A stretch of 64,000 bases of DNA from a virus: positions 143,192 to 207,191 of the IMG/VR virus record IMGVR_UViG_3300050821_002957. The stretch is one strand, 5' to 3'. Both the position numbers and the translations under genes were made by a program. This document shows positions 1 to 64,000 of the stretch, in pieces (the stretch's first letter is position 1; every line of letters begins with the position of its first letter). The notes below the pieces were generated by a model. The model saw only the letters and a list, made by a program, of their open reading frames with translations, searched no databases and had not been told where the DNA came from.

Positions 1-170
1 CTTCCATTGGAGAAGGAAGATACTTGGCTCCAAATGAAATCCAAGCAAAAACCATCATGCCGATCCAAGCACAGATCAAGAGAATTTCAGTTGATTGATT
101 TCTGACGCTATTTGGGGAGATCCAATGCATCACCTTCAGCTTACGCTTGACCGGCGTCTTTGGCGTCATG
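1..170 (-). CDS. partial ORF (start ATG at 170, runs off window); predicted small membrane protein
   Basis: Open frame MTPKTPVKRKLKVMHWISPNSVRNQSTEILLICAWIGMMVFAWISFGAKYLPSPME with no stop before the window edge and a hydrophobic stretch. Confidence 0.3.
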
Positions 171-213
171 ACTACGACAGTTGTGTTCACGGCATCCTTC
201 TTTACTGAAAGCA

Positions 214-591
214 TTAATTTCTCTTGTCCGACAAAGTGTGGCGTCCTCGAATTCTAACGTTCATTTTGCTCTCGATTTCATCTTCAATTTTGCCGACTAA
301 CTCTGTCACTGTATCACGATCACAAGAAAAGGCAAATCCCACTTTACTGTGCGAGGGGCCGCAATTAAAAACAATTTCATATGTGTGAGATAGTTCATCC
401 GTCTCAGGATTTTTGTATGTCGAATAAAGAGTAATCGTATCAATAATCCCGCCAGCCATCTCCCACAAAATTTTAAGAAACACATTGGTGTCCCACTTTC
501 CAGGATCGGTGAGAACAAAACAAATATCTCGACTGATCTTGGTGAGTGAACCGGCAGCAATAGGAACCTTGTTCAATCCAATGTATGTCAT
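214..591 (-). CDS. hypothetical protein
   Basis: 125-aa ORF with ATG start; same strand and operon-like packing as the downstream minus-strand genes. Confidence 0.5.
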   Translation of the reverse strand: MTYIGLNKVPIAAGSLTKISRDICFVLTDPGKWDTNVFLKILWEMAGGIIDTITLYSTYKNPETDELSHTYEIVFNCGPSHSKVGFAFSCDRDTVTELVGKIEDEIESKMNVRIRGRHTLSDKRN

Positions 592-639
592 GTGATTCTC
601 CTATGAAGGGAGCCTCCCAAAGGAAGACTCCCAATTCAT

Positions 640-2502
640 TTACTGCTCGATGGTGCCGAGAACGATTTCGACACGGCGGTTCAATGCACGCTCAGAAGGT
701 GAATTCTGATTTGCGTTCGGATGAAGAGGCTCTTCCTGACCATGAGCGTAGGTGCGAACGATGTTCTTCACACCCTTGTTCTTCAGGTATTGAGCAACCG
801 AATCTGCACGAGCCTGAGAAAGCGTAACGTTGGCATCGGCATTTCCGGTATTGTCGGTATGGCCGTGAGCAGCCACGGCGTACTTGGTCAATACGATGTC
901 ATCGGCGAGTTGATTCAACACACCGTAAGAAACCGGCAGAATCGTAGCGCTGCCAACCGAGAACTGAATGCTGTAGTTCTTACGGCCTTCAATGCTCGAC
1001 ATGGACTTCGTGGACTTCGTGACCACGACATCTTCGGCATTGTTTGTCGGCAGAACATTCTTCGCAGCAACCGCAGCCACATATTGCGTATCCAAAATTT
1101 CTGAAACCGCAGGATAAGTCGCCATGATGTTAGGATACTGCTGGACATCGATCTTACCGAAAGTGTTGTACGTGGCAGCAAAAAGATTCACGCCGCCGTT
1201 CAAACCGAAGGACTGCATCGCATCGGCAAGATTGGCAACAGAAGAACCACCGAGATGGACACGAACACCCAATGCATCCGGTTCAGTAACACCCTTGTAG
1301 TATCGAACCCAATAATCCGCCGACTCTTCGTTATAAAGAGCGTAAGCGACCTTGCCGTATTCGGTCAAAGCTGCCGGATTCACACGCATCTGATCGGCAC
1401 CCTCGAAAGCTGCTGACAACATCTTTACGATGTCTTCTTTGTGAGCACGATCCCAGCGACGAAGGCCGATAAGCACACAAGGCATCTGGAATGCAGACTG
1501 TTGAGTGGTCATGATCGGCACGACTCCACCCTTCTTCTTCGCCACAGTCACGTCACCGGGCGTCCAGGTAACCACGGCATCGGCACATTTATGAATCTTG
1601 CCGCCACCGATGCCCTTTACAGTGAAGTCAGCACAGGCCACGCCGTTTGCGAAGTCCGCTGCCGCATCAGTATACGATTTGGAATCAATCCAGTTCATCG
1701 CAGTCTTGTCGTAGGTGTTAGTGTCCGGGTTATTCGGAATGTTGCACTGACCCAACTTCTTCAGAGCGATATTCCAGTCGCCGTCACGAAGCACGCCAAC
1801 GGTCACACCGCCACGCATTGCTTCACAGTTGTTCTTCCACTCTGCCGGTCCCCAGAAACCATCCTCACCACGGCTGTAACCGATAGTAGCGATAACTTCT
1901 GCAATCATGTCGGGTGCGATCTTCGCCAACTTCGGATTGATCGTCGCAAAGAAAGCCGGATCGCCATCACCCATGTCCGTAATGAACTTCACACCGCTGG
2001 CATTCGGGTCACTTGCAAGACGCTGCGCTGTATCCAACAGATCAGCTTGCATCTGATTGGTGTCATCCTGACGAGTGATACGAACGTTGACGCCATACTT
2101 CTCCATCAACGATCCTTTGCTGGTCTGAATGAACTTGGATTTACCGCTCTGCCCAACAGAGCTACCAACAGCATAGTCCAGACCGCCGTTCGCATTCCAG
2201 GCCCATTGCTCGATCTCATGAACGGGGCCTGCAATGCAATTACGAATGTTGCCGTCCATGCATGGCTGAACTGCCGTCGAAGTCGGAAGCGGAGCCGCCT
2301 TCACGTTGCCGGGGTTGGTTTCGAGCACATTCGCAGTGATCTCTTCGGCCTTGACCGGGATGTAAGCCTTCAGTGCGTTCGGGCGAGGGATGAGTCCAGT
2401 GTAGACGGCATGACGATAGCCGAATACCAGACCACCAACCACAAGCAAGAACAAAATCAGTTTCGGTAGCGGTTTCATTTTCATATGTTTGTTCCTTTTC
2501 AA
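640..2502 (-). CDS. membrane-anchored OmpA-family peptidoglycan-binding protein
   Basis: N-terminal basic + hydrophobic anchor (KLILFLLVVGGLVFGY). C-terminal OmpA_C-like segment (TDNTGNADANVTLSQARADSVAQYLKNKG...NRRVEIVL). Confidence 0.75.
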   Translation of the reverse strand: MKRNKHMKMKPLPKLILFLLVVGGLVFGYRHAVYTGLIPRPNALKAYIPVKAEEITANVLETNPGNVKAAPLPTSTAVQPCMDGNIRNCIAGPVHEIEQWAWNANGGLDYAVGSSVGQSGKSKFIQTSKGSLMEKYGVNVRITRQDDTNQMQADLLDTAQRLASDPNASGVKFITDMGDGDPAFFATINPKLAKIAPDMIAEVIATIGYSRGEDGFWGPAEWKNNCEAMRGGVTVGVLRDGDWNIALKKLGQCNIPNNPDTNTYDKTAMNWIDSKSYTDAAADFANGVACADFTVKGIGGGKIHKCADAVVTWTPGDVTVAKKKGGVVPIMTTQQSAFQMPCVLIGLRRWDRAHKEDIVKMLSAAFEGADQMRVNPAALTEYGKVAYALYNEESADYWVRYYKGVTEPDALGVRVHLGGSSVANLADAMQSFGLNGGVNLFAATYNTFGKIDVQQYPNIMATYPAVSEILDTQYVAAVAAKNVLPTNNAEDVVVTKSTKSMSSIEGRKNYSIQFSVGSATILPVSYGVLNQLADDIVLTKYAVAAHGHTDNTGNADANVTLSQARADSVAQYLKNKGVKNIVRTYAHGQEEPLHPNANQNSPSERALNRRVEIVLGTIEQ

Positions 2503-2517
2503 ATTGATTCGACGAAT

Positions 2518-3606
2518 TTACTTTTTCTTAAACAGATCGCCGTATTCGTCACCGGAAGTCTGTTGCTGTGCAGGCACGTACATCGGTTTGCCACTCGTCA
2601 TGCTCATCGTCAAAGCCGCAGGCGTAGCTTCGATCTGACGAGTAGCGTCGGAAATGATGTTTGCCTTGCTTACCTGATTGCCGTTGCCGCCTAACTGTAC
2701 ACCGGCATTCTTATTCTGCCATGCGTCCAACATCTGCATAGCCTTCTCAGTATCCACGCCGTCCTGTAGATCGGACTGCTTGAGAATGTCTTTCGTCACG
2801 TCGAGGAAGTTTTCGACTTCACCCATCGCAGCGGTATAGTCTTGTTCCAATTTGACAGTGGCTTCATCCCACATGTCTTTTTCAGGAAGACCCTTGAGAA
2901 TCGCCATTGCACCACGAACCACGCCACGGTCGGCCTTGGCTTCTTCACGCTCTTCTTCACGGAACTTGATTTCGTTGCCCATGTCGATGATCGTGTCGCT
3001 GCACAGATGATAGTAGCGATCCATGATAGTGATCAACAAAGTCAGGCGCTTCATTTCTTCGATGTAGCGAGCCTTCTTCGCTTCCAGGCGGGTGACCTGT
3101 TTCTTGTTGATGTTCATCCCGCTTTGATCGTTGTTTTTCACGGCCTGATTCAAAAGACCGTAAGTATTTTCCAGTTCTGCATCATTGGCTTGCTGACGAC
3201 GTTGAACCTTGACACGCTGCCCTTTCAGAGCATCGAGAGATTCCTTCATCTCATTCAGCTTGCCTTCCATGCGTTCCTTGTAAGTCTTCAGGATACCGAT
3301 AGGGTCGATGCTAATGAATTGACTGGTAAGCCAGCGCATCATCGAGCGATACAAGTAGAAGACCATATTTCGCAGTTGCCCATCGACGACAAGCCAGCCG
3401 AGCAGCGCAATACCGATGCCAACCACAAAAAGATGGAAAATGTTGTCCACTGCATTGACCATGTAATCGCCAATGGAGCTTCCGAAAAAGTAAAGAATCA
3501 ATGCGACCGCTGCGACTGGAATACCGTAGCTAAAAGCCTTGGTTAAACCATCTCCCGGTCGAGTTCCTTTAGTTACTGTTGAAAGTGTGTTAAGTTCGCC
3601 TGCCAT
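2518..3606 (-). CDS. membrane protein with two TM helices and a long coiled-coil domain
   Basis: Hydrophobic helices (IPVAAVALILYFFG, IFHLFVVGIGIALLGWLVV) followed by K/E-rich heptad-like sequence. Stop lies 16 nt before the start of the OmpA gene. Confidence 0.65.
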   Translation of the reverse strand: MAGELNTLSTVTKGTRPGDGLTKAFSYGIPVAAVALILYFFGSSIGDYMVNAVDNIFHLFVVGIGIALLGWLVVDGQLRNMVFYLYRSMMRWLTSQFISIDPIGILKTYKERMEGKLNEMKESLDALKGQRVKVQRRQQANDAELENTYGLLNQAVKNNDQSGMNINKKQVTRLEAKKARYIEEMKRLTLLITIMDRYYHLCSDTIIDMGNEIKFREEEREEAKADRGVVRGAMAILKGLPEKDMWDEATVKLEQDYTAAMGEVENFLDVTKDILKQSDLQDGVDTEKAMQMLDAWQNKNAGVQLGGNGNQVSKANIISDATRQIEATPAALTMSMTSGKPMYVPAQQQTSGDEYGDLFKKK

Positions 3607-3645
3607 ATTGTTCCTTTGTTGTTGTTCCTTTCGATTCGATGCTGA

Positions 3646-4329
3646 CTACTTCGCCGTCGATGCAGAGGAAGGCATCGGGGAGTAAATCTTCAGCTTGTTC
3701 AGCGAATCGTTGATTTCGGCAGTGACTTGCTGAGTTGCCGTGTCGAGACTGGTTTGCATGACACCGATCTCTGCACGCTGTTCGATCACTTGCGTAGAGA
3801 GTTGATCACGCTGCTTGGAAAGTTCTTCGATCTGATTATTGATGCCAGTGATCGAATTTTCACGAGTGGTCACTTCTTTTTCGGTCTGGGCCTTGATTGC
3901 GCCAATGATCTTACCGTGTTCTAATTCGATGACATTGAGCATCGCATTGAACGCTTCGGCCAATTGCGCCTGAGTAATGTTCTGTGTCTTCGCCAATGTC
4001 TTCAGGGCCGCACGAAAACGACCACCTTCGTCCTTGATGGCGTCTTCAAGAGACTCAGCAATCGTCAGAAACGACTGAATTGTAACTGCATTTGGCGACA
4101 ATGCCAATTTCGCACGGAACTTGGTCACAAAGTCAGTGACTCGGCCAGGATCGACCGCTCCGTTCAAAATCGGAGTTGAAGTTGTCGGTGCATTTCCACG
4201 AATCGACTGAGAAATCGAAGACGAAGGTGCAGCGGCAACAGGTGTTTCGGTTTTCTCGGCATCGGCAGCAGAATGATCAAATAATGCATCACCAAGCGCC
4301 GACCCAATAGAGCTAATGTTAAATTTCAT
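3646..4329 (-). CDS. coiled-coil protein
   Basis: 227-aa Q/E/K-rich ORF with heptad character; first gene of a three-gene minus-strand block. Confidence 0.55.
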   Translation of the reverse strand: MKFNISSIGSALGDALFDHSAADAEKTETPVAAAPSSSISQSIRGNAPTTSTPILNGAVDPGRVTDFVTKFRAKLALSPNAVTIQSFLTIAESLEDAIKDEGGRFRAALKTLAKTQNITQAQLAEAFNAMLNVIELEHGKIIGAIKAQTEKEVTTRENSITGINNQIEELSKQRDQLSTQVIEQRAEIGVMQTSLDTATQQVTAEINDSLNKLKIYSPMPSSASTAK

Positions 4330-4391
4330 ACGGGTCCTTTCAATCTACTCACAAATTTTCTACAACGTCAAGTATTTCGTACATTAACGTT

Positions 4392-4634
4392 TTACAACTT
4401 GAACACCAATCTCAACGCTGACTTGCCGGTTTCTTGCATCGACACTAATTCCTCAGCAATGAGTTCTTGCTTTTGCTTGGCCGTCAACGAGGAGTCATCG
4501 TACAGACTAACTATTCGCTTCAGATACTCGTCCATTCGTGTCAACTGCACTCTGAACGCTATCTGTTCCGGCGTCGGTTTTGATGGTTTCTTTGTCATTC
4601 CGTCTGCGTATCTCTGCCCACAATTGCTGCACAA
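4392..4634 (-). CDS. hypothetical protein
   Basis: 80-aa ORF. Confidence 0.4.
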   Translation of the reverse strand: MCSNCGQRYADGMTKKPSKPTPEQIAFRVQLTRMDEYLKRIVSLYDDSSLTAKQKQELIAEELVSMQETGKSALRLVFKL

Positions 4635-4815
4635 GAAAATGTTCGGGACCTAATGACTTTTCAAGTTCATATGATCACCAACCAACTTCTCAAGCGGCTG
4701 TTCATGGAGAGGAATGTTTAGATCATTCATCTTGACATTCTTTCCTTTCATTTACTCAGGTGTTTGACCTAATTCATACATCAAACCTAACATGACAATA
4801 CCTGCCTGTCAAGAA

Positions 4816-5181
4816 CTAGATGCACCTTTGTGTGTTCTTTTCTTTGGCACTCACTTTTAACACTGACTCACGACTAATACGAATAGGATTAGGACACTTC
4901 GCTCCGGGCACATCAGGACAGTTATGTGCTATGCGGTCACCAAACTCTTCTTCTAACTCTGCCTGTCGTTCAAGTAAAATAGTCAAGTTGTAAATGTGTC
5001 CTTCGATACCTTTGAGAGTGACAAACCACTGATTAACTTTCATCCTAACTTGATGGCGCTCCACATTCTTTACGATAGCAATACCACCGCAGACATCACG
5101 TTCACCCTGTTCAATGTACCAACTAGAGTCTATGTACAGTTCGTCTCCTGGTCTAACTTCTGACGGATTTTTCTTCGACAT
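4816..5181 (-). CDS. hypothetical protein
   Basis: 121-aa ORF. Confidence 0.5.
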   Translation of the reverse strand: MSKKNPSEVRPGDELYIDSSWYIEQGERDVCGGIAIVKNVERHQVRMKVNQWFVTLKGIEGHIYNLTILLERQAELEEEFGDRIAHNCPDVPGAKCPNPIRISRESVLKVSAKEKNTQRCI

Positions 5182-5498
5182 TCTTCATCTACCTCCCAAT
5201 TATCGGCGTGGTTTTCACAACAAAATAATCGATACCGGCGCACAGGATCAAATAATTGTTTTACGTAATCATCCAACAAAACAATGGCTACGGTGCTGTC
5301 CTTAAGACAAAAAAATTCATGACAATAATCACACTCAGCCTGTGACGACCAATCGCCAGGAAGACGCAATGGAGGATCAAGACGTTCACCCGCCAACATC
5401 CGAATGACAATCTCACCGTGTTCTTTCACACGCTTCGGACGATGTTTTTGATGAACGCCTCGACTTCCACCAGTCTGTAATGAAGTACGCTTATACAT
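5130..5498 (-). CDS. hypothetical Cys/His-rich protein (possible zinc binding)
   Basis: Start MYKRTS overlaps the upstream stop as TAATG. C-terminal half carries CDYCHEFFC...FCCENHAD. Confidence 0.45.
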   Translation of the reverse strand: MYKRTSLQTGGSRGVHQKHRPKRVKEHGEIVIRMLAGERLDPPLRLPGDWSSQAECDYCHEFFCLKDSTVAIVLLDDYVKQLFDPVRRYRLFCCENHADNWEVDEECRRKIRQKLDQETNCT

Positions 5499-6106
5499 TA
5501 CGTCGCTATCATCACCTGATCCGGCTGCACGACCGTCGCCGACAATGCTTCGATGGCAATGCGAGCTTCGTATTCTTGAATGTATTCGAGATGAACTTTT
5601 TCGATTTTCGCCACAACCTTTTTCGGAAGGTCGGCTTTCACAGCAACCTTGACGACTGCCGGGGTTCCCTTTACCGGGCATCCTTCAGTCTCACCACCGC
5701 AGGCGCAGGACTTTGCATGGACACCTTTTTTGATGGCTGTTTTGAGGATACTGGCGTAGACGAGTTTCTTGGCTTTTTCAGGAGGGATGTTTTCGTTTTC
5801 TTTCCACTCGTAAGAGCGACGAACACCGATGTTAAGATTCTTGATGGGATTGTTCTGCTTACGTTTGTCTTTTTTCTTTGGTTGAGGATTTGCTTCCATC
5901 AAAGATCCGGCCAGAATTGTAATCGGCTCCAAGATGCCCTGATATTGTCGGTAGAGATTGGTAATCGTCTCTACTTCCGCCGCATACTCAATCTGCAACG
6001 TGGCAATCTGCGTCTTCAATATTTCGACACGATCCCCTGAACGGCGAAGCAAATCTATTACTGTGGCTTCATCGGTTTTTTCACCGAGGTTTAAATTTTC
6101 AATCAT
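5498..6106 (-). CDS. hypothetical protein
   Basis: 202-aa ORF with a lysine-rich middle segment. Confidence 0.55.
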   Translation of the reverse strand: MIENLNLGEKTDEATVIDLLRRSGDRVEILKTQIATLQIEYAAEVETITNLYRQYQGILEPITILAGSLMEANPQPKKKDKRKQNNPIKNLNIGVRRSYEWKENENIPPEKAKKLVYASILKTAIKKGVHAKSCACGGETEGCPVKGTPAVVKVAVKADLPKKVVAKIEKVHLEYIQEYEARIAIEALSATVVQPDQVMIAT

Positions 6107-6187
6107 AGTTGTTCCTTCCGGTCTCGATAGACCTTTCCTGAACCATCATAAAACATCTACATCTACTTTGTCAAGCAGATACATCAA

Positions 6188-6451
6188 GTGCTAGATAGCA
6201 ATATGGTTTGTCTCTTTGATCGTTTCCTCACCGAAGAACTCTCGGTGCCATCAGATGCTATTCTCAGCTTTTACGCCCATCCTCGAATTCAAGTCCAAGT
6301 ATACGATGATTCGCCCTGTTATACGGCACTTTTCTACGTGGACGGCAAACCGACACTCAAAGAAAATCTAATCGACGGACTCTCAAAATTTTTTGAACGA
6401 ACAATCATCGACGCAAATTTTCACGCCTTCCTAATTGAAATTGTCTCATAA
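6188..6451 (+). CDS. hypothetical protein
   Basis: 87-aa ORF. Confidence 0.45.
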   Translation: MLDSNMVCLFDRFLTEELSVPSDAILSFYAHPRIQVQVYDDSPCYTALFYVDGKPTLKENLIDGLSKFFERTIIDANFHAFLIEIVS

Positions 6452-6471
6452 AACGCTGTCTAAATGGATGC

Positions 6472-7080
6472 ATGAAGACACCAGAAGTTCTCTACCACTA
6501 TACCACCGGCAACATTTTCCGCAAGATCCTTCATCAAGGTGCAATCGAACCAGATCGTACCGAACCAAAAAATGAAAATGAAGTTCCGACCGTCACTTTT
6601 TCGAGCAATCCTGTTTGGGAGCGCACTCGTTTTCGTGTTGGTAAACTGCCTGACGGCCAATTGATCATGATGAGTCAGCAGCTTTTGAAAGAATTTGATG
6701 GCGGTGTATTTCGTATTTTGGTGCCTGGAGAGCTTGCTCCGCTTACTTGGCACGACATGAAAGACACCTGCGGCATCAGTAAAGAAGCCATGAAAGGCAT
6801 CTACGATTTTGCACTTCAGGTTGGCGCAAAAACCTCTCAATGGTTTGCCACGACCGAACGAGTACCTGAAGATGTATGGATCAATGTCGAAAAATTGAAT
6901 GACACTGGGGAATGGGTCGAACTGGCTGAAGATGAAATTCCTGAACCATCTGCCGAAGAATCTGGTAACATGGGATTCAATACTTCCAGTCCCATAGAAA
7001 TTGGAAACAAAGAAGAATTGGTTCCTGTGACCGATGAAAATGTTCTTCGTGAAGCCGGATCATTGGTCTCCGCAGAATAA
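6472..7080 (+). CDS. hypothetical protein
   Basis: 202-aa ORF. Confidence 0.55.
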   Translation: MKTPEVLYHYTTGNIFRKILHQGAIEPDRTEPKNENEVPTVTFSSNPVWERTRFRVGKLPDGQLIMMSQQLLKEFDGGVFRILVPGELAPLTWHDMKDTCGISKEAMKGIYDFALQVGAKTSQWFATTERVPEDVWINVEKLNDTGEWVELAEDEIPEPSAEESGNMGFNTSSPIEIGNKEELVPVTDENVLREAGSLVSAE

Positions 7081-7227
7081 AATTTTCCGCAGAAAGATTC
7101 TGAAGAACTTAAAGTTTCTGGAGAATTTCTTTCGCTTCACTGGAGATTGTAGCGAATTTTTCAGGAATGTCAAGTAGGTCAACTTTTCTCTTGGAAATAT
7201 TACCGAGTCTGTGATAGTATTCTGCCC

Positions 7228-7692
7228 ATGAGCGAAAGACCGCTACCAGGAAAACCACAACCAAGAGAACGCAGACCGTTGGCGGAACCGGAATGGGATG
7301 GAAATGCTTGCCTCTTTATTACGGCACATGCAGCCCGTCGTATGGAGGAACGTTTTGGTCTCACCCGGCTTCGGACTACACCGTTTGAAATTCAGACGAT
7401 GTATTGTGAAGCAACCGACATTGACCGGCCTGTCTGGGCACTTCGGATCAGCAATGGAAAATCAAATGGATGGATTCTTGGCAGATGGGAACTCGCCGAA
7501 CCCGTTCTGGCCCGAGGAATCTACAAATATTGGTTTGTCGGCACCACAGTTATCAACGACAAACAGTTCAATTATTCCCGGCTAGAGGTTCGTAAGACCA
7601 TCAGAATCAACGTCAAACGAATCATCAACGAATCTTCACGAATACGTCCAAAAAGTGAAGATACATCTATTGACATTTACGACCAACTCTGA
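7228..7692 (+). CDS. hypothetical protein
   Basis: 154-aa ORF. Confidence 0.55.
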   Translation: MSERPLPGKPQPRERRPLAEPEWDGNACLFITAHAARRMEERFGLTRLRTTPFEIQTMYCEATDIDRPVWALRISNGKSNGWILGRWELAEPVLARGIYKYWFVGTTVINDKQFNYSRLEVRKTIRINVKRIINESSRIRPKSEDTSIDIYDQL

Positions 7693-7698
7693 TACGAT
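7660..7698 (+). promoter_or_regulatory. promoter family copy 1: GATACATCTATTGACA, 17-bp spacer, TACGAT, 6 nt, ATG 7705
   Basis: Exact TTGACA, 17-bp spacer and -10-like hexamer; the start codon sits where the transcript would begin (leaderless). Confidence 0.55.
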
Positions 7699-7704
7699 TG
7701 GTTC

Positions 7705-7986
7705 ATGGTTCCAAAGACGATAAAGCAAATTCAGGACGATGTGTCCCGGATTCATTTTATGACACGAGATTTTGCGATCCATGTTCGTAAGTTGAAACTG
7801 GCTCACAAGAATCGTGTCGTCGAGCAACAGCGTATGTCGGATGAAGGCGTGCCCGGAAGTCAGGAGCCTTTCAATGTGCCAGCGTTTGCTTTGGAATATC
7901 AAGCTGACGCACTTATTGATCTCGCCAACCAAATCAAGGAATCGGCCAAGTTCTTACGAAATACGCCGGTAGATGAATGGAAATGA
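7705..7986 (+). CDS. hypothetical protein
   Basis: 93-aa ORF directly downstream of a promoter copy. Confidence 0.55.
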   Translation: MVPKTIKQIQDDVSRIHFMTRDFAIHVRKLKLAHKNRVVEQQRMSDEGVPGSQEPFNVPAFALEYQADALIDLANQIKESAKFLRNTPVDEWK

Positions 7987-8198
7987 ACCAATACGAAAAG
8001 ATGGTCAAGGCAAAAGAGTTACTCATCGAGGCTCGCAAACTTTGGTTCGAGGCAGCTTGTGGAAATTTTAATCCTCCAATCGAAAAGCACAATGCGATGG
8101 CCGGTCACTCATTACAGGATGAAGGTGTGCGTCCAATGATCGACACGCTGATCCTCATGGCGGAAAACGAACTCGTCCATTACGTAAAGGAATCCTAA
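7977..8198 (+). CDS. hypothetical protein
   Basis: 73-aa ORF overlapping the upstream gene. Confidence 0.45.
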   Translation: MEMNQYEKMVKAKELLIEARKLWFEAACGNFNPPIEKHNAMAGHSLQDEGVRPMIDTLILMAENELVHYVKES

Positions 8199-8377
8199 TG
8201 CCACAGTCGCAAGCCAGCACCGCCGATCAACTTGAAAAACTGAAGGTTCTCGTCGCCGATCAGGAATATGATCTCGACAATCTTGGTCCACATGATCTTC
8301 GGGCCATTGTGAAGATTGCGAATTTCAACGGTTTGTACGATGCCGCTGACTTCGTAAGAAATCAGGCCGGAAAATAA
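8198..8377 (+). CDS. hypothetical small protein (59 aa)
   Basis: TAATG overlap with the upstream stop; clean ORF MPQSQASTADQLEKLKVLVADQEYDLDNLGPHDLRAIVKIANFNGLYDAADFVRNQAGK. Confidence 0.4.
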   Translation: MPQSQASTADQLEKLKVLVADQEYDLDNLGPHDLRAIVKIANFNGLYDAADFVRNQAGK

Positions 8378-8559
8378 AAAATCACATTGGAGTGGAAATG
8401 AATCCTGAACACTACCCGACTTGGGCCGCACTATCTTATGAATTTTGGGCGTTTGCCTCGATTCATCCTTTTGAGGCGACCGTTTTCGTATTGGCTACAT
8501 TGACTGTTATTGGTTGGTGGGTCCGAAAAGACTAACGAAGAATGACAGATTGAAAACCT

Positions 8560-8763
8560 GTGGTACGATGTGTCATGACTTTTGATCCGCACGATTTCAA
8601 ACCCACGACGCTTGGACTTTGCGAGATTTGCGCCGAGCACAAGTACCATCCTTCGCACCATGAATTTATTCTACATCCCACGTATAGAGGACCCGGCTGC
8701 GCTCATTGTGGAAAGCCGGAAAAAGGTCACAAACCAGCCTCAAAAAAAGTTGAAAAAAATTAG
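8560..8763 (+). CDS. small Cys/His zinc-finger-like protein
   Basis: CEICAEHKYHPSHHEF...CAHCGKPEKGH. Confidence 0.45.
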   Translation: MVRCVMTFDPHDFKPTTLGLCEICAEHKYHPSHHEFILHPTYRGPGCAHCGKPEKGHKPASKKVEKN

Positions 8764-8801
8764 ATACATCTATTGACATCAACCCAGTTGTTTGGTATTC
8801 T
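8763..8801 (+). promoter_or_regulatory. promoter family copy 2: GATACATCTATTGACA, 17 bp, TATTCT, 6 nt, ATG 8808
   Basis: Same box, same spacing and same 6-nt gap to the ATG. Confidence 0.55.
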
Positions 8802-8807
8802 TGATTC

Positions 8808-9176
8808 ATGAGCACAACGACCAAGACGACCAAAAAGACTGCGGTAAAGAAGACGGTTTCCAGGGCGAAAACGACCTTGGTGATGAACCGGGACAAAAAG
8901 GCCAAGCCGGTAACAACAGCCAAGAAGAATGCACTGACGGCTCGCTCGCCTTTTGCTCCGAAAGTTTCCAAGCCTCGTGTGTTTGTTCCGGTGAATCAGC
9001 TTGGTGTTGTCGATCAGATCACCAATGCGTTTGCCCGTCACAACATGTTCGCTACGGTTTTGGGGGTCCTCATCGGCAGTTTCGTTCCGGTTGCGGTTTG
9101 CCGGCGCATTATGGTGTTCAGGTTCATCCGGCTCTATGGGTTCTGGTGTTGGGCGGTCTGGTCTACTCAGCGCTGA
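8808..9176 (+). CDS. lysine-rich (histone H1-like N-terminus) protein with TM segment; apparently continues in the -1 frame to 9400
   Basis: MSTTTKTTKKTAVKK... then a TM helix. The 8792..9400 frame encodes a further multi-TM, lysine-rich C-terminus with no in-frame ATG. Confidence 0.5.
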   Translation: MSTTTKTTKKTAVKKTVSRAKTTLVMNRDKKAKPVTTAKKNALTARSPFAPKVSKPRVFVPVNQLGVVDQITNAFARHNMFATVLGVLIGSFVPVAVCRRIMVFRFIRLYGFWCWAVWSTQR

Positions 9177-9400
9177 CAGTTTTCAAGTGGGGTGTTGCTG
9201 CGTTTTCGTCGCCGGTCAAGAGCGTCGGCTTTGTGCTGCTGCTGGAAGGTACGTTGACGTTCAGTAATGAACACGCTTTGGCTTTGGGTGCTTTAGCAAT
9301 TCTGGCATTCATCAACGCAGTAGCGACGGCTTGCAACTTGATCGCTCAGAAGAAAGAAGCGAAGCAGGAAGCAATTGCAGCAAAGAAAGCAGGAAAGTAA

Positions 9401-9568
9401 ATGTTATCACCTATAACTAAAGCTGATCTAGAGAAATTTTTGCAGGAGAATAGTCATCTTCCTGGTGACACTCCCATTTACATCATTTACGGTCTCGGCC
9501 CTGCCAAGATGGACCAGATGTATGTTGATGATGAGATGTGTGAAGAAGTGGCAATCTTTTTCCAGTAA
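9401..9568 (+). CDS. hypothetical small protein (55 aa)
   Basis: ATG immediately after the upstream stop. Confidence 0.35.
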   Translation: MLSPITKADLEKFLQENSHLPGDTPIYIIYGLGPAKMDQMYVDDEMCEEVAIFFQ

Positions 9569-9580
9569 AGGAATGGGAAC

Positions 9581-9766
9581 ATGATCGAACTTTCAGTAAT
9601 ATTGTCGTGCGGCCACGTTGCTGTCGTAGAGTCGCCGGTTCCCTTTGATATTTTGGATCGGATGGGATTTGCATCGGCATCATGTCCTCAGGGATGTGGT
9701 TATCGAATGATCATCAAGGAAAATAAAGACACATCTTCTATTGACAAACCGAAGAAGGTGGGATAG
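9581..9766 (+). CDS. hypothetical small protein
   Basis: 61-aa ORF with a Cys pair. Confidence 0.4.
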   Translation: MIELSVILSCGHVAVVESPVPFDILDRMGFASASCPQGCGYRMIIKENKDTSSIDKPKKVG

Positions 9767-9769
9767 GCT
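9728..9769 (+). promoter_or_regulatory. promoter family copy 3 (variant box GACACATCTTCTATTGACA, 17 bp, TAGGCT, 7 nt, ATG 9777)
   Basis: TTGACA, exact 17-bp spacer and a -10-like hexamer directly before the ATG. Confidence 0.45.
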
Positions 9770-9776
9770 AAGAACA

Positions 9777-10118
9777 ATGACGATTCAACAGAATGGTGGT
9801 TTCAAATCGAGTGGAGAAGGGCCGAAGGAAGTGCGCCCACCGGAGCCAGTCAGCTTTATTGTAAAGTTTACATACTGGCCATCGATGACCAAGGATTGCA
9901 GTCCTTCGGATAGTAAGATCATCGTTCAGGCAATGAGCTACGACGAGGCTGTAGAGAACTCCAAGAAAGAACTCAAGGCTAAGAAAATGTGGCGGCAGGT
10001 TATCGCTATTCACTCGGTGAGTTTTGTTTGTGATGGTTGGGGTCGAGCGATCAAGCCGACAAGTTCCAATCGAGGGAAACTTCAATTCGAGGAAAGTGTC
10101 GCTGAATATCTACTATGA
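9777..10118 (+). CDS. hypothetical protein
   Basis: ATG just downstream of promoter copy 3; 113 aa. Confidence 0.55.
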   Translation: MTIQQNGGFKSSGEGPKEVRPPEPVSFIVKFTYWPSMTKDCSPSDSKIIVQAMSYDEAVENSKKELKAKKMWRQVIAIHSVSFVCDGWGRAIKPTSSNRGKLQFEESVAEYLL

Positions 10119-10321
10119 CCCAACAAGAGGTCGTCGAAAAAATTGTTCAGTTGAGAGAGGAACGGTGTGATTGTGTTTTGTCCGTCCGTATGCCCTCAAC
10201 TTGTCGCCGATGTTGGGATCTGATGTTTTACACGGAATTATTGAGAGATTGGAAAGAAAACGAAGAATTGACTTGGCCGGAACTAACCGTCACTTGTCGT
10301 GAAGAAAAGATGGAGGATTAA
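10115..10321 (+). CDS. hypothetical protein
   Basis: 68-aa ORF with an ATGA overlap. Confidence 0.45.
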   Translation: MTQQEVVEKIVQLREERCDCVLSVRMPSTCRRCWDLMFYTELLRDWKENEELTWPELTVTCREEKMED

Positions 10322-10324
10322 AAA

Positions 10325-11752
10325 ATGAATTTTGAAACTTTGAAGCACACAAACTATGGGGCAACTGTCGTAACGCTCTCGAAGTTTGTTGCATTGGAAA
10401 AGGGTGATGGTGGCCGTCAGGCGTGCGACAACGTGAAAGCTGCGTTGATTTTTGGTATGCAGGTTATCGTCAGCAAGGATGTCGAAGCTGGTTCGGTAGG
10501 TCTGTATTTCCCTGCGGAGACTGCGCTGTCAGCAGAATTCCTGGGTCAGAACAACCTCTATCGCAAGGCCGAGTTTGGCAACACCGATCCCGAAAAGAAG
10601 GGATTTTTCGAGCAGCATGGTCGTGTCCGTGTCGTGAAGTTCCGTGGTCACAAGTCGGAAGGCTTCTGGATTCCGCTGGACTCACTCAAGTATCTGGGCC
10701 TGCCGCTGTCGGAATTTCCAGTTGGTGCTGAATTCGATTTTGTGAACGAACACGAAATCTGCCACAAGTACATTCCTCGCCGTAACCGGGTGTCGAATCC
10801 TTGTGCGCCTCGTGGCCGTAAGGCTCGTGTCGAAGACAAGCTGGTAGACGGTCAGTTCCGTTTCCATATCGATACGGCGCAGCTTCGTCGTAATGCTCAT
10901 CGTATCGAACCGGACACGTTAATCTCGGTGTCTGAGAAGTGGCATGGTACGTCGGCCATCTTCTCGAACATCCTGGTAAAGCGTGATCTGGCGTGGTATG
11001 AGCGTGCGCTGAAGTGGCTGGGCACGAAGATCCAGGAATACGAATTCGGTTTCACCTGGGCGTCTCGCCGTGTTGTGAAGGGTGTGGATGGCGAAGCAAA
11101 GAAGGATGCCGTTCATTTTTACTCGACCGACATCTGGGGCACGGTCGCAAAGGAAGTCCAGGAATTCATTCCGAAGGGCTTCACGATTTACGGCGAAATT
11201 GTCGGCTTTACGCCGGATGGTGGTGCGATCCAAAAGGGTAAGACTGGTGTTTACCATTATGGTTGCCAGCCGGGTACGCATCGCTTCTTGGTGTATCGTG
11301 TCACGTCAACGAACTACGATGGTAAGGTCGTAGAACTGGCGTGGCCGCAAATGAAGGAATTCTGCCGCAAGTACGGTCTCGAAATGGTCAAGGAACTATA
11401 CTATGGCCGTGCGGATGGATTCTTTCCGATGGATCGAGTTGAAGCGTTCGACAACGAAGGCTATTCAATCGGTAATCGCAACATGACGCTCGACGAATGG
11501 CAGGAAGGTTTTGTCAAGGCGCTTGAAAAGGCGTTTGTCTATGACCAGATGTGCCAACACAACAACATGGAAGTTCCGGCAGAAGGTGTCGTGGTCCGTG
11601 TTGAACGCTACGACGAATGCGAAGCCTTCAAACTGAAGTCGTTCCTGTTCCTCCAGCACGAGTCTGATCAGTTGGACAAGGGCGAACTGGACATGGAAAC
11701 GGCAGAAGCCGAAGGTGGCGCTGACGAAGTTACGGAAGGCGCAGAAGCATGA
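10325..11752 (+). CDS. putative RNA ligase (Rnl2/Rnl5-like nucleotidyltransferase with N-terminal extra domain)
   Basis: 475-aa ORF. Segment SEKWHGTSAIFSN matches covalent nucleotidyltransferase motif I (KxHGxN type of the Rnl2 family). An approximately 200-aa N-terminal domain precedes it. Confidence 0.45.
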   Translation: MNFETLKHTNYGATVVTLSKFVALEKGDGGRQACDNVKAALIFGMQVIVSKDVEAGSVGLYFPAETALSAEFLGQNNLYRKAEFGNTDPEKKGFFEQHGRVRVVKFRGHKSEGFWIPLDSLKYLGLPLSEFPVGAEFDFVNEHEICHKYIPRRNRVSNPCAPRGRKARVEDKLVDGQFRFHIDTAQLRRNAHRIEPDTLISVSEKWHGTSAIFSNILVKRDLAWYERALKWLGTKIQEYEFGFTWASRRVVKGVDGEAKKDAVHFYSTDIWGTVAKEVQEFIPKGFTIYGEIVGFTPDGGAIQKGKTGVYHYGCQPGTHRFLVYRVTSTNYDGKVVELAWPQMKEFCRKYGLEMVKELYYGRADGFFPMDRVEAFDNEGYSIGNRNMTLDEWQEGFVKALEKAFVYDQMCQHNNMEVPAEGVVVRVERYDECEAFKLKSFLFLQHESDQLDKGELDMETAEAEGGADEVTEGAEA

Positions 11753-11783
11753 TTGGGAAGTTGACACGCCTGCAATTTGCGGT

Positions 11784-12311
11784 ATGATTGTAGGCGTGTC
11801 AATCCCTAAATTATCGAACAAGCAAATTACTCTCAATGCAGTCCTCCCTCTGAAAGGCGTAACATTCACCGACCGAGAAGCAATGGATGATGCATTTTTA
11901 CCGTACTTCGCACCACTCCAAAATTTCTTCCACGGCGAAGGACATCGTGATCTTGTTGATCGTCTGATTCGTTGTGGATGGATCACTGTAGATCGAGTCA
12001 AAGGCACATTTACCGTGGTGCTTGAAGAAGGCATCCAAGTTGCAATGCAGGCGACCGACCCAACACAAGGCCCGACTCCTCGCACAGTAGAAATGTCATT
12101 TCTGGAAGAACATCAGCCGGTGACGCAACTCACTTTCGTTCAGATGCAAATGATCGATGAAGTCGGGAAGCATACATCATATGATCCAGGCCCCAATGAA
12201 CCGAAGCGAATCGCCATTCTTGAAACTCTTATCGATGCAGGTTTGGTTCAAATTTCATATTCATTGACTCCATTGGGCATTGCAGAATTCAAAAAACTCG
12301 GATCTATTTAA
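11784..12311 (+). CDS. hypothetical protein
   Basis: First ATG of the 11715 GTG-initiated frame; 175 aa. Confidence 0.45.
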   Translation: MIVGVSIPKLSNKQITLNAVLPLKGVTFTDREAMDDAFLPYFAPLQNFFHGEGHRDLVDRLIRCGWITVDRVKGTFTVVLEEGIQVAMQATDPTQGPTPRTVEMSFLEEHQPVTQLTFVQMQMIDEVGKHTSYDPGPNEPKRIAILETLIDAGLVQISYSLTPLGIAEFKKLGSI

Positions 12312-13363
12312 TGCGTCTGAAAAAAGCATTTTCGTTCGACGACGTGATGCTCGTGCCACGTCTTAGTCACATGAACACCAGGAGCGATGCCGATCTCTCT
12401 ACGACTGTCGCTAGTGTACCGTTAAAAATTCCAATCATCGCCGCCAACATGTCTTCCGTGTGTGAAGCAGATATGGCTATTGCTTTGGCACAAATCGGTG
12501 GTCTTGGAATTATTCATCGCATGTGCTCTGTAGATGAACAAGCAGCAATGGTCAGACATGTTCGTGGAAGTGCTGGAATTGTACGTCCTCTTGAACCACC
12601 TGCTGTACGAGTTGGGTTTTCCATAGGCGTTGGTGAAGATTGGCGTGACCGTATGGATGCTTGCCGACATCATGCTGATATTGTATGCTTAGACATTGCA
12701 CATGCTCATCATCAGCGGGTCATTGAACTGCTCGACAAATATTTTGGAATTTACAAAGACTATCCGATCATCATTGGACAGGTAAGTACGGCTGCTGCGG
12801 TTCGTGATCTTCTCCGGTCGAATCATGTAGCAAAACATTTACCGACGATTGCGTTCAAGACTTCTATTGGCGGCGGCTCGCTTTGTACGACTAGAATCAA
12901 AACGGGATTTGGTGTGCCGACACTTCAGTCAATCATGGACATTCACCAAGTATTTCCTGAAATTAACATCATTGGTGACGGCGGCATCAAAGAATCTGGT
13001 GACATCGTAAAGTCGCTGGCCGCAGGCGCAAGTGCTGTGATGCTTGGCAGTCTTCTTGCCGGAACCGATGAAGCCCCTGGTAGAATCGTAAAGAGTAAAG
13101 ACATCATGTTCAAGGTCTATCGTGGTTCGGCGTCGTTCGGTGATAAAGCTCTACGTGGAGAAAAGACACGAAACGTCGAAGGCGAGGAAGCTCTTGTTCC
13201 CTACAAAGGTAGTGTTCATCGTGTCGTCGAAAATTTACTCGATGGAATTCGTAGTGGATTTTCTTACGGTGGTGCTGCTACAATAAATGAATTACAGGAC
13301 GGAATCGAATTCATTGAAATTTCAGCCCACGGTTACCAAGAAAGCCTACCGCATGGTAAGTGA
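12311..13363 (+). CDS. guaC: IMPDH/GMP reductase family enzyme without CBS insert (GuaC-like)
   Basis: FDDVMLVP start, GGLGIIHR, catalytic-Cys loop [34 protein letters not shown]; 350 aa. Confidence 0.8.
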
Positions 13364-13549
13364 AGAAGAAGTACTGAAAGTATGTGCTAAAGAGCGCCCA
13401 GAGTGGAGAATGCGCTACAGTCATCGGTATTTCTACATGTCCTGGGGTGCTGATACACTCGCTGAATTGCGGCGGATCGTATCTAATAAAGGTCTTAAAT
13501 TTGTGATTGATAATTCAAAATTTTGATACGAATTATTGTTGGAGTTTTC

Positions 13550-13579
13550 TTGTGTTTTGCTACCATATTCGTGTATTAT
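13550..13579 (+). promoter_or_regulatory. candidate promoter TTGTGT, 18 bp, TATTAT upstream of coaD
   Basis: Hexamers by eye. Confidence 0.3.
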
Positions 13580-13613
13580 GGTGTTCTAAGCTGGGTCGTA
13601 AAAAAGAACAGAA

Positions 13614-14132
13614 ATGATAGAAGATAGAACGGACTCTCAACACGCAGTTTACGCCGGGACGTTCGATCCATTTACAAAAGGTCATGAGCATGTACTGATG
13701 CAGGCGAAGCCACTCTTCGACCGGATCACACTTGCAATCGGTGTGAACCCAGGTAAGAAGACGATGTTCACGTTGGAAGATCGCCTCGCTATGTTGCGTG
13801 ATGTAGCAAATCAGCACAACAGAATGAAGGTCTCCTCTTTCGAGAATTTGTACCTCATGGATTATGCCGAGAGTATTGGTGCCCGGTATGTAATCAGAGG
13901 TCTCCGTAATGCAGCCGATTTTGAGTACGAGCTTTCGATTGCTCAAATCAACAAAGGAATTAATCCTCGTATTCGTACAGTATTTTTCATGGCAGATCGT
14001 GAATTCGCCGACATCAGTTCCAGTGTCGTCAAAGGTCTCATCGGCCCGAAGGATTGGCAGAAAGTTATTAAAGAATATTTGCCGATGGAAATGTGGGAAC
14101 GTTTTTTCAAAATACTTGACAAGAACTCATAG
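13614..14132 (+). CDS. coaD: phosphopantetheine adenylyltransferase
   Basis: YAGTFDPFTKGHEHV (HxGH nucleotidyltransferase motif), RGLRNAADFEYE, ISSSVVKGL; 172 aa. Confidence 0.85.
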   Translation: MIEDRTDSQHAVYAGTFDPFTKGHEHVLMQAKPLFDRITLAIGVNPGKKTMFTLEDRLAMLRDVANQHNRMKVSSFENLYLMDYAESIGARYVIRGLRNAADFEYELSIAQINKGINPRIRTVFFMADREFADISSSVVKGLIGPKDWQKVIKEYLPMEMWERFFKILDKNS

Positions 14133-14144
14133 AGAGGTTAACAT
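14116..14144 (+). promoter_or_regulatory. promoter TTGACA, 17 bp, TAACAT, 8 nt before ATG 14153
   Basis: Exact -35 and 17-bp spacer. Confidence 0.45.
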
Positions 14145-14152
14145 CAAAACTA

Positions 14153-16540
14153 ATGACGAACGGATCAACCAATCATAATAGCGCTCTCGAAACCGTCTTA
14201 ACCGGCGAAGCGAGTAAGCTGCTTCATACACACAGTGCCACTGTCTTGGCGAAATACGGAAGCCTTAGGAAGGAATTGGAAGCTCTTCAGAATGCTGTCA
14301 ATAAGCATGAAGAGAAAATTTCAAAGTTAGTCAGAACCGCAAAGAAGCAACTCGATCCGTTTTACGATAGGTTTGATCCGACCAGCAAAGCAGGCGTCGA
14401 AGACCTCTCGATTTTCCGGTTCATTGATAACGTCGGCGGCAGTCTGATCAACTTCATGTCGAACAGCAGTGCAAGATTGCAGATGATCCAGATGTATAGT
14501 GATCTTCTGCTTCCGGCGCTTCAACACAAGACCAGTGAACTGTCAGACATCGTTCTGGCAGAAGACAGCGGATCTGAATTGATTCGTACCTGCTCTGCGG
14601 AATTTCAACAGACTGTACTTGGTTTCGAGAAGTTGTTAGCTTCTATCTACGTCGGCACTCGTGGTGAATACAAGAAGCTCCGTCGTAAGTTCTTGGGCGG
14701 AAGTGCGGCCCCTGATAACGATAACGTCGAAGATCAGTTGCTCATGTCCTTCTTTGGAACCAAACCGCCGCAACGTGAGACGACTGGTCCTGCAACTGCT
14801 CTGATCGATGAAAACTGTGTTCTGACTCAGTTGCTCATTGACATCGGTGAGAATCTTCCTCGTTTTTACGAAAAGGTCACCCCGATTTTGAAGCGTGGAA
14901 AGTTGTCCGGTAAGACCAAGACGACCAAAATTCTTGACCAGGGTGAAATTGAAGACTGGGCCGGTACGTTGACTTCAATTTCCAATCCGATCTACTGGAA
15001 GTACGTCAATAATCCTGGCGAACTGACCACGACCATTCTCAGTGTTGTAAAGGCATTCCAGACTGAATACACACAGATTGCAACTGCTCTGCACGCTCTG
15101 GTCATGAAGGCCAATCTCGAACACGAAGAGAAGCGGCGCATCATCGACGATCCGGCTGCGTTGACCAAGCAGTACAATCGTATCAACTTTCTGTCGATCA
15201 GACCGTCTGCTGAAGACATTGCTCCTCGCACCAAAATGGATGCAGATTTGGCAGCAGCACGTACCAAATTGTTTGTCCAGTTGAAAGAGACCATTGATCT
15301 TCTATCTCAGATGGATCACCACGAACAGACCACGGAAGATTTCGCTATCGACCGTGTAAGAAAGGCCATCGAACTGAAAGAAGCGATGGATGACATTCAG
15401 CGTACAGAAGCTCAGAAGCATCTCAAGCGCAATATTGCTGACGACAATGAATTCTACGTCGGCAAGTCGGGCAATCTTGGTTCGATTAGTTCCGAGCGTG
15501 AACCTGCTCCTCGCATCACGTATGACGATGTGATTGGTGCCAGCTTCATCAAGGCCAAGCAGCACGTCGATGAAGTAATCAAGGTTGCTTCTCATCCTCA
15601 CTTGATGCGTCTTTCGGCTCCTCGTGGAAATGTGAAGAGCAATTTGCTGTTCATTGGGCCTTATGGTTGCGGTAAGACGGAAATAGCTCGTGCTATCGGT
15701 GGTGACAAACGTATCATCGGCTTCAACGTTGCTGTTGCAGACATGTTGACTGCTTACATGCACGAATCGGTCAAGAACGTCAAGCGTGTCTATGATTGTG
15801 CCAAGGATCTCCGCAAGGGTTCTCGGTACACCAAGCCGGTTGCAATTTTGATGGACGAGTTTGATCGTCTCTTCAATTACGGCGAAGGTGTTCATGCTGC
15901 CTATGATGGCGGTCGCATGACTGGTGTTCTTCAGGAAATGATGGACGGCGTTGTGGACTACGAAGGTGTGTTCTTGGTCGGCATGACGAACGTTCCGAAG
16001 CAAATTCCTGAAGCTGTTCTGCGTCGGTTCAAGTACGTCGATGTGGTCGGTCAGTTGACGCAGGAAGAGCGGGTCAAGTTGTTCAAGATGTTCCTGACTC
16101 GTGGTCTCCCGGTCGATGAATCCGTCACCGAAGCCGATTATCTGAAGTGGGCCGATATGATGAATCACGCTCCTGGTGATGTCATTGGAAAGGTCACCGA
16201 CGAAATTCACTTCAAGTTCATGCATGAGCTTGTAACCCGAGACGAAAAAATCATCGCCACTCTAGAAAAGTCTTTGTCCAAGAAACTTCGTGATCGTGAA
16301 GCCAAGAAAACCGACTACACATTCCTGAAGGCAGCACTGGCGAAGCACAAGACGATTGGCGCAGCCGACATCACGACCGCACTGGAAGCAGTCATCGTCC
16401 AGCCACAAGTAAAGATGCAAATCAACAAGGCGAAGCAGACCTACAAGGATGCAGAAGACATCATGAAGGGTTTGAGTGCAATCGGCGAGTCGGACCACGG
16501 TTTCCACGGTCTGAAAAAGTCCCAAATCTGGGGCCAGTAA
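14153..16540 (+). CDS. large AAA+ ATPase-domain protein
   Basis: 795 aa. C-terminal AAA module with Walker A GPYGCGKT, Walker B ILMDEFD and SRH-like EAVLRRF. Confidence 0.8.
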   Translation: MTNGSTNHNSALETVLTGEASKLLHTHSATVLAKYGSLRKELEALQNAVNKHEEKISKLVRTAKKQLDPFYDRFDPTSKAGVEDLSIFRFIDNVGGSLINFMSNSSARLQMIQMYSDLLLPALQHKTSELSDIVLAEDSGSELIRTCSAEFQQTVLGFEKLLASIYVGTRGEYKKLRRKFLGGSAAPDNDNVEDQLLMSFFGTKPPQRETTGPATALIDENCVLTQLLIDIGENLPRFYEKVTPILKRGKLSGKTKTTKILDQGEIEDWAGTLTSISNPIYWKYVNNPGELTTTILSVVKAFQTEYTQIATALHALVMKANLEHEEKRRIIDDPAALTKQYNRINFLSIRPSAEDIAPRTKMDADLAAARTKLFVQLKETIDLLSQMDHHEQTTEDFAIDRVRKAIELKEAMDDIQRTEAQKHLKRNIADDNEFYVGKSGNLGSISSEREPAPRITYDDVIGASFIKAKQHVDEVIKVASHPHLMRLSAPRGNVKSNLLFIGPYGCGKTEIARAIGGDKRIIGFNVAVADMLTAYMHESVKNVKRVYDCAKDLRKGSRYTKPVAILMDEFDRLFNYGEGVHAAYDGGRMTGVLQEMMDGVVDYEGVFLVGMTNVPKQIPEAVLRRFKYVDVVGQLTQEERVKLFKMFLTRGLPVDESVTEADYLKWADMMNHAPGDVIGKVTDEIHFKFMHELVTRDEKIIATLEKSLSKKLRDREAKKTDYTFLKAALAKHKTIGAADITTALEAVIVQPQVKMQINKAKQTYKDAEDIMKGLSAIGESDHGFHGLKKSQIWGQ

Positions 16541-16547
16541 AATCCTC

Positions 16548-16593
16548 TTTACAATCGTTCATGGATCTGTTAGTATTTGGTCCATGAACGATT
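16548..16593 (+). promoter_or_regulatory. promoter TTTACA, 17 bp, TAGTAT, 7 nt, ATG 16584, embedded in a perfect 12-bp inverted repeat (aatcgttcatgg / ccatgaacgatt)
   Basis: The IR arms bracket the -10 element and include the start codon. Confidence 0.5.
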
Positions 16594-16793
16594 CCCTAAA
16601 AGGCACAATGAATTTGAATGAACTGATCATGGGTGTTCGGGCGGAACCGGCATTTAATGGTAAGGTTCGTCTTAAGTATCTTGCAATTTCAGGAGGCTGT
16701 GGCCCGGAACTGAGCATGGACTTCGATTTAGCAAGAAAAACCATCATGGCATTGGAAACGGCAATGGCGGGTGGAACCTACGAAAGCGAATAA
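16584..16793 (+). CDS. hypothetical small protein (paralog of the next gene at its N-terminus)
   Basis: MNDSLKGTMNL resembles MSDSFLNGSMPG of the 16844 gene. Confidence 0.5.
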   Translation: MNDSLKGTMNLNELIMGVRAEPAFNGKVRLKYLAISGGCGPELSMDFDLARKTIMALETAMAGGTYESE

Positions 16794-16794
16794 A

Positions 16795-16853
16795 GGTACA
16801 TCTACCTGTTGACAATCGCTCATGAGCCTGCTAGAATGGGTTCATGAGCGATT
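16795..16853 (+). promoter_or_regulatory. promoter family copy 4 (GGTACATCTACCTGTTGACA, 17 bp, TAGAAT, 6 nt, ATG 16844) with 12-bp inverted repeat (aatcgctcatga / tcatgagcgatt)
   Basis: Same architecture as the 16548 element. Confidence 0.5.
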
Positions 16854-17185
16854 CCTTTTTGAACGGTTCAATGCCTGGAGATTACGTCGAGCTAGGCGAT
16901 GTCTGCCGAAAACGCCTGGGAATGCAGTGTCAATACGGCTCCCGGTACGCTAACGATCTCTGCAAAGACCTTCGTTACATCGGAACAACCGCCGACTACC
17001 ACTCGATGCAGATTCACCGAGATGACGTTGAAGAGTATGTCGGTCGAGTGGCCATCTATCGCCATAAAATTGGTGCCATTGGGGAAGCCGAATCATTTGC
17101 GTTGTGTCCTGCCGCTCATAGATTTGATTCGCATATTTTTGATGTGGTCGCCGAGTTCATTCGCAAAAAGGACGTAAAATGCTGA
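16844..17185 (+). CDS. hypothetical protein
   Basis: 113-aa ORF. Confidence 0.5.
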   Translation: MSDSFLNGSMPGDYVELGDVCRKRLGMQCQYGSRYANDLCKDLRYIGTTADYHSMQIHRDDVEEYVGRVAIYRHKIGAIGEAESFALCPAAHRFDSHIFDVVAEFIRKKDVKC

Positions 17186-17364
17186 GAGTAGGAGATCGTG
17201 TTCGCCGAGAAAAAGAGCTAGGCCGGATTCGGATGACACCAGCAATGGAATACGGTCGATATGAAATCGAATTCGATAACGGTGTGACACTATTTCTGAA
17301 CGCCGACGAATTTGAAGACGTTCCTTTACCACAATTTTGCAGGGATATTTTTGAGGAATTATGA
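17179..17364 (+). CDS. hypothetical small protein
   Basis: 61-aa ORF overlapping the neighbouring genes. Confidence 0.4.
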   Translation: MLRVGDRVRREKELGRIRMTPAMEYGRYEIEFDNGVTLFLNADEFEDVPLPQFCRDIFEEL

Positions 17365-18008
17365 ACGAAGACACCATCGAGACACATCCAAGTTACGCCC
17401 AGATCAGTGCCAGCCGAGTGAGTTCAAACCCCGGCGCAACAATGTACGGTTCCAAACTTCAGCATGGTCGTTATATCATCATCACAATCTCGGAATCGGA
17501 ACTGCATCGCTCGATTAATTCGGATCGTTACCATGATCGCAAGCAATTGATTCGTGTTCGTCTGACAGAAAACCAGTTCGCAGAATTCATTACGTCATTG
17601 AACAGCGGCGGCGGCGCACCTTGCACTATTGAACGGCAAAACGGCCAACAAATTCCTTCGCCACCATTTCGTGATGAAGTTGGCACCGTCCGAAACGAGT
17701 TTGAAGCCAAGGCCAAGGAAGTCGCCAAGACTCTGGCAGATGCACAGAAGCGTCTCGCTGTAATGATTGCACCGGGTGGCAAGGCTTCCAAGGCCGACCT
17801 GAATACTCTTCAAAGCGAAATTGACAAAGCTGTGCGGGAGATCGGTGCAAACATGCCGTACATGGCCGAGTGCTTTGTCGAAACGATGGAAGAAGTCGTG
17901 ACCGACGCCAAGGCCACCATTGAAGCCTTCGCTGCCGACCGTCGTCAGTCTGGTCTCACCGAAGCTCCAGTGTTGACTTTAAACGCCGTCGATGAGGACC
18001 CAAAATGA
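17361..18008 (+). CDS. hypothetical protein
   Basis: 215-aa ORF. Confidence 0.55.
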   Translation: MNEDTIETHPSYAQISASRVSSNPGATMYGSKLQHGRYIIITISESELHRSINSDRYHDRKQLIRVRLTENQFAEFITSLNSGGGAPCTIERQNGQQIPSPPFRDEVGTVRNEFEAKAKEVAKTLADAQKRLAVMIAPGGKASKADLNTLQSEIDKAVREIGANMPYMAECFVETMEEVVTDAKATIEAFAADRRQSGLTEAPVLTLNAVDEDPK

Positions 18009-18271
18009 CACTCAAAATATTGGTCATGTCGGCTTTGGAGACCATTTCCGAAGACGGAGGGTTTCTTCCGGCTACCAAAGATCCTGTCAATGCAACATCG
18101 AAGCGAGTGAAGCCAAATCCGTATGCTGGGTATGCTCCGCTTGCCGACGACATAATCAAGGCTTGGGATGAAGATCCTGACCAGATCGTTACTCCCGATG
18201 CCTATGAAGACGTTTGTATCGGCATTCATGAATACGCAAAAGCACGCCCACCAAAAAAGAAAGCGTCATGA
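18005..18271 (+). CDS. hypothetical protein
   Basis: 88-aa ORF with an ATGA overlap. Confidence 0.5.
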   Translation: MTLKILVMSALETISEDGGFLPATKDPVNATSKRVKPNPYAGYAPLADDIIKAWDEDPDQIVTPDAYEDVCIGIHEYAKARPPKKKAS

Positions 18272-18786
18272 TCCTCGACATTCTCAAAGCGCAAAACCCA
18301 GCAGACTTCACTTTCCTGAAAAAGAAAGCTGCTGATGTCACTTCATTCGGTGAAGCAATACAAGCTCTTGCCGACCAGATGATTGAAACCATGCTGGCAC
18401 CAAATGAAAATGGAGATCCCAGAGGCGTCGGTTTGGCTGGTCCACAAGTTGGTGTTGGCTTGAACATCTTCGTCATGCGTACCCAACATGGAATCGAACA
18501 TGACACTCGTGAATCGATGGTTATCATCAATCCTCACGTCCTAATCGAAACCAATGGCACCGAGGAAGAGATAGAAGGCTGTCTGAGCATTCCCGGCCTC
18601 TTAGGGAAGGTGAAGCGACACAAAGAGCTTGGCGTGGTGTTCTATGACGCCTACGGCCACCGCAAAGGCATGGCCTTGAGCGGTTTCATTGCCCGAGTCT
18701 TCCAACACGAGAAAGATCACCTGGACGGCATTCTCTTTACCGACCGAACCAAAGATTTGTACGTCCCAAAAAAGAAGGCATCATGA
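18268..18786 (+). CDS. def: peptide deformylase
   Basis: GVGLAGPQVG, EGCLSIPG and QHEKDHLDG motifs; 172 aa. Confidence 0.9.
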   Translation: MILDILKAQNPADFTFLKKKAADVTSFGEAIQALADQMIETMLAPNENGDPRGVGLAGPQVGVGLNIFVMRTQHGIEHDTRESMVIINPHVLIETNGTEEEIEGCLSIPGLLGKVKRHKELGVVFYDAYGHRKGMALSGFIARVFQHEKDHLDGILFTDRTKDLYVPKKKAS

Positions 18787-19007
18787 TCATCCTGGTAAAG
18801 CCGTGTGTTCGACCAGAAGACAATTTGAAAGTGGATTATCACGATCAAAATGGTGGATGCTGGTATCGAGCCATCAATGTTGCTGGTCAGTTGTGTTTTG
18901 AAGCGACAGGCGGTGAAGAAGAAGTCGGCGGCTTCATCACGTTAGTCATGCTTGGTGAAGGAATGCAAGTCGGTAACGAATTTTCTTTGACTTTAGTTCC
19001 GGCCTAG
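18783..19007 (+). CDS. hypothetical protein
   Basis: 74-aa ORF. Confidence 0.45.
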   Translation: MIILVKPCVRPEDNLKVDYHDQNGGCWYRAINVAGQLCFEATGGEEEVGGFITLVMLGEGMQVGNEFSLTLVPA

Positions 19008-19016
19008 TGGTATTCT
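18987..19016 (+). promoter_or_regulatory. candidate promoter TTGACT, 18 bp, TATTCT with GGAGGG RBS before ATG 19041
   Basis: Hexamers and Shine-Dalgarno by eye. Confidence 0.35.
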
Positions 19017-19040
19017 TTCTTTGGAGGGTTCAACAAACCT

Positions 19041-19271
19041 ATGGCTGACGAAAACAGCGGTCCCCAGATTCAGGGCAAACCGGCAAAAACTGCTTCTGCA
19101 ATAGAAAAGGCGCTTCTCGGTGAAATGGCCGAAGCTCGCATCAAAGAGTTCCGTAACAAGCTCAAGGAACTGGTAGTCGCTCGTGACGCCGCACAGAAGG
19201 TACTCGACGGAAAGAACGCAGAGATCAAGGCGCTTTCCGAAGACTACAGCGACGTTCTAGCACCTGAGTAA
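19041..19271 (+). CDS. small coiled-coil protein
   Basis: 76-aa ORF, strong RBS. Confidence 0.5.
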   Translation: MADENSGPQIQGKPAKTASAIEKALLGEMAEARIKEFRNKLKELVVARDAAQKVLDGKNAEIKALSEDYSDVLAPE

Positions 19272-19286
19272 TTTCATTCAACCGGC

Positions 19287-19976
19287 GTGCAACATCACAT
19301 TGAAGATCCCGAAGACAATTGGGGTTATGAAATGATTCCCACGCCGGAATACTCCAAAGAAGATTATGAATACCAGGGAAAAGTGAGCCGCCGCAGAATG
19401 TATTTTGTGAAACCAGTGAAATTTCCGTACAAAGTCGTACTGAACGACAATGACGAAAGTGAATTCCCAGAACCTATGTCTAGCAAGGCAGAACAACACA
19501 CACGATGGTACAATTCAATAGCATTGTATGAGATGGTTCACAATAGCCAGATCGTACTCAATTTTGGTGGATTGCATTATCTAGCCGAAGATCTTGCAAA
19601 AGCAGGCTGGACGTGTAGAATCACATACAATCCCTATGGTGGTCGCACGAAAGTAGTGTTTAATAGCGCCGACCGTCGATCCACATTGTGTTTCCGTGTG
19701 GACCGATCAAAACAAGATTTCAAGTCAAACGACCATGCGCTTCTAAAGCGTCTTGGTGAGGGCACATTCAACATCGTCCCCAAGATCCTGGTCACTGAAA
19801 AGGTCATTCAAAAAGAAGTGGTCACGGAAGTAGTCAAAGAAGTGATAACTGAAGAAGCATCTGATTTTGAACTTTTGGATCGTGTCAATCAGAACATCCA
19901 AAAGCGTCTCAAGGCTCGACCGAAGAGAAAAGCTGTTCCAACTGAGGTTCCGCAGGTAATGAAAGCGGCATCATGA
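19287..19976 (+). CDS. hypothetical protein
   Basis: 229-aa ORF. Confidence 0.55.
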   Translation: MQHHIEDPEDNWGYEMIPTPEYSKEDYEYQGKVSRRRMYFVKPVKFPYKVVLNDNDESEFPEPMSSKAEQHTRWYNSIALYEMVHNSQIVLNFGGLHYLAEDLAKAGWTCRITYNPYGGRTKVVFNSADRRSTLCFRVDRSKQDFKSNDHALLKRLGEGTFNIVPKILVTEKVIQKEVVTEVVKEVITEEASDFELLDRVNQNIQKRLKARPKRKAVPTEVPQVMKAAS

Positions 19977-20380
19977 TAAACAGACTGACCCACGACGAAG
20001 AAACTGGCAAACGCTTTCTGACGAAGGAAGAGCTTGAAGACGGTGCTTATTACGTCGGACATTGCCGGAATGCGTCTGTGGCTCGTTGGAACGCCGAGAA
20101 ACAACAATTCTATCACTGGCGAGAGAAGTGGGGAATCTTTTCCACTGAGACTATCAAACATCCAGTCGATGACGAGAAATTTGATGTTTTTCTTCCACAT
20201 CGAAAACTCGAAGAACCAAAATTTGAAATCCCATTCGACGAGACTGAGTTCAAAGGGGATAAAAAATTGCTTTATGAGCACAACCTTGAAGTTTGGTGCT
20301 ATTGTGGGTTAACCGGCAAGTGCATCCATTGCAAATGTGATGCCCGAGAAAGAGAGCTACAAAACGATGTCGATGCATAG
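19973..20380 (+). CDS. hypothetical protein with C-terminal Cys cluster
   Basis: 135-aa ORF; WCYCGLTGKCIHCKC. Confidence 0.55.
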   Translation: MINRLTHDEETGKRFLTKEELEDGAYYVGHCRNASVARWNAEKQQFYHWREKWGIFSTETIKHPVDDEKFDVFLPHRKLEEPKFEIPFDETEFKGDKKLLYEHNLEVWCYCGLTGKCIHCKCDARERELQNDVDA

Positions 20381-20651
20381 TTACGTCCAGGGAATCAAAC
20401 CTCCAGACGAAAAGTTCAACCAGATGCTTACAATTTGGAAGGCATGTATTGATGCAAACGTTAATCCGCCTGCCGCTGTCCATGAATTTTTTCGGGGTGA
20501 TGTTCCTGATGAAAAGGGCGTCATTGTGGACTTACAAGACGGTCATCCAGCAGTGCGGGAATATAAAGTAGACATGCAAGACGGCTTTGAGATCGATCTT
20601 CGCAAGCTGCCGGAAGACATCAAGATCATTCGATTCGTGAATTCGTACTAG
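20370..20651 (+). CDS. hypothetical protein
   Basis: ATG overlapping the upstream stop. Confidence 0.45.
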   Translation, partial: SMHSYVQGIKPPDEKFNQMLTIWKACIDANVNPPAAVHEFFRGDVPDEKGVIVDLQDGHPAVREYKVDMQDGFEIDLRKLPEDIKIIRFVNSY

Positions 20652-20662
20652 GGAGAAACATC

Positions 20663-20827
20663 ATGATCGCTACGAACATTTCTGAAAAAGAAGCAGAGAA
20701 GATCGTGGATAAACTCATCGACGACTTACAGGGCCGCAGCGGTCTGGGTAATGTCTGGGATGAGATGGATGATGAGATTCGTCGGGATCTCAAAGACGCC
20801 TGGATTGAAATCGTAATGAAAACATGA
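20663..20827 (+). CDS. hypothetical small protein (54 aa)
   Basis: GGGAG RBS; ATGA overlap with the next gene. Confidence 0.4.
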   Translation: MIATNISEKEAEKIVDKLIDDLQGRSGLGNVWDEMDDEIRRDLKDAWIEIVMKT

Positions 20828-21198
20828 CGCAAATCCCGGTCTCTCGGTTGATTGAATTTTACAATCCGTTCGAGTCACCATCGCCTTGGTATGATGTCGA
20901 ATTGGATTCTAACCAAAGACTCTCGATGCAGGTTATAAGTGAAGCAATCCGTCGTGAACGTTTCATTTCGTCAAATTGTTACGGAGAAAAATTTGACGAC
21001 CGCATCTGTCGAATTGCTTACCTTGTGAAATTCGGATGGTCGGATGCAATTTCACTGAAGATCACAAGTTCAAATTGTAAAATTGAAGATGGCAATCATC
21101 GCTTCGCTGCCGCCATTTTCCGTAAAGATACCTACATTTCTTGCAATCTTTCTGGACAAGTTGGGTATTGTTTCGCTTTGTTCGGAGTCAAACCTTAA
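20824..21198 (+). CDS. ParB/Srx-like nuclease-domain protein
   Basis: IEDGNHRFAAAI resembles the DGHHR motif of ParB-like nuclease domains. Confidence 0.4.
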   Translation: MTQIPVSRLIEFYNPFESPSPWYDVELDSNQRLSMQVISEAIRRERFISSNCYGEKFDDRICRIAYLVKFGWSDAISLKITSSNCKIEDGNHRFAAAIFRKDTYISCNLSGQVGYCFALFGVKP

Positions 21199-21590
21199 GA
21201 CAGAAACTTCGGTTCCAGATGAATGGCGAAGGGGATCTCATGGGTATAGCCTTTACCGATCAGATCATTCGAGTGAACCGGCTTCATTTTCTTTCCACGA
21301 TCTAAAGACAATGTGATGTGATAGAGCTTTCCATCTGGACGCTTGGTGCTCCCGTTGATTTCGACGACGAGAGCTTCCAGGCCATCTTGGGATGCATAGC
21401 CGACAACATGAGCTTCCTTTACAGCAGGCGGCAAGGGATCGCTGCTGCTGGCCGGGAACTTATACGTGACATGGTGACAAATCACTTCAGGATTTTTTGG
21501 CTGATAGTGATGCAACAATTCACGTCGGCTCGCATCAGTCAATTCGTATGCTGTGTACCCCATTTTATTAAACGCCTCGAAGGTAAGCAT
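21195..21590 (-). CDS. hypothetical protein
   Basis: 131-aa ORF. Confidence 0.5.
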   Translation of the reverse strand: MLTFEAFNKMGYTAYELTDASRRELLHHYQPKNPEVICHHVTYKFPASSSDPLPPAVKEAHVVGYASQDGLEALVVEINGSTKRPDGKLYHITLSLDRGKKMKPVHSNDLIGKGYTHEIPFAIHLEPKFLS

Positions 21591-21598
21591 AGCACAAA

Positions 21599-22576
21599 TT
21601 AGTATTGCTTTGCGTCTGGTGCGAACGGGCCAGCTTTGTGGTGAGCCATGAGTGAATCGTGATGTTGGACGCCTTTGGTAATGTGCGAGTGCATCGATTT
21701 CAAATCTGTACCGCCATCATGAAATGCACCACCACGCCATGAGTGTTTATCAGGACGGCCCTTGTGTGTAGTCGTCACTAACTGGACACCTGATTTCCAA
21801 TGATGATCTGGTTGATATGTATGGACAGTCGTTGCGCCTTTCTTCCATGTACTCTTATGTTCCAGACCAGCTTTTGTAGCTTCGTCGTGCCACGGATGAC
21901 GTTCTTCTGGCTTTACATCTTTTGCATCGGTTAAGGTAGAATGGGCTTCGTTCATTTCTTCGTCCTCATTTCTAAGTCTACCAAATTCGATGTTTTTTTT
22001 GCGACGTTCAAGTGCCAAATCCCGAACTGCCTTTTGCTTCACAATTGGATCAGCACTCAACAAACTGGTGTTGATGTTCTTTCGCAAATTATAAAGTCTA
22101 CGAATTTCCATAAGACTTTCACCGTTCGGTCCAACTTCTTCGTGTAAACTGCGGAGATGATGTTGAAGATCACGAAGTGGAGTTGCATTACCGCCGACAC
22201 CCCGTTTCTTTCCTGCCTTTACGTGATTCCAGCTACGATCATCACCAAAAGTTAGAGTATGACCGGATTCATGCTTCCAAGTGTTCGGCGAGCCTTTGAC
22301 ACGTTTGTACTCGTGCTTTCTGGCGTGATGCTCCTGGCGTTCTTTGATGTGCGCCATACGCTCTGCTTTACGACTCTCTGCGGCTTCCTTCTTGGCGTGC
22401 AACTTCAACAATGCTTTATACTTAGGATGTTTCGTGCCGTACTTTGAACTAGCCGACTTGATGTGACTTTTGAGAGTTTTGAGATCCCGAATTTCGTTCA
22501 GGTTCATTTCATCCAACAGGACGAGTTCTTGCAGTTCTTCCGCAAGCAATTGACCGAGTTCTTTAGCGTATGACAT
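21599..22576 (-). CDS. hypothetical protein with His/Trp-rich C-terminal tandem repeats
   Basis: Start taken at MSYAKELG. C-terminal repeats of H-x-x-W-(K/R)-x-G (EHKSTWKKG, DHHWKSG, DKHSWRGG). Confidence 0.55.
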   Translation of the reverse strand: MSYAKELGQLLAEELQELVLLDEMNLNEIRDLKTLKSHIKSASSKYGTKHPKYKALLKLHAKKEAAESRKAERMAHIKERQEHHARKHEYKRVKGSPNTWKHESGHTLTFGDDRSWNHVKAGKKRGVGGNATPLRDLQHHLRSLHEEVGPNGESLMEIRRLYNLRKNINTSLLSADPIVKQKAVRDLALERRKKNIEFGRLRNEDEEMNEAHSTLTDAKDVKPEERHPWHDEATKAGLEHKSTWKKGATTVHTYQPDHHWKSGVQLVTTTHKGRPDKHSWRGGAFHDGGTDLKSMHSHITKGVQHHDSLMAHHKAGPFAPDAKQY

Positions 22577-22629
22577 GTCTGTATTTAGAACAACTTGACA
22601 GAACCCAAATTCGTGTTGAAATAGTTGGC

Positions 22630-23112
22630 ATGAGTCGTACAATTCCAGATTGGGACAGCTACTTCATGGGGATGCTTGAACCAATTTCTCGTCGTAGTAA
22701 AGATCCTAATACACAGGTCGGATGTGTAATCACAGGATCAGATCACAACATTAGATCGACGGGGTTCAATAGCTTTCCACGAGGCATTCAAGACGATGTT
22801 CCTGAACGTCTTGAGAGGCCCGAGAAGTACTTTTGGATTGAACATGGAGACCGTAACGCAATTTATGCCGCCGCCAGAGTTGGAACACCACTACAAGGTT
22901 GCAAAATGTACCTTACTGGTTTGCCATGTATGGATTGTGCCCGAGCCATTATTCAGGTGGGAATCGTCGAAGTAATCTATGATGGCAACCGACAAGACGA
23001 ATGGGCAAAAACCACACCAAAATATGTACCAGATTTTGAGCGAGTAAAAATCTTGTTGCACGAGGCAGGTATTATACTGACCGAGTGGCGAGAGAGTCCA
23101 TGTTCTTCATAA
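22630..23112 (+). CDS. cd: dCMP deaminase (CDA fold) with atypical HGD in place of HAE
   Basis: N-terminus WDSYFMGMLEPISRRSKDPNTQVGCVIT and zinc motif LPCMDCARAI are classic dCMP deaminase. The first zinc motif reads EHGDRNAI instead of HAExNA. Confidence 0.7.
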   Translation: MSRTIPDWDSYFMGMLEPISRRSKDPNTQVGCVITGSDHNIRSTGFNSFPRGIQDDVPERLERPEKYFWIEHGDRNAIYAAARVGTPLQGCKMYLTGLPCMDCARAIIQVGIVEVIYDGNRQDEWAKTTPKYVPDFERVKILLHEAGIILTEWRESPCSS

Positions 23113-23549
23113 CGGTCTTTCCATTGTTTGCTGCTTTTGTCGGTGGTGTTTTGGTGATTTATGCTGCGTTCCACAAATCTAACGAATCAGGAACCATCGA
23201 AGGCAAAATTAGAAATCTTCGGGTGAGTCGGCCACTTTACAAGAACACCAAGCGAGCCGGGACACGGTTTGATTTTCAGGTCTGGGTGGAGAACAATTCC
23301 GGGCGTGATGTCATATTCGGCTTTCCGACCATAGAAATCAATTTGAAAGACGGCAAGGTTCATGAATGGAAACTTCCTGACCAAATTGGATTCGTACCTA
23401 AAGAAAGTTACGTACTAATTCCAAAAAGCAGAAGTGAATTCATCAGATTGTATCTTGATGATGTGGATCAATCGGCACTTGACCTGAAGTCGTTGTCGGT
23501 GAAAGTTAAGGATAATAAAGGAATGTTGTATGTTTTCATTGAGGAGTAA
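23085..23549 (+). CDS. hypothetical membrane-anchored protein
   Basis: N-terminal TM helix; 154 aa. Confidence 0.5.
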   Translation: MARESMFFITVFPLFAAFVGGVLVIYAAFHKSNESGTIEGKIRNLRVSRPLYKNTKRAGTRFDFQVWVENNSGRDVIFGFPTIEINLKDGKVHEWKLPDQIGFVPKESYVLIPKSRSEFIRLYLDDVDQSALDLKSLSVKVKDNKGMLYVFIEE

Positions 23550-23579
23550 GAGACACCGCTAGACCGCTAAATAGTAGCG

Positions 23580-23873
23580 ATGGCAAGAACCACCAATCAA
23601 CTGGCCGAAGGTTTCAGTTTCGCCGGAACGTTTCTCTTCTCGCAGAAAGCGGATGCTGAGGGCATAGCAGCAATGTTAGGTCTTCAGGGTGCCTTTCCGA
23701 TGCAAACCGATGAAGGTTTGTTTTGGATGCCCGGAACATCATACGACGAACTTCTTCAGCGCATCTATTCTGATTGGACGTTACCCGACAAAGCCACGGT
23801 TCCTCTAGCCCATCCTCAAGATCCAAACAGACTGACGTTTCTTGCTTACCTAGATACTCAGGGAGAGCAATAA
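23580..23873 (+). CDS. hypothetical protein
   Basis: 97-aa ORF. Confidence 0.45.
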   Translation: MARTTNQLAEGFSFAGTFLFSQKADAEGIAAMLGLQGAFPMQTDEGLFWMPGTSYDELLQRIYSDWTLPDKATVPLAHPQDPNRLTFLAYLDTQGEQ

Positions 23874-23879
23874 AACTAT

Positions 23880-24158
23880 ATGCCAATTTACGAATACGGA
23901 TGCTCCAATTGCGAGACACTATTCGAGAAGATTCTGAAGATGAGTGAGATGGAAGAGCCTTTGCACAATCCATGTCCTGAATGTGGTTCCTTAGGGAGCA
24001 TTACACAAGAGGTCACAGCGGCAAATTTCGGAGATCCCGTTCGCATGGGTCGAGTAAAACCCGATGCTGGATGGAATGATGTCTTGAAGAAGGTAAAGAG
24101 TGCTCACCCGAAAGGCAACTGGGGGAATAAGAAATTTACCCCGACGCAAGGGAGGTAA
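23880..24158 (+). CDS. FmdB-family zinc-ribbon protein
   Basis: MPIYEYGCSNCETLFE...CPECGS. Confidence 0.55.
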   Translation: MPIYEYGCSNCETLFEKILKMSEMEEPLHNPCPECGSLGSITQEVTAANFGDPVRMGRVKPDAGWNDVLKKVKSAHPKGNWGNKKFTPTQGR

Positions 24159-24197
24159 TGAGCACAGTTAGAAATTAATTTTAGGAGAACGCAAGGA

Positions 24198-24953
24198 ATG
24201 TCCAAGCGCAAAAGAACGGCAAACGGCGACCAACACAACAACCAGTCGCTAGACCAGAGTTTCAGATTGAAGAAGATTTCTCCGATGACCGATACGCAAT
24301 CCGACGTATTCGATGCGTATTCAGAGGATTTGAATCTTTTCTTGTACGGCTGCGCCGGAACGGGAAAAACATTCATCTCGCTCTATCTTGCTTTAAAAGA
24401 AGTTCTGAATCCAAATTCGCCATATCGCAAGGTTTACATGGTGAGGTCGTCTGTGCCTTCCCGAGACATGGGCTTCATGCCGGGTAACAAGCAAGAGAAG
24501 ATGGCTGTCTACGAAGCTCCTTACATTGCGATGGTCAACACATTGTTTGGTCGGGGTGATGCCTATCAAGTTGCCGTCCAAAAAGGTGCTTTTGAAATGC
24601 TTTCGACATCCTTCATGAGAGGCGCAACGCTTGAAAATTGTATTGTGATCGCCGACGAAGTTCAAAATTATTCCTTCCAGGAGCTTGATACCCTTGTCAC
24701 CAGACCGGGACAAAACTGCCGTATGATCATGTGCGGCGACGTAGAACAGTGTGATTTGATCCGTAACAAGTACGATACTACTGGTTTGCCTCAGTTCATG
24801 AAGATCGTTGATTTGATGGAGTCTTTTGAGTTTATCGAGTTCATGCCGCAGGACATCGTTCGTTCGGGTTTTGTCAAAGAATATATAATGGCAAAGCGTA
24901 AGGTTGAACACGGTGAGACATCAGAATTTCTCCCGTCCGAGGAACCAGCATAA
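24198..24953 (+). CDS. phoH: PhoH-like P-loop ATPase
   Basis: LYGCAGTGKT Walker A, IVIADEVQN, MCGDVEQCDL; 251 aa. Confidence 0.8.
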   Translation: MSKRKRTANGDQHNNQSLDQSFRLKKISPMTDTQSDVFDAYSEDLNLFLYGCAGTGKTFISLYLALKEVLNPNSPYRKVYMVRSSVPSRDMGFMPGNKQEKMAVYEAPYIAMVNTLFGRGDAYQVAVQKGAFEMLSTSFMRGATLENCIVIADEVQNYSFQELDTLVTRPGQNCRMIMCGDVEQCDLIRNKYDTTGLPQFMKIVDLMESFEFIEFMPQDIVRSGFVKEYIMAKRKVEHGETSEFLPSEEPA

Positions 24954-24956
24954 ATT

Positions 24957-25175
24957 ATGGAATATTATTGCCCATCATGTCGAGATTGGTTCGACACCAC
25001 ATACTGTGCATCACACTATGAAAGTGTTCACGGTCAGTCTGACGTAACATTTGAAAAGTTGAGACAACGCATGAAAGTGGTTGGTGGGTTAGACGTTAGA
25101 GACGAAAAAGAGGCCGCACTTGAAGAAGAGGAGCGGCCCGTTTTCGTGACAAATAATTTCAGACATCAATTGTAG
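24957..25175 (+). CDS. hypothetical small protein
   Basis: 72-aa ORF. Confidence 0.4.
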   Translation: MEYYCPSCRDWFDTTYCASHYESVHGQSDVTFEKLRQRMKVVGGLDVRDEKEAALEEEERPVFVTNNFRHQL

Positions 25176-25189
25176 AGATAGAGGAACAT

Positions 25190-25519
25190 ATGACAACAAT
25201 CGCAACATACAATCAAGCTCGTTCGCTGGCACATGCCCTTGGAGAGTTTAATATCGGCATAAAGCCTGAAACCTTCGAGATGACAACCTCTGGAATCTAC
25301 ATTCCTCGTTGGATAGGTTATAGCCGGATTCCTCATGAATTCGATCCTATCACTGGTGTCGCTCAATGGTATTTCTTTTTCCGTTTTGTCAACACAGCAA
25401 CCGCCGATCTCAATGTCGGAGAAGCTCTTGACTTCCAAAACGGAAAACCGTCTGGCGCTCGTGGAATGGCTGCATTGGTCAACAAGATCAAGTCAAACGT
25501 TCGTGTCGTAAAACCGTAA
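25190..25519 (+). CDS. hypothetical protein
   Basis: 109-aa ORF. Confidence 0.5.
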   Translation: MTTIATYNQARSLAHALGEFNIGIKPETFEMTTSGIYIPRWIGYSRIPHEFDPITGVAQWYFFFRFVNTATADLNVGEALDFQNGKPSGARGMAALVNKIKSNVRVVKP

Positions 25520-25520
25520 C

Positions 25521-25548
25521 TTGACGTTTTGAGATTGTGCGGTATGTT
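25521..25548 (+). promoter_or_regulatory. promoter TTGACG, 16 bp, TATGTT, 6 nt, ATG 25555
   Basis: Same leaderless geometry as the box-promoter family. Confidence 0.4.
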
Positions 25549-25554
25549 AGGATT

Positions 25555-25953
25555 ATGCCGCCAACACGAAGACTTGAAGCACGAGATACACCACTACTCG
25601 GTATTGCCAAACTTTCTGAAGGTGTTCCTCGCATTGTTGAAATTTTAGACAATCTGTTCAAATATGCTTCGATGATCGATCCCTACTCTATTTTGGGTGG
25701 GGCGGCGTATCTTGTCTATTTGGATGAATTAGGAATCTATTGTAGTGACATCGGAGCTTTGTTTAGGCGTTGCAACCAAAATGTTCTGGAGATGGCAACC
25801 GTATTACGTGCCTATCAATTGGGCATTCTGACTGACACCGAAATTCGTTCAGTTATTGATTCTAAACATGGATTTAATACTCAGGCTCTTTTTACCGCCG
25901 TCCAAGCGGAATTGCCGGGTTTTGGACAAATGTCCATACAGAAAGATGAATAA
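25555..25953 (+). CDS. hypothetical protein
   Basis: First ATG of a GTG-initiated frame; sits 6 nt after the -10 element. Confidence 0.5.
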   Translation: MPPTRRLEARDTPLLGIAKLSEGVPRIVEILDNLFKYASMIDPYSILGGAAYLVYLDELGIYCSDIGALFRRCNQNVLEMATVLRAYQLGILTDTEIRSVIDSKHGFNTQALFTAVQAELPGFGQMSIQKDE

Positions 25954-26617
25954 GACTTTTACTCATCTACCACTGCAAACTCCTCTTCCTGAGCTTTCCG
26001 CAGACACTACAGACCACGGACGTTTTTATACTACACCGGCAGGAAACGTTTATCCTTCTATCACCACAGTCCTTTCTGTATTGAGCAAAGAACACATTGG
26101 TAAGTGGAAAGAAAAAGTCGGCGAGATCCAGGCTAAAGAAATTTCAGAACACGCTTCCAATCGAGGAACGGAGCTTCATGCAATTTTAGAGTCGTATCTC
26201 AATAATGAAGAATTGATTTTTCCGACTGATCCCAAAAGCAAAGTGCGGATCATGTTCAATCGCATGAAACGTGTCTTGAACAACGTCGATAACGTCATAG
26301 CTCAAGAAGTTCCATTGTATTCTGATGAACTTGGTATTGCAGGCCGGTGTGACGTGATCGCTGAATGGATCAAGAAATTGTCCATCATCGATTTTAAAGG
26401 ATCGACCAAGGCAAAGAAGGTCGATTGGATCTCTGGTTATTTTATGCAAGCGACCGGCTACTCTCTTATGTTTGAAGAACGTACCGGGATTAAGATCGAC
26501 CAAATTGTAATTTTGATGTCGGGGGAAGATGACTTCTCTTGTCAGGTGTTTGTTGAAGATCGAGAGAAATTCATTGAACCTCTGAAAGAGACCATTGCAC
26601 TATTTCACAAACAATGA
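25946..26617 (+). CDS. PD-(D/E)XK-family nuclease (phage exonuclease-like)
   Basis: RFYTTPAGNVYPSITTVL, GRCDVIAEW, IIDFKGSTK (D...D-x-K); 224 aa. Confidence 0.5.
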   Translation: MNKTFTHLPLQTPLPELSADTTDHGRFYTTPAGNVYPSITTVLSVLSKEHIGKWKEKVGEIQAKEISEHASNRGTELHAILESYLNNEELIFPTDPKSKVRIMFNRMKRVLNNVDNVIAQEVPLYSDELGIAGRCDVIAEWIKKLSIIDFKGSTKAKKVDWISGYFMQATGYSLMFEERTGIKIDQIVILMSGEDDFSCQVFVEDREKFIEPLKETIALFHKQ

Positions 26618-27048
26618 GCAACCACACTCTTACGTACAAAGAAATCATGAACATTCCAGCGGGACGCATCATGAATACATTTATCAATGAATACGTCCTT
26701 GGTCAACATCCAGAACGCTGGAGCAATGGACAACAAAAGGAGATCAGAGTCCATTGGTTTGAAGAGCATCCTCGTGCGTGCGCTGAGGATGACGGGGGCT
26801 ACTGCTCTGCGGATAGCATATCAAAATTCAGCACGGACATTTCGGCAGCAATGGCACTGGCAAACGTACTATTTGGAAAAACCTTGACAACCAAGACCAT
26901 CACAGATAAAGATGCGACGGTCGTCAATCAATGGGCCACGTTTTCAAATGTAGGATTTGGAGATCCTAACTACAACTGGAAGCAGGCGTGGGCAGTCGGA
27001 GAAACGATGGCTTTAGCAATATGTAGAGCCGCATTACTAGCAGTATAA
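26614..27048 (+). CDS. hypothetical protein
   Basis: 144-aa ORF. Confidence 0.5.
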   Translation: MSNHTLTYKEIMNIPAGRIMNTFINEYVLGQHPERWSNGQQKEIRVHWFEEHPRACAEDDGGYCSADSISKFSTDISAAMALANVLFGKTLTTKTITDKDATVVNQWATFSNVGFGDPNYNWKQAWAVGETMALAICRAALLAV

Positions 27049-27060
27049 CTATTAACAACT

Positions 27061-28227
27061 ATGAAACTCATCTCAAAACTCACAGCAATTCTCGCCCTGT
27101 TTACAGCAGCGGCATTCGCACAACAGACGTATCCATTCACTCTCTCTCCAAATGGTGGTGTTTCGGCTACTCTGAACAAGTACACATCTCCTAGCATCGT
27201 TCAAATTCCGACGCCCGTAGTCGTATCTCTGGCAAGTGGTGTTGTCGGCAATCACGTCGTCAGTGTCAACATGCCGCCGACTGTCGATGTCAACGGAAAC
27301 ATCAATACAGCGATGTTCAGCTTTACAATTACCAACGCTGATGGTTCCTATAACGGATCACAAGGTTTGGTTCTTGGATCAGGTGGCCCTACATCAGTCT
27401 ATTTGAATGTCAACGTTGCTCTTCTACCGGCTACCTCGGGTCAACCTCTTGGTATTCCAATGTACGTCACGGATGCTTCGTCGGGATTGACATCAGCAAT
27501 CTTTTTCTACATCACCAATGTGGATGGTCGCACTTACGTCTACCCAGCGTCGAATGTTCGGGCACTCCCACACGTTGCAAGTGGTGTAGGTTGGCAGACA
27601 ATCGTAGAGTTCACAAATCAGAATTCTTCAAACACTCAGGTTCGTGTTGACTTCTCTGATCAATCTGGAAATCCTTTGGCGCTGCACTTAGCTGACGGTC
27701 GCCAAGCATCTTCCATTTACGAAGACATCAATGCTCATGGAAATGCAAGTATCACTATCGCCGATTCAGCCGCAACCTCGACGATCATTGCAACCGCTTT
27801 GGTCACTCCAACGATTGGTTTTCCAGTTGGCGTTACTGAAATTTTCAATACGACAAACGTTCCGCATTCGGCTGGTGTTGCGGCACAGCTTATCAATACC
27901 GATAGTTTGACATTCTTTTATGACACAACCAACGGCAATGCAATTGGTCTGGCTCTTCTCAATTCGTTGAACTATGCCGAACCGTTGACATTGACCTACT
28001 ACGATCAGTTCGGAAATCAACTGGCACAGACTACAGAGACATTGTGCGCCGGATGCCAGATCGCTCGTACACTCACCGCAGCAGTCGTTCCTGCTATTCA
28101 AGGTAAGACTGGCACGATCACAGCATCCTTCCCGGCTGGTTTTTCGGCAATGACTGGAATTGCTTTCCGTTTTGATTCTAATTTCTTCTTCATTCCGATT
28201 CTTCCTATCACCAACACAATTCAGTAA
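27061..28227 (+). CDS. secreted T/S/N-rich protein (signal peptide)
   Basis: MKLISKLTAILALFTAAAFAQQ signal sequence; low-complexity body. Confidence 0.65.
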   Translation: MKLISKLTAILALFTAAAFAQQTYPFTLSPNGGVSATLNKYTSPSIVQIPTPVVVSLASGVVGNHVVSVNMPPTVDVNGNINTAMFSFTITNADGSYNGSQGLVLGSGGPTSVYLNVNVALLPATSGQPLGIPMYVTDASSGLTSAIFFYITNVDGRTYVYPASNVRALPHVASGVGWQTIVEFTNQNSSNTQVRVDFSDQSGNPLALHLADGRQASSIYEDINAHGNASITIADSAATSTIIATALVTPTIGFPVGVTEIFNTTNVPHSAGVAAQLINTDSLTFFYDTTNGNAIGLALLNSLNYAEPLTLTYYDQFGNQLAQTTETLCAGCQIARTLTAAVVPAIQGKTGTITASFPAGFSAMTGIAFRFDSNFFFIPILPITNTIQ

Positions 28228-28236
28228 AAAGGAAAT

Positions 28237-28258
28237 GGGACGTTCTTCGGAGCGTCCC
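28237..28258 (+). terminator. UUCG-tetraloop hairpin (GGGACGTTC-TTCG-GAGCGTCCC)
   Basis: 9-bp stem with a C(UUCG)G loop of the type abundant in T4 transcripts. Confidence 0.4.
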
Positions 28259-28266
28259 AAACTTTC

Positions 28267-28650
28267 ATGGGATATTACACAAAATTTTGGTTGACTATCG
28301 AACAAGGTCTCATTGATGATTTCGGGAAGGTTTATGATCTTCTCAGTAAAATTGTGACGGATGGACAAGGTTCTCCGTTTTATTACGAAGCCGACAGCGA
28401 TCAACTCAGTAGTGATGACACCATGACTTGGTACGATCATGATGAAGACTGTGCCGAAATGTCAAAGTCATTTCCTGATGTCACATTTTGCCTGGAAGGT
28501 CAAGGTGAAGAAGCCAGTGATACTTGGAAAAGTTATTATCGAAATGGTTTAATGCAAATCAGTCGGGCGATCATTACGTATCCACCATTTGATCCAACAA
28601 AGCTGAAGTCAGTATTTGAGGCTCAATCAAATGACAACGGACGACCTTAA
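28267..28650 (+). CDS. hypothetical protein
   Basis: 127-aa ORF. Confidence 0.5.
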   Translation: MGYYTKFWLTIEQGLIDDFGKVYDLLSKIVTDGQGSPFYYEADSDQLSSDDTMTWYDHDEDCAEMSKSFPDVTFCLEGQGEEASDTWKSYYRNGLMQISRAIITYPPFDPTKLKSVFEAQSNDNGRP

Positions 28651-28680
28651 AGCAAAATCATTAAAAACGGGAATTAAACA

Positions 28681-29076
28681 ATGCCTATCACCGATCTTTG
28701 GCTCGACGATGATCCAAGAAGAAAACTTCCCATCTGTGGAATTAGCTGGACATGGGTGCGTACCGCCGATGAAGCCATACTAGCTCTCCAGACTGGCACT
28801 GTAGAATTTGCCTCGCTCGATCATGATCTGGCTGACGAACATTACGTCAAGTTTTTTGAAGCTGAAGAAAATGGCACAGAACTAGACACATCCGACTGCA
28901 AAGAACGAACCGGATATGACGTTCTCCTGTGGATGCGAGAGAACAATGTCTGGCCCTCTGAAGGTGTCCGAATCCACACAATGAATACCGTCAGAAAACC
29001 CATTATGTTGGCAATGGTCTACGAGCATTATGGGCGCACTTTTCAATATCAATACGCCGGGACGCACAATGTCTAA
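28681..29076 (+). CDS. receiver (REC)-like domain protein (cyclic-phosphate-processing receiver type)
   Basis: LWLDDDP...SLDHDL...IHTMN pattern resembling CheY-like fold variants found in phages. Confidence 0.35.
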   Translation: MPITDLWLDDDPRRKLPICGISWTWVRTADEAILALQTGTVEFASLDHDLADEHYVKFFEAEENGTELDTSDCKERTGYDVLLWMRENNVWPSEGVRIHTMNTVRKPIMLAMVYEHYGRTFQYQYAGTHNV

Positions 29077-29108
29077 CAACTTGACAAATAAGGGAAATTT
29101 TTGATAGA

Positions 29109-29696
29109 ATGGGTTCTGAAAAAATGGTAAGAAAAATCGGTCTCGCCGGAAAAAGCGGAAGCGGAAAAGATGTGGTGGCCGACTATTTAGGAGACCGCTA
29201 CAGCTACAAGAAAATTGCTGTTGCCGATGCGATCCGTAATGAAGTAGCTGACTTTTTTGATCATGCATTAGGATCGTGGTTTACCCACATTCCCGGATTC
29301 GTCACTGTCATCAAAGCATTCAAAGGCATGGTCTGGGAAAAACCTACACACTCAGCCATGCGTGTTCTGTTACAGTGGTGGGGTACAGAATATCGTCGTT
29401 CACAAGATCCTGATTACTGGACCAAAAAACTAGCTGCTCGTCTTGACAATAATGAATGGATAGTTGTATCTGATGTTCGTACACCCGAAGAAATGCGTGT
29501 AATTCGTGAAGCTGGTGGCGAAGTTTGGTTTGTATCTCGTCCTGGTGTTGCGCCGGTCGGAATTCCGAATCATTACACCGAAGTCGCCTTAGAGGGTGCA
29601 ACGTTCGATCAAACAATTTTGAATGACGGAACCTTAGAAGATTTGTTCCAACTTGTTGATTGGAAAGCAGATAGTTTCTGTAATTGCAAGTCCTAG
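29109..29696 (+). CDS. deoxynucleoside monophosphate kinase (T4 gene 1-like)
   Basis: P-loop GLAGKSGSGKD. C-terminal VVSDVRTPEEMRVIREAGGEVWFVSRPG...HYTE...ILNDGTLEDLF mirrors the T4 dNMP kinase segment DTRQDHE...VIHVVRPG...THITE...ITNDGSLEELF. Confidence 0.75.
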   Translation: MGSEKMVRKIGLAGKSGSGKDVVADYLGDRYSYKKIAVADAIRNEVADFFDHALGSWFTHIPGFVTVIKAFKGMVWEKPTHSAMRVLLQWWGTEYRRSQDPDYWTKKLAARLDNNEWIVVSDVRTPEEMRVIREAGGEVWFVSRPGVAPVGIPNHYTEVALEGATFDQTILNDGTLEDLFQLVDWKADSFCNCKS

Positions 29697-29766
29697 TACT
29701 TTAGTCCAATTGATGTATCTCTTGGGGTATGCTAGAGTGGTTTCCAGTGTGGAGACACTCTTTTCA

Positions 29767-30441
29767 ATGAAGACTATCAAACTGTTTTTCGCAACTATTT
29801 TTCTTGCCTTGGCTTCTAATGCCGTTGCAAGCTCTGTAACCATCGACTTCACTGCGCTACCCGGTCAGACCGCTGGTGGTGAGTACGTCGGCTTCTCACA
29901 GGCGACGATCATCACGCCGACTCAGACCTTCACCAATTTCGATCTGATCTGTGACGATTTCGAGCATACGACCAACATGCCAAGCGGCCCGTTCACTTAC
30001 GATGTATCGACGCTGCCTACGTTGTCGAACGTTCGTTGGACGCAATCACCGGAACTAATGGACTATGAATTGGCGGCAATCATCGTCTACACTTTCAACG
30101 GACTTGGTTCTGGTCAGAGTGCAGCCGCAGGAGCTTATAACTTTGCTTTGTGGGACCTGTTCGATCCGTCTGCTCCGACCTTTACGGGATCGGCGGCAGT
30201 ATTGAGTGCAGCGCAGACTCAGTACAATCTGGGCGCAAGCAATGCCGCAAACATTCATGCGTACAATCAGATTCAAATCTTCACTCCGGTGGGCGATTCT
30301 GCCAGCAACCAGGAGTTCTTGGGACTCTCTGGTACGCCGATTGGTGGGCCGCAGACACCTGAGCCTACCTCGATGCTTTTGTTGGGGTCTGGTCTGGTGT
30401 TCTTCGGCGTGATCGGTCGCAAGCGTCTCGCCAAACAGTAA
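29767..30441 (+). CDS. secreted protein with C-terminal PEP-CTERM sorting signal
   Basis: Signal peptide MKTIKLFFATIFLALASNAVA. C-terminus PEPTSMLLLGSGLVFFGVIGRKRLAKQ (PEP motif, TM helix, basic tail). Confidence 0.6.
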   Translation: MKTIKLFFATIFLALASNAVASSVTIDFTALPGQTAGGEYVGFSQATIITPTQTFTNFDLICDDFEHTTNMPSGPFTYDVSTLPTLSNVRWTQSPELMDYELAAIIVYTFNGLGSGQSAAAGAYNFALWDLFDPSAPTFTGSAAVLSAAQTQYNLGASNAANIHAYNQIQIFTPVGDSASNQEFLGLSGTPIGGPQTPEPTSMLLLGSGLVFFGVIGRKRLAKQ

Positions 30442-30454
30442 TTGGTGTGATATA

Positions 30455-31051
30455 ATGGCGAATGTGATGACCAAAGAAGAGCTTGACCGACGCATTAAAG
30501 AGCGAGCGCCTCATAGTGAAGCAGTCCGTGAAGGCATGGAGCTTGTCGAGCGAGCACGCACATTCGCCATTAAAAATCACGGTGACCAAAAGTATGACAC
30601 CGAACCCTATTCAGTGCATCTTGACGCCGTAGAGAACGTTCTAATCGAATTTGACCACATTTCCTCAGTCTTACGTGCGGCAGCGTGGCTTCATGATCTT
30701 GTCGAAGACACGAATGTTTCCCAGGCCGAAATCGACATCGAATTTCCTGGCTATGTTGCATTGATCGTTGGTGCTGTTACTTCAGAACCAGGGAAAAATC
30801 GTCGTGAACGAAACATTAAGACGTATCCAAAGATCGCACAGTACCCCGAAGCAATCATTCTCAAATTGGCCGACCGCATTGCAAACGTCCGCAACTGCAT
30901 CGCCACTCAAAGCGATTTGTTGAACATGTACCGCAAAGAGTATCCTGCCTTTCGTCTTGCGTTGAAAAGCGATAATCCCGACGTAAAACGGATGTGGTGG
31001 TATCTTGATTTCCTAATGAGTTACAATGACGACAGCAAACAAAGCCAATAG
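30455..31051 (+). CDS. HD-domain (p)ppGpp hydrolase of the SpoT/Mesh1 small-alarmone-hydrolase type
   Basis: NHGDQKYDTEPYSVHLDAV, WLHDLVEDT, ADRIANVRN. Confidence 0.7.
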   Translation: MANVMTKEELDRRIKERAPHSEAVREGMELVERARTFAIKNHGDQKYDTEPYSVHLDAVENVLIEFDHISSVLRAAAWLHDLVEDTNVSQAEIDIEFPGYVALIVGAVTSEPGKNRRERNIKTYPKIAQYPEAIILKLADRIANVRNCIATQSDLLNMYRKEYPAFRLALKSDNPDVKRMWWYLDFLMSYNDDSKQSQ

Positions 31052-31328
31052 AATAATCTTTCTTGCACGTACCAGCGAAACACGAACACGTCAAGCCATG
31101 ATCGATGCCAAGATCACATTGGCAGGCGTGGAGGCAATGTATGATGCTTGGGTTCGTGAGTATAACAGTGATCCTGACAACTTCGAGCCGGGACCGGGAT
31201 TTCATCGACCCAATCCGTACAATGTCGAAAATGCACAAGAACAAGTAAAGCGAGCAGAAGAAGCCTATAACGAAGCACGAGAGACACTGGAATTTGCAAC
31301 TGATGAATTTGTTCGCCGCCTTGTCTGA
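31026..31328 (+). CDS. hypothetical protein
   Basis: 100-aa ORF. Confidence 0.4.
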   Translation: MTTANKANRIIFLARTSETRTRQAMIDAKITLAGVEAMYDAWVREYNSDPDNFEPGPGFHRPNPYNVENAQEQVKRAEEAYNEARETLEFATDEFVRRLV

Positions 31329-31749
31329 CGAAGAAGAGCCTCCGGTTACACGTCTAGTCAACATCCGAAAGAAAAAAGATAGCATTTGGTACACCTGTGA
31401 TGTTAGAATAGATCGAGGTAGCTATTGGGGAAATCCTTTCAGTCATCTTCGAGCGAGTGCCGCTAAGTATCTTGTGGCGACCAGGAAAGAAGCCATCGAG
31501 AGTTATCGAGACTATGTTTTATCTCGCCCGGACATGATGGCTAGATTGGGTGAACTTAAAGGAAAGACGTTAGGGTGTTGGTGTGTATCAAAACCTTGGA
31601 CCTTTGGTGATTCGCCGCCAGAGGACTATGTGTGTCATGGACAAATTCTGATACAATTGATGCATGGATCGGCGCACACTAGCAGCGATTGGAATGAAAC
31701 TGGAAGAAGGAAGACTGAAGATGGCGGCAGCGAAGAAAAAGAAGTCTGA
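31303..31749 (+). CDS. DUF4326-family protein
   Basis: WGNPF...GKTLGCWC...CHG signature; first ATG of a TTG-initiated frame. Confidence 0.55.
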   Translation: MNLFAALSDEEEPPVTRLVNIRKKKDSIWYTCDVRIDRGSYWGNPFSHLRASAAKYLVATRKEAIESYRDYVLSRPDMMARLGELKGKTLGCWCVSKPWTFGDSPPEDYVCHGQILIQLMHGSAHTSSDWNETGRRKTEDGGSEEKEV

Positions 31750-32101
31750 AGTCAAAACGGAGTCATACAACGAATTCCGAGAGCGAGTTCTGACTGTCTG
31801 TGCTCGTGAAGCGCCGGATCAAGCGATCACTGAGGTCAGCACAAATACTGTAAGAAAAACGGTTCTGTACTATACGAACCCGGCCAAAAACAGTGACAAG
31901 GTTTACATCGCCGAAATCCTTAAGAGTAAAACATCGACTTTGTACGACGTTGTTTTTCAGTACGGAAGACGGGGCGGAACTTTGAAAGATGGCTTCAAAA
32001 AACGGAGTGTCGTGTGGTCCGAAGCGTTTCATGCCTACAACAAAGTGCTCGACGAGAAATTGAAAGAAGGATATACCCAAGACATTAAGGGTGGTTTATG
32101 A
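31721..32101 (+). CDS. hypothetical protein
   Basis: ATG preceded by a GGAAGAAGGAAG RBS; 126 aa. Confidence 0.5.
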   Translation: MAAAKKKKSEVKTESYNEFRERVLTVCAREAPDQAITEVSTNTVRKTVLYYTNPAKNSDKVYIAEILKSKTSTLYDVVFQYGRRGGTLKDGFKKRSVVWSEAFHAYNKVLDEKLKEGYTQDIKGGL

Positions 32102-32346
32102 AAAAATGCGTTAATTGCGGTCAAAACGACGCTAAGGCCGACTCTGTAATTTGTCAAGCGTGTGAGAACAGCGCTGCTGGATTACCTAAAGAATTTGCCG
32201 ATCAAGTCAAAGAATATGGCCGGATGATGAAAGAGTCGATGGACAAATGCGAAGCTGCTTGTGGCGTCGGATCTGGTTGTGTTAAAATTGGCAACTGTAT
32301 GGCTCATGCTCCAGGTTGTAAAAATGGTATTGGAAGTCATTTCTAA
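32098..32346 (+). CDS. small Cys-rich protein
   Basis: CVNCG...CQACE...C...C pairs. Confidence 0.45.
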   Translation: MKKCVNCGQNDAKADSVICQACENSAAGLPKEFADQVKEYGRMMKESMDKCEAACGVGSGCVKIGNCMAHAPGCKNGIGSHF

Positions 32347-32347
32347 A

Positions 32348-32506
32348 ATGAGCTACGACACGAAATGGCTGCTTTGTTTCTTGGTTGTGTTGGCCTCTGC
32401 AATCGTAATTGATTGTACTCCTAACCTTTTGATTCAGAGTGTGTCGGGATGTGCCGGTATTGTCGCAACCGGATTTGTGCTGTATAATTATTATAAGTCA
32501 TTATGA
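32348..32506 (+). CDS. small membrane protein (52 aa)
   Basis: Hydrophobic ORF. Confidence 0.3.
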   Translation: MSYDTKWLLCFLVVLASAIVIDCTPNLLIQSVSGCAGIVATGFVLYNYYKSL

Positions 32507-33039
32507 GCCTGTTTCTCAGAGCATTGGTGCGTAGCGAAGGCAAGAGTTGCGAAGGCAAACTCAAGTATCCTCGTGAGGACTCTGCTGTCCGTAATGCTCT
32601 CGCAATGACCGAAAAGAAAAAGAAGCTCCACGCTGCCGAGGGCCGGGAGTCAACCGAATTTTTTGAGACGTACAAATGCAACTTTTGTGACGGCTGGCAT
32701 ATCGGTCACCAAACCAACTTCGATTGGATTCCACAGTCACACCGGGCGCAGCATTTGATGATGAATAAGTACGAGTGCTTCAGCAAAATCGATGAAGTCG
32801 TGTGTGGCAAAATTTGGATCAGCAACACAGTTTTCTCGAATCGAATTCTGGAGCATTTTCCGAACGTCAAAGATGAAATGGAGCGTCTTGTTATTTGTCC
32901 GAAATGCAAAGGAACACTGTACAAGAATCATGGCCGTCTTTGGGTGAATCTGGAGACGATCAACCCAGAATCCACTGAAACCATCGAAGCACTTTGGGCC
33001 AAACAAGATGTATCTGTTGACAATCTCGCCGAATCGTGA
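32503..33039 (+). CDS. hypothetical protein with Cys pairs
   Basis: 178-aa ORF. Confidence 0.55.
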   Translation: MSLFLRALVRSEGKSCEGKLKYPREDSAVRNALAMTEKKKKLHAAEGRESTEFFETYKCNFCDGWHIGHQTNFDWIPQSHRAQHLMMNKYECFSKIDEVVCGKIWISNTVFSNRILEHFPNVKDEMERLVICPKCKGTLYKNHGRLWVNLETINPESTETIEALWAKQDVSVDNLAES

Positions 33040-33045
33040 TAGAGT

Positions 33046-33261
33046 TTGTTCATGACGTACCGTATTCGTTTTCGCAACATAGGTTCCTTGCACGAATCGG
33101 AACCAAAGACTTTCAATGAGGCATGGGTTATCGCCATCAATCTCTCCCATTGGAATCAGCGTGTCGATATTATTGACGCTGAGACCGGCGAAGTACTCAA
33201 ATCCTCAGAACCGTACTCCGAGAATGGGGCACGGCAACTTGAAGCGATGCTGGCGCAGTAA
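33046..33261 (+). CDS. hypothetical small protein
   Basis: 71-aa ORF. Confidence 0.45.
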   Translation: MFMTYRIRFRNIGSLHESEPKTFNEAWVIAINLSHWNQRVDIIDAETGEVLKSSEPYSENGARQLEAMLAQ

Positions 33262-33395
33262 AGGCCAATCCTGGTGATTCGTGGAGCCTCTGCTGTTCGA
33301 GGCTCTCCCCACCGGGGTCTTATAAATAAAAACGTGGCAACCCCACATAGGAGGTCATCAATGTCAAGATTTATAGCTTAGGAGGCTTTAAATAC

Positions 33396-34304
33396 ATGCG
33401 TGATGACATCGTAAAACTCATTTACGAAAAAGAGCGGGGAGGATCTCGTTCAAAGTCCCTCAAGACTGGAAAGAAACTCGATCCTCGCATTGACTATGAC
33501 GACGATTTTGATTGGGGTCCGAAACGGATTTCCATAGCTCGTCGTAAAGAATATGGTTGGGACTGCAAGAGTCTCAATTACAATTTGCGTCCTCTCTATC
33601 GGTTCCTGGATCAGTCTGTGGGCCGACCTTGGAATGACGTACACAGCGAGATCCACAGTCAGATTGATCCTCGCACAGCCAACGGCCACACCATTTACAA
33701 ATGCATGGATCACCACGTTGACTCGCATGGCAATGGTGTAGTAAGCTGGCGGCGTTACGGCGGTGGTTTGTACGTCGATGATGACGGTATCCTTTGCAAG
33801 ACCGAATACCATCCTCGTCAACGTCCTGAAGTGCCTGTGACTTCGCTGCACTGGTACGATAATATCTGGTTTCAGCTTCACACTTTTAAGACCAAGGCAA
33901 AGTGTGGATGCGTTCACTTCAAGGAGCCGGTTCATCCTGAGGATGCTGATAAACCTCGTTGGTATCGTCCGTATCGAAACGAGCCTGCCGTCTGCATCCA
34001 CGGTAACGAACCTCTCACTCGTGAAATTTGGTACGTTGTCGAATACGTCTACCACAAGCCGGATGAAATCTACATGGTTCACAAGCTCGAAGACTATCGT
34101 CAACCTGGAGGCGGTCTTCGGCGTGGCTATGAGAAGTGGGGCCTGAGCGAAAGCTACCCGGTTCACTATGTCTACTATCGTGACGTTCCTGAGAAAATGA
34201 AGGACCCAATTGAAAAGTTGACCAAGCGCCGCACTGCAAACCGCAAACACTTGAAGCTCATTCGTAAAGCATTGGAAAAGGCCGCTGGACAAAAAGCGGC
34301 CTGA
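33396..34304 (+). CDS. hypothetical W/Y/H-rich protein
   Basis: Strong AGGAGG RBS; 302 aa. Confidence 0.65.
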   Translation: MRDDIVKLIYEKERGGSRSKSLKTGKKLDPRIDYDDDFDWGPKRISIARRKEYGWDCKSLNYNLRPLYRFLDQSVGRPWNDVHSEIHSQIDPRTANGHTIYKCMDHHVDSHGNGVVSWRRYGGGLYVDDDGILCKTEYHPRQRPEVPVTSLHWYDNIWFQLHTFKTKAKCGCVHFKEPVHPEDADKPRWYRPYRNEPAVCIHGNEPLTREIWYVVEYVYHKPDEIYMVHKLEDYRQPGGGLRRGYEKWGLSESYPVHYVYYRDVPEKMKDPIEKLTKRRTANRKHLKLIRKALEKAAGQKAA

Positions 34305-34319
34305 TGCTACAATGAGTGC

Positions 34320-34526
34320 ATGAGATTTCTGTGTACGTTCCTTTTCTTTTTTGCAATTCTCTTGGGTGCCGAGACTCTTGCTAACAGTCACCATTTTATG
34401 GTGACCGGCACAGTACGAAATTACACAATCACAGAATTTCAACCTTCAAAGAACACACATTGTTACGTACTTGAACCTCATTACGATAGCAACTCACCAT
34501 CGATCAGTTGCGTCGTCGAGCCATAA
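34320..34526 (+). CDS. small secreted protein
   Basis: Signal-peptide-like N-terminus. Confidence 0.4.
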   Translation: MRFLCTFLFFFAILLGAETLANSHHFMVTGTVRNYTITEFQPSKNTHCYVLEPHYDSNSPSISCVVEP

Positions 34527-35089
34527 TGAAACCTCAAACACAAGAGCAATTCCATTTTTTCTATGGAGGTCCGTTCTCACAATGGGCCTTCTCGCCGTTC
34601 ACTGTCAATGGCATTTACTACAAGACCGCCGAGCATTACATGATGTGGTACAAAGACCAACTTTTCGGTGGTACACTCTCCGATGAAATTCTTGCTGTCG
34701 ATCATCCTCGTGATGCAAAGTTATTGGGCCGGAAAGTTCCAAATTTTAACATCAATGTTTGGAATGCTGTCGCCAAGCCGGGTGTCTATCGTGGCAACAT
34801 GGCGAAGTTCACACAAAATCCTCTCATGCTTCAACAGTTAATGGAGACCTATGGTTACACGTTGGTTGAAGCCTCGCCGACCGATATTGTCTGGGGAATC
34901 GGTTTGGGGGAGCATGATCCGCTGCGTCTTGACCGTTCAAATTGGCGTGGAACGAATTGGTTGGGTGATGTACTTATGGATGTTCGAGACACGTTGACGC
35001 TTGCCTATCGTTGGCATGATGATCCTTCTGAGATCGGCAATCCAACAATCATCGAAGGTGAGAATTTGATTGGATCGGTCGAGCTATGA
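34526..35089 (+). CDS. NADAR-domain protein (YbiA / DUF1768 N-glycosidase family)
   Basis: FFYGGPFSQWAFSPF, TAEHYMMWYK, GRKVPNFN, LVEASPTDIVWGIGL, WRGTNWLGDVLMDVR. Confidence 0.75.
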   Translation: MKPQTQEQFHFFYGGPFSQWAFSPFTVNGIYYKTAEHYMMWYKDQLFGGTLSDEILAVDHPRDAKLLGRKVPNFNINVWNAVAKPGVYRGNMAKFTQNPLMLQQLMETYGYTLVEASPTDIVWGIGLGEHDPLRLDRSNWRGTNWLGDVLMDVRDTLTLAYRWHDDPSEIGNPTIIEGENLIGSVEL

Positions 35090-35445
35090 CCGCAAAAATG
35101 ATATTGGAATTAGAAGACGTTTTGGACAGAAAAGAGTCTCAAGAACTGACTCGTACTTTATTGTGTCGTTTGCTGGCAAAGTACCGAGCGGCAAATTTCT
35201 TCATAAAGTATCACATCTCGTTGAATCGTACATATCCACAAATTATTTTGCAATATCCAGACAGCCGAAAAGAACGCTGGCTGTACAAAGAAAAAGGACT
35301 TGAACTGATTCCTTTTGGATTGCCAATCGTCTATAAGGTTCCTACCACAGTACGAAAGTGTGGGCAAATACATAGTTGTCGTAATGGATGTTCCCAATGC
35401 TGGGAGATCACCAAAATTGAAAAGGGGTATACCGAGGTAAGATGA
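35086..35445 (+). CDS. hypothetical protein
   Basis: 119-aa ORF. Confidence 0.45.
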   Translation: MTAKMILELEDVLDRKESQELTRTLLCRLLAKYRAANFFIKYHISLNRTYPQIILQYPDSRKERWLYKEKGLELIPFGLPIVYKVPTTVRKCGQIHSCRNGCSQCWEITKIEKGYTEVR

Positions 35446-36029
35446 TTTACTCAGGAACCGGCCATCGACTGGAAGTGTTGCGTGGGGCCGACGAAACTAT
35501 CGATCTAGAAGTTATCCACCACAAAGCTGTCAGGTATGCGAAAAGCATTCTTCCATCTTACGCCGACATCACTCAAGGTATTTCAGGAATGGCAATTGGA
35601 TGGGACACTGCCTTTGCTCTAGCTCTGCTCGATCACGGTGTCCCAGTGATCGCTGCCATTCCGTTTATTGGTCAAGAAAGCATTTGGCCGGAACATGCCA
35701 AAAAACGTTATCACGAAATTCTTGACAAGTGCGCCGAGGTCCATGTTGTCTGTGAAGGTGGTTACGCTCCGCACAAATATCATGAGCGGGACAAATGGAT
35801 GGTCGAGCGGGGTCAAAAAATGATGGCTCTATGGAACGGTCATCCAAAAGGTGGAACTGCTGCGACCGTGCGCTATGCAAAGAAGGCAGGCAAAGAAATT
35901 GTCAATGTCTGGCCGGGATGGGAAATTTTTGAAATTGGATGCCCATGCGGATGCGGAGCCGATAGCGAGTCACATTGTTGGAATGCTTCTACGTGGGATA
36001 ATGAAGGTGGTCAAACTCAAATTTTTTGA
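35442..36029 (+). CDS. SLOG-superfamily Rossmann protein (LOG/DprA/YpsA-like)
   Basis: GISGMAIGWDTAFALALLDHGVPVIAAIPF and a later GGTAATVRYA segment resemble the LOG-family PGGxGT region. Confidence 0.45.
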   Translation: MIYSGTGHRLEVLRGADETIDLEVIHHKAVRYAKSILPSYADITQGISGMAIGWDTAFALALLDHGVPVIAAIPFIGQESIWPEHAKKRYHEILDKCAEVHVVCEGGYAPHKYHERDKWMVERGQKMMALWNGHPKGGTAATVRYAKKAGKEIVNVWPGWEIFEIGCPCGCGADSESHCWNASTWDNEGGQTQIF

Positions 36030-36325
36030 TACGACGTATACCCATACCGTTTCCGAATTGCATTATGAGCCTTCTCTTGTAAAACTGAATCAACCGTTGG
36101 ACTAGACCATGTATAAAAAGTTGCTTGAGTTGTTCGATTGACATGATCCACTGTGATCACACCATGCTGAAGAGAACGGTGATCGTCAATGCCATGATCG
36201 TCGGCTAGAACTTTATGTGATTCTTTGTCGGTGCCGATTACGTAACGGTCAAAATCTAAAATGTATGGATAAACTTCCTTAACCAATTGAGAATGTTTTT
36301 TCATTGAATTCGTGGTATACTTCAT
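36017..36325 (-). CDS. hypothetical protein (lone minus-strand gene)
   Basis: Protein-like ORF; no alternative plus-strand ORF covers this stretch. Confidence 0.35.
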   Translation of the reverse strand: MKYTTNSMKKHSQLVKEVYPYILDFDRYVIGTDKESHKVLADDHGIDDHRSLQHGVITVDHVNRTTQATFYTWSSPTVDSVLQEKAHNAIRKRYGYTSYQKI

Positions 36326-36338
36326 CCCAGAAATATTT

Positions 36339-36695
36339 ATGCAGAGAATCACTCCAGACCCAACCGGAAAAGACGCTCCAACCCCAGAAACATTGGTGAA
36401 TATGCTATATGGCAGAGTCGAGGAACTTGAAGCCATTGTGAAACGCCTAGAGCCTCAACCGCATTGGTCGGGAGCATCTAAAAGTCTTGTGATGCGTCTG
36501 AGAGGCATCTACGCAATAGGCCCAAACGCAATGCAAATGGGACCCAACGACAAACCAGAATTTGGCTGGCGCACTTTCGACCAAATGCCTCCAATCCAAT
36601 TTGAAGCGGCAGCACGCATTCAAGAATTGGAAGACAGACTTCAAAAATGCCTTGAACGATTTTTCAAACAGGAATGTGATCTTCGAGGAATCTGA
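36339..36695 (+). CDS. hypothetical protein
   Basis: First ATG of a GTG-initiated frame. Confidence 0.45.
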   Translation: MQRITPDPTGKDAPTPETLVNMLYGRVEELEAIVKRLEPQPHWSGASKSLVMRLRGIYAIGPNAMQMGPNDKPEFGWRTFDQMPPIQFEAAARIQELEDRLQKCLERFFKQECDLRGI

Positions 36696-36913
36696 TGTCA
36701 CAAGGCGTTTTTAGTTCTTGTGGTTTTTGTGGACTCCATCTCCCTTTGACTTTTGATGAACAAAAAGATGCCGACCGAGCATGGAAATTCAGCGGAATGA
36801 ACATCCATGAATGGCATCGCCGCAAGTTTCCAAATTACCATCCCCGGTTGACATTCAAGGTTCCGCTTGATATCATTGAGAAATGTCAAAGCCAGACAAA
36901 AAAGATTCAGTGA
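36695..36913 (+). CDS. hypothetical small protein
   Basis: 72-aa ORF. Confidence 0.4.
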   Translation: MSQGVFSSCGFCGLHLPLTFDEQKDADRAWKFSGMNIHEWHRRKFPNYHPRLTFKVPLDIIEKCQSQTKKIQ

Positions 36914-37863
36914 TCCTTACCGGGACCATTGGATCTCATAGCTACGGAACGGCCACGCCGACTTCAGATTACGACTACATGTCCGTCGTGATTGCATCGT
37001 CTGACGTGTACCTGGGTCTTGACAATTGGGGAACTGCTGGAACCAAAGACGACGTTTACGAAGATCCCGAAAAGAGTCTGGTCGAACATCGGTATTTTGA
37101 ATTGAAAAAGTTCGTTGGTATGTGCGCCGGAATGAACCCAAATGCAGTTCCGCTTTTGTGGCTGCAACCGGAGCACTACGAAACCATGTCGGCGGCTGGT
37201 AGAAAGCTCGTCCAGGCCCGAGAGATTTTTAATTCCAAAAAAGCATACGATACGTTCTCTGGTTACGCTCATGGTCAGCTTCAAAAAATGGGCGGCGTGT
37301 TCAATGATGCCGAAGAGTCGAACAAACTCTTGAAGCAAGGTCATATCAAATTTCAAGACTGGTCTGAAGACATGATCAAGCTGCTTCGGATGATTCGTGA
37401 TGGAAAGTCACCGATCCCTGAAGACGCCAAGCCTGCGGACATTTACATTTACGACGAAGGATGGTTGAACGCTCTTATTGCCTTGAAGACTCATTCCAAG
37501 GAAGAGATCAAGCGTATCAAAGACGGTCCAATCACCGGGCGCATGGGAGCGAAGCGGAAAGAGCTTCGTTCTCAATATGGTTTCGACACTAAATTTGCTT
37601 TTCATACGATTCGACTGATGAGAATGTGCGTCGAATTTCTTACGCACCCTGAAGAAGGTCTGAAGGTGTACCGCAAAGACATCGATGCTGACTTCTTGTA
37701 CTCAATCAGAACCGGCGCTGTCTCACAAGAAGACATCAAGAAGATGGCCGACGACCTGTTCGCTCAAGCCAAAGAAGCCTTGGTCACCACGTCTCTTCCA
37801 GATAAGCCTGACACCGAAGCAATTCATAACTTGACGATGGACCTGATTAGATCATCCATTTGA
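36883..37863 (+). CDS. predicted minimal nucleotidyltransferase (PF10127-like)
   Basis: LTGTIGSHSYGTATPTSDYDYMSVV (GS...D-x-D motif); 326 aa. Confidence 0.5.
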   Translation: MSKPDKKDSVILTGTIGSHSYGTATPTSDYDYMSVVIASSDVYLGLDNWGTAGTKDDVYEDPEKSLVEHRYFELKKFVGMCAGMNPNAVPLLWLQPEHYETMSAAGRKLVQAREIFNSKKAYDTFSGYAHGQLQKMGGVFNDAEESNKLLKQGHIKFQDWSEDMIKLLRMIRDGKSPIPEDAKPADIYIYDEGWLNALIALKTHSKEEIKRIKDGPITGRMGAKRKELRSQYGFDTKFAFHTIRLMRMCVEFLTHPEEGLKVYRKDIDADFLYSIRTGAVSQEDIKKMADDLFAQAKEALVTTSLPDKPDTEAIHNLTMDLIRSSI

Positions 37864-37907
37864 CAGATCACAACTTTCCATAGCAGCTATATAACTAATA
37901 GACTGCT

Positions 37908-38372
37908 ATGGATATTACACAGTACATTTCGGTGGGTTTGAGTGCCTTGGGACTTGTAGGTGGTTTATTCTCCTACGTTCTAAGCCTACGTATCAAACAC
38001 GACATTCTAGAGAACAACGAAAAACTTGAAAAAGACATTCAAGCTGCAAAGGACGCAGCTACAGTTGGACTATCTCAACTTAGGAATGATTTACTTCGAG
38101 AGTTTGGAACCAATCAGGATAAGGGCGACGAAAAACGAGAACGCCTTGAACGTGAATTGGGCGATCTCCAGGCCGGTCTTACAGATCGTATTCTAAATGC
38201 AGTAAATGGGAAGTATGTAAGGATCGATATTCATCAACAAGCTATAGCCAATATTCAAGATCGTTTCCTATCCATGAAAGAACTTATCGAAGTCAACATG
38301 GGTAAGATTGAGCAAGGTCTGGATCGGCAAATTTTAGACTTGAAGGATCGAATCTTTCATCAACCCAAATAA
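37908..38372 (+). CDS. membrane-anchored coiled-coil protein
   Basis: N-terminal TM helix and heptad repeats. Confidence 0.5.
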   Translation: MDITQYISVGLSALGLVGGLFSYVLSLRIKHDILENNEKLEKDIQAAKDAATVGLSQLRNDLLREFGTNQDKGDEKRERLERELGDLQAGLTDRILNAVNGKYVRIDIHQQAIANIQDRFLSMKELIEVNMGKIEQGLDRQILDLKDRIFHQPK

Positions 38373-38382
38373 GGGGTAAGCA

Positions 38383-38541
38383 ATGGCCGATAAAGCTGTA
38401 GCAACGAAAAGAGAGAAACTTACCATCGATCCCCGAGAATTGATGTTGTATGAGCTTCAAAAGGTCCGTAAGACATTCGCAGACGTAGCGGTCCAAGTAT
38501 CCAAGGATCTTACGAAAGTGATGCCTACAAACTTGACATAA
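38383..38541 (+). CDS. hypothetical small protein (52 aa)
   Basis: AAGGGG RBS. Confidence 0.3.
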   Translation: MADKAVATKREKLTIDPRELMLYELQKVRKTFADVAVQVSKDLTKVMPTNLT

Positions 38542-38628
38542 TCCGTCGATGTGCTATCGTGGTGTTGTGAAGTTTCAAACAATGAGCTAGGACAACCTTG
38601 TTCATATCTAGGAAAACAAAAAACAAAC

Positions 38629-39117
38629 ATGAAAAATTTAATTGCATTATTTGTATTGGCATTGGGCACTGTCTTTGCACAGTCCGCAGTACCGCAGAAT
38701 GAAGTTTTTGGCAACGTAGGTCTGTCGTTCCCTCGCACGCCTGCAATCACGACCACCGTCAGCGCAACCGCAGGTTATGGTCGGACTCTGGCAAACGAAA
38801 CCTTTGGCAGCACTGAAGTGATCGGCACTTATGATTTCACTCGTGCTACCCCGAAGGGCGGCGTTCAGTCTTTCTTGGGTGGCGTGAAGCAAAACTTCAA
38901 GAGCACTCTTCCGGGCATCGTTCCATTCTTGTCGGTCCAAGTCGGTGAGGCAACATTGCTTCGTAAGACCAGCTTTGCAACCGAAGTAGCTGGCGGCGTT
39001 CGGTTCACCAAGCTGTGCCCATTGTTTGGCGTCGATCTTGGCGTCAAGGGTACGAAGGTTGATGACAAGACACCGATGTATGGTGGTGTGTTCGTCGGCC
39101 TCTCGAAGAGCTTCTAG
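38629..39117 (+). CDS. secreted beta-barrel-like outer-membrane protein
   Basis: Signal peptide MKNLIALFVLALGTVFAQS. C-terminal GVFVGLSKSF ends in Phe (OMP beta-signal). Confidence 0.5.
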   Translation: MKNLIALFVLALGTVFAQSAVPQNEVFGNVGLSFPRTPAITTTVSATAGYGRTLANETFGSTEVIGTYDFTRATPKGGVQSFLGGVKQNFKSTLPGIVPFLSVQVGEATLLRKTSFATEVAGGVRFTKLCPLFGVDLGVKGTKVDDKTPMYGGVFVGLSKSF

Positions 39118-39176
39118 TTTTAAGAGCGTCTAGAATCGTCTAGACAATTTCAACGAGGGTGTGTTAGTATGAGAAC

Positions 39177-39869
39177 ATGAAAACTCTGCTAACCGCCCTC
39201 GTTTTATTTGGTGTTGCTGCTTCAGCGCAGACATCGCAAGAAAAGCCGTGCCCAAATGGTGGCTACGGTCCAGATTGCATCGTTCCCGGACTATTGCAAC
39301 TTCCTTCCGAAACCACGACCACTCCTAAGTCCGATAAGATTTCTGACGGATCAACATCAAATGATCTGTTCTTCATGGTTGGCTCCGATTTCGACCGTCC
39401 TGGTTTGCTGCCTCGTGCAAATTACAATGTCGGCCTGGGTCACACTTTCTCCTTCTTGACCAATTCTCCTGTTCATTATTTCGGCGATGAAGTTACCGTT
39501 GCGTACACTTACGAAAACGGTGGACCGAAAGGTTTCTGGCATGGTCCTACAAGCACCAGCACTGAAAGCCTTGGTCTGATGAAAAACATCAGCATTCCGC
39601 ATACGAAGAAAGTTACTGTCTACACTTGGCCGCAACTCGGTCTTACATCCATTTTTACCGGAAAGCCAGCGACAATACTGGATACAAAAGTGGTTGTTGA
39701 TGGTGTTCCTCTTCCTCCCACACAAAATCGTCTGTATGCCGGTTTTGCTATTGGGGCGATCATCCACCTTCCACACAACACGTCCATTTGGATTCAAGAG
39801 AGCTACAACAAAGTCGTGACGGTGCCGTGGTACACAACGACTTCGATTGGCTATACGATCAGCTTCTAA
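39177..39869 (+). CDS. secreted beta-barrel-like outer-membrane protein
   Basis: Signal peptide MKTLLTALVLFGVAASAQT. C-terminus SIGYTISF ends in Phe. Confidence 0.5.
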   Translation: MKTLLTALVLFGVAASAQTSQEKPCPNGGYGPDCIVPGLLQLPSETTTTPKSDKISDGSTSNDLFFMVGSDFDRPGLLPRANYNVGLGHTFSFLTNSPVHYFGDEVTVAYTYENGGPKGFWHGPTSTSTESLGLMKNISIPHTKKVTVYTWPQLGLTSIFTGKPATILDTKVVVDGVPLPPTQNRLYAGFAIGAIIHLPHNTSIWIQESYNKVVTVPWYTTTSIGYTISF

Positions 39870-39989
39870 TGATACTACAATCACTAAAACAATTTTTGGG
39901 ACGCATTATGTTTTAGTCTCCTTGGGATGTTCCCTTCGGTATTTAGTTGCTAGAATATTTCTTCCGGCATAGGAAAATTTTATAAGGTA

Positions 39990-40018
39990 TTGACAGGATA
40001 CGGGTCTTGTGCTATAAA
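39990..40018 (+). promoter_or_regulatory. sigma70-type promoter TTGACA, 17 bp, TATAAA driving the tmRNA precursor
   Basis: Consensus -35, exact 17-bp spacer and near-consensus -10 lying 7 to 8 nt before the acceptor piece. Confidence 0.6.
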
Positions 40019-40025
40019 TAGAGTC

Positions 40026-40325
40026 GTAGCAGATAGTCGAAGTGAACGAAGAACGCTTCTTGGACATGGGTTCAATTCCCATCGGCTCCACCAAAATTCT
40101 GATTTTAGGCATCAGAGAACTTATGGGGCCGCCCCGGTTTCGACAGGATGAGATGTTGCGTAAGCAGGGCTACCGTGGTCCTTGTCCACGTTATCCAGAA
40201 GGAATCATAAACGCTAATGCACCTGCATTTGCTTTCGCTGCCGCTGCCTAAACAGCGCTCGAACGAAGTCGGAGAACTTTGTTAAAGAACTCCCAACAGA
40301 AGGCCGGGGCAACTCGGCCTTTTGC
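40026..40325 (+). ncRNA. ssrA: circularly permuted (two-piece) tmRNA: acceptor piece ends in CCA at 40093, coding piece starts GGGGCCG at 40125, tag frame 40213..40251, terminator 40301..40325
   Basis: T-arm GGGTTCAATTCCC. 3' acceptor strand CGGCUCC-A-CCA pairs with downstream 5' GGGGCCG, giving G3-U70 and discriminator A (alanine identity). Tag ORF ANAPAFAFAAAA + TAA. GC hairpin followed by a T-run. Confidence 0.75.
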
Positions 40326-40490
40326 TTTTTGAAAGGTTGTGTTTATGAGACGACATTTGAAAATGGTCCATCACCACGGCAAACGAGCACTAAAGTCTAA
40401 GTACGGACAGGTGTTCATCATCCTGTGGTTCGTGCCGGAAGCCATTGCACTTTTTGGTTTGATATGGGCTGCATGGCGACACCTTGTAAA

Positions 40491-40841
40491 ATGAAGTTTC
40501 TTCTGTTCATTCTCTTATTCTTCGCATCAAGCGCCTGGGCCGCAGAGAAGCCTCTTGTCGAAAAATGCTTCAAAGTCCAGTCTCTCATCAAGGCAGATCC
40601 AGAGCATTATTGGGCTACCTGGAAGAACGCCTGTCCGTACATCATTGACTCGATCTACGTAAACGTCGATTTCAAAGACAAGGCCGGAAGCATTCTTGGA
40701 CATGGAGTCTGGTCGCTACATTATGTCAAACCGGGCGAGGGCCGCTACATTCGATTCTCAACTCCATCCTTGACAAGTGACTATTTCTCTGTTATCTTAA
40801 AAGAGATTACTTTGGACGCTTTCAAAGCTCTACGGTACTAA
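40491..40841 (+). CDS. small secreted protein
   Basis: MKFLLFILLFFASSAWA signal peptide (the listed ORF starts upstream at a GTG). Confidence 0.5.
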   Translation: MKFLLFILLFFASSAWAAEKPLVEKCFKVQSLIKADPEHYWATWKNACPYIIDSIYVNVDFKDKAGSILGHGVWSLHYVKPGEGRYIRFSTPSLTSDYFSVILKEITLDAFKALRY

Positions 40842-40932
40842 ATACGAACATGGTACGTTTTTCCACCATCACGACAAGCACTACCACGACCGTCTAGTTC
40901 CTCTAGAACGGTCCACTTCCCATTTCAATTAA

Positions 40933-41008
40933 GCCGAATTAGCTCAGTTAGCAGAGCGCCGCCCTCGTAATGCGGAGGTCATGAGTGCAACTCTCATATT
41001 CGGCTCCA
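40933..41008 (+). tRNA. tRNA-like gene, anticodon CGT (Thr), with noncanonical T-loop (TGCAACT) and 31-39 mismatch; CCA encoded
   Basis: Cloverleaf by hand: acceptor GCCGAAT/ATTCGGC, D GCTC/GAGC, anticodon loop CTCGTAA, T-stem ATGAG/CTCAT. Confidence 0.45.
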
Positions 41009-41011
41009 AAT

Positions 41012-41085
41012 GCCGCCTTATTTCAATGGTAGACTCTATCTCTGGTACAGATAGGATTTGGGTTCGATTCCCAAAGGCGGCTCCA
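41012..41085 (+). tRNA. tRNA, anticodon GGT (Thr) in the best parse (alternative parse CTG/Gln); weak D-stem; CCA encoded
   Basis: Acceptor GCCGCCT/AGGCGGC, anticodon stem TATCT/AGATA with loop CTGGTAC, T-arm TTGGG-TTCGATT-CCCAA. Confidence 0.55.
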
Positions 41086-41139
41086 CATAGTTTCGGAAAA
41101 TCGATGTGTCTAAATATCCAATAAGAGGATATTCCGAAC

Positions 41140-41766
41140 ATGACACGCAGCGAAGCCGGAAGGTTAGGTGGACAAATTATAGGGCAAAGAAATCGTGATG
41201 AGTCGTTTGCTCGATATTATGCAAACCCAAAATATTGTTTCCAGTGCGGATCGATCATTAAAATTCCACTGGGTAAGAGATACCAGTCCATTGCAAACAA
41301 GAAATTTTGTACGTCAAGTTGTTCGGCAACGTTTAACAATGCACAACGAGGACGGAAGGAACGGCTATGCAAGCGATGTAGCGCTGTCATCTCAAATTCC
41401 AACAAAGAATTTTGCAGCCATGTTTGTAGCAATCAATTTCGATACGAAAGATTCATTAAAGAGTGGCGAGCCGGGGACACATCAAAGGCTTCAACTTGCG
41501 ACGGACTATCCATCAGCAACCATATCCGTCGCTATCTGTTCGATAAGTATGAATCGAAGTGCTGTAAGTGTGGCTGGAACCGAGTCAATTCGGTAACTGG
41601 AAGAATTCCTCTAGTCGTCAATCACATCGATGGGCACTCGGAGAATAATTTAGAAAGCAACCTGGAGCTTATCTGCCCATCTTGCGATAGCCTAACGCCG
41701 ACCTACATGGCTCTGAACATTGGTCACGGTAGGAAGGCTCGTTACCGGGCAAAGGGTCCAAAATAA
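41140..41766 (+). CDS. HNH homing endonuclease
   Basis: CCKCGWN...PLVVNHIDGHSENNLESNLELICPSCDS (HNH motif); located immediately after the tRNA pair. Confidence 0.7.
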   Translation: MTRSEAGRLGGQIIGQRNRDESFARYYANPKYCFQCGSIIKIPLGKRYQSIANKKFCTSSCSATFNNAQRGRKERLCKRCSAVISNSNKEFCSHVCSNQFRYERFIKEWRAGDTSKASTCDGLSISNHIRRYLFDKYESKCCKCGWNRVNSVTGRIPLVVNHIDGHSENNLESNLELICPSCDSLTPTYMALNIGHGRKARYRAKGPK

Positions 41767-41833
41767 TTTTATAGCTTCGCTTGACAGGTTCTTTTCCTTA
41801 GTGTATTCTTAGTTCAGGCTTAGGGAAAATTTA

Positions 41834-43051
41834 GTGCAACAAACTAGAACATCGACGACTTTTCGTGTTAAACATACTCCGTGGAATAAAGGTAAGAAGA
41901 CCGGAGTTGGTGGACCTAAAGGGAGAAAATGGACAACAGAAGAGCGTCAACGAAGTTCTGAGGTACGGAAAGGACAAACCCCTTGGAATAAAGGGAAGAC
42001 GGGAATTGGTGTGTGGTCCTCACAGCGCCGCAAACAACATACCGAAAAGATGAAAAAACGGTGGGCTGTTTCCCTGCAAACACGAGATGAAAAATTATCG
42101 GTTTCTATGAAGAAAGTTCTATCAACAGTGGATTACACTTTCATTAGTCACTATAGAGGAATGACCGGAAAGTGGCCGCTCGTCCGAATCATCTACAAGT
42201 GTACAAAAGGACACAAAATTGATGCTTCATGGCCTGCTGTTAAACGAGCCATAGAAATTCGTGGATCAAATTGTCGCTTGTGTTCAATTCAGGTAAAACG
42301 AGAACATCCTTTTCCTGGTAGAATACACATAAAACCGTTTTCTACATATGCCTTACTATTCAAAGAAGCAGGAGCAACTCTTCTTTCAATTGAATACAAT
42401 CCTAAAAAGGAATTTCATTATGTGTGTCGGTGTGGTAAACGTTGTAAAACGACTCACTACCAACGTTACCAGTGTCGAGAGTGTGGAAACAAAGCCGGGG
42501 CACAAAAAAATCGAGAATTTATTAGACCTATAGGATTAGCCGCTCCTGGTCATCTTGGACAAAAGCGTGCTTCTAGACTCGAACAACTTCAAGCAGAATT
42601 TTTAGCAGCCGGATGTAAGATAACAAAATATGTAAATTGCAAGCGAATGTACTACATTTGTTCATGTGGAGGGTTTGGTGTTTCCACTTTGTGGAATTGG
42701 CGTCGGGGCGCACGATGTTCAAAATGTTCGTCTAGACGACAAGGCAAACAGAAGTCGTTTAAAGAAATTCTAGCCACATTCTTGAAGGCTGGATGTGTCC
42801 CTTTGTTCGATCAATATCTGAATGCTCATGATCCTTTACGATTTCGTTGTCGATGTGGTCGCATTGCCCAGAAAGGCTTCCAAATGTTCGAGCATCATCC
42901 GCACTGCATTCATTGTGGGCGAGAAATCCAAGCCCAACAGGGACAGCGTATCACTAAAATTAGAAAATTCTATCAAGAGGCAATTACTAAAATCAATGTT
43001 TCCCGAGAATTGAAACGTGTCCTGAAAGGGGTCAAGAAGATGGGACCATGA
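41834..43051 (+). CDS. Cys-rich protein with PWNKGK repeats and four tandem zinc-ribbon-like repeats (homing-endonuclease-type DNA-binding modules?)
   Basis: HTPWNKGKK / QTPWNKGKT repeats; repeated (Y/F)xCxCG...CxxC units. Confidence 0.45.
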   Translation: MQQTRTSTTFRVKHTPWNKGKKTGVGGPKGRKWTTEERQRSSEVRKGQTPWNKGKTGIGVWSSQRRKQHTEKMKKRWAVSLQTRDEKLSVSMKKVLSTVDYTFISHYRGMTGKWPLVRIIYKCTKGHKIDASWPAVKRAIEIRGSNCRLCSIQVKREHPFPGRIHIKPFSTYALLFKEAGATLLSIEYNPKKEFHYVCRCGKRCKTTHYQRYQCRECGNKAGAQKNREFIRPIGLAAPGHLGQKRASRLEQLQAEFLAAGCKITKYVNCKRMYYICSCGGFGVSTLWNWRRGARCSKCSSRRQGKQKSFKEILATFLKAGCVPLFDQYLNAHDPLRFRCRCGRIAQKGFQMFEHHPHCIHCGREIQAQQGQRITKIRKFYQEAITKINVSRELKRVLKGVKKMGP

Positions 43052-43287
43052 AGGTACTACAATTCCCTAAACCGCAACTGATTCAGTCAGTCGCACCCGG
43101 CCAAGTCTACGATGATTTGTATGTGATGGAAAAAACAGATCGTCGCCAAGGTGGACATGTGATCTGGCAATGTCGGTGTCAATGTGGGCGTATCACATAC
43201 GTCACAGCCTACCGATTAAGATTTCGAGTTATTAAATCATGTGGCAAATGCCGCAAAGGACAACATCATGAACAGCATTACGTTTAA
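43048..43287 (+). CDS. small zinc-ribbon protein (same repeat type as the upstream gene)
   Basis: WQCRCQCGRITYV...CGKC. Confidence 0.4.
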   Translation: MKVLQFPKPQLIQSVAPGQVYDDLYVMEKTDRRQGGHVIWQCRCQCGRITYVTAYRLRFRVIKSCGKCRKGQHHEQHYV

Positions 43288-44002
43288 GAACAAATTGCGT
43301 CCCTTATCGGACGAGATCAAGAATGAATTGGCAGCAGTTCGGGACCAGGGCAACTCTGTTTTGGATTCTCTCCAGAGCGTTTTGCTCAAAGCACTCGTCT
43401 CGATCCACGGTGCATGGCGACAGGAACCGATCCCGAACAAGAAAGCGATGTGGGATCATGTTTCAAAAGAAGCGAAGCGTATCCTCGTTGACAAACAACA
43501 TGGCGGCGGGGCCGATCATGGTTGGACATTAGGCACCTTCCAGAACTACATAAGTCGGGTGAAGAAAGCCATTGTATTTCAGGTGGACATCTACACCGCC
43601 GAAAGTGAAACCACGGAATTACTTCGTGAAGCTCAAATTCGTGCCGAGAAGCTGGCCGAAGACGCTGGCAGCATGAAGACCGAAAAGTTCATGGTGGCTG
43701 CAATTAAAGCCGTCAAAGTTGATCGTGAAGCCAGAGCAAAAGCGAACGCCGAAAAGGAAGCAGTGGGACATGGATTTCATGGTCTTCCAAATCCGAATGA
43801 ATTCAAGGACGACGAAGCGCTCGCCCTTGGAACCATCAAGCAGTTCTATTCATATCTTGGATACATCCAAGATCGCATCAAAGGTGACAGCGATGCCGAG
43901 AAGCTGCTTCGCAAGATTCAGAAACAAGTCGTCACCTACAAGGAAGAACATTCTTCTGAGTTTGCTGAATTTGAAGAAGTGCTGGCTTCGGCGGCAGCTT
44001 AG
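43241..44002 (+). CDS. hypothetical protein
   Basis: 253-aa ORF. Confidence 0.55.
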   Translation: MANAAKDNIMNSITFKNKLRPLSDEIKNELAAVRDQGNSVLDSLQSVLLKALVSIHGAWRQEPIPNKKAMWDHVSKEAKRILVDKQHGGGADHGWTLGTFQNYISRVKKAIVFQVDIYTAESETTELLREAQIRAEKLAEDAGSMKTEKFMVAAIKAVKVDREARAKANAEKEAVGHGFHGLPNPNEFKDDEALALGTIKQFYSYLGYIQDRIKGDSDAEKLLRKIQKQVVTYKEEHSSEFAEFEEVLASAAA

Positions 44003-44268
44003 GTCTCTCTTTTTCCGAAGAGGGTCATTTTGGCCCTCTTCACTAATCTAAGGCGTTGTATTGATCACGAAGTTGAGTCTTTGTTAATCGTCCGTTTTCG
44101 TAATCCTCCAATAGTTCTGTCAATTTGTTTTCTCGTTCTTGTAGTGTCGATAAACAGCGCTCGACAGCCGGAAAGTTTGTTTTGAGATAAGTCACCAGAA
44201 TATTTAGTCGTGGTAGAAATGGCTTTTAACTCCTTTTGTTTCAAGTAAATAGAGGTATCCCTTAAAAT

Positions 44269-44490
44269 ATGATGGTTAAGAAAACAAAGTTGGCGGATGG
44301 CGTGAGTAGTATCGAATTTTTAGATCGATACGACAAGCCATGCATCCTGCTCCGAGATACTTTGCCAGACGATGCCATCCCTGGGATTACATTTGTGGTG
44401 ACCGGACAGATTCATTTAGATTTGGATCAAGTACGATGGCTGGCTCGTGAATTGTCTCATTTTGCTGAATGGGGGAAATTTTTAGAATAG
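44269..44490 (+). CDS. hypothetical small protein
   Basis: 73-aa ORF. Confidence 0.45.
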   Translation: MMVKKTKLADGVSSIEFLDRYDKPCILLRDTLPDDAIPGITFVVTGQIHLDLDQVRWLARELSHFAEWGKFLE

Positions 44491-44520
44491 GATAAAAAAT
44501 GCATCTACACCTATTTCCAT

Positions 44521-45240
44521 TCAAATCAATCTCTGAGCAAGTAACGCCATGATTTCCTTCTCTTCCTGAAGCGAATGGCGTAACATCTCGTCGATCACGT
44601 CAACAGGCTCTTCCTGAGGTTCTGGCGGCTCTGGTGGGGTTGTTGGGGCCGGTGGTGGTTCTGGGGCCTTGGCCTGTTCCTGAACGTTCTGAGGCTCTGG
44701 CTGGCCGAACATTGGATCGAATTCATCCAAAAGAGGATCGTAAAAATCTGTAAAAGTTGGTCGCCGGGTTTGCGGTCTTGGCCACAGTTCAAACCGATAG
44801 GTCATTGAATTGAAAAAATGATCAAGTTCTTCGGCATCGTTCCCGGCTGGTCGAGTGCTATTTGACGGCTTGAACACATGCATACATGAAAACGCACCGA
44901 AGTAATGTGCTGTCATGTAAATTTCTTCGTTCGGTCGTGTAGGATTTCTGTAGATGCGACCGTTGCTTGAAAAGGTCTGATAGATCCAGCCATCTTGTTT
45001 CAACCGATCTTCCATTGCGACCACAGTTCGATGTAATTTGTTTTTTGGTGGTGCCGTTGTCGGTTTTGAAACAGGTGGCGACGGCGGTTTATAATCGGCC
45101 TGGGTAAAGATCGATGGAAAGTTGTATTTCGTCGCAAGTTCAATGGCCCGAGCACGAGCAATTTCGCCTTCTTCGGGAGTGCCGGGTCTCAATGCAAGCG
45201 CTTCGAGACTACGGATTTTTTGCTCTATGTCGTGGGCCAT
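44521..45240 (-). CDS. hypothetical Pro-rich protein
   Basis: 239-aa ORF on the minus strand. Confidence 0.55.
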   Translation of the reverse strand: MAHDIEQKIRSLEALALRPGTPEEGEIARARAIELATKYNFPSIFTQADYKPPSPPVSKPTTAPPKNKLHRTVVAMEDRLKQDGWIYQTFSSNGRIYRNPTRPNEEIYMTAHYFGAFSCMHVFKPSNSTRPAGNDAEELDHFFNSMTYRFELWPRPQTRRPTFTDFYDPLLDEFDPMFGQPEPQNVQEQAKAPEPPPAPTTPPEPPEPQEEPVDVIDEMLRHSLQEEKEIMALLAQRLI

Positions 45241-45259
45241 CTAGAGAGCATTTAGCTCA

Positions 45260-45475
45260 TTAGAGAGTATGCTTGCATTTACGACAGCGCAGACCGACTT
45301 CATCATAGCTGCCATCGCCATTTTCTCGGAACAAACGATGAACTGTTGCACGATGACAAAATGGGCATAGAAATTGAAAGAGGGCTTCTTCAGACATAAT
45401 CAAGTCCTGAAGCAAGTCTTCGAGATCGTTCAAAAGGATTTCAGGTATTCCGTACATGGTATTATTTAGATGCAT
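45260..45475 (-). CDS. small zinc-ribbon protein
   Basis: CPFCH...CRKCKH. Confidence 0.45.
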   Translation of the reverse strand: MHLNNTMYGIPEILLNDLEDLLQDLIMSEEALFQFLCPFCHRATVHRLFRENGDGSYDEVGLRCRKCKHTL

Positions 45476-45508
45476 CTACTTGACAAGATCCGACGAATGT
45501 GATATCTT
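45469..45508 (+). promoter_or_regulatory. promoter family copy 5 (GATGCATCTACTTGACA, 17 bp, TATCTT, 6 nt, ATG 45515)
   Basis: Same geometry as the other copies. Confidence 0.5.
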
Positions 45509-45514
45509 CCAATC

Positions 45515-45868
45515 ATGGCTTACATAGCAATGAGCGCTTGTGGACAGTGCCATCAAATTTTTTCGTACAATCCACATCTTGTCCCGTCTTTGAACGATGT
45601 GCCGTTTTGCCGTAATTGTGTCGAACGTGCAAATCCCAAACGCATCGCCAACGGTCTGGAGCCGATCAACATCCTCCCTGGCGCATACGAATCGGTCGCC
45701 GAAACTCCCGCTGAAGAGATGGAAACGGATTATCAATGCGATCAAGAGTACTACGATCCAGAAGAGCCGATGACGCCATACGACAGCGACGATGAATTTG
45801 AAGATGAATTCAATGACGATATCGACCGGGACGATCTTGACGATTATCCACCGGCATTTCGCCCCTAA
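45515..45868 (+). CDS. Cys-containing protein with acidic tail
   Basis: 117-aa ORF. Confidence 0.5.
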   Translation: MAYIAMSACGQCHQIFSYNPHLVPSLNDVPFCRNCVERANPKRIANGLEPINILPGAYESVAETPAEEMETDYQCDQEYYDPEEPMTPYDSDDEFEDEFNDDIDRDDLDDYPPAFRP

Positions 45869-45874
45869 AAAGTT

Positions 45875-45913
45875 GATACATCTATTGACTTCTGAACTGA
45901 TCTACGGTAGACT
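45875..45913 (+). promoter_or_regulatory. promoter family copy 6 (GATACATCTATTGACT, 17 bp, TAGACT; 28-nt leader to ATG 45942)
   Basis: Box conserved; the only copy with a leader. Confidence 0.45.
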
Positions 45914-45941
45914 TGAAGAGTAGACAAAAGGACACCACCTT

Positions 45942-46196
45942 ATGAACGACAATCTCCCAATTCTTTACATCCCCGTCAACGGCCACAAAGTCGCAGACAA
46001 ACCCGGCTGGACTAATAGCGTCGGCATTCCTTCCCAGTCGAGCGATGCGCTTTACGTCATCGCCCAGCGCAAGACAAGCCGTGGTTGGGGCTGCTCTTGC
46101 CGTGGATGGATTCGTCATCGTCACTGCAAGCATCTTGAAGCCCTTCGCCTGCCTGCTAACGAACGTCCTTACGAAGTTCAACTGAAAGGCAACTGA
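45942..46196 (+). CDS. SWIM-type zinc-finger protein
   Basis: WGCSCRGWIRHRHCKHLEAL (CxC...CxH). Confidence 0.5.
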   Translation: MNDNLPILYIPVNGHKVADKPGWTNSVGIPSQSSDALYVIAQRKTSRGWGCSCRGWIRHRHCKHLEALRLPANERPYEVQLKGN

Positions 46197-46227
46197 TGAC
46201 AGCCGAAAACCAAAAAAAGAAAAATTA

Positions 46228-46527
46228 TTGTCTGGCGGCATCAAAAAAATCACGAAGAATCTGAAAATTCTAGAGGATTTGAAACAGACTCCTCTAGCGC
46301 AGGATCAACACAAAAGAATTGAAATAATGATCTCGGTCTTTAAGAGATGGCAGGAAATCATCACTCTAACTTTAGCGAAAATTGTTTTGACTGAGATCCT
46401 TATCGACGCCGCCACGCAAGACGCCATTGATTTCAAACAGGCAGAGGCAGCTTTGGAGGTCGAATACAATAAGGCCATCGATGAAGTGGATGCCTTTCTC
46501 GAATTTTGGATTGAATTTTCTGTTTGA
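46228..46527 (+). CDS. hypothetical protein
   Basis: 99-aa ORF. Confidence 0.4.
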   Translation: MSGGIKKITKNLKILEDLKQTPLAQDQHKRIEIMISVFKRWQEIITLTLAKIVLTEILIDAATQDAIDFKQAEAALEVEYNKAIDEVDAFLEFWIEFSV

Positions 46528-46605
46528 GGCTGATACTCGGGCAGAGCGAGGGTTTCTTGGATAAAACACTCTATCAGCGGTGCCAGGAAACCCTCAAAAA
46601 ATTTA

Positions 46606-46644
46606 GATACATCTATTGACATCTGGTCGGGAATGCGGTATCCT
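46606..46644 (+). promoter_or_regulatory. promoter family copy 7 (GATACATCTATTGACA, 17 bp, TATCCT, 6 nt, ATG 46651)
   Basis: Implies the real start is 46651 rather than the upstream ATG at 46633, which lies inside the spacer. Confidence 0.5.
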
Positions 46645-46650
46645 TTGAAT

Positions 46651-46947
46651 ATGAAGACACGGAAAACAGTCAACGTTGCGGAAATGCTTTTCACAGCGAA
46701 CTATTTTATGAAGCATTCCAAACCGGAGCAGGTTGGTGAGCGCCGGGGAACCGCCAGTTTGCTGGAATCGATGCTGCACGCCAGTGGCAACTACAGTGGT
46801 TTTGGCTACATCGAACTGACGAATGCCGGAACCAATCAGCAGAAGTTAGGTGACGAGAGCCGTGTGTTCTACTACGTTTCTCAGAACCTTCGGAATGACT
46901 ACAAAGGTGTCGAAGATCGCAAAGCTCAGGAAGGATTCGTTTACTAA
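46651..46947 (+). CDS. hypothetical protein
   Basis: ORF downstream of promoter copy 7. Confidence 0.5.
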
Positions 46948-46948
46948 C

Positions 46949-47350
46949 ATGGGACGCCGACTTGATCCTGAAGAACGAGATCGCCGAGCAGCCGAGCGAA
47001 AAGCTGCGACCTGGGGCGGCAAGACTCGTCTGACGTACAACCCCGACGAAGAAGGCTACGGAAGTCCCGAACTGTGGCGCAGACTCTTCTCCGAACGTAT
47101 GGGCCTTGATGCTGCTCGTGCGACGGTCGGCAAGAAATCGCCTCGTGCCATTCTTGGTCTTGATGAAGTTCGCATTTACACTCAAGCTGCTTGGGATGTC
47201 TTGAAGTCGGCCTTTCGTAAGCTGGCCTTCAAATTTCACCCAGACTACAATCCTGGATCTGACACCGCCGAAGCCATGTTCAAAGAGATCCGGGGCGCTT
47301 ACGAAATCCTGGAAGACGAATTCAAACGACACGGAGTTGATGCACGATGA
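46949..47350 (+). CDS. J-domain (DnaJ-like) protein
   Basis: [34 protein letters not shown] with the HPD motif. Confidence 0.65.
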
Positions 47351-47577
47351 TTTTACCGGACGATGTAAAGAAATTCGACAAGCTGTGTGCAGACTTAGTG
47401 AAGCTCATGAAGAAGATTCGTGAAACTTCACCAGAGGCCGAAATTTTCATGGAAGCCGAGGGTGGTTTAATGTTGTTCGATGGAAACAGCCGCATCGACG
47501 ACGGTGAAGATTTTAATTGGGAAGCACAACGAGGCAAATCACATTGGACGCCCGGTTTTGGAGGAGGAGCAATATGA
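47347..47577 (+). CDS. hypothetical small protein
   Basis: 76-aa ORF. Confidence 0.4.
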
Positions 47578-47822
47578 CACTTGAACAGTTCAAAGAAACT
47601 CGACATGGAAAAGCGTTGTTTGCAGTGTACACCCCAAAGGAAACTGGCATATGGGGCATCTACGGCGAGACAGACGATCCTGGTGGAAGCTGCTTCACTC
47701 CGCTGTTGGGCGTCTTCATTGGCACGATGGCCGACGCAATGGAAGTCGCTGTGGCACAGAAAAGATTTGTTTCCTGGGGCGGCGGTGGCGATTTACGAAA
47801 GTTGACGGTGCTGACGAAATGA
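47574..47822 (+). CDS. hypothetical protein
   Basis: GGAGGAG RBS; 82 aa. Confidence 0.45.
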   Translation: MTLEQFKETRHGKALFAVYTPKETGIWGIYGETDDPGGSCFTPLLGVFIGTMADAMEVAVAQKRFVSWGGGGDLRKLTVLTK

Positions 47823-48151
47823 CTCCATTTTCGCTCGCAGACACACTTCTCAAAAGCTCGACTGATGCCGAACTGTACGACATCATCGACAAAGCTCGCA
47901 AAATTTTGGCCGAACGTCGAGACCAAAAGATTGCCGAAGAGACTGCGATTTTGAAACCCAAGATCAAAGCTGCATATGAGGCTGTCGCTGCGATTCAAGC
48001 TGAGTACGATGCCGCCACGTTGTCGATTCAGAAACGAGTAATCAAGGAATGTCGCCTCGATCCGGCAATTCAGGTTCATGATGATCTCGCTGCCGAACTT
48101 TCAAATTTGGAATGGAAGTACCCACCGACCTCTGGAGGACCAATCGGATGA
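47819..48151 (+). CDS. hypothetical protein
   Basis: ATGA overlap; 110 aa. Confidence 0.45.
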   Translation: MTPFSLADTLLKSSTDAELYDIIDKARKILAERRDQKIAEETAILKPKIKAAYEAVAAIQAEYDAATLSIQKRVIKECRLDPAIQVHDDLAAELSNLEWKYPPTSGGPIG

Positions 48152-48429
48152 CACCGGAACAAATCGAAGAACACGCCGAGCAAGTACAAAAACGTGATGA
48201 ACACAAAGGCAAATGGCTTGTAGGGCACGGATGTCATCGTGGGGCGCTTACGAGCCGAGACAGTAGAGTCACGTATCACGATTCACTAGAAGCCTGTCGT
48301 GAATACATCCGGGAGCAAGAAGCATTTTATCTTTCCATCGGCTACATGATCTGGTTCGCCTACGCCATTGCACCGGGCAAGACAGACAAGGATCGTATTT
48401 CATTGCACCGGGGAAACTCGTACCAATAG
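48148..48429 (+). CDS. hypothetical protein
   Basis: ATGA overlap; 93 aa. Confidence 0.45.
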   Translation: MTPEQIEEHAEQVQKRDEHKGKWLVGHGCHRGALTSRDSRVTYHDSLEACREYIREQEAFYLSIGYMIWFAYAIAPGKTDKDRISLHRGNSYQ

Positions 48430-48512
48430 ACGTATCTGCTTCCTTGACAAACTCCACATCCATGTTGTAATGGTTCTGCCCTCGCTAAATAGAAACGAGG
48501 CATCCAAGACGC

Positions 48513-48806
48513 ATGGCAAAGAATTTACCTCAAGATCAGTACCACATTGAACTTTGCACTCAATTCTGCGCTGACGTTGAAGCGCTGATTAACGAGAGCA
48601 ACAAGAAAGCAGACGAAAGAGTCGCCAAGGCCGGAAAAGCTACGACACGACTCGGATACGTAGATGCAGTCCTCATTGTAGCGGAACGCCGGAAAATAGA
48701 ACCGGACCTCGCAGCCGCCTACCTCAACCCAGAAATCAAACAGAAAATGCAGCAAGAGTGGGAGAACAAACACATGCTCCCAAAGTCTGCTCGATTACCG
48801 TTCTGA
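48513..48806 (+). CDS. hypothetical protein
   Basis: 97-aa ORF. Confidence 0.45.
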   Translation: MAKNLPQDQYHIELCTQFCADVEALINESNKKADERVAKAGKATTRLGYVDAVLIVAERRKIEPDLAAAYLNPEIKQKMQQEWENKHMLPKSARLPF

Positions 48807-48807
48807 C

Positions 48808-49086
48808 ATGACGCAGACGTATTTCACATTCGGCCATGATGGAGTGATAGAATTTCAAGGCTATCTTGACACTCTTTACGGAACGGTGACGCCCGACGAA
48901 GATGACAAAAATGTTCATCGTCTGCCGTACAACCATTCAGTGCTTAATCGTGATGTCTGGAAGACTCAGGACGAAGCGATAGCAGCATACCAAGCCTCAG
49001 TGACCAAAGATGTTCAAAGTGTGATCCTACGTTATCGTAAAGCCTGTGAACAGTATCCTGGTTTCTTTGTGATGTGGCCTGAATGA
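48808..49086 (+). CDS. hypothetical protein
   Basis: 92-aa ORF. Confidence 0.45.
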   Translation: MTQTYFTFGHDGVIEFQGYLDTLYGTVTPDEDDKNVHRLPYNHSVLNRDVWKTQDEAIAAYQASVTKDVQSVILRYRKACEQYPGFFVMWPE

Positions 49087-49712
49087 CCGGATACGATGCC
49101 TGCCGCCGTTTCATGGCGTTGAACAATCACTTCTTCCAACCGAATTATGATTTCTTTAAGTACAAAGGTGGAGTACCTCTCAAGTTTGATACTTATGATG
49201 CCAAGCGCCAAGACGAAAAGCACAGATATGATCGACTAGGCCGAAAATTTCAATCCGACGAAGACCTTGAAAATTTCATGGTCGCCAATCTTCTCGAATC
49301 CAAGAAGAGGCTGTGGGTCGGCGCACTGTTTGGTGGTGAAGCAGACAACGTTTACATTCGCTGGCAAGGTCGAACTCAGGCGATTCAGTACAATCTCACC
49401 AGTGAAGTTAGACGGCTTGTAGACCGGCTGGAGAGTTTCAATGCTCTTTTCAAAGTAGCCGACAATGAACATCCTGAAATCTTGAAAGCCTATCTTCGGG
49501 GCGACATCTCTTTAGAGAGTTTTGTAGTCCTTGACCTTTGCATTGGTTTCATTGACAACATCGATGTAAAGCTCAGTGATGATCGAAATTGGACCATTGT
49601 CAAGCATAAAGCCATTAAGTACAGACCTTTCCTCGAACGGCTAAATATCGACATCCCGGCGCTCCGAAAAGCAGTGCTGGAGTCGATCCGAGGATTGGGG
49701 GTTACAAGCTAA
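49083..49712 (+). CDS. gp59: gp59-like helicase-loading protein
   Basis: Sits immediately upstream of the gp32 homolog, as in T4. ISLESFVVLDLCIGFIDNID parallels T4 gp59 ISFETFILLDSFLNIIDK. Similar length (209 vs 217 aa). Confidence 0.55.
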   Translation: MTGYDACRRFMALNNHFFQPNYDFFKYKGGVPLKFDTYDAKRQDEKHRYDRLGRKFQSDEDLENFMVANLLESKKRLWVGALFGGEADNVYIRWQGRTQAIQYNLTSEVRRLVDRLESFNALFKVADNEHPEILKAYLRGDISLESFVVLDLCIGFIDNIDVKLSDDRNWTIVKHKAIKYRPFLERLNIDIPALRKAVLESIRGLGVTS

Positions 49713-49984
49713 TGCCTGTTACAAAAGATACTCAATTGGACTACTTCATGGATGTCGTTCTTAGGAACTACTGTCGTGCTGCCGAAGAGTGCGAATTTTT
49801 ATACCAAGAAGCAGAAGATTTAAGGAATTGTCTGACAATTCTTTTCCAAGAAAATTCCGATCTTCGATTTCGATTGCAAGAGGCTGGGCTTGAAGTTCCT
49901 GTCTCAAATTTTGTCACGGCAGAAGAGGCTGCGGCAATGGACGATCAGGAAATGTTTCCAGTCGAAAATAACGATTTAGCCTAA
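49712..49984 (+). CDS. hypothetical protein
   Basis: 90-aa ORF. Confidence 0.45.
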   Translation: MPVTKDTQLDYFMDVVLRNYCRAAEECEFLYQEAEDLRNCLTILFQENSDLRFRLQEAGLEVPVSNFVTAEEAAAMDDQEMFPVENNDLA

Positions 49985-50135
49985 TGAATACGGGGCTGTC
50001 AGGCCGAAAACTTGACAGTCCTGAAAACCGTGAGATGCTAAATATGTTGAGAGATTATGAAGGCAGCAACGCAGTGAGTTGCTTGCAGAAAGGCAGTGGA
50101 TACAACGTTAAACATACGAGAGATACTACGAAAAT

Positions 50136-51143
50136 ATGTCGATTACAAAAAACACAGAGTCCCGTACACAGTACTTGGCCTCTCTCCGCAGCAAAGTCCA
50201 GGAGATGTCCTCTCCCAAGGGTTCCTCAAACAACACAAGACAGAATGATGATCGCTACTGGCGTCCAGAAGTAGATAAAGCTGGCACCGGAAGCGCAGTT
50301 ATTCGTTTCCTTCCTCCGAAGTCTGGTAATGCTTTTCCGTTCGTCCAGCTTTGGAGCCACGGTTTCCAAAATCCCGAGAACAGCAAGTGGTTCATTGACA
50401 ATTGCCCGTCCTCACTTGGTGGCCTTCCCTCTGATGTTTGCCCGGTTTGCGCCGACAACAACAGTTTGTGGAATGCAGACAAGGACAAGGAAAGTCCGCT
50501 GAAGAAGTTGGCTTCGTCTCGCAAGCGCAAGCTATCTTACATCAGCAACATTTTGGTTGTGAAAGATCCAAAACATCCTGAGAATGAAGGCAAGGTGTTC
50601 TTGTTCAAGTATGGCAAGAAAATCTTCGAGAAGATCAAGGACATGATTGATCCTCCAGCCGAATTCGCAGACATGCAGCCCATCGATCCATATGACATGG
50701 AAGAAGGCGCAAACTTCAAGCTCCGTCAGGTGAAGGTAGACAACTTCCCGAACTATGACAAGTCCAGTTTCGACGCTCCTTCGGCAGTCGGTGACGAAGA
50801 CTACATCGCATCAATCGAAGCACAGTTGATCGATCTGAATTCGTTGCTCGATCCGAAGCACTTCAAGCCATATGCAAAGTTGGCCGAACGCTTCACATTT
50901 GTAACTGGTGCAGCAGCCCCGAGCACCACATCTACAGGCGGCGACAGTGCTGTCTCTACTCCATCGGTTGAAGATGGAATGACCGATGATGAGCCGGTAG
51001 CAAAGCCAGCCGCAGCAAGGACCGCAACGTCTAAGCCTGCTGGTCGAACCGCAAAGCCGAAAGCAACTGCGGAAGTACCGGATGCAACACAAGATGACGA
51101 TTACTTCGAGAAGTTGGCCGCACAGTCAGCAAACGAAGACTAA
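50136..51143 (+). CDS. gp32: single-stranded DNA-binding protein, T4 gp32 family
   Basis: DKAGTGSAVIRFLPP, Cys/His zinc site, LWNADKDKESPLKKLASSRKRKLSYISNILVVKDPKHPENEGKVF (nearly identical to T4 gp32), acidic C-terminal tail. Confidence 0.95.
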   Translation: MSITKNTESRTQYLASLRSKVQEMSSPKGSSNNTRQNDDRYWRPEVDKAGTGSAVIRFLPPKSGNAFPFVQLWSHGFQNPENSKWFIDNCPSSLGGLPSDVCPVCADNNSLWNADKDKESPLKKLASSRKRKLSYISNILVVKDPKHPENEGKVFLFKYGKKIFEKIKDMIDPPAEFADMQPIDPYDMEEGANFKLRQVKVDNFPNYDKSSFDAPSAVGDEDYIASIEAQLIDLNSLLDPKHFKPYAKLAERFTFVTGAAAPSTTSTGGDSAVSTPSVEDGMTDDEPVAKPAAARTATSKPAGRTAKPKATAEVPDATQDDDYFEKLAAQSANED

Positions 51144-51163
51144 TCAGTAAGTTTGAAAAAGAT

Positions 51164-51194
51164 AGCGGGGTCTTCGGGCCTCGCTTTTTTGTTT
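51164..51194 (+). terminator. rho-independent terminator with UUCG tetraloop (AGCGGGGTC-TTCG-GGCCTCGCT + T-run) after gp32
   Basis: GC-rich stem, UUCG loop and a TTTTTTGTTTT run. Confidence 0.6.
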
Positions 51195-51284
51195 TAGACA
51201 GGTACTTTTGGTTCAAGAAGTTTTTTGATTCCCCGGCGTGCCATCGTGGTCAGCTTGGGAATTTTTTTGGTTTTGAACTGGTTC

Positions 51285-51335
51285 TTCTTTTTCTTCTTTT
51301 TCTTCTTTTTCTTTTTCTTCTTCGGTTTTGGTGGT
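51285..51335. repeat. polypyrimidine simple repeat (TTCTT/CTTTT)n
   Basis: ttcttctttttcttctttttcttctttttctttttcttcttc; would encode poly-Lys on the minus strand. Confidence 0.7.
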
Positions 51336-51465
51336 GTCAATCCTAGTGTCTTATAAATCGATTTCTTCTTCGGTGGCGACAGCAACGCCGAAGCATCAAA
51401 CTCTTTTAGAAACTGGGTGAATGTAAGCACTGGAGTATTTAGTTTTTGCGTGCCTAAATAGCAAC

Positions 51466-51717
51466 ATGAACGAAGCAATTGTATACCAAGTACGCTCAGT
51501 CGATGCTTTCGGCAAACAGAACGTGGTCCATTCCTATGAAACCGAAGAGGCTGCAAAGGTCGCTATCAAAATGATGCAGAAGCGAACACGAAAGCGGTAT
51601 GTTGTTCATCCTGTCAAGAATCGGCCTGCGGAACACTGGGGCATTAACTTTCCACCCAACCATCCGAAGCATCCAGACAATCTTAAAAACCCACCAAAGA
51701 GCCGCCGTTTAAGTTGA
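51466..51717 (+). CDS. hypothetical protein
   Basis: 83-aa ORF. Confidence 0.45.
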   Translation: MNEAIVYQVRSVDAFGKQNVVHSYETEEAAKVAIKMMQKRTRKRYVVHPVKNRPAEHWGINFPPNHPKHPDNLKNPPKSRRLS

Positions 51718-51748
51718 CAAGATTTGAACTCATGCGATCATAGTACGC

Positions 51749-52006
51749 ATGAATAACATTTTGCTGAACGATCCTGACACATTCATTCAATGGCGCAAAA
51801 CCGATGAACCCGGCGATAATCCAAAGTGGGAATCGCAGTGTGGTTATATCGAACAAACCAGCTTCGGGGATCGTCCAATATTCCAAGGATTTGTCGGCCC
51901 CAACCAAACACCCACTCAGACAAAGACCAGTCTAATTTCAATCAAACAAGAAGTCGAGCGGCTGTTTAAAAAGAATTATCAACTGACCTGGGCTTATCAA
52001 GATTAG
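51749..52006 (+). CDS. hypothetical protein
   Basis: 85-aa ORF. Confidence 0.4.
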   Translation: MNNILLNDPDTFIQWRKTDEPGDNPKWESQCGYIEQTSFGDRPIFQGFVGPNQTPTQTKTSLISIKQEVERLFKKNYQLTWAYQD

Positions 52007-55000
52007 GTCGGAATAAACATAGCGTTTTGATTGCGCTCATAAGATGTATCAGTGTTCTTTGCACGTAGGTCACCAGTATGAGTACTGTTATTGTTAGTGA
52101 TCTTTGTGGTCTGTGGTGCAATGATCTGATGTCCGGTTCCTGATTGTCCTGACGTTCTGTTCAATTCAGAATTTACCGCTGAGACTTGTGCCAATTGAAC
52201 ACCAGTGCTTTCAGGAGACAATTTCGGTGTATCAAGTCTAGGAGCAGCAGTATTTGTAGCTGTGGCAACCATTGCAGGCATTGACGTTGCTGTTGGTCGA
52301 TCTACAGGCTTTGGACTACGTGATAAAGCTGTCACCACATTCTTTTGATTAGCTACGTTCTTGATTGTATCGCCGTAACCTCTAGCCGTGGCATACTTCG
52401 CTCCCATGTTCTCAATGAACTTGTTTACATCTCCAGTCTTTTGATATTCGGCAAAGGCAGCGGCATACGGACCCTTTGGATTAGATAGGAGTTTTGCGTG
52501 AGCTATGAAACCTTCTTCCATAGTCTTGTAATCGGCAAACTCTCTCTTGACTGAAAATCTTTTTTTGCCTGACCAACCCATCTTCAAAGGAGAGCCATCC
52601 AACTCTGTTGCTGTAGCTGCTTCTTTCGGTTTTGATTTTTGAAATTGAGCGAATTCAGCGGGAGTCATGTCTTCCTGGGTCGTTCTAGTCTGACTCATCG
52701 TATCGCTTTTTGATTTGGTGACTCCAAATGCATTGTTACCAATCGAATGCTTACCCCAACCAGATTCTACGGCCCATTGTGCAATTGTTACTTGAGCCGG
52801 AACACCAGTTGCTTTTTCTGCATCCATTGCCATCTGTGCGATTTCTGGTGGAACTTCGCCCTGCTTGTACTTGATGTTTTTGTTCTGTGTTCCGCCACCT
52901 GTTCCAAGAATACCGATACCTGAACCACCAGCCGCCGTGACACCAGAAGATTGTGGCTGTGGCGTTGCAGGTGTCGGTGAGGTTGGTGAAGATGTCGGCG
53001 CAACTGTTTTCGTCTGTGTTGGCGATGTTGTCGGAGTGTGAAAGCTACGAGCAGTCTTTGCCAATTCAGGTGTAGATGAAATTGGAGTAGCAGGAGGCGG
53101 ATTCAATCCTCTACGTGGCGTTACAGTATTTTGTGTCTGTTGGGTCGGAGCAGGCGCAGCACTAGGAGCCGGTGCTGAAGTAGTTGGTGCAGGCTTGGCT
53201 GTTTCTGCTGTCTTCTTACCGCCGCCAAATGGATGTAGAATTGAATTGATCTTATCAGAAATCCAATCAATGACAGATTTGATAGCATCGGTTACTGACT
53301 GCAAGGCATCTGTCAAAATTTTGGTGTTTTGTGGGCCAATAATGTTTTCGACCATCTTCTTGATCGAATCGAAAACACTGGAGAAGGCCGTACTGATACT
53401 TGCAAACGCTTTGGTGATGGTCTCCATACCAGGGATCTTCATGATCTCTTGACCAAAGTTTTCAAATGATTTTGTGAATGCCTCGATTACCTTATCCAAT
53501 GCATCTTTGATGGTATCGAGATTGAACATCGTCAAGAACCATTTGCCAAGCGCACTGAACATTCCCAGTACACCATCTTTCAGTTCTTCTATTCCTTTGT
53601 CGAATGTCTTAGGATCAGACAAATCGGACAGACCATCGATGAACTTTGACAGTCCTTCAAAAAAGTCGCCGATGATCTCAATCATCTTGCCAAGACGTTT
53701 TGCGACAAACTCCAGGATCGGTCCCAGAACTTTGAAGATTGGTTTGGATGCCACATAGAGAGCACTCAAAATGGAACCAATTGCTTTGAAAATGCTGGCA
53801 AACGATTTTGCGCTGGTCTTTCCAAGTGTCTTTCCAATTTCTGTTTTGACACCTGCCAATCCGAGCACGAAATCAATAATTCCGAACAGACCTTCGACCA
53901 CGCCGCCTAAACCACCAGCGACCCGATCCATCATCGTCAATTTCTTTTTGTCTCCAAGATACTTTTCTGCGTGCATGAATGCCGGGATGAAATCGAAGAT
54001 AGCAGTGATTGCCATAATGACTTCGCCGACAACTGGAATGAAATCTAGGAATTCAGCCATTCGACCTGCGCCACCCAAGAGTTTTGCGCCCTTGAGCATC
54101 TCGCCGCCTTCGGCCAGGAGCTTAGTACCACCCTTTGCACCTGCTTCAGCACCTTCCCCGACTGCCTTTCCAACCTCTCCCAGACCCTTTGCGCCGTCCT
54201 CTACGGCTTCGATGCCGCTTGCCGCACCCTCAACACCCCTTCCAGCCCCAGAAGCGCCCTTGCCTCGTCCAAACCAGCGCTTGAACATGCCTCCTTCTTC
54301 AGCTTCAGCCCCACCTTTAGCAGTTTTGTTGCCGAGACCCAGCCACTTTCCAATTTTGCCGCCAAACAACCGTCCGATTCCGGCTTCAATGCCAGACATG
54401 AGACCGCCGAGCAAACCGCCCTTTTTCCCACCTGATTTTTTGGCGACATCAGCAAGCAATCCACCAGCATCGCCATCGGTTGTTTCCCGACGCTTTGCGT
54501 TCGCATCCAATTCGGATTGATCTAGTTGCTTTGCAAGCAATTTGTTGATTTCTTTTAGTTCAATCAACTGCTCTTCGTCTAATTTTGCGACTCTCGAAAG
54601 CGGACCTTCTTTGTCGCTGGTAAGAATGCTCAATTTTTTGTCTTGATCTTTTTGGACACCTTCCATGAGCTTGAGCAAACCTGCGGTATTACTTTGGCTC
54701 GCCAGTTTTTCAGGATGTAATGTCGGTTCATCCAAATCCATACGCCCGTTTTGAACAAGCTCTGGAGCCGCCGCCTTTTTCAATTGTGGTGGTGCTTCAA
54801 ATTTTTCTACGTTTGGCATCGCATGAACAGCAGCAGTCATCATTGCTTTGACTGGACTGTTGTACGGATTTTTCATGCGCTCCGCTTCTTGCTTTTCCAT
54901 ATGGGCTAAAGCAGTCGGTTTCGGATGAGATTCTTCACCAAAAATTTCCGGCCAATCTGGTGTGCCTGAAGGCTTTTTTAAACTATCTTCATGCTTCTTT

Positions 55001-56295
55001 TGTAATAGACCTTTACCATGCTTTCTGATGGACTCTAACCATGCATCACGTTCATCTAACTCTTGCTGCTTCTTTGGTGTGCTCTTCTGATAACCTGCCC
55101 AATCAGGAATTGCATTACCCAAGTGATCCCGAACCAATTGCTGAGGAGCCGAGGACACAGATGGTCCGTGAGCTACTGCGGTCGGAGACGTTGATCCTAT
55201 TGTTTGAAGTGGTGACTGAGATACTGGTGTTGACTGTCCTTGAGAACCAGCGGCACGTTCCCATAAAGGTTGATAATCAGGGCGCAACAATTCAGCACGC
55301 AAATTCTGATGCTGTTCTGTGCTGATCTTACCCTTAGCGTGCAAATTTTCAAGAGCGGAGTGGCGAACATCTTCGTCTTTGATTTTTCCAAGATGTTCCT
55401 TTACGGTATCATGATCATGTTTGACATCAGCATCGTCAAGCATCGGTTCATCCGGGCGTGGTAATACTTTTTTGATGTCACCGACTTTGAATTGATTAGC
55501 TTTTGTTTTCTGACGTGCTTCTCGACGATCACGCATTTTTTCGAGAATATACTTGGTAGCTAAACCGACAATCGGAGAGTGACCAGCCAAACCAGAGATG
55601 ACACTGACTGCATCAATATTTTGCTTCTGTAAGAACGAACCCATTTTACCGAGCAAACCTGTACGCTGACGTGTCTCTTGCTCCAATGCCTTTTGTAGAT
55701 TAAGAGTGGCATTAGTGAGAATCTTATTTTCGGTGCCGACAGTGCTGAATCGAACACTCTCTTGAATATCAGAGAGCTTTTTCTTTGCTCCTTCCAGTTC
55801 GTCCTTGCTGTACGTATGGTACTCGGACGCCATGCTATCAATATTTTCAGCGTGGCGTTTTCCTGCATCGGAATACACATTACCACGTCGTTGCTTAATC
55901 AGCTTTTCTTTGTCTTTCTTTTTTTGAAGCGCAGTAAGTTGATCGACGACTTTTTTGGTAGATGCTTCGACCTGACGAATCTTCTCGAAATCGTCATCAT
56001 TGTTGTTGCCACCAGTAGACTTTCTTGGAGACCTTGGACGACTGCCACCGCCACCTGAAGACGAGTTACGAGGAGCAGATCCACCGCCGCCACCTGAAGA
56101 CACGTTGCCATCCTTTAACATGTCTGCTAGGTCTTCGGCTGCGTTTTCAGTGGCCTGTTGAAATACCTGATGGATTTTGGTCGTCAGCTTCTTGGACAGA
56201 TCATCTAAGAGATCTTCTTTGTCCACAAGCGTCAGATTTGAAACATCAATCTGATTCAGGTCTACCCCGTTTTTTGTTGTCTTCTTGGATGGCAT
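52003..56295 (-). CDS. 1430-aa virion-associated protein, tape-measure-like, with FlgJ-type glucosaminidase domain (approx nt 52350..52850)
   Basis: IAQWAVESGWGK...NNAFGVTKS...EGFIAHAKLLSNPKGPYAAAF...GYGDTIKNV matches the mannosyl-glycoprotein endo-beta-N-acetylglucosaminidase domain. Long helical and Gly-rich segments, G/S-rich linkers. Confidence 0.75.
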   Translation of the reverse strand: MPSKKTTKNGVDLNQIDVSNLTLVDKEDLLDDLSKKLTTKIHQVFQQATENAAEDLADMLKDGNVSSGGGGGSAPRNSSSGGGGSRPRSPRKSTGGNNNDDDFEKIRQVEASTKKVVDQLTALQKKKDKEKLIKQRRGNVYSDAGKRHAENIDSMASEYHTYSKDELEGAKKKLSDIQESVRFSTVGTENKILTNATLNLQKALEQETRQRTGLLGKMGSFLQKQNIDAVSVISGLAGHSPIVGLATKYILEKMRDRREARQKTKANQFKVGDIKKVLPRPDEPMLDDADVKHDHDTVKEHLGKIKDEDVRHSALENLHAKGKISTEQHQNLRAELLRPDYQPLWERAAGSQGQSTPVSQSPLQTIGSTSPTAVAHGPSVSSAPQQLVRDHLGNAIPDWAGYQKSTPKKQQELDERDAWLESIRKHGKGLLQKKHEDSLKKPSGTPDWPEIFGEESHPKPTALAHMEKQEAERMKNPYNSPVKAMMTAAVHAMPNVEKFEAPPQLKKAAAPELVQNGRMDLDEPTLHPEKLASQSNTAGLLKLMEGVQKDQDKKLSILTSDKEGPLSRVAKLDEEQLIELKEINKLLAKQLDQSELDANAKRRETTDGDAGGLLADVAKKSGGKKGGLLGGLMSGIEAGIGRLFGGKIGKWLGLGNKTAKGGAEAEEGGMFKRWFGRGKGASGAGRGVEGAASGIEAVEDGAKGLGEVGKAVGEGAEAGAKGGTKLLAEGGEMLKGAKLLGGAGRMAEFLDFIPVVGEVIMAITAIFDFIPAFMHAEKYLGDKKKLTMMDRVAGGLGGVVEGLFGIIDFVLGLAGVKTEIGKTLGKTSAKSFASIFKAIGSILSALYVASKPIFKVLGPILEFVAKRLGKMIEIIGDFFEGLSKFIDGLSDLSDPKTFDKGIEELKDGVLGMFSALGKWFLTMFNLDTIKDALDKVIEAFTKSFENFGQEIMKIPGMETITKAFASISTAFSSVFDSIKKMVENIIGPQNTKILTDALQSVTDAIKSVIDWISDKINSILHPFGGGKKTAETAKPAPTTSAPAPSAAPAPTQQTQNTVTPRRGLNPPPATPISSTPELAKTARSFHTPTTSPTQTKTVAPTSSPTSPTPATPQPQSSGVTAAGGSGIGILGTGGGTQNKNIKYKQGEVPPEIAQMAMDAEKATGVPAQVTIAQWAVESGWGKHSIGNNAFGVTKSKSDTMSQTRTTQEDMTPAEFAQFQKSKPKEAATATELDGSPLKMGWSGKKRFSVKREFADYKTMEEGFIAHAKLLSNPKGPYAAAFAEYQKTGDVNKFIENMGAKYATARGYGDTIKNVANQKNVVTALSRSPKPVDRPTATSMPAMVATATNTAAPRLDTPKLSPESTGVQLAQVSAVNSELNRTSGQSGTGHQIIAPQTTKITNNNSTHTGDLRAKNTDTSYERNQNAMFIPT

Positions 56296-56298
56296 TCA

Positions 56299-56646
56299 TT
56301 ATCCGTTTAGTTGCTGTGGTCCATCAACTTTAGTAGTCGGATCGGGTAAAAGTTCATGCTTTGCTTGGTTACCCTTTTGGACGGCGTTGATGCGTTGCTG
56401 TTGAATGGTTGGTTCTGTCAAGTTCATTCTAAAGTTCAAGAATGTCTTTGCCGAACTGCGAAACCACGTCCAGGTCCATTGAGGGATCTCTTTGAACGAG
56501 GGCAGCATTTCAGGCATTGATCCGATGGTTGCCGACGCCAAAAGACCCAACATTAACTGGTTGTCTTTCGCCCAGGTTAGAATTTGTTCGATTGATGGCA
56601 TGATCATGGGACTATTTATGTCCAAGCCAATCAATAGATACATCAA
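56299..56646 (-). CDS. hypothetical protein
   Basis: 115-aa ORF. Confidence 0.45.
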   Translation of the reverse strand: MMYLLIGLDINSPMIMPSIEQILTWAKDNQLMLGLLASATIGSMPEMLPSFKEIPQWTWTWFRSSAKTFLNFRMNLTEPTIQQQRINAVQKGNQAKHELLPDPTTKVDGPQQLNG

Positions 56647-56838
56647 TAGTTTAGCGTTTTCTATTGTTCTCGTCGGCGATCCGTTTGTTTTCCGAATCGA
56701 TGTAGTCTTTGATGAGAACTAGATAGGCATCACGTTCCCACGGTATCATTCCCTCGACCTCAGTCAACGAATACTTATGGTGAAACATGAGACTGAAGTT
56801 CACCATGAACATATTCGGGAGTGAATTGTGGCTGAGGG

Positions 56839-57651
56839 CTATCCGAAAAAACTTGGAAGTCCCTCGATGTGGAGAGGTTCTTCATATCCACACTTTGAGC
56901 AATGGAACTGAGTATCATGTGCCAGCTTCGGAATTGATTCAAAAAACTTCTGAAGTTTGACAAACTGTGCCTGAGTTAGCTTCTCAACCCATTCTTGGAT
57001 ATCTTTGGTTGTAAAGTTGTTATAGACTGACTCTTCGTCAAAGACAGATTCGATACAAAGAGCAATAGTAATCAGAGCGTCGTTCACATTGTCCTTTGGA
57101 GTTACAACGGCCCCAGTCGCACGTAATAACTGTCTTGCCATCTTAAAATTTGGATAGCGCATGTTAACGCCAAGTGTTTCGGTCAAGAAAATCTGCTTCT
57201 GATGATCTTCGTTGAATTGTATCCTTACGTCATCCAGATTGATCTTAACTTTTACTACATGGTCACAATCGGCAATGATCGGTGCATCAGGATCATCATT
57301 GGACTTTTTGAAAATTCGACGTTTTTCAGCTTCTTCCGGCGTCAATGTCACTTTGTTGTGGCAACGATAACTCAATTCGACATTGGAATCTACCGAGCGT
57401 GAGCGCAATTGTAAGAAGATGAATTCCAAATCGAAATTTGCCAGTTCTTCTACTTTGATTGGCGAAAGAGCACATGACGTGACTACCTGGACGATAGCAT
57501 CGAGCATCTGCCTTTCATCTTCACCTTCCAATGCAATGAGCAACAGTTTCTCCTCTTTTACAAGGAACGGACGAAACTGGATTCCCTGGCCGGTGGACGG
57601 AATGATGATTTCAAAATGGGGAACGATCTTTTCGAGATTGGGTAATGGCAT
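56839..57651 (-). CDS. hypothetical virion-module protein with C-terminal CxxC
   Basis: 270-aa ORF ending ...CSKCGYEEP. Confidence 0.55.
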   Translation of the reverse strand: MPLPNLEKIVPHFEIIIPSTGQGIQFRPFLVKEEKLLLIALEGEDERQMLDAIVQVVTSCALSPIKVEELANFDLEFIFLQLRSRSVDSNVELSYRCHNKVTLTPEEAEKRRIFKKSNDDPDAPIIADCDHVVKVKINLDDVRIQFNEDHQKQIFLTETLGVNMRYPNFKMARQLLRATGAVVTPKDNVNDALITIALCIESVFDEESVYNNFTTKDIQEWVEKLTQAQFVKLQKFFESIPKLAHDTQFHCSKCGYEEPLHIEGLPSFFG

Positions 57652-57683
57652 ACTGATCGTATGTAGTCACCACAAAAACAACG

Positions 57684-58466
57684 TTATGTTAGTCCACCAC
57701 TTGTGCCCGGACCATTATTGCTGCCGGGACCATTGACGGTCTGTGTAAACGGAACGTTCGTACCTGTGGCAGAACGTATCGCTGTTGTCTGACCACCATT
57801 GTTAGAGCCACCATTGATGTAAGTCCAAGCACTCGCATATTTGTACGTAAAGGTCACTTGGATGGTCTGGAACGTATTGTTGTTTGCGTAAGCTAAAGGT
57901 TGTTGAGCAATGGCAATAGGATACGCATCGATCAAGATAGTATAATAATTTGGGCTTACTTGAGCACCGCCGACCGACCCAGACCCAGAGTTTGCAAAAT
58001 CTGGATATTGAACAATGGCAATGTCGGTGCAATATTCACTGATGTAGTTGAAATTGTTGGTGTTGAAATCCATCACCATGTACATCCAAGCCTCAAAAAA
58101 CCAACGCTCATTCATTTGGTTACCGCACATGAACGTCATAGTTGTGTCTTGATATTCCGGGCGATGAGGAATCTTGTACGATGGACCATAGGAACGATTG
58201 GTCTCCATTTGAAACTGATAGCTAGGAAGCTCAGACTGTTGACAATAAGCCTGTAATTCAATAGCCATCGTGGACGTGTCACCACTAAAATAGTCAGCCA
58301 TCCAATCTACAGCATCGTCGCTAAACTGGAGAATAGCGGATTGTGCATTGTAGATTGCGGTAGATCGCTGCGCCAGAGCTTGAGTAGGAATGGTAATGTC
58401 ATAACAATTTTGAACAGCCCAACCTGTGCTATTCAATTGTGATCGGAATGCGTCGATGTTTAACAT
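57684..58466 (-). CDS. tail tube-family protein (T4 gp19/gp48/gp54-like fold) - tentative
   Basis: N-terminus FRSQLNSTGWAVQNCYDITIP resembles gp19 AFESGDFARPNLFQVEIS; C-terminus NNTFQTIQVTFTYKYA resembles gp19 NNEIQTFEVTLALDYWE. N/T/S/G-rich. Confidence 0.4.
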   Translation of the reverse strand: MLNIDAFRSQLNSTGWAVQNCYDITIPTQALAQRSTAIYNAQSAILQFSDDAVDWMADYFSGDTSTMAIELQAYCQQSELPSYQFQMETNRSYGPSYKIPHRPEYQDTTMTFMCGNQMNERWFFEAWMYMVMDFNTNNFNYISEYCTDIAIVQYPDFANSGSGSVGGAQVSPNYYTILIDAYPIAIAQQPLAYANNNTFQTIQVTFTYKYASAWTYINGGSNNGGQTTAIRSATGTNVPFTQTVNGPGSNNGPGTSGGLT

Positions 58467-59653
58467 TATCGTCTCCTTTTTAACTTTTGAATCATTCGTT
58501 TGCTGTCACTCCAGACTCGTTCTTTCTTTTCTTTCTGGAATTGCTCGACCGGCAAGAACACTGCAATCTCCCAATCAACCGGCTCCACGTTGAGTAGTTC
58601 ACTCTTTACCTGTGATGCCAAGTAACGTTTGATCGTCGGTTTAACTTCAGGAAACTGTGCCACGTTCTTGATCAAACCATATGACATTTGCAATTTTGTA
58701 ATCTTATCTAATGATTTATCGTTCGCAAAGGAAAGTAGTTTGTCGAAGAGCTTTGCACGAAGTAACAATGGAAGATAATGAAGATTGAGACCCAGCCATC
58801 CGTCATCGTACAGTTCGACGACGAAGATCAAAGGAAACTTATCCCAATATGGAAGATCGTCTTTGGTCTTTGCATCATAAAAATACATGAACATCTTTCC
58901 GACCAATGCTTCGGCGGCTGTCTGCCCTTGTGAAATTAATCTGGTACGGTTCGGTGACTTTTTTGTCTTGTTAACATTGTCGGTCAGCCAGTTGCGTGCG
59001 CCTTTGGTTAATGACTTGATGCCATAACGACGAAGTTTGAGACGTATCTTTTCAAAGAACGTTGGATTCCTTGGATCTTTCGGGGGAATCCAATCGCCTT
59101 GTTTGATGTCTGGCTTCTGCGCTGGGGGAGGAGCACTTGGTTGACCACCACGACTGACTTGTGTCGGTTGGGGACCTTCCGGCGCAGTTATTTCAGGCGC
59201 ATATTGTTTTGCAACGTCTCTAATATCCTCTGGTGGCTTACTAGGATCGTAATAGCTCTTTACTGCATCTCGAATCGATTGAATAGAAGAGTTATGTGGG
59301 TCGAGTTTGTTCTGTTTGATGATCTGAATAATCTCGCTTTCAGAAGCCTTCTTGCCAATAGCCTTGATGTTTCGCCCGACCAAGTGTTTCAAGTCCTGCA
59401 TTGCGCTATGAGCAACAACCTTCTTCGCAGCTTCCTGGATCACTTTGTCATTTACGAGCGAGGATTTTGAGAGATGAGTTACAACGCTGGCAATGTCTTC
59501 GTTCGCAACGGGGCGATTCGGTACGAGTTTATGAAAGGCGTCAGATATCAAACTCTTGATATTTGGAACTTTGTTGGGATCGAAAGAGACACTACGGACA
59601 TACTTCGTCGCAATCTTTCGGATCTCTGCTTCACTAATAATTTGTTTTGGCAT
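58466..59653 (-). CDS. hypothetical virion-module protein
   Basis: 395-aa ORF with an ATGA-type junction to its neighbours. Confidence 0.55.
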   Translation of the reverse strand: MPKQIISEAEIRKIATKYVRSVSFDPNKVPNIKSLISDAFHKLVPNRPVANEDIASVVTHLSKSSLVNDKVIQEAAKKVVAHSAMQDLKHLVGRNIKAIGKKASESEIIQIIKQNKLDPHNSSIQSIRDAVKSYYDPSKPPEDIRDVAKQYAPEITAPEGPQPTQVSRGGQPSAPPPAQKPDIKQGDWIPPKDPRNPTFFEKIRLKLRRYGIKSLTKGARNWLTDNVNKTKKSPNRTRLISQGQTAAEALVGKMFMYFYDAKTKDDLPYWDKFPLIFVVELYDDGWLGLNLHYLPLLLRAKLFDKLLSFANDKSLDKITKLQMSYGLIKNVAQFPEVKPTIKRYLASQVKSELLNVEPVDWEIAVFLPVEQFQKEKKERVWSDSKRMIQKLKRRR

Positions 59654-60177
59654 TAAAAACCACTCAGGTGCTTTTCAGTCAAGATCATCCATTCCCATCC
59701 ATGCTGGTCGCAGAATTTTTTGGCTTCGGTCCACTTCGCTTGATTGATGATCCAATTTTTCTGTTCGGCGAAGTAACGACGTGTTTTTCGTTTTGGTTCT
59801 TTTGGGGGAACAGTCGCCGTACTCCATTTACATTCGACCAATCGAGTAGTGATCTTCCCATCCCGATTTTTGGTGATAACTTTGAAGTCTACGAAGTAAC
59901 GATGCATCTTTTTGTCGAGGGGTGAATAATATGGGATCACAGTCTCTTCGGAAGACCATCTCAGGACAGAAGGTTGGTCGTCAAGATACTTCATCATTCG
60001 CAATTCCATCTTGGACCGATAAGTGATCGTATTGATATCACCATCGTATTTTTCTGGGTGAAGTGGTGTAAAGAAGCCTCTACGTGTTCCGTGGGTCTTT
60101 CTGCGTTTGTTCAGTTTTGACGGAGCAATTTCTTTAGCTCTCGGTTCCGGTTTGGGTGTTGGTTGCTGTTGATCCAC
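59653..60177 (-). CDS. small PD-(D/E)XK-like protein, possibly a gp4-type head-completion nuclease
   Basis: IPYYSPLD...YFVDFKV...LVECK pattern (D...D-x-K ... E-x-K); position next to the structural genes. Confidence 0.35.
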   Translation of the reverse strand: MDQQQPTPKPEPRAKEIAPSKLNKRRKTHGTRRGFFTPLHPEKYDGDINTITYRSKMELRMMKYLDDQPSVLRWSSEETVIPYYSPLDKKMHRYFVDFKVITKNRDGKITTRLVECKWSTATVPPKEPKRKTRRYFAEQKNWIINQAKWTEAKKFCDQHGWEWMILTEKHLSGF

Positions 60178-60202
60178 ATACGTATTTAGCCCATATAAAT
60201 AA

Positions 60203-61264
60203 GTGCAAATGCCTGCTCAAACCAATTTCAATTCTTGGGTTCAAGCTCAACAGACGAACCAATCAAACGGTCAAGATGCCCCGCTTGCCGGAATCGACAC
60301 AAGTCAATATACGTATTCCAGCTTCATTTATCCGCTTGACCTGGGTGCTCCGGGCGCAGGCAAGGATCACTACATGGTGTTCCATATTAATGAAACTTCT
60401 ACGACACAATATCAGACCACAAATGTAAACGGGGCGGCTCCTACGGGTCAGCCCACAATTGTTGCTAACGCCCAACAGAGTCAAGCAAATGGAATGGGTT
60501 CGACAACAAATACTCCGTCGCAAAATGGAACCTCTACGTCGGGGCAGCAAGGCAATTCTGCATCAAATCCTTCATCAGTTGTGGCTTATCAACCGATCAA
60601 ACGAGTAGCAACCACAATCGTTTTGTACATCCCTCAACATCAAGTCAACTATCATGCTGAGTGGGAAGCAGAAAATCTTGGCGTGGCCGCAGACGTAATG
60701 GAAGCGATCAAAGGTTCAGAGAGTTTGAAAGATTTGTTTAAGTCGGCTGGTGCTTCTGGCCTGAAAAATGCCGGAACCATGTTGAACGAATTGACTGACT
60801 TGAATTTGTCTGCCGCAACATCCGCAGCAACTCGAATTGCAATCAACCCTCACATGGAAGTCATCTTCAATGGTATCGGATTTCGTCAATTCCAGTTCAG
60901 TTTTCGATTCACCGCTCAAAGTGAAGCCGAAGCGTTGAACATCGATAACATCATTCGAGCGTTCAAATTTTATGCAGCCCCGGAGATTTTAGCTGGAGCC
61001 GCAGGCCGATTCTGGATCTATCCGGCTGAGTTTGACATTCAGTTTTATTCCAATGGCACCGAGAATGATTTTTTAAACAAAATCAGTACATGTGCCTTGA
61101 CCGACATGCAAGTCAACTATACGTCGGCTGGTCAGTGGTCCGCACATCGCCCGTACAAATCGACACCAGGACTTGCAGGTTCACCTAGCGTCTGTACCGA
61201 CATTCAGCTTACATTCAAAGAACTCGAAATCATCACGAAGGAAAGAATTCTACAAGGATACTAA
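60203..61264 (+). CDS. hypothetical structural protein (Q/N/S/T-rich N-terminus; possibly tail tube/baseplate family)
   Basis: 353-aa ORF diverging from the minus-strand virion genes. Confidence 0.5.
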   Translation: MQMPAQTNFNSWVQAQQTNQSNGQDAPLAGIDTSQYTYSSFIYPLDLGAPGAGKDHYMVFHINETSTTQYQTTNVNGAAPTGQPTIVANAQQSQANGMGSTTNTPSQNGTSTSGQQGNSASNPSSVVAYQPIKRVATTIVLYIPQHQVNYHAEWEAENLGVAADVMEAIKGSESLKDLFKSAGASGLKNAGTMLNELTDLNLSAATSAATRIAINPHMEVIFNGIGFRQFQFSFRFTAQSEAEALNIDNIIRAFKFYAAPEILAGAAGRFWIYPAEFDIQFYSNGTENDFLNKISTCALTDMQVNYTSAGQWSAHRPYKSTPGLAGSPSVCTDIQLTFKELEIITKERILQGY

Positions 61265-61265
61265 A

Positions 61266-61481
61266 ATGGCTTACTCGCTTGGTGGAGATTTGTGGCCTTT
61301 GTGTACGTGTGGACATGGGTATTTGGCTCACGATGCACATAGTCTAAAGTGTCAAGATGACCCTTCCGATTGGGGATGTTGCTACTGCAAAAAGTGTGCT
61401 AAATGTCCTTGCGAGTACTTTACCGCAGACAAAGGATATTATGCCGCAGACAAAAGAACAACTCCATCAGATGTACGTTGA
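61266..61481 (+). CDS. small Cys-rich protein
   Basis: CTCGHGY...CCYCKKCAKCPCEY. Confidence 0.4.
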   Translation: MAYSLGGDLWPLCTCGHGYLAHDAHSLKCQDDPSDWGCCYCKKCAKCPCEYFTADKGYYAADKRTTPSDVR

Positions 61482-61744
61482 GTACATCGCTGAACTTCGA
61501 CGCCTCAAAAATGAGAAGTACGGCGAACAGTTGGAATTTCAATTTGAAGAGAAGGCATTGGACATACCAGCATGGCGCAAGAACAAGAACAAACAGAAAG
61601 AAGCAAAGTGATTGACATCGGCGAATGGAAGAAAGCACATGGACTTCCGTCGCCACCTTATCAACCGACAAATGAAACCACAACTGTCTTTGTGAACAAA
61701 TTTTCAAACCCGAGTTTTTGGACAGTTCCACCTAAACGACCATC

Positions 61745-62056
61745 TCAATAACAGATGATGACGAATGGGATGTCTTCAAGCTCACTCAGGCGCACATCTT
61801 GTTCTTCTCGACAGCAAATGTCATCGAAGAGTTTATCGTCTTTGATCTGGCCGCAGTCAAACGCTAGGAACGTTTCATCTTCGGTCTGGCCGGTCAAGCG
61901 TGTCCATTCACTCAGCGTGGCCTTGTAGACTGCCTCGTATGCATCCTTGCCTTCTCTAGTGCATCGGATGAATATGGCCTTGTCACACCCATGTGCCGTT
62001 ACCGGCTTCTTTCTTTTATTCTTTGTCTTCGTCGCACCACTCATCGATTTTCCCAT
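61745..62056 (-). CDS. hypothetical protein
   Basis: Start taken at MGKSMSG. Confidence 0.4.
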   Translation of the reverse strand: MGKSMSGATKTKNKRKKPVTAHGCDKAIFIRCTREGKDAYEAVYKATLSEWTRLTGQTEDETFLAFDCGQIKDDKLFDDICCREEQDVRLSELEDIPFVIICY

Positions 62057-62349
62057 TTTGTTGTGATGTCCTTGATTACTGTGTCTGGCTCCGTAGTATA
62101 AAGCCAAAAAAGTTGAACTGCGTTATTGCCCCGAACTTGCATTTTCAAACCACCGCTGACTGACGTGAACTTGATATGTGGTTGTGCTCCTGCTCGAACA
62201 GGAGTGATGATCCCCAGACCAATTTTTGTAACATGTGGTGATTCTTTTGCAGCAAGCACAACAGGGATAGCAGTAGGAATGACAGTCGAGTGGTTACCGG
62301 AAAACTTTGGTCCACGCAACAATCCTTTGAGTCCCTTATGACTGCCCAT
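62041..62349 (-). CDS. hypothetical protein
   Basis: 102-aa ORF whose 3' end overlaps the next gene. Confidence 0.4.
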   Translation of the reverse strand: MGSHKGLKGLLRGPKFSGNHSTVIPTAIPVVLAAKESPHVTKIGLGIITPVRAGAQPHIKFTSVSGGLKMQVRGNNAVQLFWLYTTEPDTVIKDITTKWENR

Positions 62350-62429
62350 GTGGATTATTTTGACACAGTACTAGGCCGCAGTGCAAGTGTATTCTTTCTG
62401 GAAGCACTCTTTGCGCTACATAACCTTAC

Positions 62430-62921
62430 ATGATCTGTAAGAAATGCCAAAATCGTATCCCTACTCGCATTGTAATCGAAGGCCGTCGCCGAAACCTTCA
62501 GCGCCGCAAGTATTGTTTAAAGTGCTCGCCATTCGGAGTCCACAACACTGGCGACCCACAAAAAATTTCTCTTCGAGGTACAGATCGAAAATGCGAAGGA
62601 TGTATCAACATGATAGAACGTCGAAGACGATATTGTTCATCATGCATAAGCCGGATGCGCCGTCACAAAAGAAAACAGGTTGGTGTAGATGTGTTGGGAG
62701 GAAAATGTATGGATTGCGGCTATAATCGATGTCTGGCTGCTCTCTCATTTCATCACCGTGATCCTTCAAAAAAGGAATTTACGATCAGTGAATTTTCGAG
62801 AACTACGATGTCTCGATTCATTGCCGAAGTAAAGAAGTGTGATTTGGTTTGTGCTACATGCCACATCGAGAGGCACTATTTGAAAGATGGAGCCGAGTGG
62901 GAGAATCGAACTCCCGAATGA
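62430..62921 (+). CDS. HNH homing endonuclease
   Basis: CGYNRCLAALSFHHRDPSKKEFTIS...CDLVCATCH. The 3' end overlaps the antisense tRNA by 34 nt. Confidence 0.7.
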   Translation: MICKKCQNRIPTRIVIEGRRRNLQRRKYCLKCSPFGVHNTGDPQKISLRGTDRKCEGCINMIERRRRYCSSCISRMRRHKRKQVGVDVLGGKCMDCGYNRCLAALSFHHRDPSKKEFTISEFSRTTMSRFIAEVKKCDLVCATCHIERHYLKDGAEWENRTPE

Positions 62922-62962
62922 TCGCTTTGCAGGCGAATACCTTACCACTTGGTTAACTCGGC
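62888..62962 (-). tRNA. tRNA-Cys (anticodon GCA), CCA encoded
   Basis: Cloverleaf GCCGAGT-TA-ACCA-AGTGGTA-AGGT-A-TTCGC-CTGCAAA-GCGAT-CATTC-GGGAG-TTCGATT-CTCCC-ACTCGGC-T-CCA. Confidence 0.7.
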
Positions 62963-62968
62963 GTAGAA

Positions 62969-63202
62969 CTATCGACGAGGAGAACGAAAGGCGTGTTCCC
63001 TAATAGCTTTAATCTCTGATCGCAAAGACTTGATTTCTGTTTGAAGAGGTTCGATCTGCTTATTGATGACATCAGTGATGAGATTTTTTAATTCTCCCAC
63101 AGCGTTATCGTCATCGGGAAGTTGTCCCTGGAAAACAGTATCTTCAGTTCTCTTCGAGAGAGCATAGAACAGATGAGCGAACAAATAATTTTGAGTGAAC
63201 AT
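62969..63202 (-). CDS. hypothetical small protein between the two tRNAs
   Basis: Coiled-coil-like C-terminus; start taken at MFTQNY to avoid the tRNA. Confidence 0.3.
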   Translation of the reverse strand: MFTQNYLFAHLFYALSKRTEDTVFQGQLPDDDNAVGELKNLITDVINKQIEPLQTEIKSLRSEIKAIREHAFRSPRR

Positions 63203-63219
63203 GGTAGTTATATAGAATT

Positions 63220-63296
63220 TGGAGCACCCGGTGAGAGTCGAACTCACTTTTCATCAGTTTTGCAGACTGTGCCCTCACCACTTTGGGTTCAGGTGC
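63220..63296 (-). tRNA. second tRNA with anticodon GCA (Cys), CCA encoded
   Basis: GCACCTG-AA-CCCA-AAGTGGTG-AGGG-C-ACAGT-CTGCAAA-ACTGA-TGAAAA-GTGAG-TTCGACT-CTCAC-CGGGTGC-T-CCA; U6-G wobble in the acceptor, 27-43 mismatch. Confidence 0.55.
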
Positions 63297-63442
63297 ATGA
63301 AAGAGATTGGTGTGCTTTTAACAGAAGTGATGAAGAACGACGGTCGTAACAATCGCAACGACGTAGGCTGCGAGAATTGACTTGATGATGTAACGTCCGT
63401 ATTCCATGTCAGTATCTATCTTCCCACAAATTTTGAATTCTG

Positions 63443-63721
63443 TCAATAGAGGTCTTCACTAAAAAGAATCGTGCCGACGTATTGTCCATCTTTTCCATAA
63501 CACGATGGCCTGCCGGAAGCCTTCTGAATCTGCATGGCTTCCTCTCGACCAACGAACCTACCCGTCGATGTCACAAACCCTTGTTCAGCCTTGAGAATGT
63601 CCAGCCGATTAACATCAGGCATGACACGCACTACGTCAAGACAATGATTGTGCCGGTGACCGTAGTACACTTCTCCATTCGGCATCCTGATCGCAGAGCA
63701 AATACAAAATTCAGATTCCAT
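63443..63721 (-). CDS. hypothetical protein
   Basis: 92-aa ORF. Confidence 0.4.
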   Translation of the reverse strand: MESEFCICSAIRMPNGEVYYGHRHNHCLDVVRVMPDVNRLDILKAEQGFVTSTGRFVGREEAMQIQKASGRPSCYGKDGQYVGTILFSEDLY

Positions 63722-63950
63722 TCTCCGATTCTAACATAGTCCGAACGTGATCAAGTTGAGCTTTGGCAAAATCCAATTCAAGTTGTGCCTTGGCTAATTT
63801 TTTGTAGAGGTTTTCCAAGATTCGCTCTCGGTTCCGGCGCAGTCTTACAGCTACCTGCTGCGGTGTCGGTTGGAAACAGCGTCGGGACAAACGTCGAATC
63901 AACCACCACAAAGCTCTCAGTCTCATAATGCTCTCCGCTTGCGATCCCAA
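63711..63950 (-). CDS. hypothetical protein
   Basis: 79-aa ORF with a coiled-coil-like C-terminus. Confidence 0.3.
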   Translation of the reverse strand: MGSQAESIMRLRALWWLIRRLSRRCFQPTPQQVAVRLRRNRERILENLYKKLAKAQLELDFAKAQLDHVRTMLESENGI

Positions 63951-64000
63951 GGCTTTCGTTCCGGCTTGCGCTTCTTGGTCTTGAACATCTCAGGCGCAAT

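Follow-up and report, generated by a model that had tools for sequence, protein, structure and literature searches.

The sequence analysed here, a 64-kb window, belongs to a T4-like jumbo phage of ~405 kb (405,631-bp contig) and contains, in the non-structural (replication/nucleotide) arm, a 9-kb block of small genes (Table 1). On one side of the block are PhoH and a Cas4-like exonuclease, on the other tmRNA/tRNA genes, gp59 and gp32. All of its ORFs were confirmed at their coordinates and reproduced by an independent gene caller on an identical public contig (L013). A six-frame HMM scan found one copy each of seven families (cREC, DNMK, HD, DUF4326, NADAR, SLOG and RlaP) in the window, all inside the block. 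The domain assignments that a preliminary description had proposed for these seven genes were all confirmed by Pfam matches above the curated cut-offs, with catalytic motifs intact. That description did not mention the genes for the WGR, PEP-CTERM and phrog_6306-like proteins, nor the minus-strand gene. Sigma-70-like promoter matches showed a modest excess only (34 vs 22.2 ± 4.7 in shuffles).

Table 1. Features of the block and its surroundings, in window coordinates.
Feature	Position	Strand	Evidence and remarks
Rnl-type RNA ligase, outside the block	10325..11752	+	PF09414, 3.7e-10, above cut-off
phrog_6306-like protein, 127 aa, directly upstream of cREC	28267..28650	+	PHROG, 9e-27
cREC (cyclic-phosphate-processing receiver-like)	28681..29076	+	cREC_REC PF20274, 65.2 bits (cut-off 27), 9e-18
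T4 gp1-type deoxynucleotide monophosphate kinase (DNMK)	29109..29696	+	PF21448, 70.4 bits (cut-off 27.1), 2e-19
Secreted PEP-CTERM protein, signal peptide and C-terminal sorting motif	29767..30441 (ORF opens 29653)	+	PF07589, 2e-05, above cut-off; called on L013
Single-domain SpoT/Mesh1-type HD hydrolase (predicted small alarmone hydrolase type)	30455..31051	+	HD_4 PF13328, 36.2 bits (cut-off 27.2), 6e-9
orf100, 100 aa, bridging HD and DUF4326	31026..31328	+	overlaps each neighbour by 26 nt
DUF4326 protein	31303..31749	+	PF14216, 65.4 bits (cut-off 25), 8e-18
Stand-alone WGR-domain protein, Lys-rich N-terminus	31721..32101	+	PF05406, 31.2 bits (cut-off 22), 2.4e-7
orf82, Cys-rich, 82 aa	32098..32346	+	start overlaps WGR stop (ATGA); weak zinc-ribbon match below cut-off
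178-aa protein with CxxC pairs	32503..33039	+	3/5 relatives, ~54%
Conserved small ORF, 71 aa	33046..33261	+	3/5 relatives, 54–87%
302-aa protein, winged-helix-like N-terminal part, CxC...CxH motif	33396..34304	+	large unannotated family, 5/5 relatives
NADAR, YbiA-type ADP-ribosyl/ribosyl N-glycohydrolase (predicted)	34526..35089	+	PF08719, 145.6 bits (cut-off 35.1), 2e-42
orf119, 119-aa orphan between NADAR and SLOG	35086..35445	+	ATGA overlap at both ends
YpsA/YoqJ-type SLOG, Cys-rich C-terminal tail	35442..36029	+	PF06908, 33.7 bits (cut-off 27.7)
139-aa gene between SLOG and RlaP	36017..36436	-	called on L013; L014 has a minus-strand counterpart in the corresponding position (66% identity over 101 aa)
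Conserved small ORF upstream of RlaP	36402..36695 (ORF opens 36312)	+	homologs in L014 and L017, 54–73%
RlaP-family Pol-beta nucleotidyltransferase	36883..37863	+	PF10127, 63 bits (cut-off 23), 5e-17
154-aa protein after RlaP, hydrophobic N-terminus, remainder mostly helical	37908..38372	+	4/5 relatives, 58–89%
Permuted tmRNA and two tRNA-Thr genes	40001..41085	+	ARAGORN; Rfam RF04321, 93.5 bits, and tRNA

We compared the block with five syntenic relatives (L014–L018). The genes for cREC, DNMK, DUF4326 followed by WGR, the 302-aa protein, SLOG and RlaP are present in all five in identical order, while HD is found in four and NADAR in two. With the profile assignments upheld and these six genes or units co-conserved, the grouping made in the preliminary description withstands both comparisons. 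Because synteny and order are kept in the five relatives, the block is vertically inherited and not a mobile island. It is part of the syntenic backbone of the jumbo T4-like clade, conserved like core genes (45–87% identity for block genes vs 66–78% for the core exonuclease and 35–63% for the 302-aa protein), and the earlier term "island" does not apply in a mobile or hypervariable sense. RlaP is the best-conserved block gene (68–87%, all five relatives); the relatives share its N-terminus as read from the ATG at 36883, and the L015 copy carries an intein-like insertion, as often in conserved enzymes. Identities range from 47 to 79% for cREC and from 53 to 81% for HD, and the phrog_6306-like gene (all five relatives, 38–70%) always lies directly upstream of cREC, its stop overlapping or abutting the cREC start in L015, L016 and L018. 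The genes HD/orf100/DUF4326/WGR/orf82 overlap at their junctions and NADAR/orf119/SLOG are joined by ATGA, an arrangement that points to translational coupling within both groups.

The catalytic residues of NADAR are intact (E36, K43 and E115, aligned with E43, K50 and E125 of PnNADAR). The protein has a Glu at the diagnostic position, scores 132 bits on TIGR02464 (NCBIfam "riboflavin biosynthesis intermediates N-glycosidase"; cut-off 73.7) and is YbiA-type, not of the T4 AdfN type. NADAR, to which the preliminary description gave the central place, is the most dispensable block member, missing in L014, L015 and L018, and the rest of the block thus does not need it; in both other relatives that carry it, its stop overlaps the SLOG start. 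Among PDB folds, the AF2 model of SLOG (pLDDT 91.7) comes closest to B. subtilis YpsA (2NX2; E 4e-10, TM 0.69/0.75), with further matches to ShosA, DprA (E 2e-05) and LOG, and the SLOG sequence also matches DprA PF02481 (31.1 bits, cut-off 29.6). Several SLOG homologs are labelled "phage-like protein YoqJ" by JGI, a label that we take to denote the YpsA family, and all of them carry PF06908. SLOG reads GGTAAT where LOG proteins have GGxGTxxE, and the missing LOG-type catalytic Glu makes a hydrolytic role uncertain. DUF4326, found in every relative (in L014 with a frameshift at an A-run), has the invariant motifs GNPxSH and C92-W-C94...C111-H-G. Its stop is overlapped by 29 nt by the WGR gene, which lies directly 3' of it in all five relatives and whose product matches PADLOC WGR_XIII (5.5e-14); in PARPs, WGR is a DNA-break-binding domain.

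In unrelated IMG/VR phages, SLOG and DUF4326 were adjacent or fused in 10/78, whereas no control family exceeded 1/78 (p = 0.005), and at least 11 of 64 SLOG homologs carry a DUF4326 fusion. HD, NADAR, RlaP and cREC showed no significant enrichment within 10 kb of SLOG or DUF4326 in the sampled IMG/VR phages outside the clade, so that most of the clustering could be inherited gene order. Beyond the clade, SLOG–DUF4326 was the only statistically recurrent link in our sample. Single examples include a SLOG–NADAR fusion (L088) and three jumbo contigs (L149, L151 and L168) with SLOG, NADAR, DUF4326 and RlaP within 13 kb.

The HD protein matches PDB Rel/SpoT hydrolase domains, MESH1 and small alarmone hydrolases (SAHs), and it shares H55, H80-D81, E84-D85, D140 and N144 with its counterparts in the relatives. 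PaSpo, a phage SAH, undoes the tRNA modification made by FaRel2, which targets tRNAGly and tRNAThr, and stand-alone phage SAHs neutralise all toxSAS toxins tested (PMC7229694). In cREC, the invariant residues D9, D10, D47/H48/D49, T77 and K106 correspond to the acidic pocket, acceptor Asp, Thr and Lys of Rec, and RlaP carries the motif G17-S18...D29-x-D31. Both families were defined via linkage to RNA ligases, in an RNA-repair/cyclic-phosphate context, and RlaP adds 1–2 nucleotides to damaged RNA 3' ends (10.64898/2025.12.29.696909). cREC and RlaP point to RNA-end repair at least as strongly as to signal erasing. The Rnl ligase, which lies 25 kb upstream of RlaP and not adjacent to it, is a likely partner of both (its PHA02142 OB-domain match, 21.6 bits, falls below the cut-off of 27). 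The preliminary description, which listed a "REC-like" protein and a "minimal nucleotidyltransferase", left the RNA-repair context of these families unused. DNMK (P-loop GKSGSGKD; all five relatives) is a T4 gp1-type enzyme of ordinary nucleotide metabolism, not a counter-defence protein or the signal eraser it had been counted as.

We consider it on balance probable that the block provides a toolbox of small stand-alone enzymes for undoing chemical damage or signals that the host inflicts on nucleotides and nucleic acids. The block does not form a single obligate multi-protein machine. This explanation builds on the identified domains, their intact motifs, the synteny and the coupling of genes described above. 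An ADP-ribose sub-module would comprise DUF4326, coupled to the nucleic-acid-binding WGR, and a YpsA-type SLOG preceded, where present, by NADAR. NADAR would cleave ribosyl N-glycosidic bonds, such as those by which DarT1-type toxins attach ADP-ribose to guanine, SLOG may bind or process ADP-ribose-derived nucleotides, and DUF4326 is predicted to take the terminal phosphate off the products. HD would remove the 3'-pyrophosphate either from (p)ppGpp/(p)ppApp or from tRNAs whose CCA ends toxic alarmone synthetases have modified. The predicted reaction of cREC is the opening of 2',3'-cyclic phosphates or ADP-ribose cyclic phosphates, RlaP would put back 1–2 lost nucleotides and the Rnl ligase would seal the ends, while DNMK would serve nucleotide metabolism and the PEP-CTERM protein and orphan ORFs would be passengers. 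We infer all of these substrates, as well as early expression and cooperation between the parts.

AdfN, phage SAHs and RlaP provide experimental precedents for families in the block. Phage NADARs, AdfN included, counter DarTG1 (PMC11257639), and ORF83, a SLOG/DprA-like phage protein with homologs that carry a C-terminal DUF4326, is a listed anti-Avs factor (10.1101/2025.06.06.658234). Together with SAH activity against toxSAS, these cases lend partial support to the earlier idea of an anti-defence, signal-erasing set. Known anti-CBASS and anti-Thoeris families (Acb, Tad) gave no Pfam, PHROG or PADLOC match in the block. The block is real and coherent, but such gene sets are already catalogued in large phages, and the grouping is not new: Iyer/Aravind (2021, 2022) described the repertoire in jumbo/T4-like phages and predicted ADPr-derivative processing and RNA repair (PMC7824862, PMC9503650).

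We think it rather unlikely that the main job of the conserved backbone is RNA/tRNA repair and quality control, as a kit against host anticodon nucleases or tRNA-modifying toxins. cREC would then open cyclic phosphates, HD remove CCA-end 3'-pyrophosphates, RlaP restore nucleotides and Rnl ligate, with phage tmRNA and tRNAs backing up translation, and NADAR, SLOG and DUF4326 would only clear the by-products that 2'-phosphate removal generates from NAD (ADP-ribose cyclic phosphate, ADP-ribose 1''-phosphate). Such a kit would suit the RNA-ligase linkage of cREC and RlaP, the 3'-extension activity and strong conservation of RlaP with its intein-like insertion in L015, the Rnl ligase within the window, the tmRNA and two tRNA-Thr genes 2–3 kb downstream of RlaP, and the undoing of FaRel2 modification by PaSpo. 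It would also suit phage Mx1, where a DUF4326–SLOG fusion lies among tRNA genes, a TROVE/Ro-like protein and a peptidyl-tRNA hydrolase, and the distant homologs of the 302-aa protein 1–1.6 kb from Rnl ligases (L019, L020). However, neither KptA/Tpt1, polynucleotide kinase-phosphatase nor RtcB was found among the ~70 window proteins scanned, which leaves the NAD-dependent branch without an identified by-product source. The 25-kb distance of Rnl from RlaP also speaks against it, tested phage NADARs act on DNA, not on RNA-repair by-products (PMC11257639), and SLOG homologs of small phages, annotated as ssDNA-binding, adjoin primase/helicase genes.

We regard it as clearly improbable that these are unrelated auxiliary metabolic or housekeeping enzymes clustered by inherited gene order only, with NADAR as a YbiA-type N-glycosidase for damage control on riboflavin intermediates, HD as a Mesh1-like phosphatase that acts on nucleotides or NADPH and tunes host metabolism, and DNMK and its neighbours feeding nucleotide pools. 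The TIGR02464 score would fit, as would the NADPH hydrolysis reported for the Mesh1 homolog (PMC9765508), the upstream neighbours (GMP reductase, CoaD, peptide deformylase, dCMP deaminase and PhoH, classical auxiliary metabolic genes), the mostly non-significant pairwise co-localisations outside the clade and the dispensability of NADAR and HD in relatives. Against this, SLOG–DUF4326 fusion or adjacency recurs in unrelated phages, NADAR, where present, is always coupled to SLOG, the 64-kb window showed no gene of the riboflavin pathway, and no metabolic role is known for cREC, RlaP, DUF4326 or WGR. YbiA-subfamily NADARs, moreover, are reported to de-ADP-ribosylate guanine as well and to serve as antitoxins (PMC11125620).

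Least probable, and very doubtful, is a service of SLOG, DUF4326, WGR and the 302-aa winged-helix/zinc protein in phage DNA replication, recombination or DNA modification, with SLOG as a DprA-like single-strand-DNA mediator and WGR as a nick sensor, for which the DprA model and fold matches, the primase/helicase neighbours of small-phage homologs, WGR binding to breaks in PARPs and the position near gp59 and gp32 would speak. Iyer et al. noted that DUF4326 occurs fused to components of replication and R-M systems and proposed DprA-like SLOGs as additional ssDNA-binding proteins; but YpsA surpasses DprA as a fold match, the YoqJ-labelled homologs carry PF06908, SLOG is fused or coupled to the ADP-ribose-linked NADAR and DUF4326, and, as a possible parallel, the SLOG-type anti-Avs protein ORF83 is reported by the EVADES authors to lack the dimerisation and RecA-binding residues of DprA.

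Among the remaining ORFs, orf100 has no homolog in the five relatives and no Pfam/PHROG match above cut-off, orf82 has no homolog among the five relatives, and orf119 has no Pfam match and a homolog in no fetched locus save the identical contig. The 178-aa and 302-aa proteins gave no Pfam match; the former has weak phrog_14788/15216 matches at its N-terminus, and the latter belongs to a family without known fold. The PEP-CTERM protein, found in four of the five relatives, is probably a passenger unrelated to the enzymes. The 154-aa protein after RlaP is also encoded downstream of DUF4326–SLOG–RlaP in L104.

Between 28.2 and 38.4 kb, the ORF map of the window shows plus-strand ORFs in a nearly unbroken series, and this stretch contains the ~9-kb block reaching from cREC to RlaP. 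All seven domains that the preliminary description had proposed for it were recovered by Pfam with scores above the curated thresholds, an independent gene caller placed the same genes on the identical public contig L013, and the three ORFs named there as unknown exist and have no Pfam match. We additionally found four genes that had been passed over: a phrog_6306-like gene, a gene for a secreted PEP-CTERM protein, a WGR gene, and a minus-strand 139-aa gene. The last overlaps the 5' part of a plus-strand ORF, for which the ATG at 36402 is the likely true start. In a window-wide HMM scan, each block family occurred as a single copy located inside the block. We saw no Macro or Nudix gene among those of the block, and Pfam, PHROG, and PADLOC gave no match there to known anti-CBASS or anti-Thoeris families.

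Features of the window, with domain matches (bit score versus curated cut-off) and conservation in the five syntenic relatives
Feature	Coordinates	Strand	Domain match or remark	Relatives	Identity
Auxiliary gene run upstream of the block	10325-16540, 18268-18786				
RNA ligase (Rnl)	10325-11752				
CoaD	13614-14132				
Envelope-type protein	27061-28227				
phrog_6306-like	28267-28650	+	directly upstream of cREC	5/5	38-70%
cREC (cREC_REC, PF20274)	28681-29076	+	65.2 vs 27	5/5	47-79%
DNMK (PF21448)	29109-29696	+	70.4 vs 27.1, profile positions 114-230 only	5/5	57-75%
PEP-CTERM secreted protein	29767-30441	+		4/5	31-53%
HD (HD_4, PF13328)	30455-31051	+	36.2 vs 27.2	4/5	53-81%
DUF4326 (PF14216)	31303-31749	+	65.4 vs 25	5/5	48-69%
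WGR (PF05406)	31721-32101	+	31.2 vs 22; overlaps DUF4326 stop	5/5	33-50%
178-aa ORF				3/5	~54%
302-aa protein	33396-34304	+		5/5	35-63%
NADAR (PF08719)	34526-35089	+	145.6 vs 35.1, profile positions 11-162 of 163	2/5	60-76%
YpsA-type SLOG (PF06908)	35442-36029	+	33.7 vs 27.7; also DprA (PF02481), 31.1 vs 29.6	5/5	45-70%
139-aa gene	36017-36436	-	66% identical to minus-strand gene at same position in L014		
ORF overlapped by the 139-aa gene	36312-36695	+			
RlaP (PF10127)	36883-37863	+	63 vs 23, residues 9-142	5/5	68-87%
154-aa protein after RlaP				4/5	58-89%
Envelope-type protein	38551-39117				
Envelope-type protein	39177-39869				
Permuted tmRNA and two tRNA-Thr	40001-40342, 40933-41085				
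TnsA-like endonuclease domain (PF08722)	59653-60177	-	68		

Using homologs of the 302-aa protein from the protein database and contig look-ups, we reached five syntenic relatives, comprising two jumbo contigs (370 and 375 kb), one 118-kb contig, and two fragments (28 and 33 kb); a search of IMG/VR with peptide patterns of this protein yielded no relatives. Gene presence was scored in a tblastn matrix. The order of nine families is unchanged in four to five of the five relatives, down to 35% marker identity, and the variable content is limited to NADAR and several orphan ORFs, those of 100, 82, 68, 119, and 72 aa being found in this phage only. Since identities of the block genes are on par with those of the flanking core exonuclease (66–78%), the possibility raised in the preliminary description that the genes are not co-conserved in related phages does not hold. 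The same pattern argues against the term "island" in the sense of a variable hotspot between fixed flanks: order and content are kept, and the pattern is that of vertical inheritance. NADAR, on which the earlier case had leaned most, is the most dispensable member. Mobile elements have damaged the block in the 370-kb relative L014, where a TnpB/Cas12f-like gene lies between cREC and DNMK (features at L014:2801-4552, 5596-6483, and 7862-8203), the P-loop region of DNMK is interrupted by an HNH_3 domain, and DUF4326 has a frameshift at a poly-A run that an assembly error could explain.

Within the locus, gene overlaps and couplings hint most strongly at functional pairs. HD, orf100, DUF4326, WGR, and orf82 form an overlapping series, and the junctions of orf68, NADAR, orf119, and SLOG are 1- and 4-nt overlaps. 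WGR is invariably the next gene after DUF4326 in the window and the relatives. In the two relatives that also have NADAR, its stop overlaps the start of SLOG, and in three relatives the phrog_6306-like gene touches or overlaps cREC.

From the observed domain identities, intact motifs, synteny, coupling, and SLOG-DUF4326 fusions, the best-supported reading is that the block is a toolbox of independent, stand-alone enzymes undoing host-imposed nucleotide and nucleic-acid chemistry. It would have three arms: one for ADP-ribose (DUF4326 followed by WGR, plus NADAR, where present, followed by SLOG), one for pyrophosphate (HD), and one for RNA ends (cREC, RlaP, and, at a distance, the RNA ligase Rnl). 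DNMK and the envelope-type proteins would be unrelated passengers. All substrates, the timing of expression, and any cooperation between the parts are predictions.

For the putative pyrophosphate arm, HD is similar to the hydrolase domains of Rel/SpoT, to MESH1, and to small alarmone hydrolases (SAHs). Aligned with Rel, SpoT, MESH1, and SAH structures, it keeps H55, H80-D81, E84-D85, D140, and N144, residues that are conserved in four relatives, and within its 198 aa we detected a single domain and no synthetase or regulatory domain. Stand-alone SAHs of the phages PVP-SE1 and SSU5 neutralise every tested toxic alarmone synthetase (PMC7229694) and also strip the pyrophosphate that FaRel2 adds to tRNAGly and tRNAThr (PMC7229694, PMC11245113). 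HD resembles these Salmonella phage proteins in being a single-domain SpoT/Mesh1-type hydrolase of a lytic phage with the full HD/ED motif set; its activity, including any neutralisation of toxSAS, is predicted. Directly downstream of the block, the window encodes a permuted, two-piece type tmRNA (Rfam RF04321, 93.5 bits; tag ANAPAFAFAAAA) and two adjacent tRNA-Thr genes (CGT, GGT). The toxSAS FaRel2 is reported to act on tRNAGly and tRNAThr, and the co-occurrence of an SAH-type hydrolase in the block with tRNA-Thr genes may be a coincidence.

As for RNA ends, cREC retains Asp/Asp, Asp, Thr, and Lys at the positions of a receiver domain, with D9, D10, D47, D49, T77, and K106 invariant in six sequences; it is predicted to hydrolyse 2',3'-cyclic phosphates or ADP-ribose cyclic phosphates (Iyer et al., PMC7824862, PMC9503650). 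cREC is said never to occur with histidine kinases, but with NAD/ADP-ribose-processing or RNA-ligase genes. In the 375-kb relative L015, a histidine-kinase-like gene with PAS and HATPase_c domains (L015:15080-16228) follows RlaP, ~9 kb from cREC. cREC and NADAR are 5.4 kb apart in the window; in six IMG/VR loci (L003-L007 and L009) whose NADARs are 51–52% identical to ours, cREC is closer, ~700 bp upstream of NADAR. RlaP carries G17-S18 and D29-x-D31, the Pol-beta nucleotidyltransferase GS...DxD signature, conserved in the relatives. Pseudomonas RlaPs extend damaged RNA 3' ends by 1–2 nucleotides, and over-trimmed tRNA requires them for restored aminoacylation, and T4 NrdC.11 is a member of the family (10.64898/2025.12.29.696909). 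Our protein shares with NrdC.11 and the RlaPs of RtcB/Rnl operons the PF10127 N-terminal nucleotidyltransferase with GS...DxD and a helical C-terminal half, and, as in those RNA-repair operons, an Rnl ligase is encoded by the phage. Unlike in the operons, however, no ligase adjoins RlaP, the nearest being Rnl 25 kb upstream, and the Pfam match is confined to the N-terminal 142 residues. No ligase was found within 10 kb in any of the relatives. The OB-domain match of Rnl to PHA02142 is sub-threshold (21.6 versus 27 bits). In L015, RlaP (L015:13001-15025) is interrupted by an insertion of ~350 aa. Its boundaries resemble those of an intein, with Cys first and His-Asn followed by Thr last, and it matches LAGLIDADG_3 weakly (22.2 bits versus a cut-off of 22.5).

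These genes raise the main rival reading, an RNA/tRNA-repair-centred kit, which cREC, RlaP, Rnl, the tmRNA and tRNA genes, the link between SAHs and tRNA, and the context of the DUF4326-SLOG fusion in Myxococcus phage Mx1 favour. The distance of the ligase speaks against such a kit, as does the finding of no KptA, PNKP, or RtcB among the scanned proteins.

Turning to the candidate ADP-ribose arm, NADAR residues E36, K43, and E115 (187-aa numbering) align to positions 45, 52, and 127 of the 8BAU chain. Because the residue spacing matches, we infer a two-residue tag offset of 8BAU relative to P. nicotianae NADAR (PnNADAR), so that the three residues are equivalent to PnNADAR E43/K50/E125 and E. 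coli C7 NADAR E88/K95/D171, positions shown to be mechanistically important in both enzymes. The position of PnNADAR E125 is diagnostic, being Glu in the YbiA type, Asp in the DarT-associated type, and His in the T4 AdfN type; E115 therefore places our protein in the YbiA subfamily. It also passes TIGR02464, the NCBIfam model for riboflavin-intermediate N-glycosidases (132 versus 73.7 bits). YbiA-type and several unrelated phage NADARs are nevertheless reported to remove ADP-ribose from guanine and to counter DarT1 (PMC11125620, PMC11257639). With AdfN (T4 gp30.3) and the DarTG1-neutralising phage NADARs, ours shares the fold family and the Glu/Lys/acidic catalytic positions (PMC11257639, PMC11543638, PMC11125620), and like AdfN it is encoded on its own, as an "orphan antitoxin-like" gene of a T4-like phage. 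It differs from AdfN in having Glu in place of the His of T4-type phage NADARs, in being only 27–55% identical to any GenBank phage NADAR, and in its dispensability within its own clade, its anti-DarT1 role being a prediction.

In DUF4326, predicted by Iyer et al. (PMC9503650) to be a rhodanese-phosphatase-like phosphatase acting on ribose-linked phosphates, the GNPxSH and CWC...CHG motifs are invariant, and a sequence profile search found no related solved structure. The WGR protein keeps Y-G82-R-R84-G in six sequences; our literature search found no work on stand-alone phage WGR proteins.

The 302-aa protein has invariant C172, C200, and H202 and a C170 present in at least 90% of sequences, residues that suggest a zinc site. 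A profile search returned 4,504 cluster representatives at E ≤ 1e-3 (3,129 at E ≤ 1e-10), most matching only the N-terminal ~160 residues. Among the sampled members, including ten distant ones, none is named or has a Pfam domain, and a fold match in the PDB was not found. We considered its CxC...CxH arrangement as the mark of a divergent DUF4326 and rejected this (hhalign probability 0.4%). Outside the clade, members lie 1–1.6 kb from Rnl ligases (L019, L020), adjoin an ADP-ribosylglycohydrolase (L021), and lie 2.2 kb from a macro-domain gene in Mx1. This small sample is suggestive of a functional neighbourhood shared with the block. Its occurrence near NADAR, Macro, or ARH hydrolases or RNA ligases in four independent contexts makes the family a reasonable target for structural and functional study. 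At L020, in another T4-like phage, a gene with the Acb2/Tad1-hairpin sponge fold (anti-CBASS/anti-Thoeris; L020:9426-9821) lies between the 302-aa homolog and Rnl.

A more ambitious reading joins the phrog_6306-like gene and cREC, DUF4326 and WGR, the 302-aa protein, NADAR where present, YpsA-SLOG, and RlaP into one coordinated pathway that would recognise ADP-ribosylated or otherwise end-damaged nucleic acids and undo the damage, either with WGR and the 302-aa protein as lesion-recognition subunits or with SLOG as a Thoeris cyclic ADP-ribose sponge or hydrolase. WGR and the 302-aa winged-helix/zinc protein, the latter as founding member of its unannotated family, would then pass substrates to NADAR, SLOG, and DUF4326. 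We consider this improbable; if true, the two recognition subunits would be the first of their kind in an ADP-ribose system.

The AF2 model of SLOG (pLDDT 91.7) finds B. subtilis YpsA as its best PDB fold match (2NX2; E 4.4e-10, TM 0.69/0.75), followed by ShosA, DprA, and LOG. Its motif reads KGGTAATV, without an acidic residue at +2 or +3 in six clade sequences, and G138 and T139 are invariant in an alignment of 46. The catalytic Glu of the LOG-type PGGxGTxxE motif is absent, in contrast to LOG-type proteins, so that binding rather than hydrolysis is possible. Like YpsA, SPbeta YoqJ, and ShosA, SLOG has the YpsA-like Rossmannoid fold, with conserved GTGHR, GxAxGxD, and GGT motifs, and it may also be akin to ORF83, a SLOG-type phage protein listed as anti-Avs whose viral homologs carry a C-terminal DUF4326 (10.1101/2025.06.06.658234). 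Homologs of our SLOG are likewise fused to DUF4326; ours differs in an extra Cys-rich C-terminal tail. A further rival assigns SLOG, WGR, and the 302-aa protein to DNA replication or recombination. The DprA domain match covers the Rossmann core only, the fold match to DprA is weaker than that to YpsA, and SLOG (195 aa) lacks the additional DprA domains (SAM, DML1/winged-helix). The remaining rival is plain metabolic housekeeping by the block genes. DNMK is a T4 gp1-type kinase of nucleotide metabolism with the P-loop GKSGSGKD.

We then looked beyond the clade by scanning clade-built HMMs over 80 SLOG-anchored and 80 DUF4326-anchored IMG/VR loci (±10 kb), which left 78 and 76 loci, respectively, once same-clade loci and duplicates were removed. 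DUF4326 occurs near SLOG in 10/78 loci, compared to at most 1/78 for control families (p = 0.005), and the two are often adjacent or fused (L028, L031, L070, L074, L078); fusions of ~320 aa make up at least 11 of 64 database homologs of SLOG. No significant enrichment was found for HD (5/78), NADAR (2/78 and 4/76), RlaP (5/76), or cREC (3/76), absences that are weak evidence because the HMMs, built from six close sequences, are narrow. SLOG is fused to NADAR in L088, and three more contigs (two jumbo contigs of 433 and 446 kb, and one of 94 kb) carry SLOG, NADAR, DUF4326, and RlaP within 13 kb. With enrichment outside the clade limited to SLOG-DUF4326, the complete set is for the most part peculiar to the clade, while the SLOG-DUF4326 link is general.

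The theme of the preliminary description stands, although it left out the RNA-repair side and its concept is already in print. In jumbo and T4-like phages, Iyer et al. (2021, PMC7824862; 2022, PMC9503650) described cREC, NADAR, SLOG, DUF4326, and RlaP together with their fusions and neighbourhoods, and predicted that they are deployed early, to act on ADP-ribose-based signals and to repair RNA. Our block agrees with this repertoire in its families, its small stand-alone proteins accompanied by host-manipulation and RNA-repair genes, its occurrence in large myoviruses, and its SLOG-NADAR-DUF4326 fusions and neighbourhoods. It differs in forming one fixed syntenic block in an undescribed metagenomic clade of 370–405-kb T4-like phages, in the WGR gene that always follows DUF4326 (WGR has no occurrences in the 2022 survey, PMC9503650), and in the constant presence of the unannotated 302-aa family. 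Three families have experimental precedents (AdfN, the phage SAHs, and RlaP). As the concept is published and several families have such precedents, the gain is incremental rather than conceptual, the modestly new elements being the invariant DUF4326-WGR order, the constant large unannotated family, and the phrog_6306-like-cREC pair. If the toolbox reading is right, the clade carries candidate enzymes of counter-defence and repair as a compact and conserved set, among them three biochemically uncharacterised families (cREC, DUF4326, and phage YpsA-type SLOG), and its fixed order and coupling (DUF4326-WGR, NADAR-SLOG) indicate protein pairs for joint study.

The phage itself is a T4-like myovirus. 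Its single-strand DNA-binding protein gp32 shares 41% identity with that of cyanomyoviruses, and the window also encodes gp59, a gp2-type DNA end protector, a Cas4-like exonuclease, PhoH, tail tube, baseplate hub, and tube-cap proteins, and a tape-measure-like protein of 1,430 aa that contains a glucosaminidase domain. Since the 302-aa protein is recorded on a 405,631-bp contig, the virus is a jumbo phage. Megablast of 28000-40500 found no near-identical phage in GenBank, nor any phage there with similar DNA, and the phage is known from metagenomes only. Upstream of the block lie Rnl, a GMP reductase/IMPDH-family enzyme, CoaD (pantetheine-phosphate adenylyltransferase), a 795-aa AAA ATPase, peptide deformylase, and dCMP deaminase; assignment of the CoaD gene to NMN adenylyltransferase, and hence NAD salvage, was rejected (150 bits for CoaD versus 103). 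Secreted or envelope-type proteins are interspersed among the enzymes. One, kept in four of the five relatives, has a signal peptide and a PEP-CTERM exosortase sorting signal, and three more have signal peptides, two of them ending in Phe as in outer-membrane proteins, which implies that the host is Gram-negative and has an exosortase system. Farther downstream, a gene with a TnsA-like endonuclease N-terminal domain is flanked by the gene for the gp2-like DNA end protector and that for the baseplate tube cap.

Follow-up and report, generated by a model that had tools for sequence, protein, structure and literature searches.

A PEP-CTERM protein with a predicted thioester-domain-like fold, encoded in a conserved slot of huge T4-like phages

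Introduction

Adhesins carrying a thioester domain (TED) have been described, up to 2026, as Gram-positive proteins tied to sortase anchoring. A central-helix motif of these domains, TQxx-phi-W (PMC4450167, PMC6194298), is common in TEDs and not essential, and its Gln is described as dispensable. Mating-pair formation by the conjugative plasmid pLS20 requires a plasmid-encoded TED adhesin; the Cys of this adhesin is essential, and the protein promotes the cell–cell contact that aids the spread of the element (PMC8092201). Sorting of surface proteins by a PEP-CTERM tail is expected of organisms possessing an outer membrane and genes for exopolysaccharide (EPS) biosynthesis (Haft 2006, PMC1569441).

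Among the papers retrieved that mention both PEP-CTERM and tailed phages, none reports a PEP-CTERM gene in a tailed phage. Phages alter the surface of infected cells by means of moron or lysogenic-conversion proteins that are not parts of the virion, such as Bor and Lom of lambda and the superinfection-exclusion proteins Imm and Sp of T4, all of which use lipoprotein, outer membrane protein, or simple membrane targeting. No such protein is known to employ exosortase sorting or a thioester-type domain. Here we describe a phage gene found in a 64-kb stretch of viral DNA (hereafter, the window), the product of which combines a PEP-CTERM tail with a predicted TED-like fold.

Results

The gene is a complete coding sequence on the plus strand (29767..30441), running from an ATG at 29767 to the end of the stop codon at 30441, exactly as delimited in the original prediction. 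It encodes 224 amino acids comprising a signal peptide, a TED-like domain, and a PEP-CTERM sorting domain. An identical protein (P0001) is encoded on a contig of 405,631 bp, to which two proteins of the window map. A Shine-Dalgarno-like GGAGA motif, read from the sequence, is located 11 nt 5' of the ATG (29751..29755, plus strand) and is enclosed by a small hairpin (29740–29756), although the site counts of the hairpin scan did not exceed those of shuffled sequences. Scans for promoters and terminators around the gene likewise gave nothing above the shuffled expectation. A longer reading frame starting from a TTG at 29653 was rejected, since such a frame would overlap with the upstream dNMP kinase gene, and all orthologues start at the MK of the signal peptide. 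GenBank phages contained no match to the gene at either the nucleotide or the protein level, and a PHROG search with the product of ORF 29767–30441 was also without a hit.

The window is genuine phage DNA from a huge phage (>200 kb) of a deep-branching T4-like lineage. It encodes a T4 gp32-like single-stranded DNA-binding protein (PF08804, E 2.5e-44), a gp2 DNA end protector, and a gp48 baseplate tail-tube cap, together with an RNA ligase, a tape measure protein with a lysozyme domain, a dNMP kinase, a tmRNA, and tRNAs; genes for the major capsid protein, portal, and terminase are absent from these 64 kb. Among the matches listed for each of two core proteins, cyanophages and a pelagiphage ranked highest (30–41% identity), and the cultured Acidobacteriota jumbo phage Tunturi 5 did not appear. 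The gene of interest occupies a slot bounded upstream by the dNMP kinase gene (29109..29696, plus strand; phrog_139, E 1e-39; PF21448) and downstream by an HD-domain phosphohydrolase gene (30455..31051, plus strand; phrog_990, E 3e-34; PF13328), with intergenic gaps of 70 and 13 nt, respectively. Three further independent phage assemblies (L003, L004, and L091) carry an orthologue in the same slot. The phage copies group in a single clade (NJ bootstrap 91/100), and their dN/dS values of 0.12–0.24 indicate purifying selection. In L091, the slot contains three PEP-CTERM ORFs, the first of which is a divergent family member with the Cys, Trp, and Gln discussed below aligned (hhalign 98.5%, E 1.5e-15).

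The GC content of the gene (52%) exceeds both the window average (46%) and that of its neighbours (45–47%), as might be the case if it were bacterial DNA brought in by errors of assembly or binning, or a passenger without function. However, the very short gaps to phage genes on either side, the recurrence of the arrangement in different samples (Logan SRR7093796 and SRR29078124, ENA ERZ19042466, and IMG/VR 3300048762), and a divergence that parallels that of the neighbours, along with the low dN/dS, render such an origin extremely unlikely. The GC content is raised in all three phages, as expected of an old acquisition from hosts of ~60% GC. The view that the protein is phage-encoded, taken initially from the window alone, is thus borne out by the surrounding phage genes, the shared slot, and the purifying selection. 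The gene itself is apparently host-derived, with Acidobacteria as the likely source.

The predicted protein begins with a putative Sec-type signal peptide of 21 residues (MKTIK followed by LFFATIFLALASNAVA; 29767..29829, plus strand), with cleavage predicted after A19-V20-A21. The call was made by inspection and a simple heuristic: the N-terminus, MKTIKLFFATIFLALASNAVA followed by SS, has a basic n-region, a hydrophobic core of 15 residues, and an A-x-A site, in agreement with the signal peptide proposed originally. Residues 3–16 were modelled as an N-terminal helix with low confidence. Signal-peptide-like N-termini are displayed by 132 of the 146 family representatives. A lipoprotein reading was rejected, there being no Cys near the signal peptide.

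At the other end, residues 196–224 (30352..30438, plus strand) constitute a bona fide PEP-CTERM sorting domain. The C-terminal sequence, which ends in QTPEPTSMLLLGSGLVFFGVIGRKRLAKQ and is the same as that quoted in the original prediction, consists of the P198-E199-P200 motif (30358–30366, plus strand), a hydrophobic helix from M203 to G217 (30373–30417, plus strand), and a basic cluster, R218-K219-R220...K223 (30418–30435, plus strand), after which the protein ends at residue 224. The proposed succession of PEP motif, hydrophobic helix, and basic tail is therefore present at the extreme C-terminus. A TIGR02595 search had been suggested as the check on this signature; the NCBIfam model scored 20.0 bits over residues 197–220 against a cut-off of 16, and the Pfam model PF07589 scored 23.4 bits against a gathering score of 20.7, so that both curated models support PEP-CTERM. 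Matches to named PEP-CTERM subfamily models were far below their cut-offs. When a C-terminal HMM derived from the family was run against all six frames of the window, such a tail was found in this ORF only (E 8e-14; the next best hit had an E of 0.57). Within the family, PF07589 matches 24 of 26 members, and the three residues P-E-P are kept in 87, 88, and 85 of 88 relatives, respectively. The tails of the phage proteins are nearer to the consensus than are those of their nearest bacterial homologues, precomputed PF07589 matches existing for P0001–P0005 and not for P0006–P0018.

The original prediction also implied that the host possesses an exosortase system. In the candidate host clade, exosortase genes (PF09721, E down to 1e-73) adjoin the family gene in three bacterial loci (L020, L027, and L060) at distances of 0.15–3.2 kb, which agrees with that expectation. 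Polysaccharide genes (Wzy_C and Polysacc_synt/flippase) lie within 10 kb of the gene for the relative P0006; the bacterial relatives, found mostly in Acidobacteriota loci, are in keeping with the outer membrane and EPS genes typical of PEP-CTERM organisms. The window itself contains no exosortase gene, and none of its ORFs is polytopic or has more than three hydrophobic segments; a pattern-limited search of IMG/VR contigs found no exosortase relatives. From these sequence features, we infer that the phage protein would be processed by an exosortase and displayed at the surface. If the tail were instead a plain membrane anchor, the protein would remain attached to the inner membrane on its periplasmic side, with no exosortase handling. 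The low absolute scores of the short C-terminal HMMs (20–23 bits) and the lack of an exosortase gene in the 64 kb are compatible with this, but the curated cut-offs are exceeded by both models, the P-E-P motif, which an anchor alone would not need, is nearly invariant in more than 230 relatives, and exosortase genes stand beside the family gene in three bacterial genomes. We accordingly regard a plain anchor as very improbable.

The main content of the protein, which does not appear in the original prediction, is the region between the two sorting signals. Residues from about 22 to 190 (29830..30336, plus strand) are predicted to adopt a TED-like fold, in which beta-barrel strands and a helical bundle are followed by two closing strands. 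C62, the sole Cys of the mature protein, is located at the end of strand 54–62 in the motif LICDDF (codons of C62-D63-D64, 29950..29958, plus strand) and is the predicted thioester Cys. The predicted thioester Gln, Q182, is found just before strand 184–187 in the motif SNQEFL (codons of Q182-E183, 30310..30315, plus strand). Both residues are conserved in 88/88 and 145/147 sequences, and E183 in 88/88 and 144/147. The segment Y124-N125-F126-A127-L128-W129 (30136..30153, plus strand) in helix 114–132 is the counterpart of the central-helix motif of TEDs. W129 is conserved in 88/88 sequences and in all 147 representatives. At position 125, equivalent to the helix Gln, 96 of the representatives have Q, 35 have N, and 14 have S, the phage copies having N. 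The spacing between C62 and Q182 is 120 residues, compared with 129 in CpTIE-TED and 129–153 in Class I TEDs.

The sequence searches returned no TED match for the family. PF08341 and PF20610 matched none of 26 family members at E ≤ 10, and neither the L091 ORF at 1791–2558 nor the L008 copy at E ≤ 1, while the TED of pLS20, used as a positive control, passed both models. The family profile found no match among PDB sequences, phmmer with the pLS20 TED retrieved no TEDs from the same sequences, and nothing in the BFVD viral fold library matched (best E 0.058). A homologue search with the pLS20 TED returned a single homologue, too few for a profile of Gram-positive TEDs. As the hhalign comparison of the family with the pLS20 TED was not significant (probability 0.3%), the TED roles of C62, Q182, and W129 were placed by secondary-structure element and not by residue-level alignment to an authentic TED. 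The topology of the predicted fold suggests that Cys62 and Gln182 may be close to each other, and in that case they could form an internal thioester. A reading of the protein as a Cys-His hydrolase was rejected, since the family has no conserved His.

The surroundings of the two residues raise the possibility that the fold carries no thioester and serves as a non-covalent binding module, or that Cys62-Asp63-Asp64, Tyr100, and Gln182-Glu183 make up an enzyme or metal site; display through PEP-CTERM and exosortase would still be expected in either case. Acidic, nearly invariant residues flank the Cys and Gln (D63 in 82/88, D64 in 77/88, and E183 as above), giving a Cys motif of [ILVM]-C-D-D in the family that fits the published TED pattern, [YFL]C-phi-zeta, only in part. 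In addition, no TED counterpart has been described for the invariant Y100, and no TED sequence model matches the family. The Asp-Asp after the Cys and the invariant Glu after the Gln could indicate a different chemistry. On the other hand, the two universal residues of TEDs, Cys and Gln, are invariant and reside in the expected secondary-structure elements, and the absence of a conserved His argues against a Cys-His dyad. The divergent L091 paralogue is informative in this respect: it keeps the Cys, Trp, and Gln, whereas D63, D64, and E183 are replaced (PCIT... and PQVFL), which indicates that the wider family can do without the acidic residues but not without the Cys and Gln. We therefore consider the lack of a thioester somewhat unlikely and retain the putative internal thioester as the preferred reading.

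The family comprises about 2,273 clusters (E ≤ 1e-10), almost entirely from Acidobacteriota, and 76 of the 80 retained bacterial loci with relatives belong to this phylum. The nearest bacterial relatives are from Terriglobia/Bryobacteraceae MAGs (46–49% identity). A second phage gene, that for GMP reductase, shares 71% identity with a gene on the chromosome of an Acidobacteria MAG. The similarity of these two genes suggests that the phage host is most likely a member of Acidobacteriota, and the idea that the protein would point to host taxonomy is in line with these results. Below the phylum level, the two parts of the protein favour different orders: Bryobacterales copies are the nearest in the N-terminal domain, unlike the tail, which is closer to Acidiferrales-type copies.

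Discussion

We propose, with a probability of about 0.55, that the gene is host-derived cargo of a ~405-kb T4-like phage of Acidobacteriota and that its product is a covalent thioester adhesin displayed on the infected cell. The product would leave the cytoplasm through Sec and lose its signal peptide. The exosortase of the host would then recognize the tail, cut at the PEP motif, and hand the protein to the cell surface or the exopolysaccharide matrix. The exported domain of ~170 residues would fold as a compact thioester domain, in which the predicted thioester between Cys62 and Gln182 would form spontaneously. Attack by a nucleophile on a target molecule, typically an amine, would produce a covalent link, and the surface of infected cells would thereby come to carry a covalent adhesin made by the phage. 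As to what the phage would gain, the infected cell would most likely be held to the matrix or to adjacent host cells, where its progeny would encounter fresh hosts, or else its surface would be modified or masked against superinfection. The TED-like fold thus offers a concrete mechanism for the earlier suggestion that the phage decorates the host surface.

The tail could alternatively be the functional part, with the protein acting as a decoy substrate that saturates or blocks the host exosortase or EPS export and so alters the surface, for example in superinfection exclusion; the N-terminal domain would then need no adhesive role. The three different PEP-CTERM cargo proteins in the L091 slot, whose shared feature is the sorting tag, and the near-consensus tails of the phage proteins are in keeping with this idea. 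A pure decoy, however, would have no need of a conserved 170-residue domain, and purifying selection acts on the TED-like domain of the phages, in which every key residue is retained. Exosortase is also not known to be saturable, and a decoy role is improbable in our view. The displayed adhesin thus remains our preferred reading.

More broadly, it is possible, although the odds are somewhat against it, that these proteins are the first thioester-domain covalent adhesins outside Gram-positives, a compact class widespread in Acidobacteriota that phages have captured at least twice, with a slot reserved for exosortase substrates in a clade of ~370–405-kb T4-like phages. If so, exosortase and PEP-CTERM would be the diderm analogue replacing the sortase/LPXTG anchor, which would tighten the long-proposed analogy between sortase and exosortase, and abundant soil diderms would join the organisms with covalent adhesion chemistry. 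Infected cells would be tethered to the soil matrix or neighbouring hosts by a phage-made adhesin, a new route for a lytic phage to steer both host surface behaviour and its own transmission. Some 2,000 or more clusters, now annotated as hypothetical or only as PEP-CTERM, could gain a domain assignment. Exosortase substrates are mostly without recognizable function, and the phage protein offers a ~22-kDa cargo with a predictable and assayable activity. Huge soil phages keep substrates of a host surface-sorting system at a constant position in their genomes, which suggests that they actively remodel the surface of the infected cell, and PEP-CTERM cargo may serve as a practical marker for assigning uncultured huge phages to hosts.

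Compared with the Class I TEDs of Gram-positive TIE adhesins, for which CpTIE (5a0g), SfbI (5a0l), Cpa (2xi9 and 4c0z), PnTIE (5a0n), and FNE (5dcq) were taken, the phage domain shows no detectable sequence similarity and, at ~170 residues, is among the smallest TED-like domains in the comparison. Class I TEDs have helix alpha0, whereas no helix is predicted between strand 73–81 and helix 96–112 of the phage domain, and the beta-sandwich insert of Class II is absent as well. The motifs are variants of those in TEDs, namely IC-DD and NQ-E-FL: a hydrophobic residue follows the Cys in canonical TEDs, and Asp-Asp takes this place in the phage family, with an invariant Glu after the Gln. Unlike TIE adhesins, the phage protein has no isopeptide or ester stalk domain, and its anchor is of the PEP-CTERM/exosortase type instead of LPXTG/sortase. 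The family belongs to diderm Acidobacteriota and their phages, in contrast to the Gram-positive organisms for which TEDs are described.

In its sorting signals, the phage protein resembles PEP-CTERM substrates such as the floc-associated PepA of Zoogloea (Haft 2006, PMC1569441; NF033554), with which it shares a signal peptide and a tripartite C-terminal tail. It is likewise rich in Ser, Thr, Asn, and Gly, and its family is linked to EPS genes and exosortase in bacterial genomes. The differences are that its gene belongs to a lytic-type T4-like huge phage, the examined 64 kb of which have no exosortase, and that a passenger fold (TED-like) can be identified, little homology to known proteins being the rule among PEP-CTERM proteins. 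A parallel in genetic setting is pLS20, in that both elements are mobile and encode a TED or TED-like adhesin for display on the carrier cell, this display being proposed for the phage. The TIE adhesin of pLS20 is nevertheless unrelated in sequence to the phage protein; it is a plasmid-borne, wall-anchored protein of a Gram-positive host, with a Class II TED and CnaB stalk domains in 767 residues (RefSeq; 753 in the GenBank annotation).

Target ORF and sorting signal

The original prediction, made from the sequence alone, placed a phage-encoded secreted protein with a PEP-CTERM sorting signal at 29767–30441 (+). The coordinates were borne out: the ORF begins with ATG at 29767, its stop codon ends at 30441, and it encodes 224 residues, with a GGAGA motif 11 nt 5' of the ATG. 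A longer form starting at TTG (29653) was rejected, since it overlaps the upstream gene and all orthologues begin at the MK... signal peptide. The N-terminus, MKTIK-LFFATIFLALASNAVA followed by SS, reads as a Sec signal peptide with n, h, and c regions when judged by eye and by a simple heuristic. At the C-terminus, the HMM search proposed with the prediction (TIGR02595) exceeded its curated cut-off of 16 with 20.0 bits, and PF07589 gave 23.4 bits against a cut-off of 20.7. Judged by these two profiles, the C-terminus carries a true PEP-CTERM domain and is not simply a TM anchor, and the interpretation as a whole is supported. Among the six-frame ORFs of the window, an HMM derived from the C-termini of the family matched only the target (E = 8e-14; next best 0.57). 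The Shine-Dalgarno-like GGAGA is overlapped by a 7-bp hairpin with a T-rich run after it (29740–29756, +); this structure could be a weak terminator for dNMP kinase transcription or an element of translational control, and hairpin counts in the scan were not above shuffled expectation.

A TED-like passenger domain

The ~170-residue region that separates the signal peptide from the tail had no match in Pfam, NCBIfam, or PHROG. The AlphaFold2 model of the target, built with a 26-sequence family alignment, was confident: mean pLDDT was 86.2 and pTM 0.78, with pLDDT of at least 90 in most 10-residue blocks of residues 21–190. Its matches were thioester domains (TEDs) of Gram-positive TIE adhesins and related entries, with the following scores: 5a0g (CpTIE, 10.3), 6fwv (BaTIE, 10.0), 2xi9 (Cpa, 9.7), 5a0n (PnTIE, 9.6), 5a0l (SfbI, 9.4), 5dcq (FNE, 9.2), 6fx6 (SaTIE, 8.7), and 6fwy (EfmTIE86, 7.0). 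In TEDs, universal conservation is limited to the Cys and the Gln, and a TQxx-phi-W motif on the central helix is common yet dispensable (PMC4450167, PMC6194298).

On the predicted structure, the family corresponds to the TED definition element by element. Conservation was counted in 88 sequences from genomes and phages, retrieved with a pattern that contained neither C62 nor Q182, and in 147 HMM-selected sequences, namely the window protein and those 146 of the best 150 library representatives that were shorter than 400 aa and absent from alignment A1. The Cys on the early strand is C62 of LIC62DD at the end of strand 54–62 (88/88 and 145/147). The central-helix motif is Y-(N/Q)-F-A-L-W129 in helix 114–132 (W129 in 88/88 and 147/147), where position 125 is Q in 96, N in 35, and S in 14 of the 147 aligned sequences. 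The Gln on the late strand is Q182 of N-Q182-E-F-L, entering strand 184–187 (88/88 and 145/147). C62 is the only Cys of the mature phage protein. A Cys-His hydrolase is unlikely because no His is conserved.

The predicted architecture is that of a minimal TED. The C-to-Q spacing is 120 residues, compared with 129 in CpTIE; the target lacks the beta-sandwich insert of Class II TEDs, and between strand 73–81 and helix 96–112 it has no predicted helix equivalent to alpha0 of Class I TEDs. In the core family, the Cys has Asp-Asp beside it and the Gln has Glu; these acidic neighbours are strongly conserved, whereas canonical TEDs differ at these positions. In a divergent paralogue on another phage contig (L091), the Asp-Asp and the Glu are replaced and the Cys, Trp, and Gln are kept. 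Neither PF08341 nor PF20610 matched any of the 26 family members (E<=10) or either of two additional relatives (E<=1); as a positive control, both detected the validated pLS20 TED. The hhalign comparison of the family with the pLS20 TED gave 0.3%, and the family profile found nothing among PDB sequences. The assignment stands on the predicted structure together with motif and residue conservation.

From the topology of the model, we infer that Cys62 and Gln182 lie close together, and we put the probability that the thioester actually forms at roughly 55–60%. The passenger domain is a TED-like module, probably a covalent adhesin, which makes the finding of more interest than the original prediction.

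Phage lineage and surrounding genes

Hallmark genes identify the window as phage DNA. They encode a T4 gp32-type SSB (PF08804, E = 2.5e-44), a gp2-type DNA end protector, a gp48-type baseplate tail-tube cap, an RNA ligase, a dNMP kinase (29109–29696) and an HD phosphohydrolase (30455–31051), and a 1,430-aa tape-measure-like protein (52003–56295, −) with a lysozyme/endolysin-type domain at residues ~1150–1350 (phrog_3513, phrog_1535). A permuted, two-piece tmRNA gene (40001–40342, +; Rfam RF04321, 93.5 bits over 40032–40251; ARAGORN tag peptide ANAPAFAFAAAA) is followed by two tRNA-Thr genes (40933–41085), and a tRNA-Cys gene lies at 62888–62962 (−). A 405,631 bp contig carries proteins identical to the target and to a GMP-reductase-like protein encoded 17 kb away, and contigs of 370, 375, and 400 kb carry close homologues of the latter; the window therefore belongs to a clade of huge phages. 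The best matches listed for the core proteins, in cultured T4-like cyanophages and a pelagiphage, reached only 30–41% identity, and GenBank phages gave no nucleotide match. By sequence comparison, this is a phage lineage without a cultured close relative.

Clear signal peptides are present in two adjacent ORFs (38629–39117 and 39177–39869, both +; 162 and 230 aa), and the last residue of each is Phe (...GLSKSF and ...GYTISF), the classic signature of outer-membrane beta-barrels; neither matched Pfam. Taken with the PEP-CTERM protein, these beta-barrel-type ORFs suggest that several phage proteins are directed to the host envelope. Signal-peptide-like N-termini without a Pfam match were also seen in a 388-aa protein (27061–28227, +; 59% identity in phage locus L003, weak match to phrog_22177, E = 4.6e-4) and a 125-aa protein (40464–40841, +). 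The OmpA-domain protein mentioned in the original prediction is encoded at 640–2502 (−) and has ~612–620 residues, an N-terminal hydrophobic anchor, and a C-terminal peptidoglycan-binding domain (PF00691, E = 5e-14); the product of its upstream neighbour (2518–3606, −) has two N-terminal hydrophobic segments. Farther downstream, genes at 31294–32101, 34508–35089, 35442–36029, and 36883–37863 (+) carry DUF4326, WGR, NADAR, DprA/YpsA-like, and RlaP domains (Pfam), and by annotation they form a cluster of NAD/ADP-ribose and nucleotide functions typical of large phages.

Retention of the gene in a conserved slot

The target lies between the dNMP kinase and HD hydrolase genes, and two relatives from independent assemblies of different samples occupy the same slot: P0002 in L004 (73% identity) and P0005 in L003 (53%). 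Compared with these orthologues, the amino-acid identity of the target is 74% and 56%, and that of the flanking genes 73–79%, so that the gene diverges about as much as, or somewhat more than, its flanks. Its dN/dS is 0.12–0.24, with dS near saturation. The five phage-type copies group as one clade in a neighbour-joining tree (bootstrap 91/100), nested amid Terriglobia/Bryobacterales sequences. These comparisons indicate that the phage lineage has stably retained the gene. In all three phages, its GC content (52–55%) exceeds that of its neighbours (45–51%), and bacterial homologues have ~60% GC in genomes of ~64%. The pattern is consistent with an ancient transfer from host to phage, after which the gene moved part of the way towards phage composition.

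In the more distantly related L091, a 118.6 kb IMG/VR contig (IMGVR_UViG_3300048762_000248) whose HD protein is 53% identical, the slot holds three tandem ORFs of 255, 194, and 214 aa with signal peptides and PEP-CTERM tails (L091:1791–3956, equal to L092:2791–4956). All three match the family-derived tail HMM, and the second passes TIGR02595 and PF07589. The first is the divergent TED-like paralogue (hhalign probability 98.5%, E = 1.5e-15; Cys, Trp, and Gln aligned). In L093, a still more distant relative, the tail HMM found no PEP-CTERM ORF in the slot. The slot thus looks like a hotspot for exosortase-substrate genes within this lineage. Around the target, dCMP deaminase, PhoH, dNMP kinase, and HD hydrolase genes form a co-oriented nucleotide-metabolism block, which suggests early or middle expression; promoter scans around the target were uninformative. 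A small ORF two genes 5' of the target, with the dNMP kinase gene between (28681–29076, +), encodes a cREC_REC receiver-like domain (PF20274).

Family distribution and candidate host

Among 1.84 billion cluster representatives, the family profile matched 4,908 at E<=1e-3, 2,273 at E<=1e-10, and 276 at E<=1e-30, where some weak matches may cover the tail alone. Relatives were encoded at 103 loci (one genome per species), 80 of which were kept. Acidobacteriota accounted for 76 of the 80 (Bryobacterales, Acidiferrales, Terriglobales, Blastocatellia, and others); the remaining kept loci were two Desulfuromonadales, one Verrucomicrobiia, and two MAGs with odd labels. The nearest bacterial relatives of the target share 46% identity (Terriglobia MAG) and 49% identity (Bryobacteraceae MAG) with it; the Bryobacteraceae gene has unremarkable chromosomal surroundings, with Wzy, flippase, and glycoside hydrolase genes nearby. 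The N-terminal domain is closest to the Bryobacterales/Terriglobia copies; the phage tail shares 15–17 of 24 residues with Acidiferrales-type and unclassified Acidobacteriota tails, compared with 9–10 of 24 for Bryobacterales/Terriglobia.

In three loci of Bryobacterales and Acidobacteria MAGs, exosortase genes (PF09721, E = 1e-43 to 1e-73; L020:5828–6802, L027:3806–4774, L060:10813–11742) lie 0.15–3.2 kb from the family gene. This adjacency connects the family with the enzyme predicted to sort it and indicates that such an enzyme is present in the candidate host clade. The two L060 genes converge across a 150 bp gap, the family member there having a variant tail (VPEAST...), and may be a dedicated exosortase-substrate pair. 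The window contains no polytopic membrane ORF and thus encodes no exosortase, and a pattern-seeded scan of IMG/VR contigs found none.

The GMP-reductase-like gene points to the same host group, Acidobacteria, by sequence identity. This IMPDH/GMP-reductase-family gene (12311–13363, +; PF00478, E = 2e-90) encodes a protein 71% identical to that of a chromosomal gene in the Acidobacteria MAG GCA_016213775.1 (L094; bacterial context), the only taxonomically named match among the best 120; phage-type homologues show 67–89% identity on contigs up to 400 kb.

Members at 40–42% identity also occur on three IMG/VR contigs (L005–L007), one of which (L006, member at 9935–10543) has RecT, exonuclease, and DnaB helicase genes nearby, and another member, P0007 (L088:167–790), shares its contig with genes for an integrase and an N6/N4 DNA methyltransferase. 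These backgrounds suggest that mobile elements captured the family more than once. The L005–L007 contigs also carry transposase and glycosyltransferase genes.

Proposed mechanism and comparison with known systems

The protein would very probably be exported by Sec and lose its signal peptide. By analogy with the PEP-CTERM/exosortase scheme of Haft 2006 (PMC1569441), the C-terminal helix would then probably anchor it transiently until the host exosortase recognises it and cleaves at PEP, releasing it to the surface or EPS. The TED-like domain would plausibly fold with spontaneous formation of the Cys62-Gln182 thioester. Somewhat doubtfully, a target amine might attack it as a nucleophile to give a covalent tether. 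We speculate that the phage benefits because infected cells are held in matrix or flocs near susceptible hosts; an equally speculative benefit is a surface masked or altered against superinfection.

PEP-CTERM sorting, the TED fold, and phage-encoded surface proteins are each already known. The papers found to mention both PEP-CTERM and phage reported no PEP-CTERM gene in a tailed phage; a 2026 preprint describes a PEP-CTERM domain match in a Dehalococcoides integrative element. Among the titles listed for literature combining TEDs and bacteriophages, none concerned a phage-encoded TED, and the BFVD library of viral structures contained no similar fold. Sources from 2015, 2018, and 2026 describe TEDs as Gram-positive (Firmicutes, Actinobacteria; PMC4450167, PMC6194298), and the one Gram-negative mention found concerns isopeptide domains, not TEDs. 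What is new is the combination, the TED-like domain in a diderm/exosortase setting, and the fact that huge phages conserve it. In function, the nearest precedent is the TED adhesin of plasmid pLS20 (PMC8092201), which promotes the cell contact needed for plasmid transfer.

What the first reader, a model, noticed from the sequence alone, without database searches (positions are those of the whole stretch)
39990..40330. Circularly permuted (two-piece) tmRNA gene with its own promoter and terminator inside a T4-like phage region
The sequence GGACATGGGTTCAATTCCCATCGGCTCCACCA at 40062..40093 is a T-arm plus 3' acceptor strand plus CCA. The matching 5' acceptor strand GGGGCCG starts about 31 nt downstream, at 40125. 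This is the gene order of permuted ssrA genes in alpha-proteobacteria and some cyanobacteria and beta-proteobacteria.

The two acceptor strands pair as GGGGCCG/CGGCUCC with a G3-U70 wobble and discriminator A, which is the alanine identity set. Downstream lies a tag reading frame, ...GCU AAU GCA CCU GCA UUU GCU UUC GCU GCC GCU GCC UAA, giving ANAPAFAFAAAA. A perfect TTGACA-17-TATAAA promoter sits just upstream, and a GC hairpin plus T-run lies at 40301..40325.

Phage genes with a phage promoter architecture flank both sides, so the tmRNA appears phage-encoded rather than a host attB remnant. Phage tmRNAs are rare and a permuted one is unusual. Together with peptide deformylase and the tRNAs, it suggests this phage manipulates ribosome rescue and nascent-chain processing.
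Basis: partly seen in the sequence, partly recalled or inferred. Interest (0 to 1): 0.8.

Follow-up and report, generated by a model that had tools for sequence, protein, structure and literature searches.

The report
Two-piece tmRNA gene in jumbo phage
This is a genuine, intact, circularly permuted (two-piece) tmRNA gene carried by a large T4-related phage. It most likely helps rescue stalled ribosomes during infection, but such genes are already documented in T4-like and huge phages, so it is a new example of a known kind.

Summary
ARAGORN calls a permuted tmRNA at 40001-40342 with tag ANAPAFAFAAAA. Rfam tmRNA_permuted (RF04321) matches full length at 93.5 bits (gathering score 47, E 9e-17).

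The 64-kb window is a T4-related phage (gp32, gp33, gp59, gp2, gp48, baseplate genes). The same sequence lies on a 404-kb public contig.

A related phage contig (L050) has the same upstream gene order and a tmRNA 81% identical. Nine helix pairs differ by compensatory changes, so the RNA is inherited and under structural selection.

The best lineage-specific model is the betaproteobacterial one (67 bits, below its gathering score of 84). No SmpB gene is in the window.

The novelty claim is overstated. Two-piece tmRNAs in T4-like myophages (Melnitz, Mosig) and tmRNAs in huge phages are published. I found about 40 further phage-borne permuted tmRNAs, several upstream of gp33 as here.

The modestly new points are a divergent sub-lineage, uncharged Ala-rich tags, and a conserved tmRNA position upstream of gp33 that holds either alpha-type or beta-type genes.

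Verdict: new member of a known kind, interest 0.3.

The parts
39990..40020 (+). Promoter: -35 TTGACA (39990-39995), 17-nt spacer with extended -10 TG (40010-40011), -10 TATAAA (40013-40018). It overlaps TATAAATA (40013-40020), the T4 late-promoter consensus.
   Evidence: Read and located. It belongs to the phage's recurrent TTGACA-N14/15-TGnTAnnnT class; TTGACA occurs 77 times against 31 expected. TTGACA and GTGCTATAAATAGA are conserved in the relative L050 while the spacer differs. The beta_tmRNA model aligns its own promoter positions here. Activity is inferred.
40026..40093 (+). Acceptor piece (about 68 nt). 5' strands of P2: GUAGC 40026-40030, 40045-40048, 40056-40058, 40060-40062. T-arm 40066-40082 (stem AUGGG/CCCAU, loop UUCAAUU). 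3' acceptor strand CGGCUCC 40083-40089, discriminator A40090, encoded CCA 40091-40093.
   Evidence: RF04321 alignment. Pair checks. Compensatory changes against L050 in the T-stem and P2. The 5' end at about 40026 is inferred from the promoter position and from the conserved GUAGC.
40094..40124 (+). Intervening segment that is removed during maturation; contains the hairpin UCUGAU/AUCAGA (40098-40103 with 40111-40116).
   Evidence: The hairpin is kept in L050 through two compensatory changes, giving UCUCAA/UUGAGA. Excision by RNase P and 3' processing enzymes is inferred from what is known of permuted tmRNAs (PMC11915505).
40125..40212 (+). Start of the coding piece. 5' acceptor strand GGGGCCG 40125-40131 (G3 = 40127). 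D-loop analogue CCCCGGUUUCGA 40132-40143. 3' strands of P2 40144-40173. PK1 stem 1 CGUGG/CCACG 40174-40178 with 40186-40190. PK1 stem 2 UCCUU/AAGGA 40179-40183 with 40199-40203. AUCAUAAAC spacer before the resume codon.
   Evidence: PK1 stem 1 has two compensatory changes in L050. Only 3 of 5 pairs of stem 2 are kept in L050.
40213..40251 (+). Tag reading frame: resume codon GCU at 40213, 12 codons encoding ANAPAFAFAAAA, stop UAA 40249-40251. The stop lies in the loop of a hairpin like helix 5 (40242-40246 with 40253-40257).
   Evidence: ARAGORN. Sequence. The hairpin has one compensatory change in L050. The L050 tag is ANFGYALPVAA, in frame with a 3-nt gap.
40252..40296 (+). 3' trailer with hairpin GGAG..CUCC (40271-40274 with 40290-40293; inner CUUU/AAAG 40277-40280 with 40284-40287). 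The loop region CUUUGUUAAAG matches the loop motif of the beta_tmRNA model.
   Evidence: beta_tmRNA alignment with high posterior probability over the loop. The sequence is almost invariant between the window and L050, and the single change breaks an inner pair, so what is conserved is sequence rather than pairing.
40297..40330 (+). Intrinsic terminator: 12-bp stem (40297-40308 with 40313-40324), loop GCAA, then CUUUUU.
   Evidence: Kept in L050 with one compensatory and four one-sided changes. It aligns to the terminal hairpin of the beta_tmRNA model.

Best explanation
A functional, phage-encoded, circularly permuted ssrA gene.

Proposed steps (the sequence features are shown; every step of action is inferred):
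1. A precursor of about 300 nt is transcribed from a conserved early-type promoter that overlaps a T4 late-type TATAAATA box. It ends at the intrinsic terminator.
2. Host tRNA-processing enzymes remove the 31-nt intervening hairpin: RNase P cuts 5' of G40125, and 3' trimming stops at the encoded CCA.
3. This leaves an acceptor piece of about 68 nt and a coding piece of about 200 nt, held together by the 7-bp acceptor stem and the interrupted P2 helices.
4. Host alanyl-tRNA synthetase charges the RNA through G3:U70 and A73.
5. With host SmpB and EF-Tu (no smpB is in the window) it enters ribosomes stalled on broken mRNAs.
6. Translation resumes at GCU 40213, adds ANAPAFAFAAAA, stops at UAA, and the ribosome is released.

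The likely benefit to the phage is to keep ribosome rescue running during a lytic infection, when host transcription is shut off and mRNA cleavage is heavy.
For: Shown:
- ARAGORN and Rfam hits (E 9e-17). The RF04321 score of 93.5 equals that of the annotated SsrA of cultured Pelagibacter phage Mosig, 93.6.
- All tRNA-like-domain features, PK1, the resume context UAAAC|GCU and a stop codon in a hairpin loop are present.
- 12 of 14 model-assigned P2 pairs are canonical.
- The related phage contig L050 has the same upstream gene order (RlaP 75%, ORF154 71%, ORF230 50% amino-acid identity) and a tmRNA 81% identical.
- On an explicit 68-pair structure, 95.6% of cells pair and 9 pairs carry compensatory changes. 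Slid controls give 0-1, and 0 of 500 shuffles reach the observed value.
- Promoter and terminator are conserved.
- The window is a T4-type lytic phage with no integrase family among the Pfam hits.

Inferred: processing, charging, dependence on host SmpB, and the benefit to the phage. These rest on established tmRNA biology and on the discussion of phage tmRNAs in PMC9004378 and PMC7162821.
Against: - There are no expression or processing data.
- The isolated P2 duplex is no more stable than shuffled sequence (z = -0.28).
- PK1 stem 2 keeps only 3 of 5 pairs in L050 unless a 1-nt bulge is allowed.
- The covariation test has only two sequences, and the structure was derived from one of them.
- The tag lacks the usual acidic ANDxx start and the LAA/VAA end, so how it is recognised by host proteases is uncertain.
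- No smpB was found, although only 64 kb of a contig of about 404 kb was examined.
Confidence: 0.85

Rival explanations
1. The RNA works as a tmRNA, but its main role is to change the fate of tagged proteins. Its uncharged, Ala/Phe-rich tag would avoid host adaptor recognition (SspB type) or change protease targeting, instead of simply supplementing host trans-translation.
For: - The tags of this sub-lineage have no charged residue: ANAPAFAFAAAA in the window, ANFGYALPVAA in L050 and ATAPLAMAAAA in L039.
- Nearly all the other roughly 45 phage and bacterial permuted tmRNAs gathered here start ANDxx/ANExx and end LAA/VAA.
- The tag diverges fast between the window and L050 while the flanking RNA is conserved.
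Against: - The C-terminal Ala-Ala is kept. From my own knowledge, C-terminal Ala runs act as ClpXP degrons in bacterial ribosome quality control, so an AAAA end is likely still a degradation signal.
- L050 ends in the canonical-looking PVAA.
- No experimental data exist, and natural tags vary widely, down to Ala-Ala (PMC11915505).
Confidence: 0.08
2. The RNA is a decoy that inhibits host trans-translation by titrating SmpB or AlaRS, as proposed for the tRNA-like-domain-only RNA of mycobacteriophage DS6A.
For: - No phage smpB is in the window, so the RNA must compete for host SmpB.
- The precedent is described in PMC4131195 and PMC11915505.
Against: - Unlike the DS6A RNA, this gene keeps a complete mRNA-like domain: PK1, the resume context, an open in-frame tag and a stop codon.
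- The tag frame stays open and in frame in L050 despite many substitutions.
- PK1 stem 1 and the hairpin like helix 5 show compensatory changes.
Confidence: 0.04
3. The gene is a recently captured host ssrA, or an attachment-site remnant, with no role in the phage.
For: - tmRNA genes are common integration sites, and fragments of them occur in prophages (PMC9004378, PMC4383910).
- The beta_tmRNA model aligns even across the promoter region.
Against: - The gene is complete.
- The phage is T4-type with no integrase family among the Pfam hits.
- No species-representative bacterial genome among 185,579 carries this acceptor stem together with this T-loop.
- The few genomes that share the acceptor stem (Burkholderiales) have quite different sequences, 41-45% identical in the alignment.
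- The gene sits at the same locus in a phage whose flanking proteins have diverged to 50-75% identity, and it carries compensatory changes.
Confidence: 0.03

Closest known systems
Two-piece SsrA of T4-like marine myophages: Pelagibacter phage Mosig EXVC030M (MT647606.1) and Methylophilales phage Melnitz (PMC9004378)
   Same: - A complete, permuted tmRNA gene in a lytic T4-like phage.
- Transcribed in the same direction as the gp33-gp59-gp32 replication and late-transcription module, and upstream of it.
- Almost the same RF04321 score: 93.6 against 93.5.
- The same genome also carries a peptide deformylase.
- Preceded by an early-type promoter.
   Different: - The Mosig tmRNA is best matched by the alpha model (RF01849, 67.6 bits), the window by the beta model (RF01850, 67.1 bits).
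- The two are only about 42% identical in the alignment.
- The tags differ: GEDNFALAA against ANAPAFAFAAAA.
- In Mosig and Melnitz the gene lies directly upstream of gp33. Here 8.2 kb of tRNA genes, HNH-like ORFs and small ORFs intervene.
- The glutamine riboswitch reported in Melnitz and Mosig has no counterpart here; no such Rfam hit was found.
- The phage proteins are only 31-41% identical.
Betaproteobacterial two-piece tmRNA (Rfam RF01850 beta_tmRNA) and the beta-type copies on IMG/VR phage contigs (for example L044, L004, L034, L002, L020, L023, L019)
   Same: - RF01850 is the best-scoring lineage model, and the alignment is full length. It covers the promoter, the tRNA-like domain, P2, the PK1 hairpin, the tag, a 3' hairpin with a UUGUUA-type loop, and the terminator.
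- The acceptor stem GGGGCCG/CGGCUCC in a permuted gene occurs in Burkholderiales genomes.
- Several beta-type phage copies also lie 0.5-2.4 kb upstream of gp33.
   Different: - The score of 67.1 is below the family's gathering score of 84, while typical phage copies score 105-166.
- The outermost P2 helix of the model is not matched.
- The tag is unlike ANDERFALAA-type tags.
L050, metagenome contig Ga0075163_10004146 (unnamed relative of this phage)
   Same: - Same locus and same upstream gene order.
- tmRNA 81% identical, with the same promoter boxes, acceptor stem, G3:U70, 3' hairpin and terminator.
   Different: - A 20-nt insertion in the 5' arm of the acceptor piece.
- A different tag (ANFGYALPVAA, 11 residues).
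- Different sequence downstream of the gene.
tmRNAs of huge or jumbo phages (Al-Shayeb et al. 2020, PMC7162821; Sinorhizobium phage AP-J-162, PMC11242549; Bacillus phage G, PMC4131195)
   Same: A large phage genome (the same sequence lies on a 404-kb contig) that carries a tmRNA together with tRNAs and other translation-related genes.
   Different: - Those reports do not describe the gene form or the locus.
- Some of those phages also encode SmpB; none was found in this window.

Membership tests
tmRNA, permuted (two-piece) form, Rfam RF04321 | Score at or above the curated gathering score, over the full model | tested here: met
   93.5 bits against 47, model positions 1-213 of 213, E 8.6e-17. 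ARAGORN independently calls a permuted tmRNA.
tmRNA, permuted (two-piece) form, Rfam RF04321 | Permuted gene order: T-arm, 3' acceptor strand and CCA lie upstream of the 5' acceptor strand, separated by an intervening segment | tested here: met
   CGGCUCC-ACCA at 40083-40093, a 31-nt segment, then GGGGCCG at 40125-40131.
tmRNA, permuted (two-piece) form, Rfam RF04321 | Alanine identity elements: G3:U70 wobble and discriminator A73 | tested here: met
   G40127:U40087 and A40090. The wobble pair is unchanged in L050.
tmRNA, permuted (two-piece) form, Rfam RF04321 | Inter-piece P2 pairing between the 5' arm of the acceptor piece and the coding piece after GGUUUCGAC | tested here: met
   12 of 14 model-assigned pairs are canonical. 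Against L050 there are two compensatory changes and one repaired mismatch, and GUAGC/GCUAC is invariant. Caveat: the duplex energy alone is not better than shuffles (z = -0.28).
tmRNA, permuted (two-piece) form, Rfam RF04321 | Pseudoknot PK1 just upstream of the resume codon | tested here: inconclusive
   Stem 1 (CGUGG/CCACG) is supported by two compensatory changes. Stem 2 (UCCUU/AAGGA) forms in the window, but only 3 of 5 pairs persist in L050 unless a bulge is allowed.
tmRNA, permuted (two-piece) form, Rfam RF04321 | Tag reading frame that starts at a GCN resume codon and ends in Ala-Ala followed by a stop | tested here: met
   GCU at 40213 through UAA at 40249-40251, encoding ANAPAFAFAAAA. 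The frame is kept open in L050.
tmRNA, permuted (two-piece) form, Rfam RF04321 | Processing into two RNAs, alanylation, SmpB binding and trans-translation activity | not testable with these tools
   Needs RNA-seq or Northern blots, in vitro charging, and detection of tagged peptides.
Betaproteobacterial two-piece subtype, Rfam RF01850 | Score at or above the gathering score of 84 bits | tested here: not met
   67.1 bits, full-length alignment, best member of clan CL00001 at this site. It resembles this subtype most, but I do not file it as a member.
Alphaproteobacterial two-piece subtype, Rfam RF01849 | Best-scoring lineage model at the locus | tested here: not met
   It was outscored by the beta model in the clan competition and so was not listed. 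In the control, Mosig is won by the alpha model. The alpha score itself could not be seen.
Melnitz/Mosig-type phage ssrA (PMC9004378) | Located in a lytic T4-like genome, upstream of and co-oriented with the gp33 late-transcription coactivator | tested here: met
   gp33 is at 48513-48806, then a gp59-like ORF and gp32. It lies 8.2 kb downstream, not adjacent as in Mosig.
Melnitz/Mosig-type phage ssrA (PMC9004378) | Glutamine (glnA) riboswitch in the 3' part of the gene | tested here: not met
   No riboswitch family appears in the Rfam scans of the window or of 39800-41200.

The most novel reading that the evidence does not exclude
T4-related phages keep a dedicated tmRNA position upstream of the gp33-gp59-gp32 module, and the resident gene there can be of either permuted lineage: alpha-type in Mosig and Melnitz, firmly beta-type in L019, L023, L027 and L031, and a divergent beta-like form here and in L050. 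If the resident gene is swapped when the phage changes host, its subtype would mark host lineage. Such phages could also have carried permuted tmRNA genes between bacterial classes. The window, L050 and L039 would then represent a lineage with uncharged Ala-rich tags that has so far been seen only in phages.
Probability: 0.15. Interest if true: 0.55.

Novelty: new member of a known kind. Interest (0 to 1): 0.3.

Why it matters
It adds a well-supported, structurally intact example to the small set of phage tmRNAs; the 2025 tmRNA database holds 79 unique phage sequences.

It extends that set to a very large (about 404 kb) T4-related phage that is distant from all cultured ones.

It also points to two things that can be tested:
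- whether the position upstream of gp33 is a conserved home for tmRNA genes across T4-like phages;
- whether phage tags without charged residues still direct proteolysis.

By itself it does not change what is known about trans-translation or phage biology.

Tried and rejected
1. blastn (distant mode) of the locus against 50,697 deposited phage genomes found no match.
2. A pattern requiring this exact acceptor stem plus T-loop found nothing in genome contigs or metagenome contigs. Relaxing the T-arm gave 6 and 7 loci, one of which (L050) proved to be the real relative.
3. Searching viral contigs with the upstream neighbour protein found no relatives. The downstream HNH-like ORF only led to tRNA arrays in unrelated large phages.
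4. The Logan contig L053 is 100% identical over the locus, so it gave no variation to use.
5. The thermodynamic test of P2 against shuffles was not significant, and the minimum-free-energy folds did not reproduce P2.
6. L039 shares the acceptor stem and the tag style, but it fits the model's P2 poorly (7 non-canonical positions) and is only 43% identical. I did not use it for covariation.
7. A scan for the tag-coding pattern found only L039 again.
8. tblastn with the window's gp33 found nothing among deposited phages. I established synteny from the Mosig annotation and from local phmmer searches instead.
9. The defining paper of the beta two-piece lineage (PMC516066) is not in the held library.
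10. The GAGAACUU repeat (40115 and 40272) and the GAACGAAG repeat are not conserved in L050, so I dismissed them as chance.
11. The reading of a host remnant or attachment site, and the reading of a false positive, were both rejected; the reasons are given under the rival explanations.

Full report
**1. Observation**

- TTGACA (39990-39995), a 17-nt spacer, TATAAA (40013-40018);
- a T-arm (stem AUGGG/CCCAU, loop UUCAAUU, 40066-40082);
- the 3' acceptor strand CGGCUCC (40083-40089) followed by ACCA (40090-40093);
- a 31-nt intervening segment;
- the 5' acceptor strand GGGGCCG (40125-40131), which pairs to give G3:U70;
- the tag frame GCU...GCC UAA (40213-40251);
- a 12-bp hairpin plus T-run (40297-40330).

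ARAGORN calls a permuted tmRNA at 40001-40342 with tag ANAPAFAFAAAA. Rfam's tmRNA_permuted model (RF04321) matches over its full length at 93.5 bits, against a gathering score of 47 and with E = 8.6e-17 for the whole window.

**2. Context**

The window is phage DNA throughout.
- Pfam and PHROG scans of 100 non-overlapping ORFs find the T4 core set: gp32, the gp33 late-transcription coactivator, the gp59 helicase loader, baseplate proteins, the gp2 DNA-end protector, the gp48 tail-tube cap, head-closure proteins, dNMP kinase and an exonuclease. They also find peptide deformylase, PhoH, RNA ligase, RlaP, NADAR and others.
- No integrase and no SmpB family appears.
- The closest deposited phages are only 31-41% identical in protein. 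They are pelagimyophages, rhizobiophages and cyanomyophages.
- The same sequence occurs on a 34-kb Logan contig, identical over the locus, and on a 404,282-bp ENA contig. The phage is therefore probably a jumbo T4 relative.
- Peptide deformylase lies at 18268-18786, 21 kb from the tmRNA.

**3. Anatomy**

- The RF04321 alignment places the interrupted P2 helices between the 5' arm of the acceptor piece and the stretch after GGUUUCGAC. Of 14 assigned pairs, 12 are canonical.
- Taken alone, this duplex is no more stable than shuffled sequence (z = -0.28). P2 is therefore supported by positional homology, not by energy.
- PK1 can form as CGUGG/CCACG plus UCCUU/AAGGA. It ends 9 nt before the resume codon.
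- The stop codon sits in the loop of a small hairpin.
- A further hairpin and the terminator follow.

**4. A real relative**

Most other permuted tmRNAs I gathered share only the universal core with the window. They are 41-50% identical in a global alignment.

The exception is L050, a 19-kb metagenome contig.
- Its tmRNA is 81% identical in pairwise alignment.
- Its upstream genes are syntenic: a SLOG protein, RlaP at 75%, ORF154 at 71%, ORF52 at 49% and ORF230 at 50% amino-acid identity.
- On an explicit 68-pair structure including the pseudoknot, 95.6% of cells pair.
- Nine pairs show changes on both sides. These lie in P2 (two), the T-stem, the intervening hairpin (two), PK1 stem 1 (two), the hairpin like helix 5, and the terminator.
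- Slid controls give 0-1 such pairs, and 0 of 500 shuffles reach the observed values.
- The invariant GUAGC (40026-40030) pairing with GCUAC (40169-40173) is a better outermost P2 helix than the one the generic model chose.
- PK1 stem 2 is only partly kept (3 of 5 pairs).

Caveats: there are only two sequences, and the structure was derived from one of them. Even so, the gene is clearly inherited at this locus and is under selection for its structure.

**5. Promoter**

- The promoter belongs to the phage's recurrent early class, TTGACA-N14/15-TGnTAnnnT. TTGACA occurs 77 times against 31 expected.
- The -10 hexamer TATAAA lacks the usual final T. It is preceded by an extended -10 TG.
- It also reads TATAAATA, the T4 late-promoter consensus. 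This is one of three copies in the window, all upstream of + strand genes; 3.5 are expected by chance, so this alone is weak evidence.
- TTGACA and GTGCTATAAATAGA are both conserved in L050, while the spacer between them is not.
- Expression both early and late in infection is therefore plausible, but it is inferred.

**6. Subtype**

- Among the lineage-specific models, the betaproteobacterial one (RF01850) is best. It scores 67.1 bits over its full length, including the promoter positions, a 3' hairpin with a UUGUUA-type loop and the terminator. This is below its gathering score of 84.
- In the control, Mosig's annotated SsrA scores 93.6 on RF04321 and is won by the alpha model at 67.6.
- Many IMG/VR phage copies are firmly beta-type at 105-166 bits.
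- A permuted gene with the acceptor stem GGGGCCG/CGGCUCC occurs in a few Burkholderiales genomes. No species-representative genome has this stem together with this T-loop.
- I therefore call the RNA beta-like but do not file it as a member of RF01850.

**7. What is already known**

- PMC9004378 describes two-piece tmRNAs in the T4-like myophages Melnitz and Mosig. It counts 402 tmRNA-bearing phages among 18,146 genomes, with 53 two-piece forms and 17 of 47 Melnitz-like contigs. It also shows phage tmRNAs in all three permuted lineages.
- PMC11915505 lists 79 unique phage tmRNAs.
- PMC7162821 reports tmRNA and SmpB in huge phages.
- PMC11242549 reports a tmRNA in a 471-kb rhizobiophage.
- The Mosig annotation shows tmRNA, gp33, ThyX, gp59, gp32, gp2 and then baseplate genes, in that order. 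Mosig also has a peptide deformylase.

The kind is therefore known.

**8. What is modestly new**

- (a) Position. gp33 lies downstream on the same strand here (8.2 kb away), in Mosig and Melnitz (adjacent), and in four loci with firm beta-type tmRNAs (0.55-2.4 kb). This suggests a conserved position that holds different subtypes.
- (b) Tags. The tags of the window, L050 and L039 contain no charged residue, unlike almost all the others gathered. A tag-pattern scan of IMG/VR finds only L039.
- (c) Genome size. The host genome of this tmRNA is a 404-kb contig.

**9. Mechanism and rivals**

The best explanation is a working two-piece tmRNA that relies on host AlaRS, SmpB and EF-Tu and keeps ribosome rescue going during lytic infection. 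The sequence features are shown; processing, charging and the benefit to the phage are inferred.

Each rival reading is unlikely:
- a role in redirecting tagged proteins through the unusual tag;
- an SmpB-titrating decoy;
- a passive host remnant.

The reasons are that the gene is complete, its tag frame stays open in the relative, its helices co-vary, and no close bacterial source exists.

**10. Verdict**

A confirmed new member of a known kind. Interest 0.3.

Noticed in passing
L010 6515-7324 (tmRNA 6067-6409); L032 9724-10293; L023 3804-4364; L027 569-1120: A ClpP-family protease ORF lies just downstream of the permuted tmRNA in several IMG/VR phage contigs. In L023 and L027 it sits between the tmRNA and gp33. 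GroES and GroEL genes also occur downstream of some phage tmRNAs. The window has no such ClpP. A tmRNA next to a ClpP hints at a functional link between tagging and degradation in those phages.
   Followed up: partly
window 48513-51143; L055 (Mosig) 11745-16806; L019, L023, L027, L031: The order tmRNA, gp33, gp59, gp32 recurs in T4-like phages whether the tmRNA is alpha-type (Mosig) or beta-type (L019, L023, L027, L031). The tmRNA-to-gp33 distance ranges from 0 to 8.2 kb.
   Followed up: partly
L044 1459-3372 (contig binned as a Methanoregula MAG); L043 (binned as Saccharibacteria): L044 carries a strong beta-type permuted tmRNA (165.8 bits) inside an array of tRNA-Gln, Met, Asn, Met and Gly on a 4.5-kb contig assigned to an archaeal MAG. 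This looks like a mis-binned phage contig. It may bear on the 'archaeal tmRNAs' reported in PMC11915505.
   Followed up: no
window 40933-41085 and 41140-43051; L035-L037: Two tRNA-Thr genes (CGU, GGU) lie 0.6 kb downstream of the tmRNA, followed by two HNH-like ORFs. Homologues of the first ORF (41140-41766) sit inside tRNA arrays of other large phages, like homing endonucleases in tRNA islands.
   Followed up: partly
window 10325-11752, 34526-35089, 35442-36029, 36883-37863 (other ORFs not localised): The window holds a set of RNA-repair or RNA-modification genes: RNA ligase, NADAR, a SLOG/YpsA-DprA-like protein and RlaP. A cyclic-phosphate-processing receiver domain (cREC_REC) and a cytidylyltransferase were also hit, but I did not localise them. 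RlaP and its neighbours are conserved next to the tmRNA in L050. This may amount to a toolkit for keeping translation going or for countering host defence.
   Followed up: partly
L042 1147-1477, L045 1045-1375, L046 1350-1684: Permuted tmRNAs in Burkholderiales genomes (Caldimonas, a betaproteobacterial MAG) and in one metagenome contig have tags ending K-x-A instead of AA: ANADIYLKWA, ANDSIYLKRA, ANDGFYLKQA. They may be second copies or copies carried on mobile elements.
   Followed up: no
window 33321-33328, 40013-40020, 60194-60201: The only three copies of the T4 late-promoter consensus TATAAATA in the window all lie on the + strand, upstream of + strand genes. One is right before the gp48 tail-tube cap gene. 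The count itself matches chance expectation (3.5).
   Followed up: no
window 40271-40293 and L050 equivalent: The 3' hairpin region of the coding piece (GGAGAACUUUGUUAAAGAACUCC) is almost invariant between the two phages. The single change breaks a base pair, so sequence is conserved and not pairing. Its loop resembles the loop motif of the beta_tmRNA model. Its function is unknown.
   Followed up: partly
ENA ERZ27253678 contig k141_5803278 (404,282 bp); L056: The phage in the window is part of a 404-kb contig. That would make it one of the larger T4-related genomes, if the contig is not a concatemer or a misassembly.
   Followed up: no
window 40494-40841: The ORF just after the tmRNA terminator begins with a signal-peptide-like sequence (MKFLLFILLFFASSAWAAEKP...). 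It has no family match and no counterpart downstream of the tmRNA in L050.
   Followed up: no
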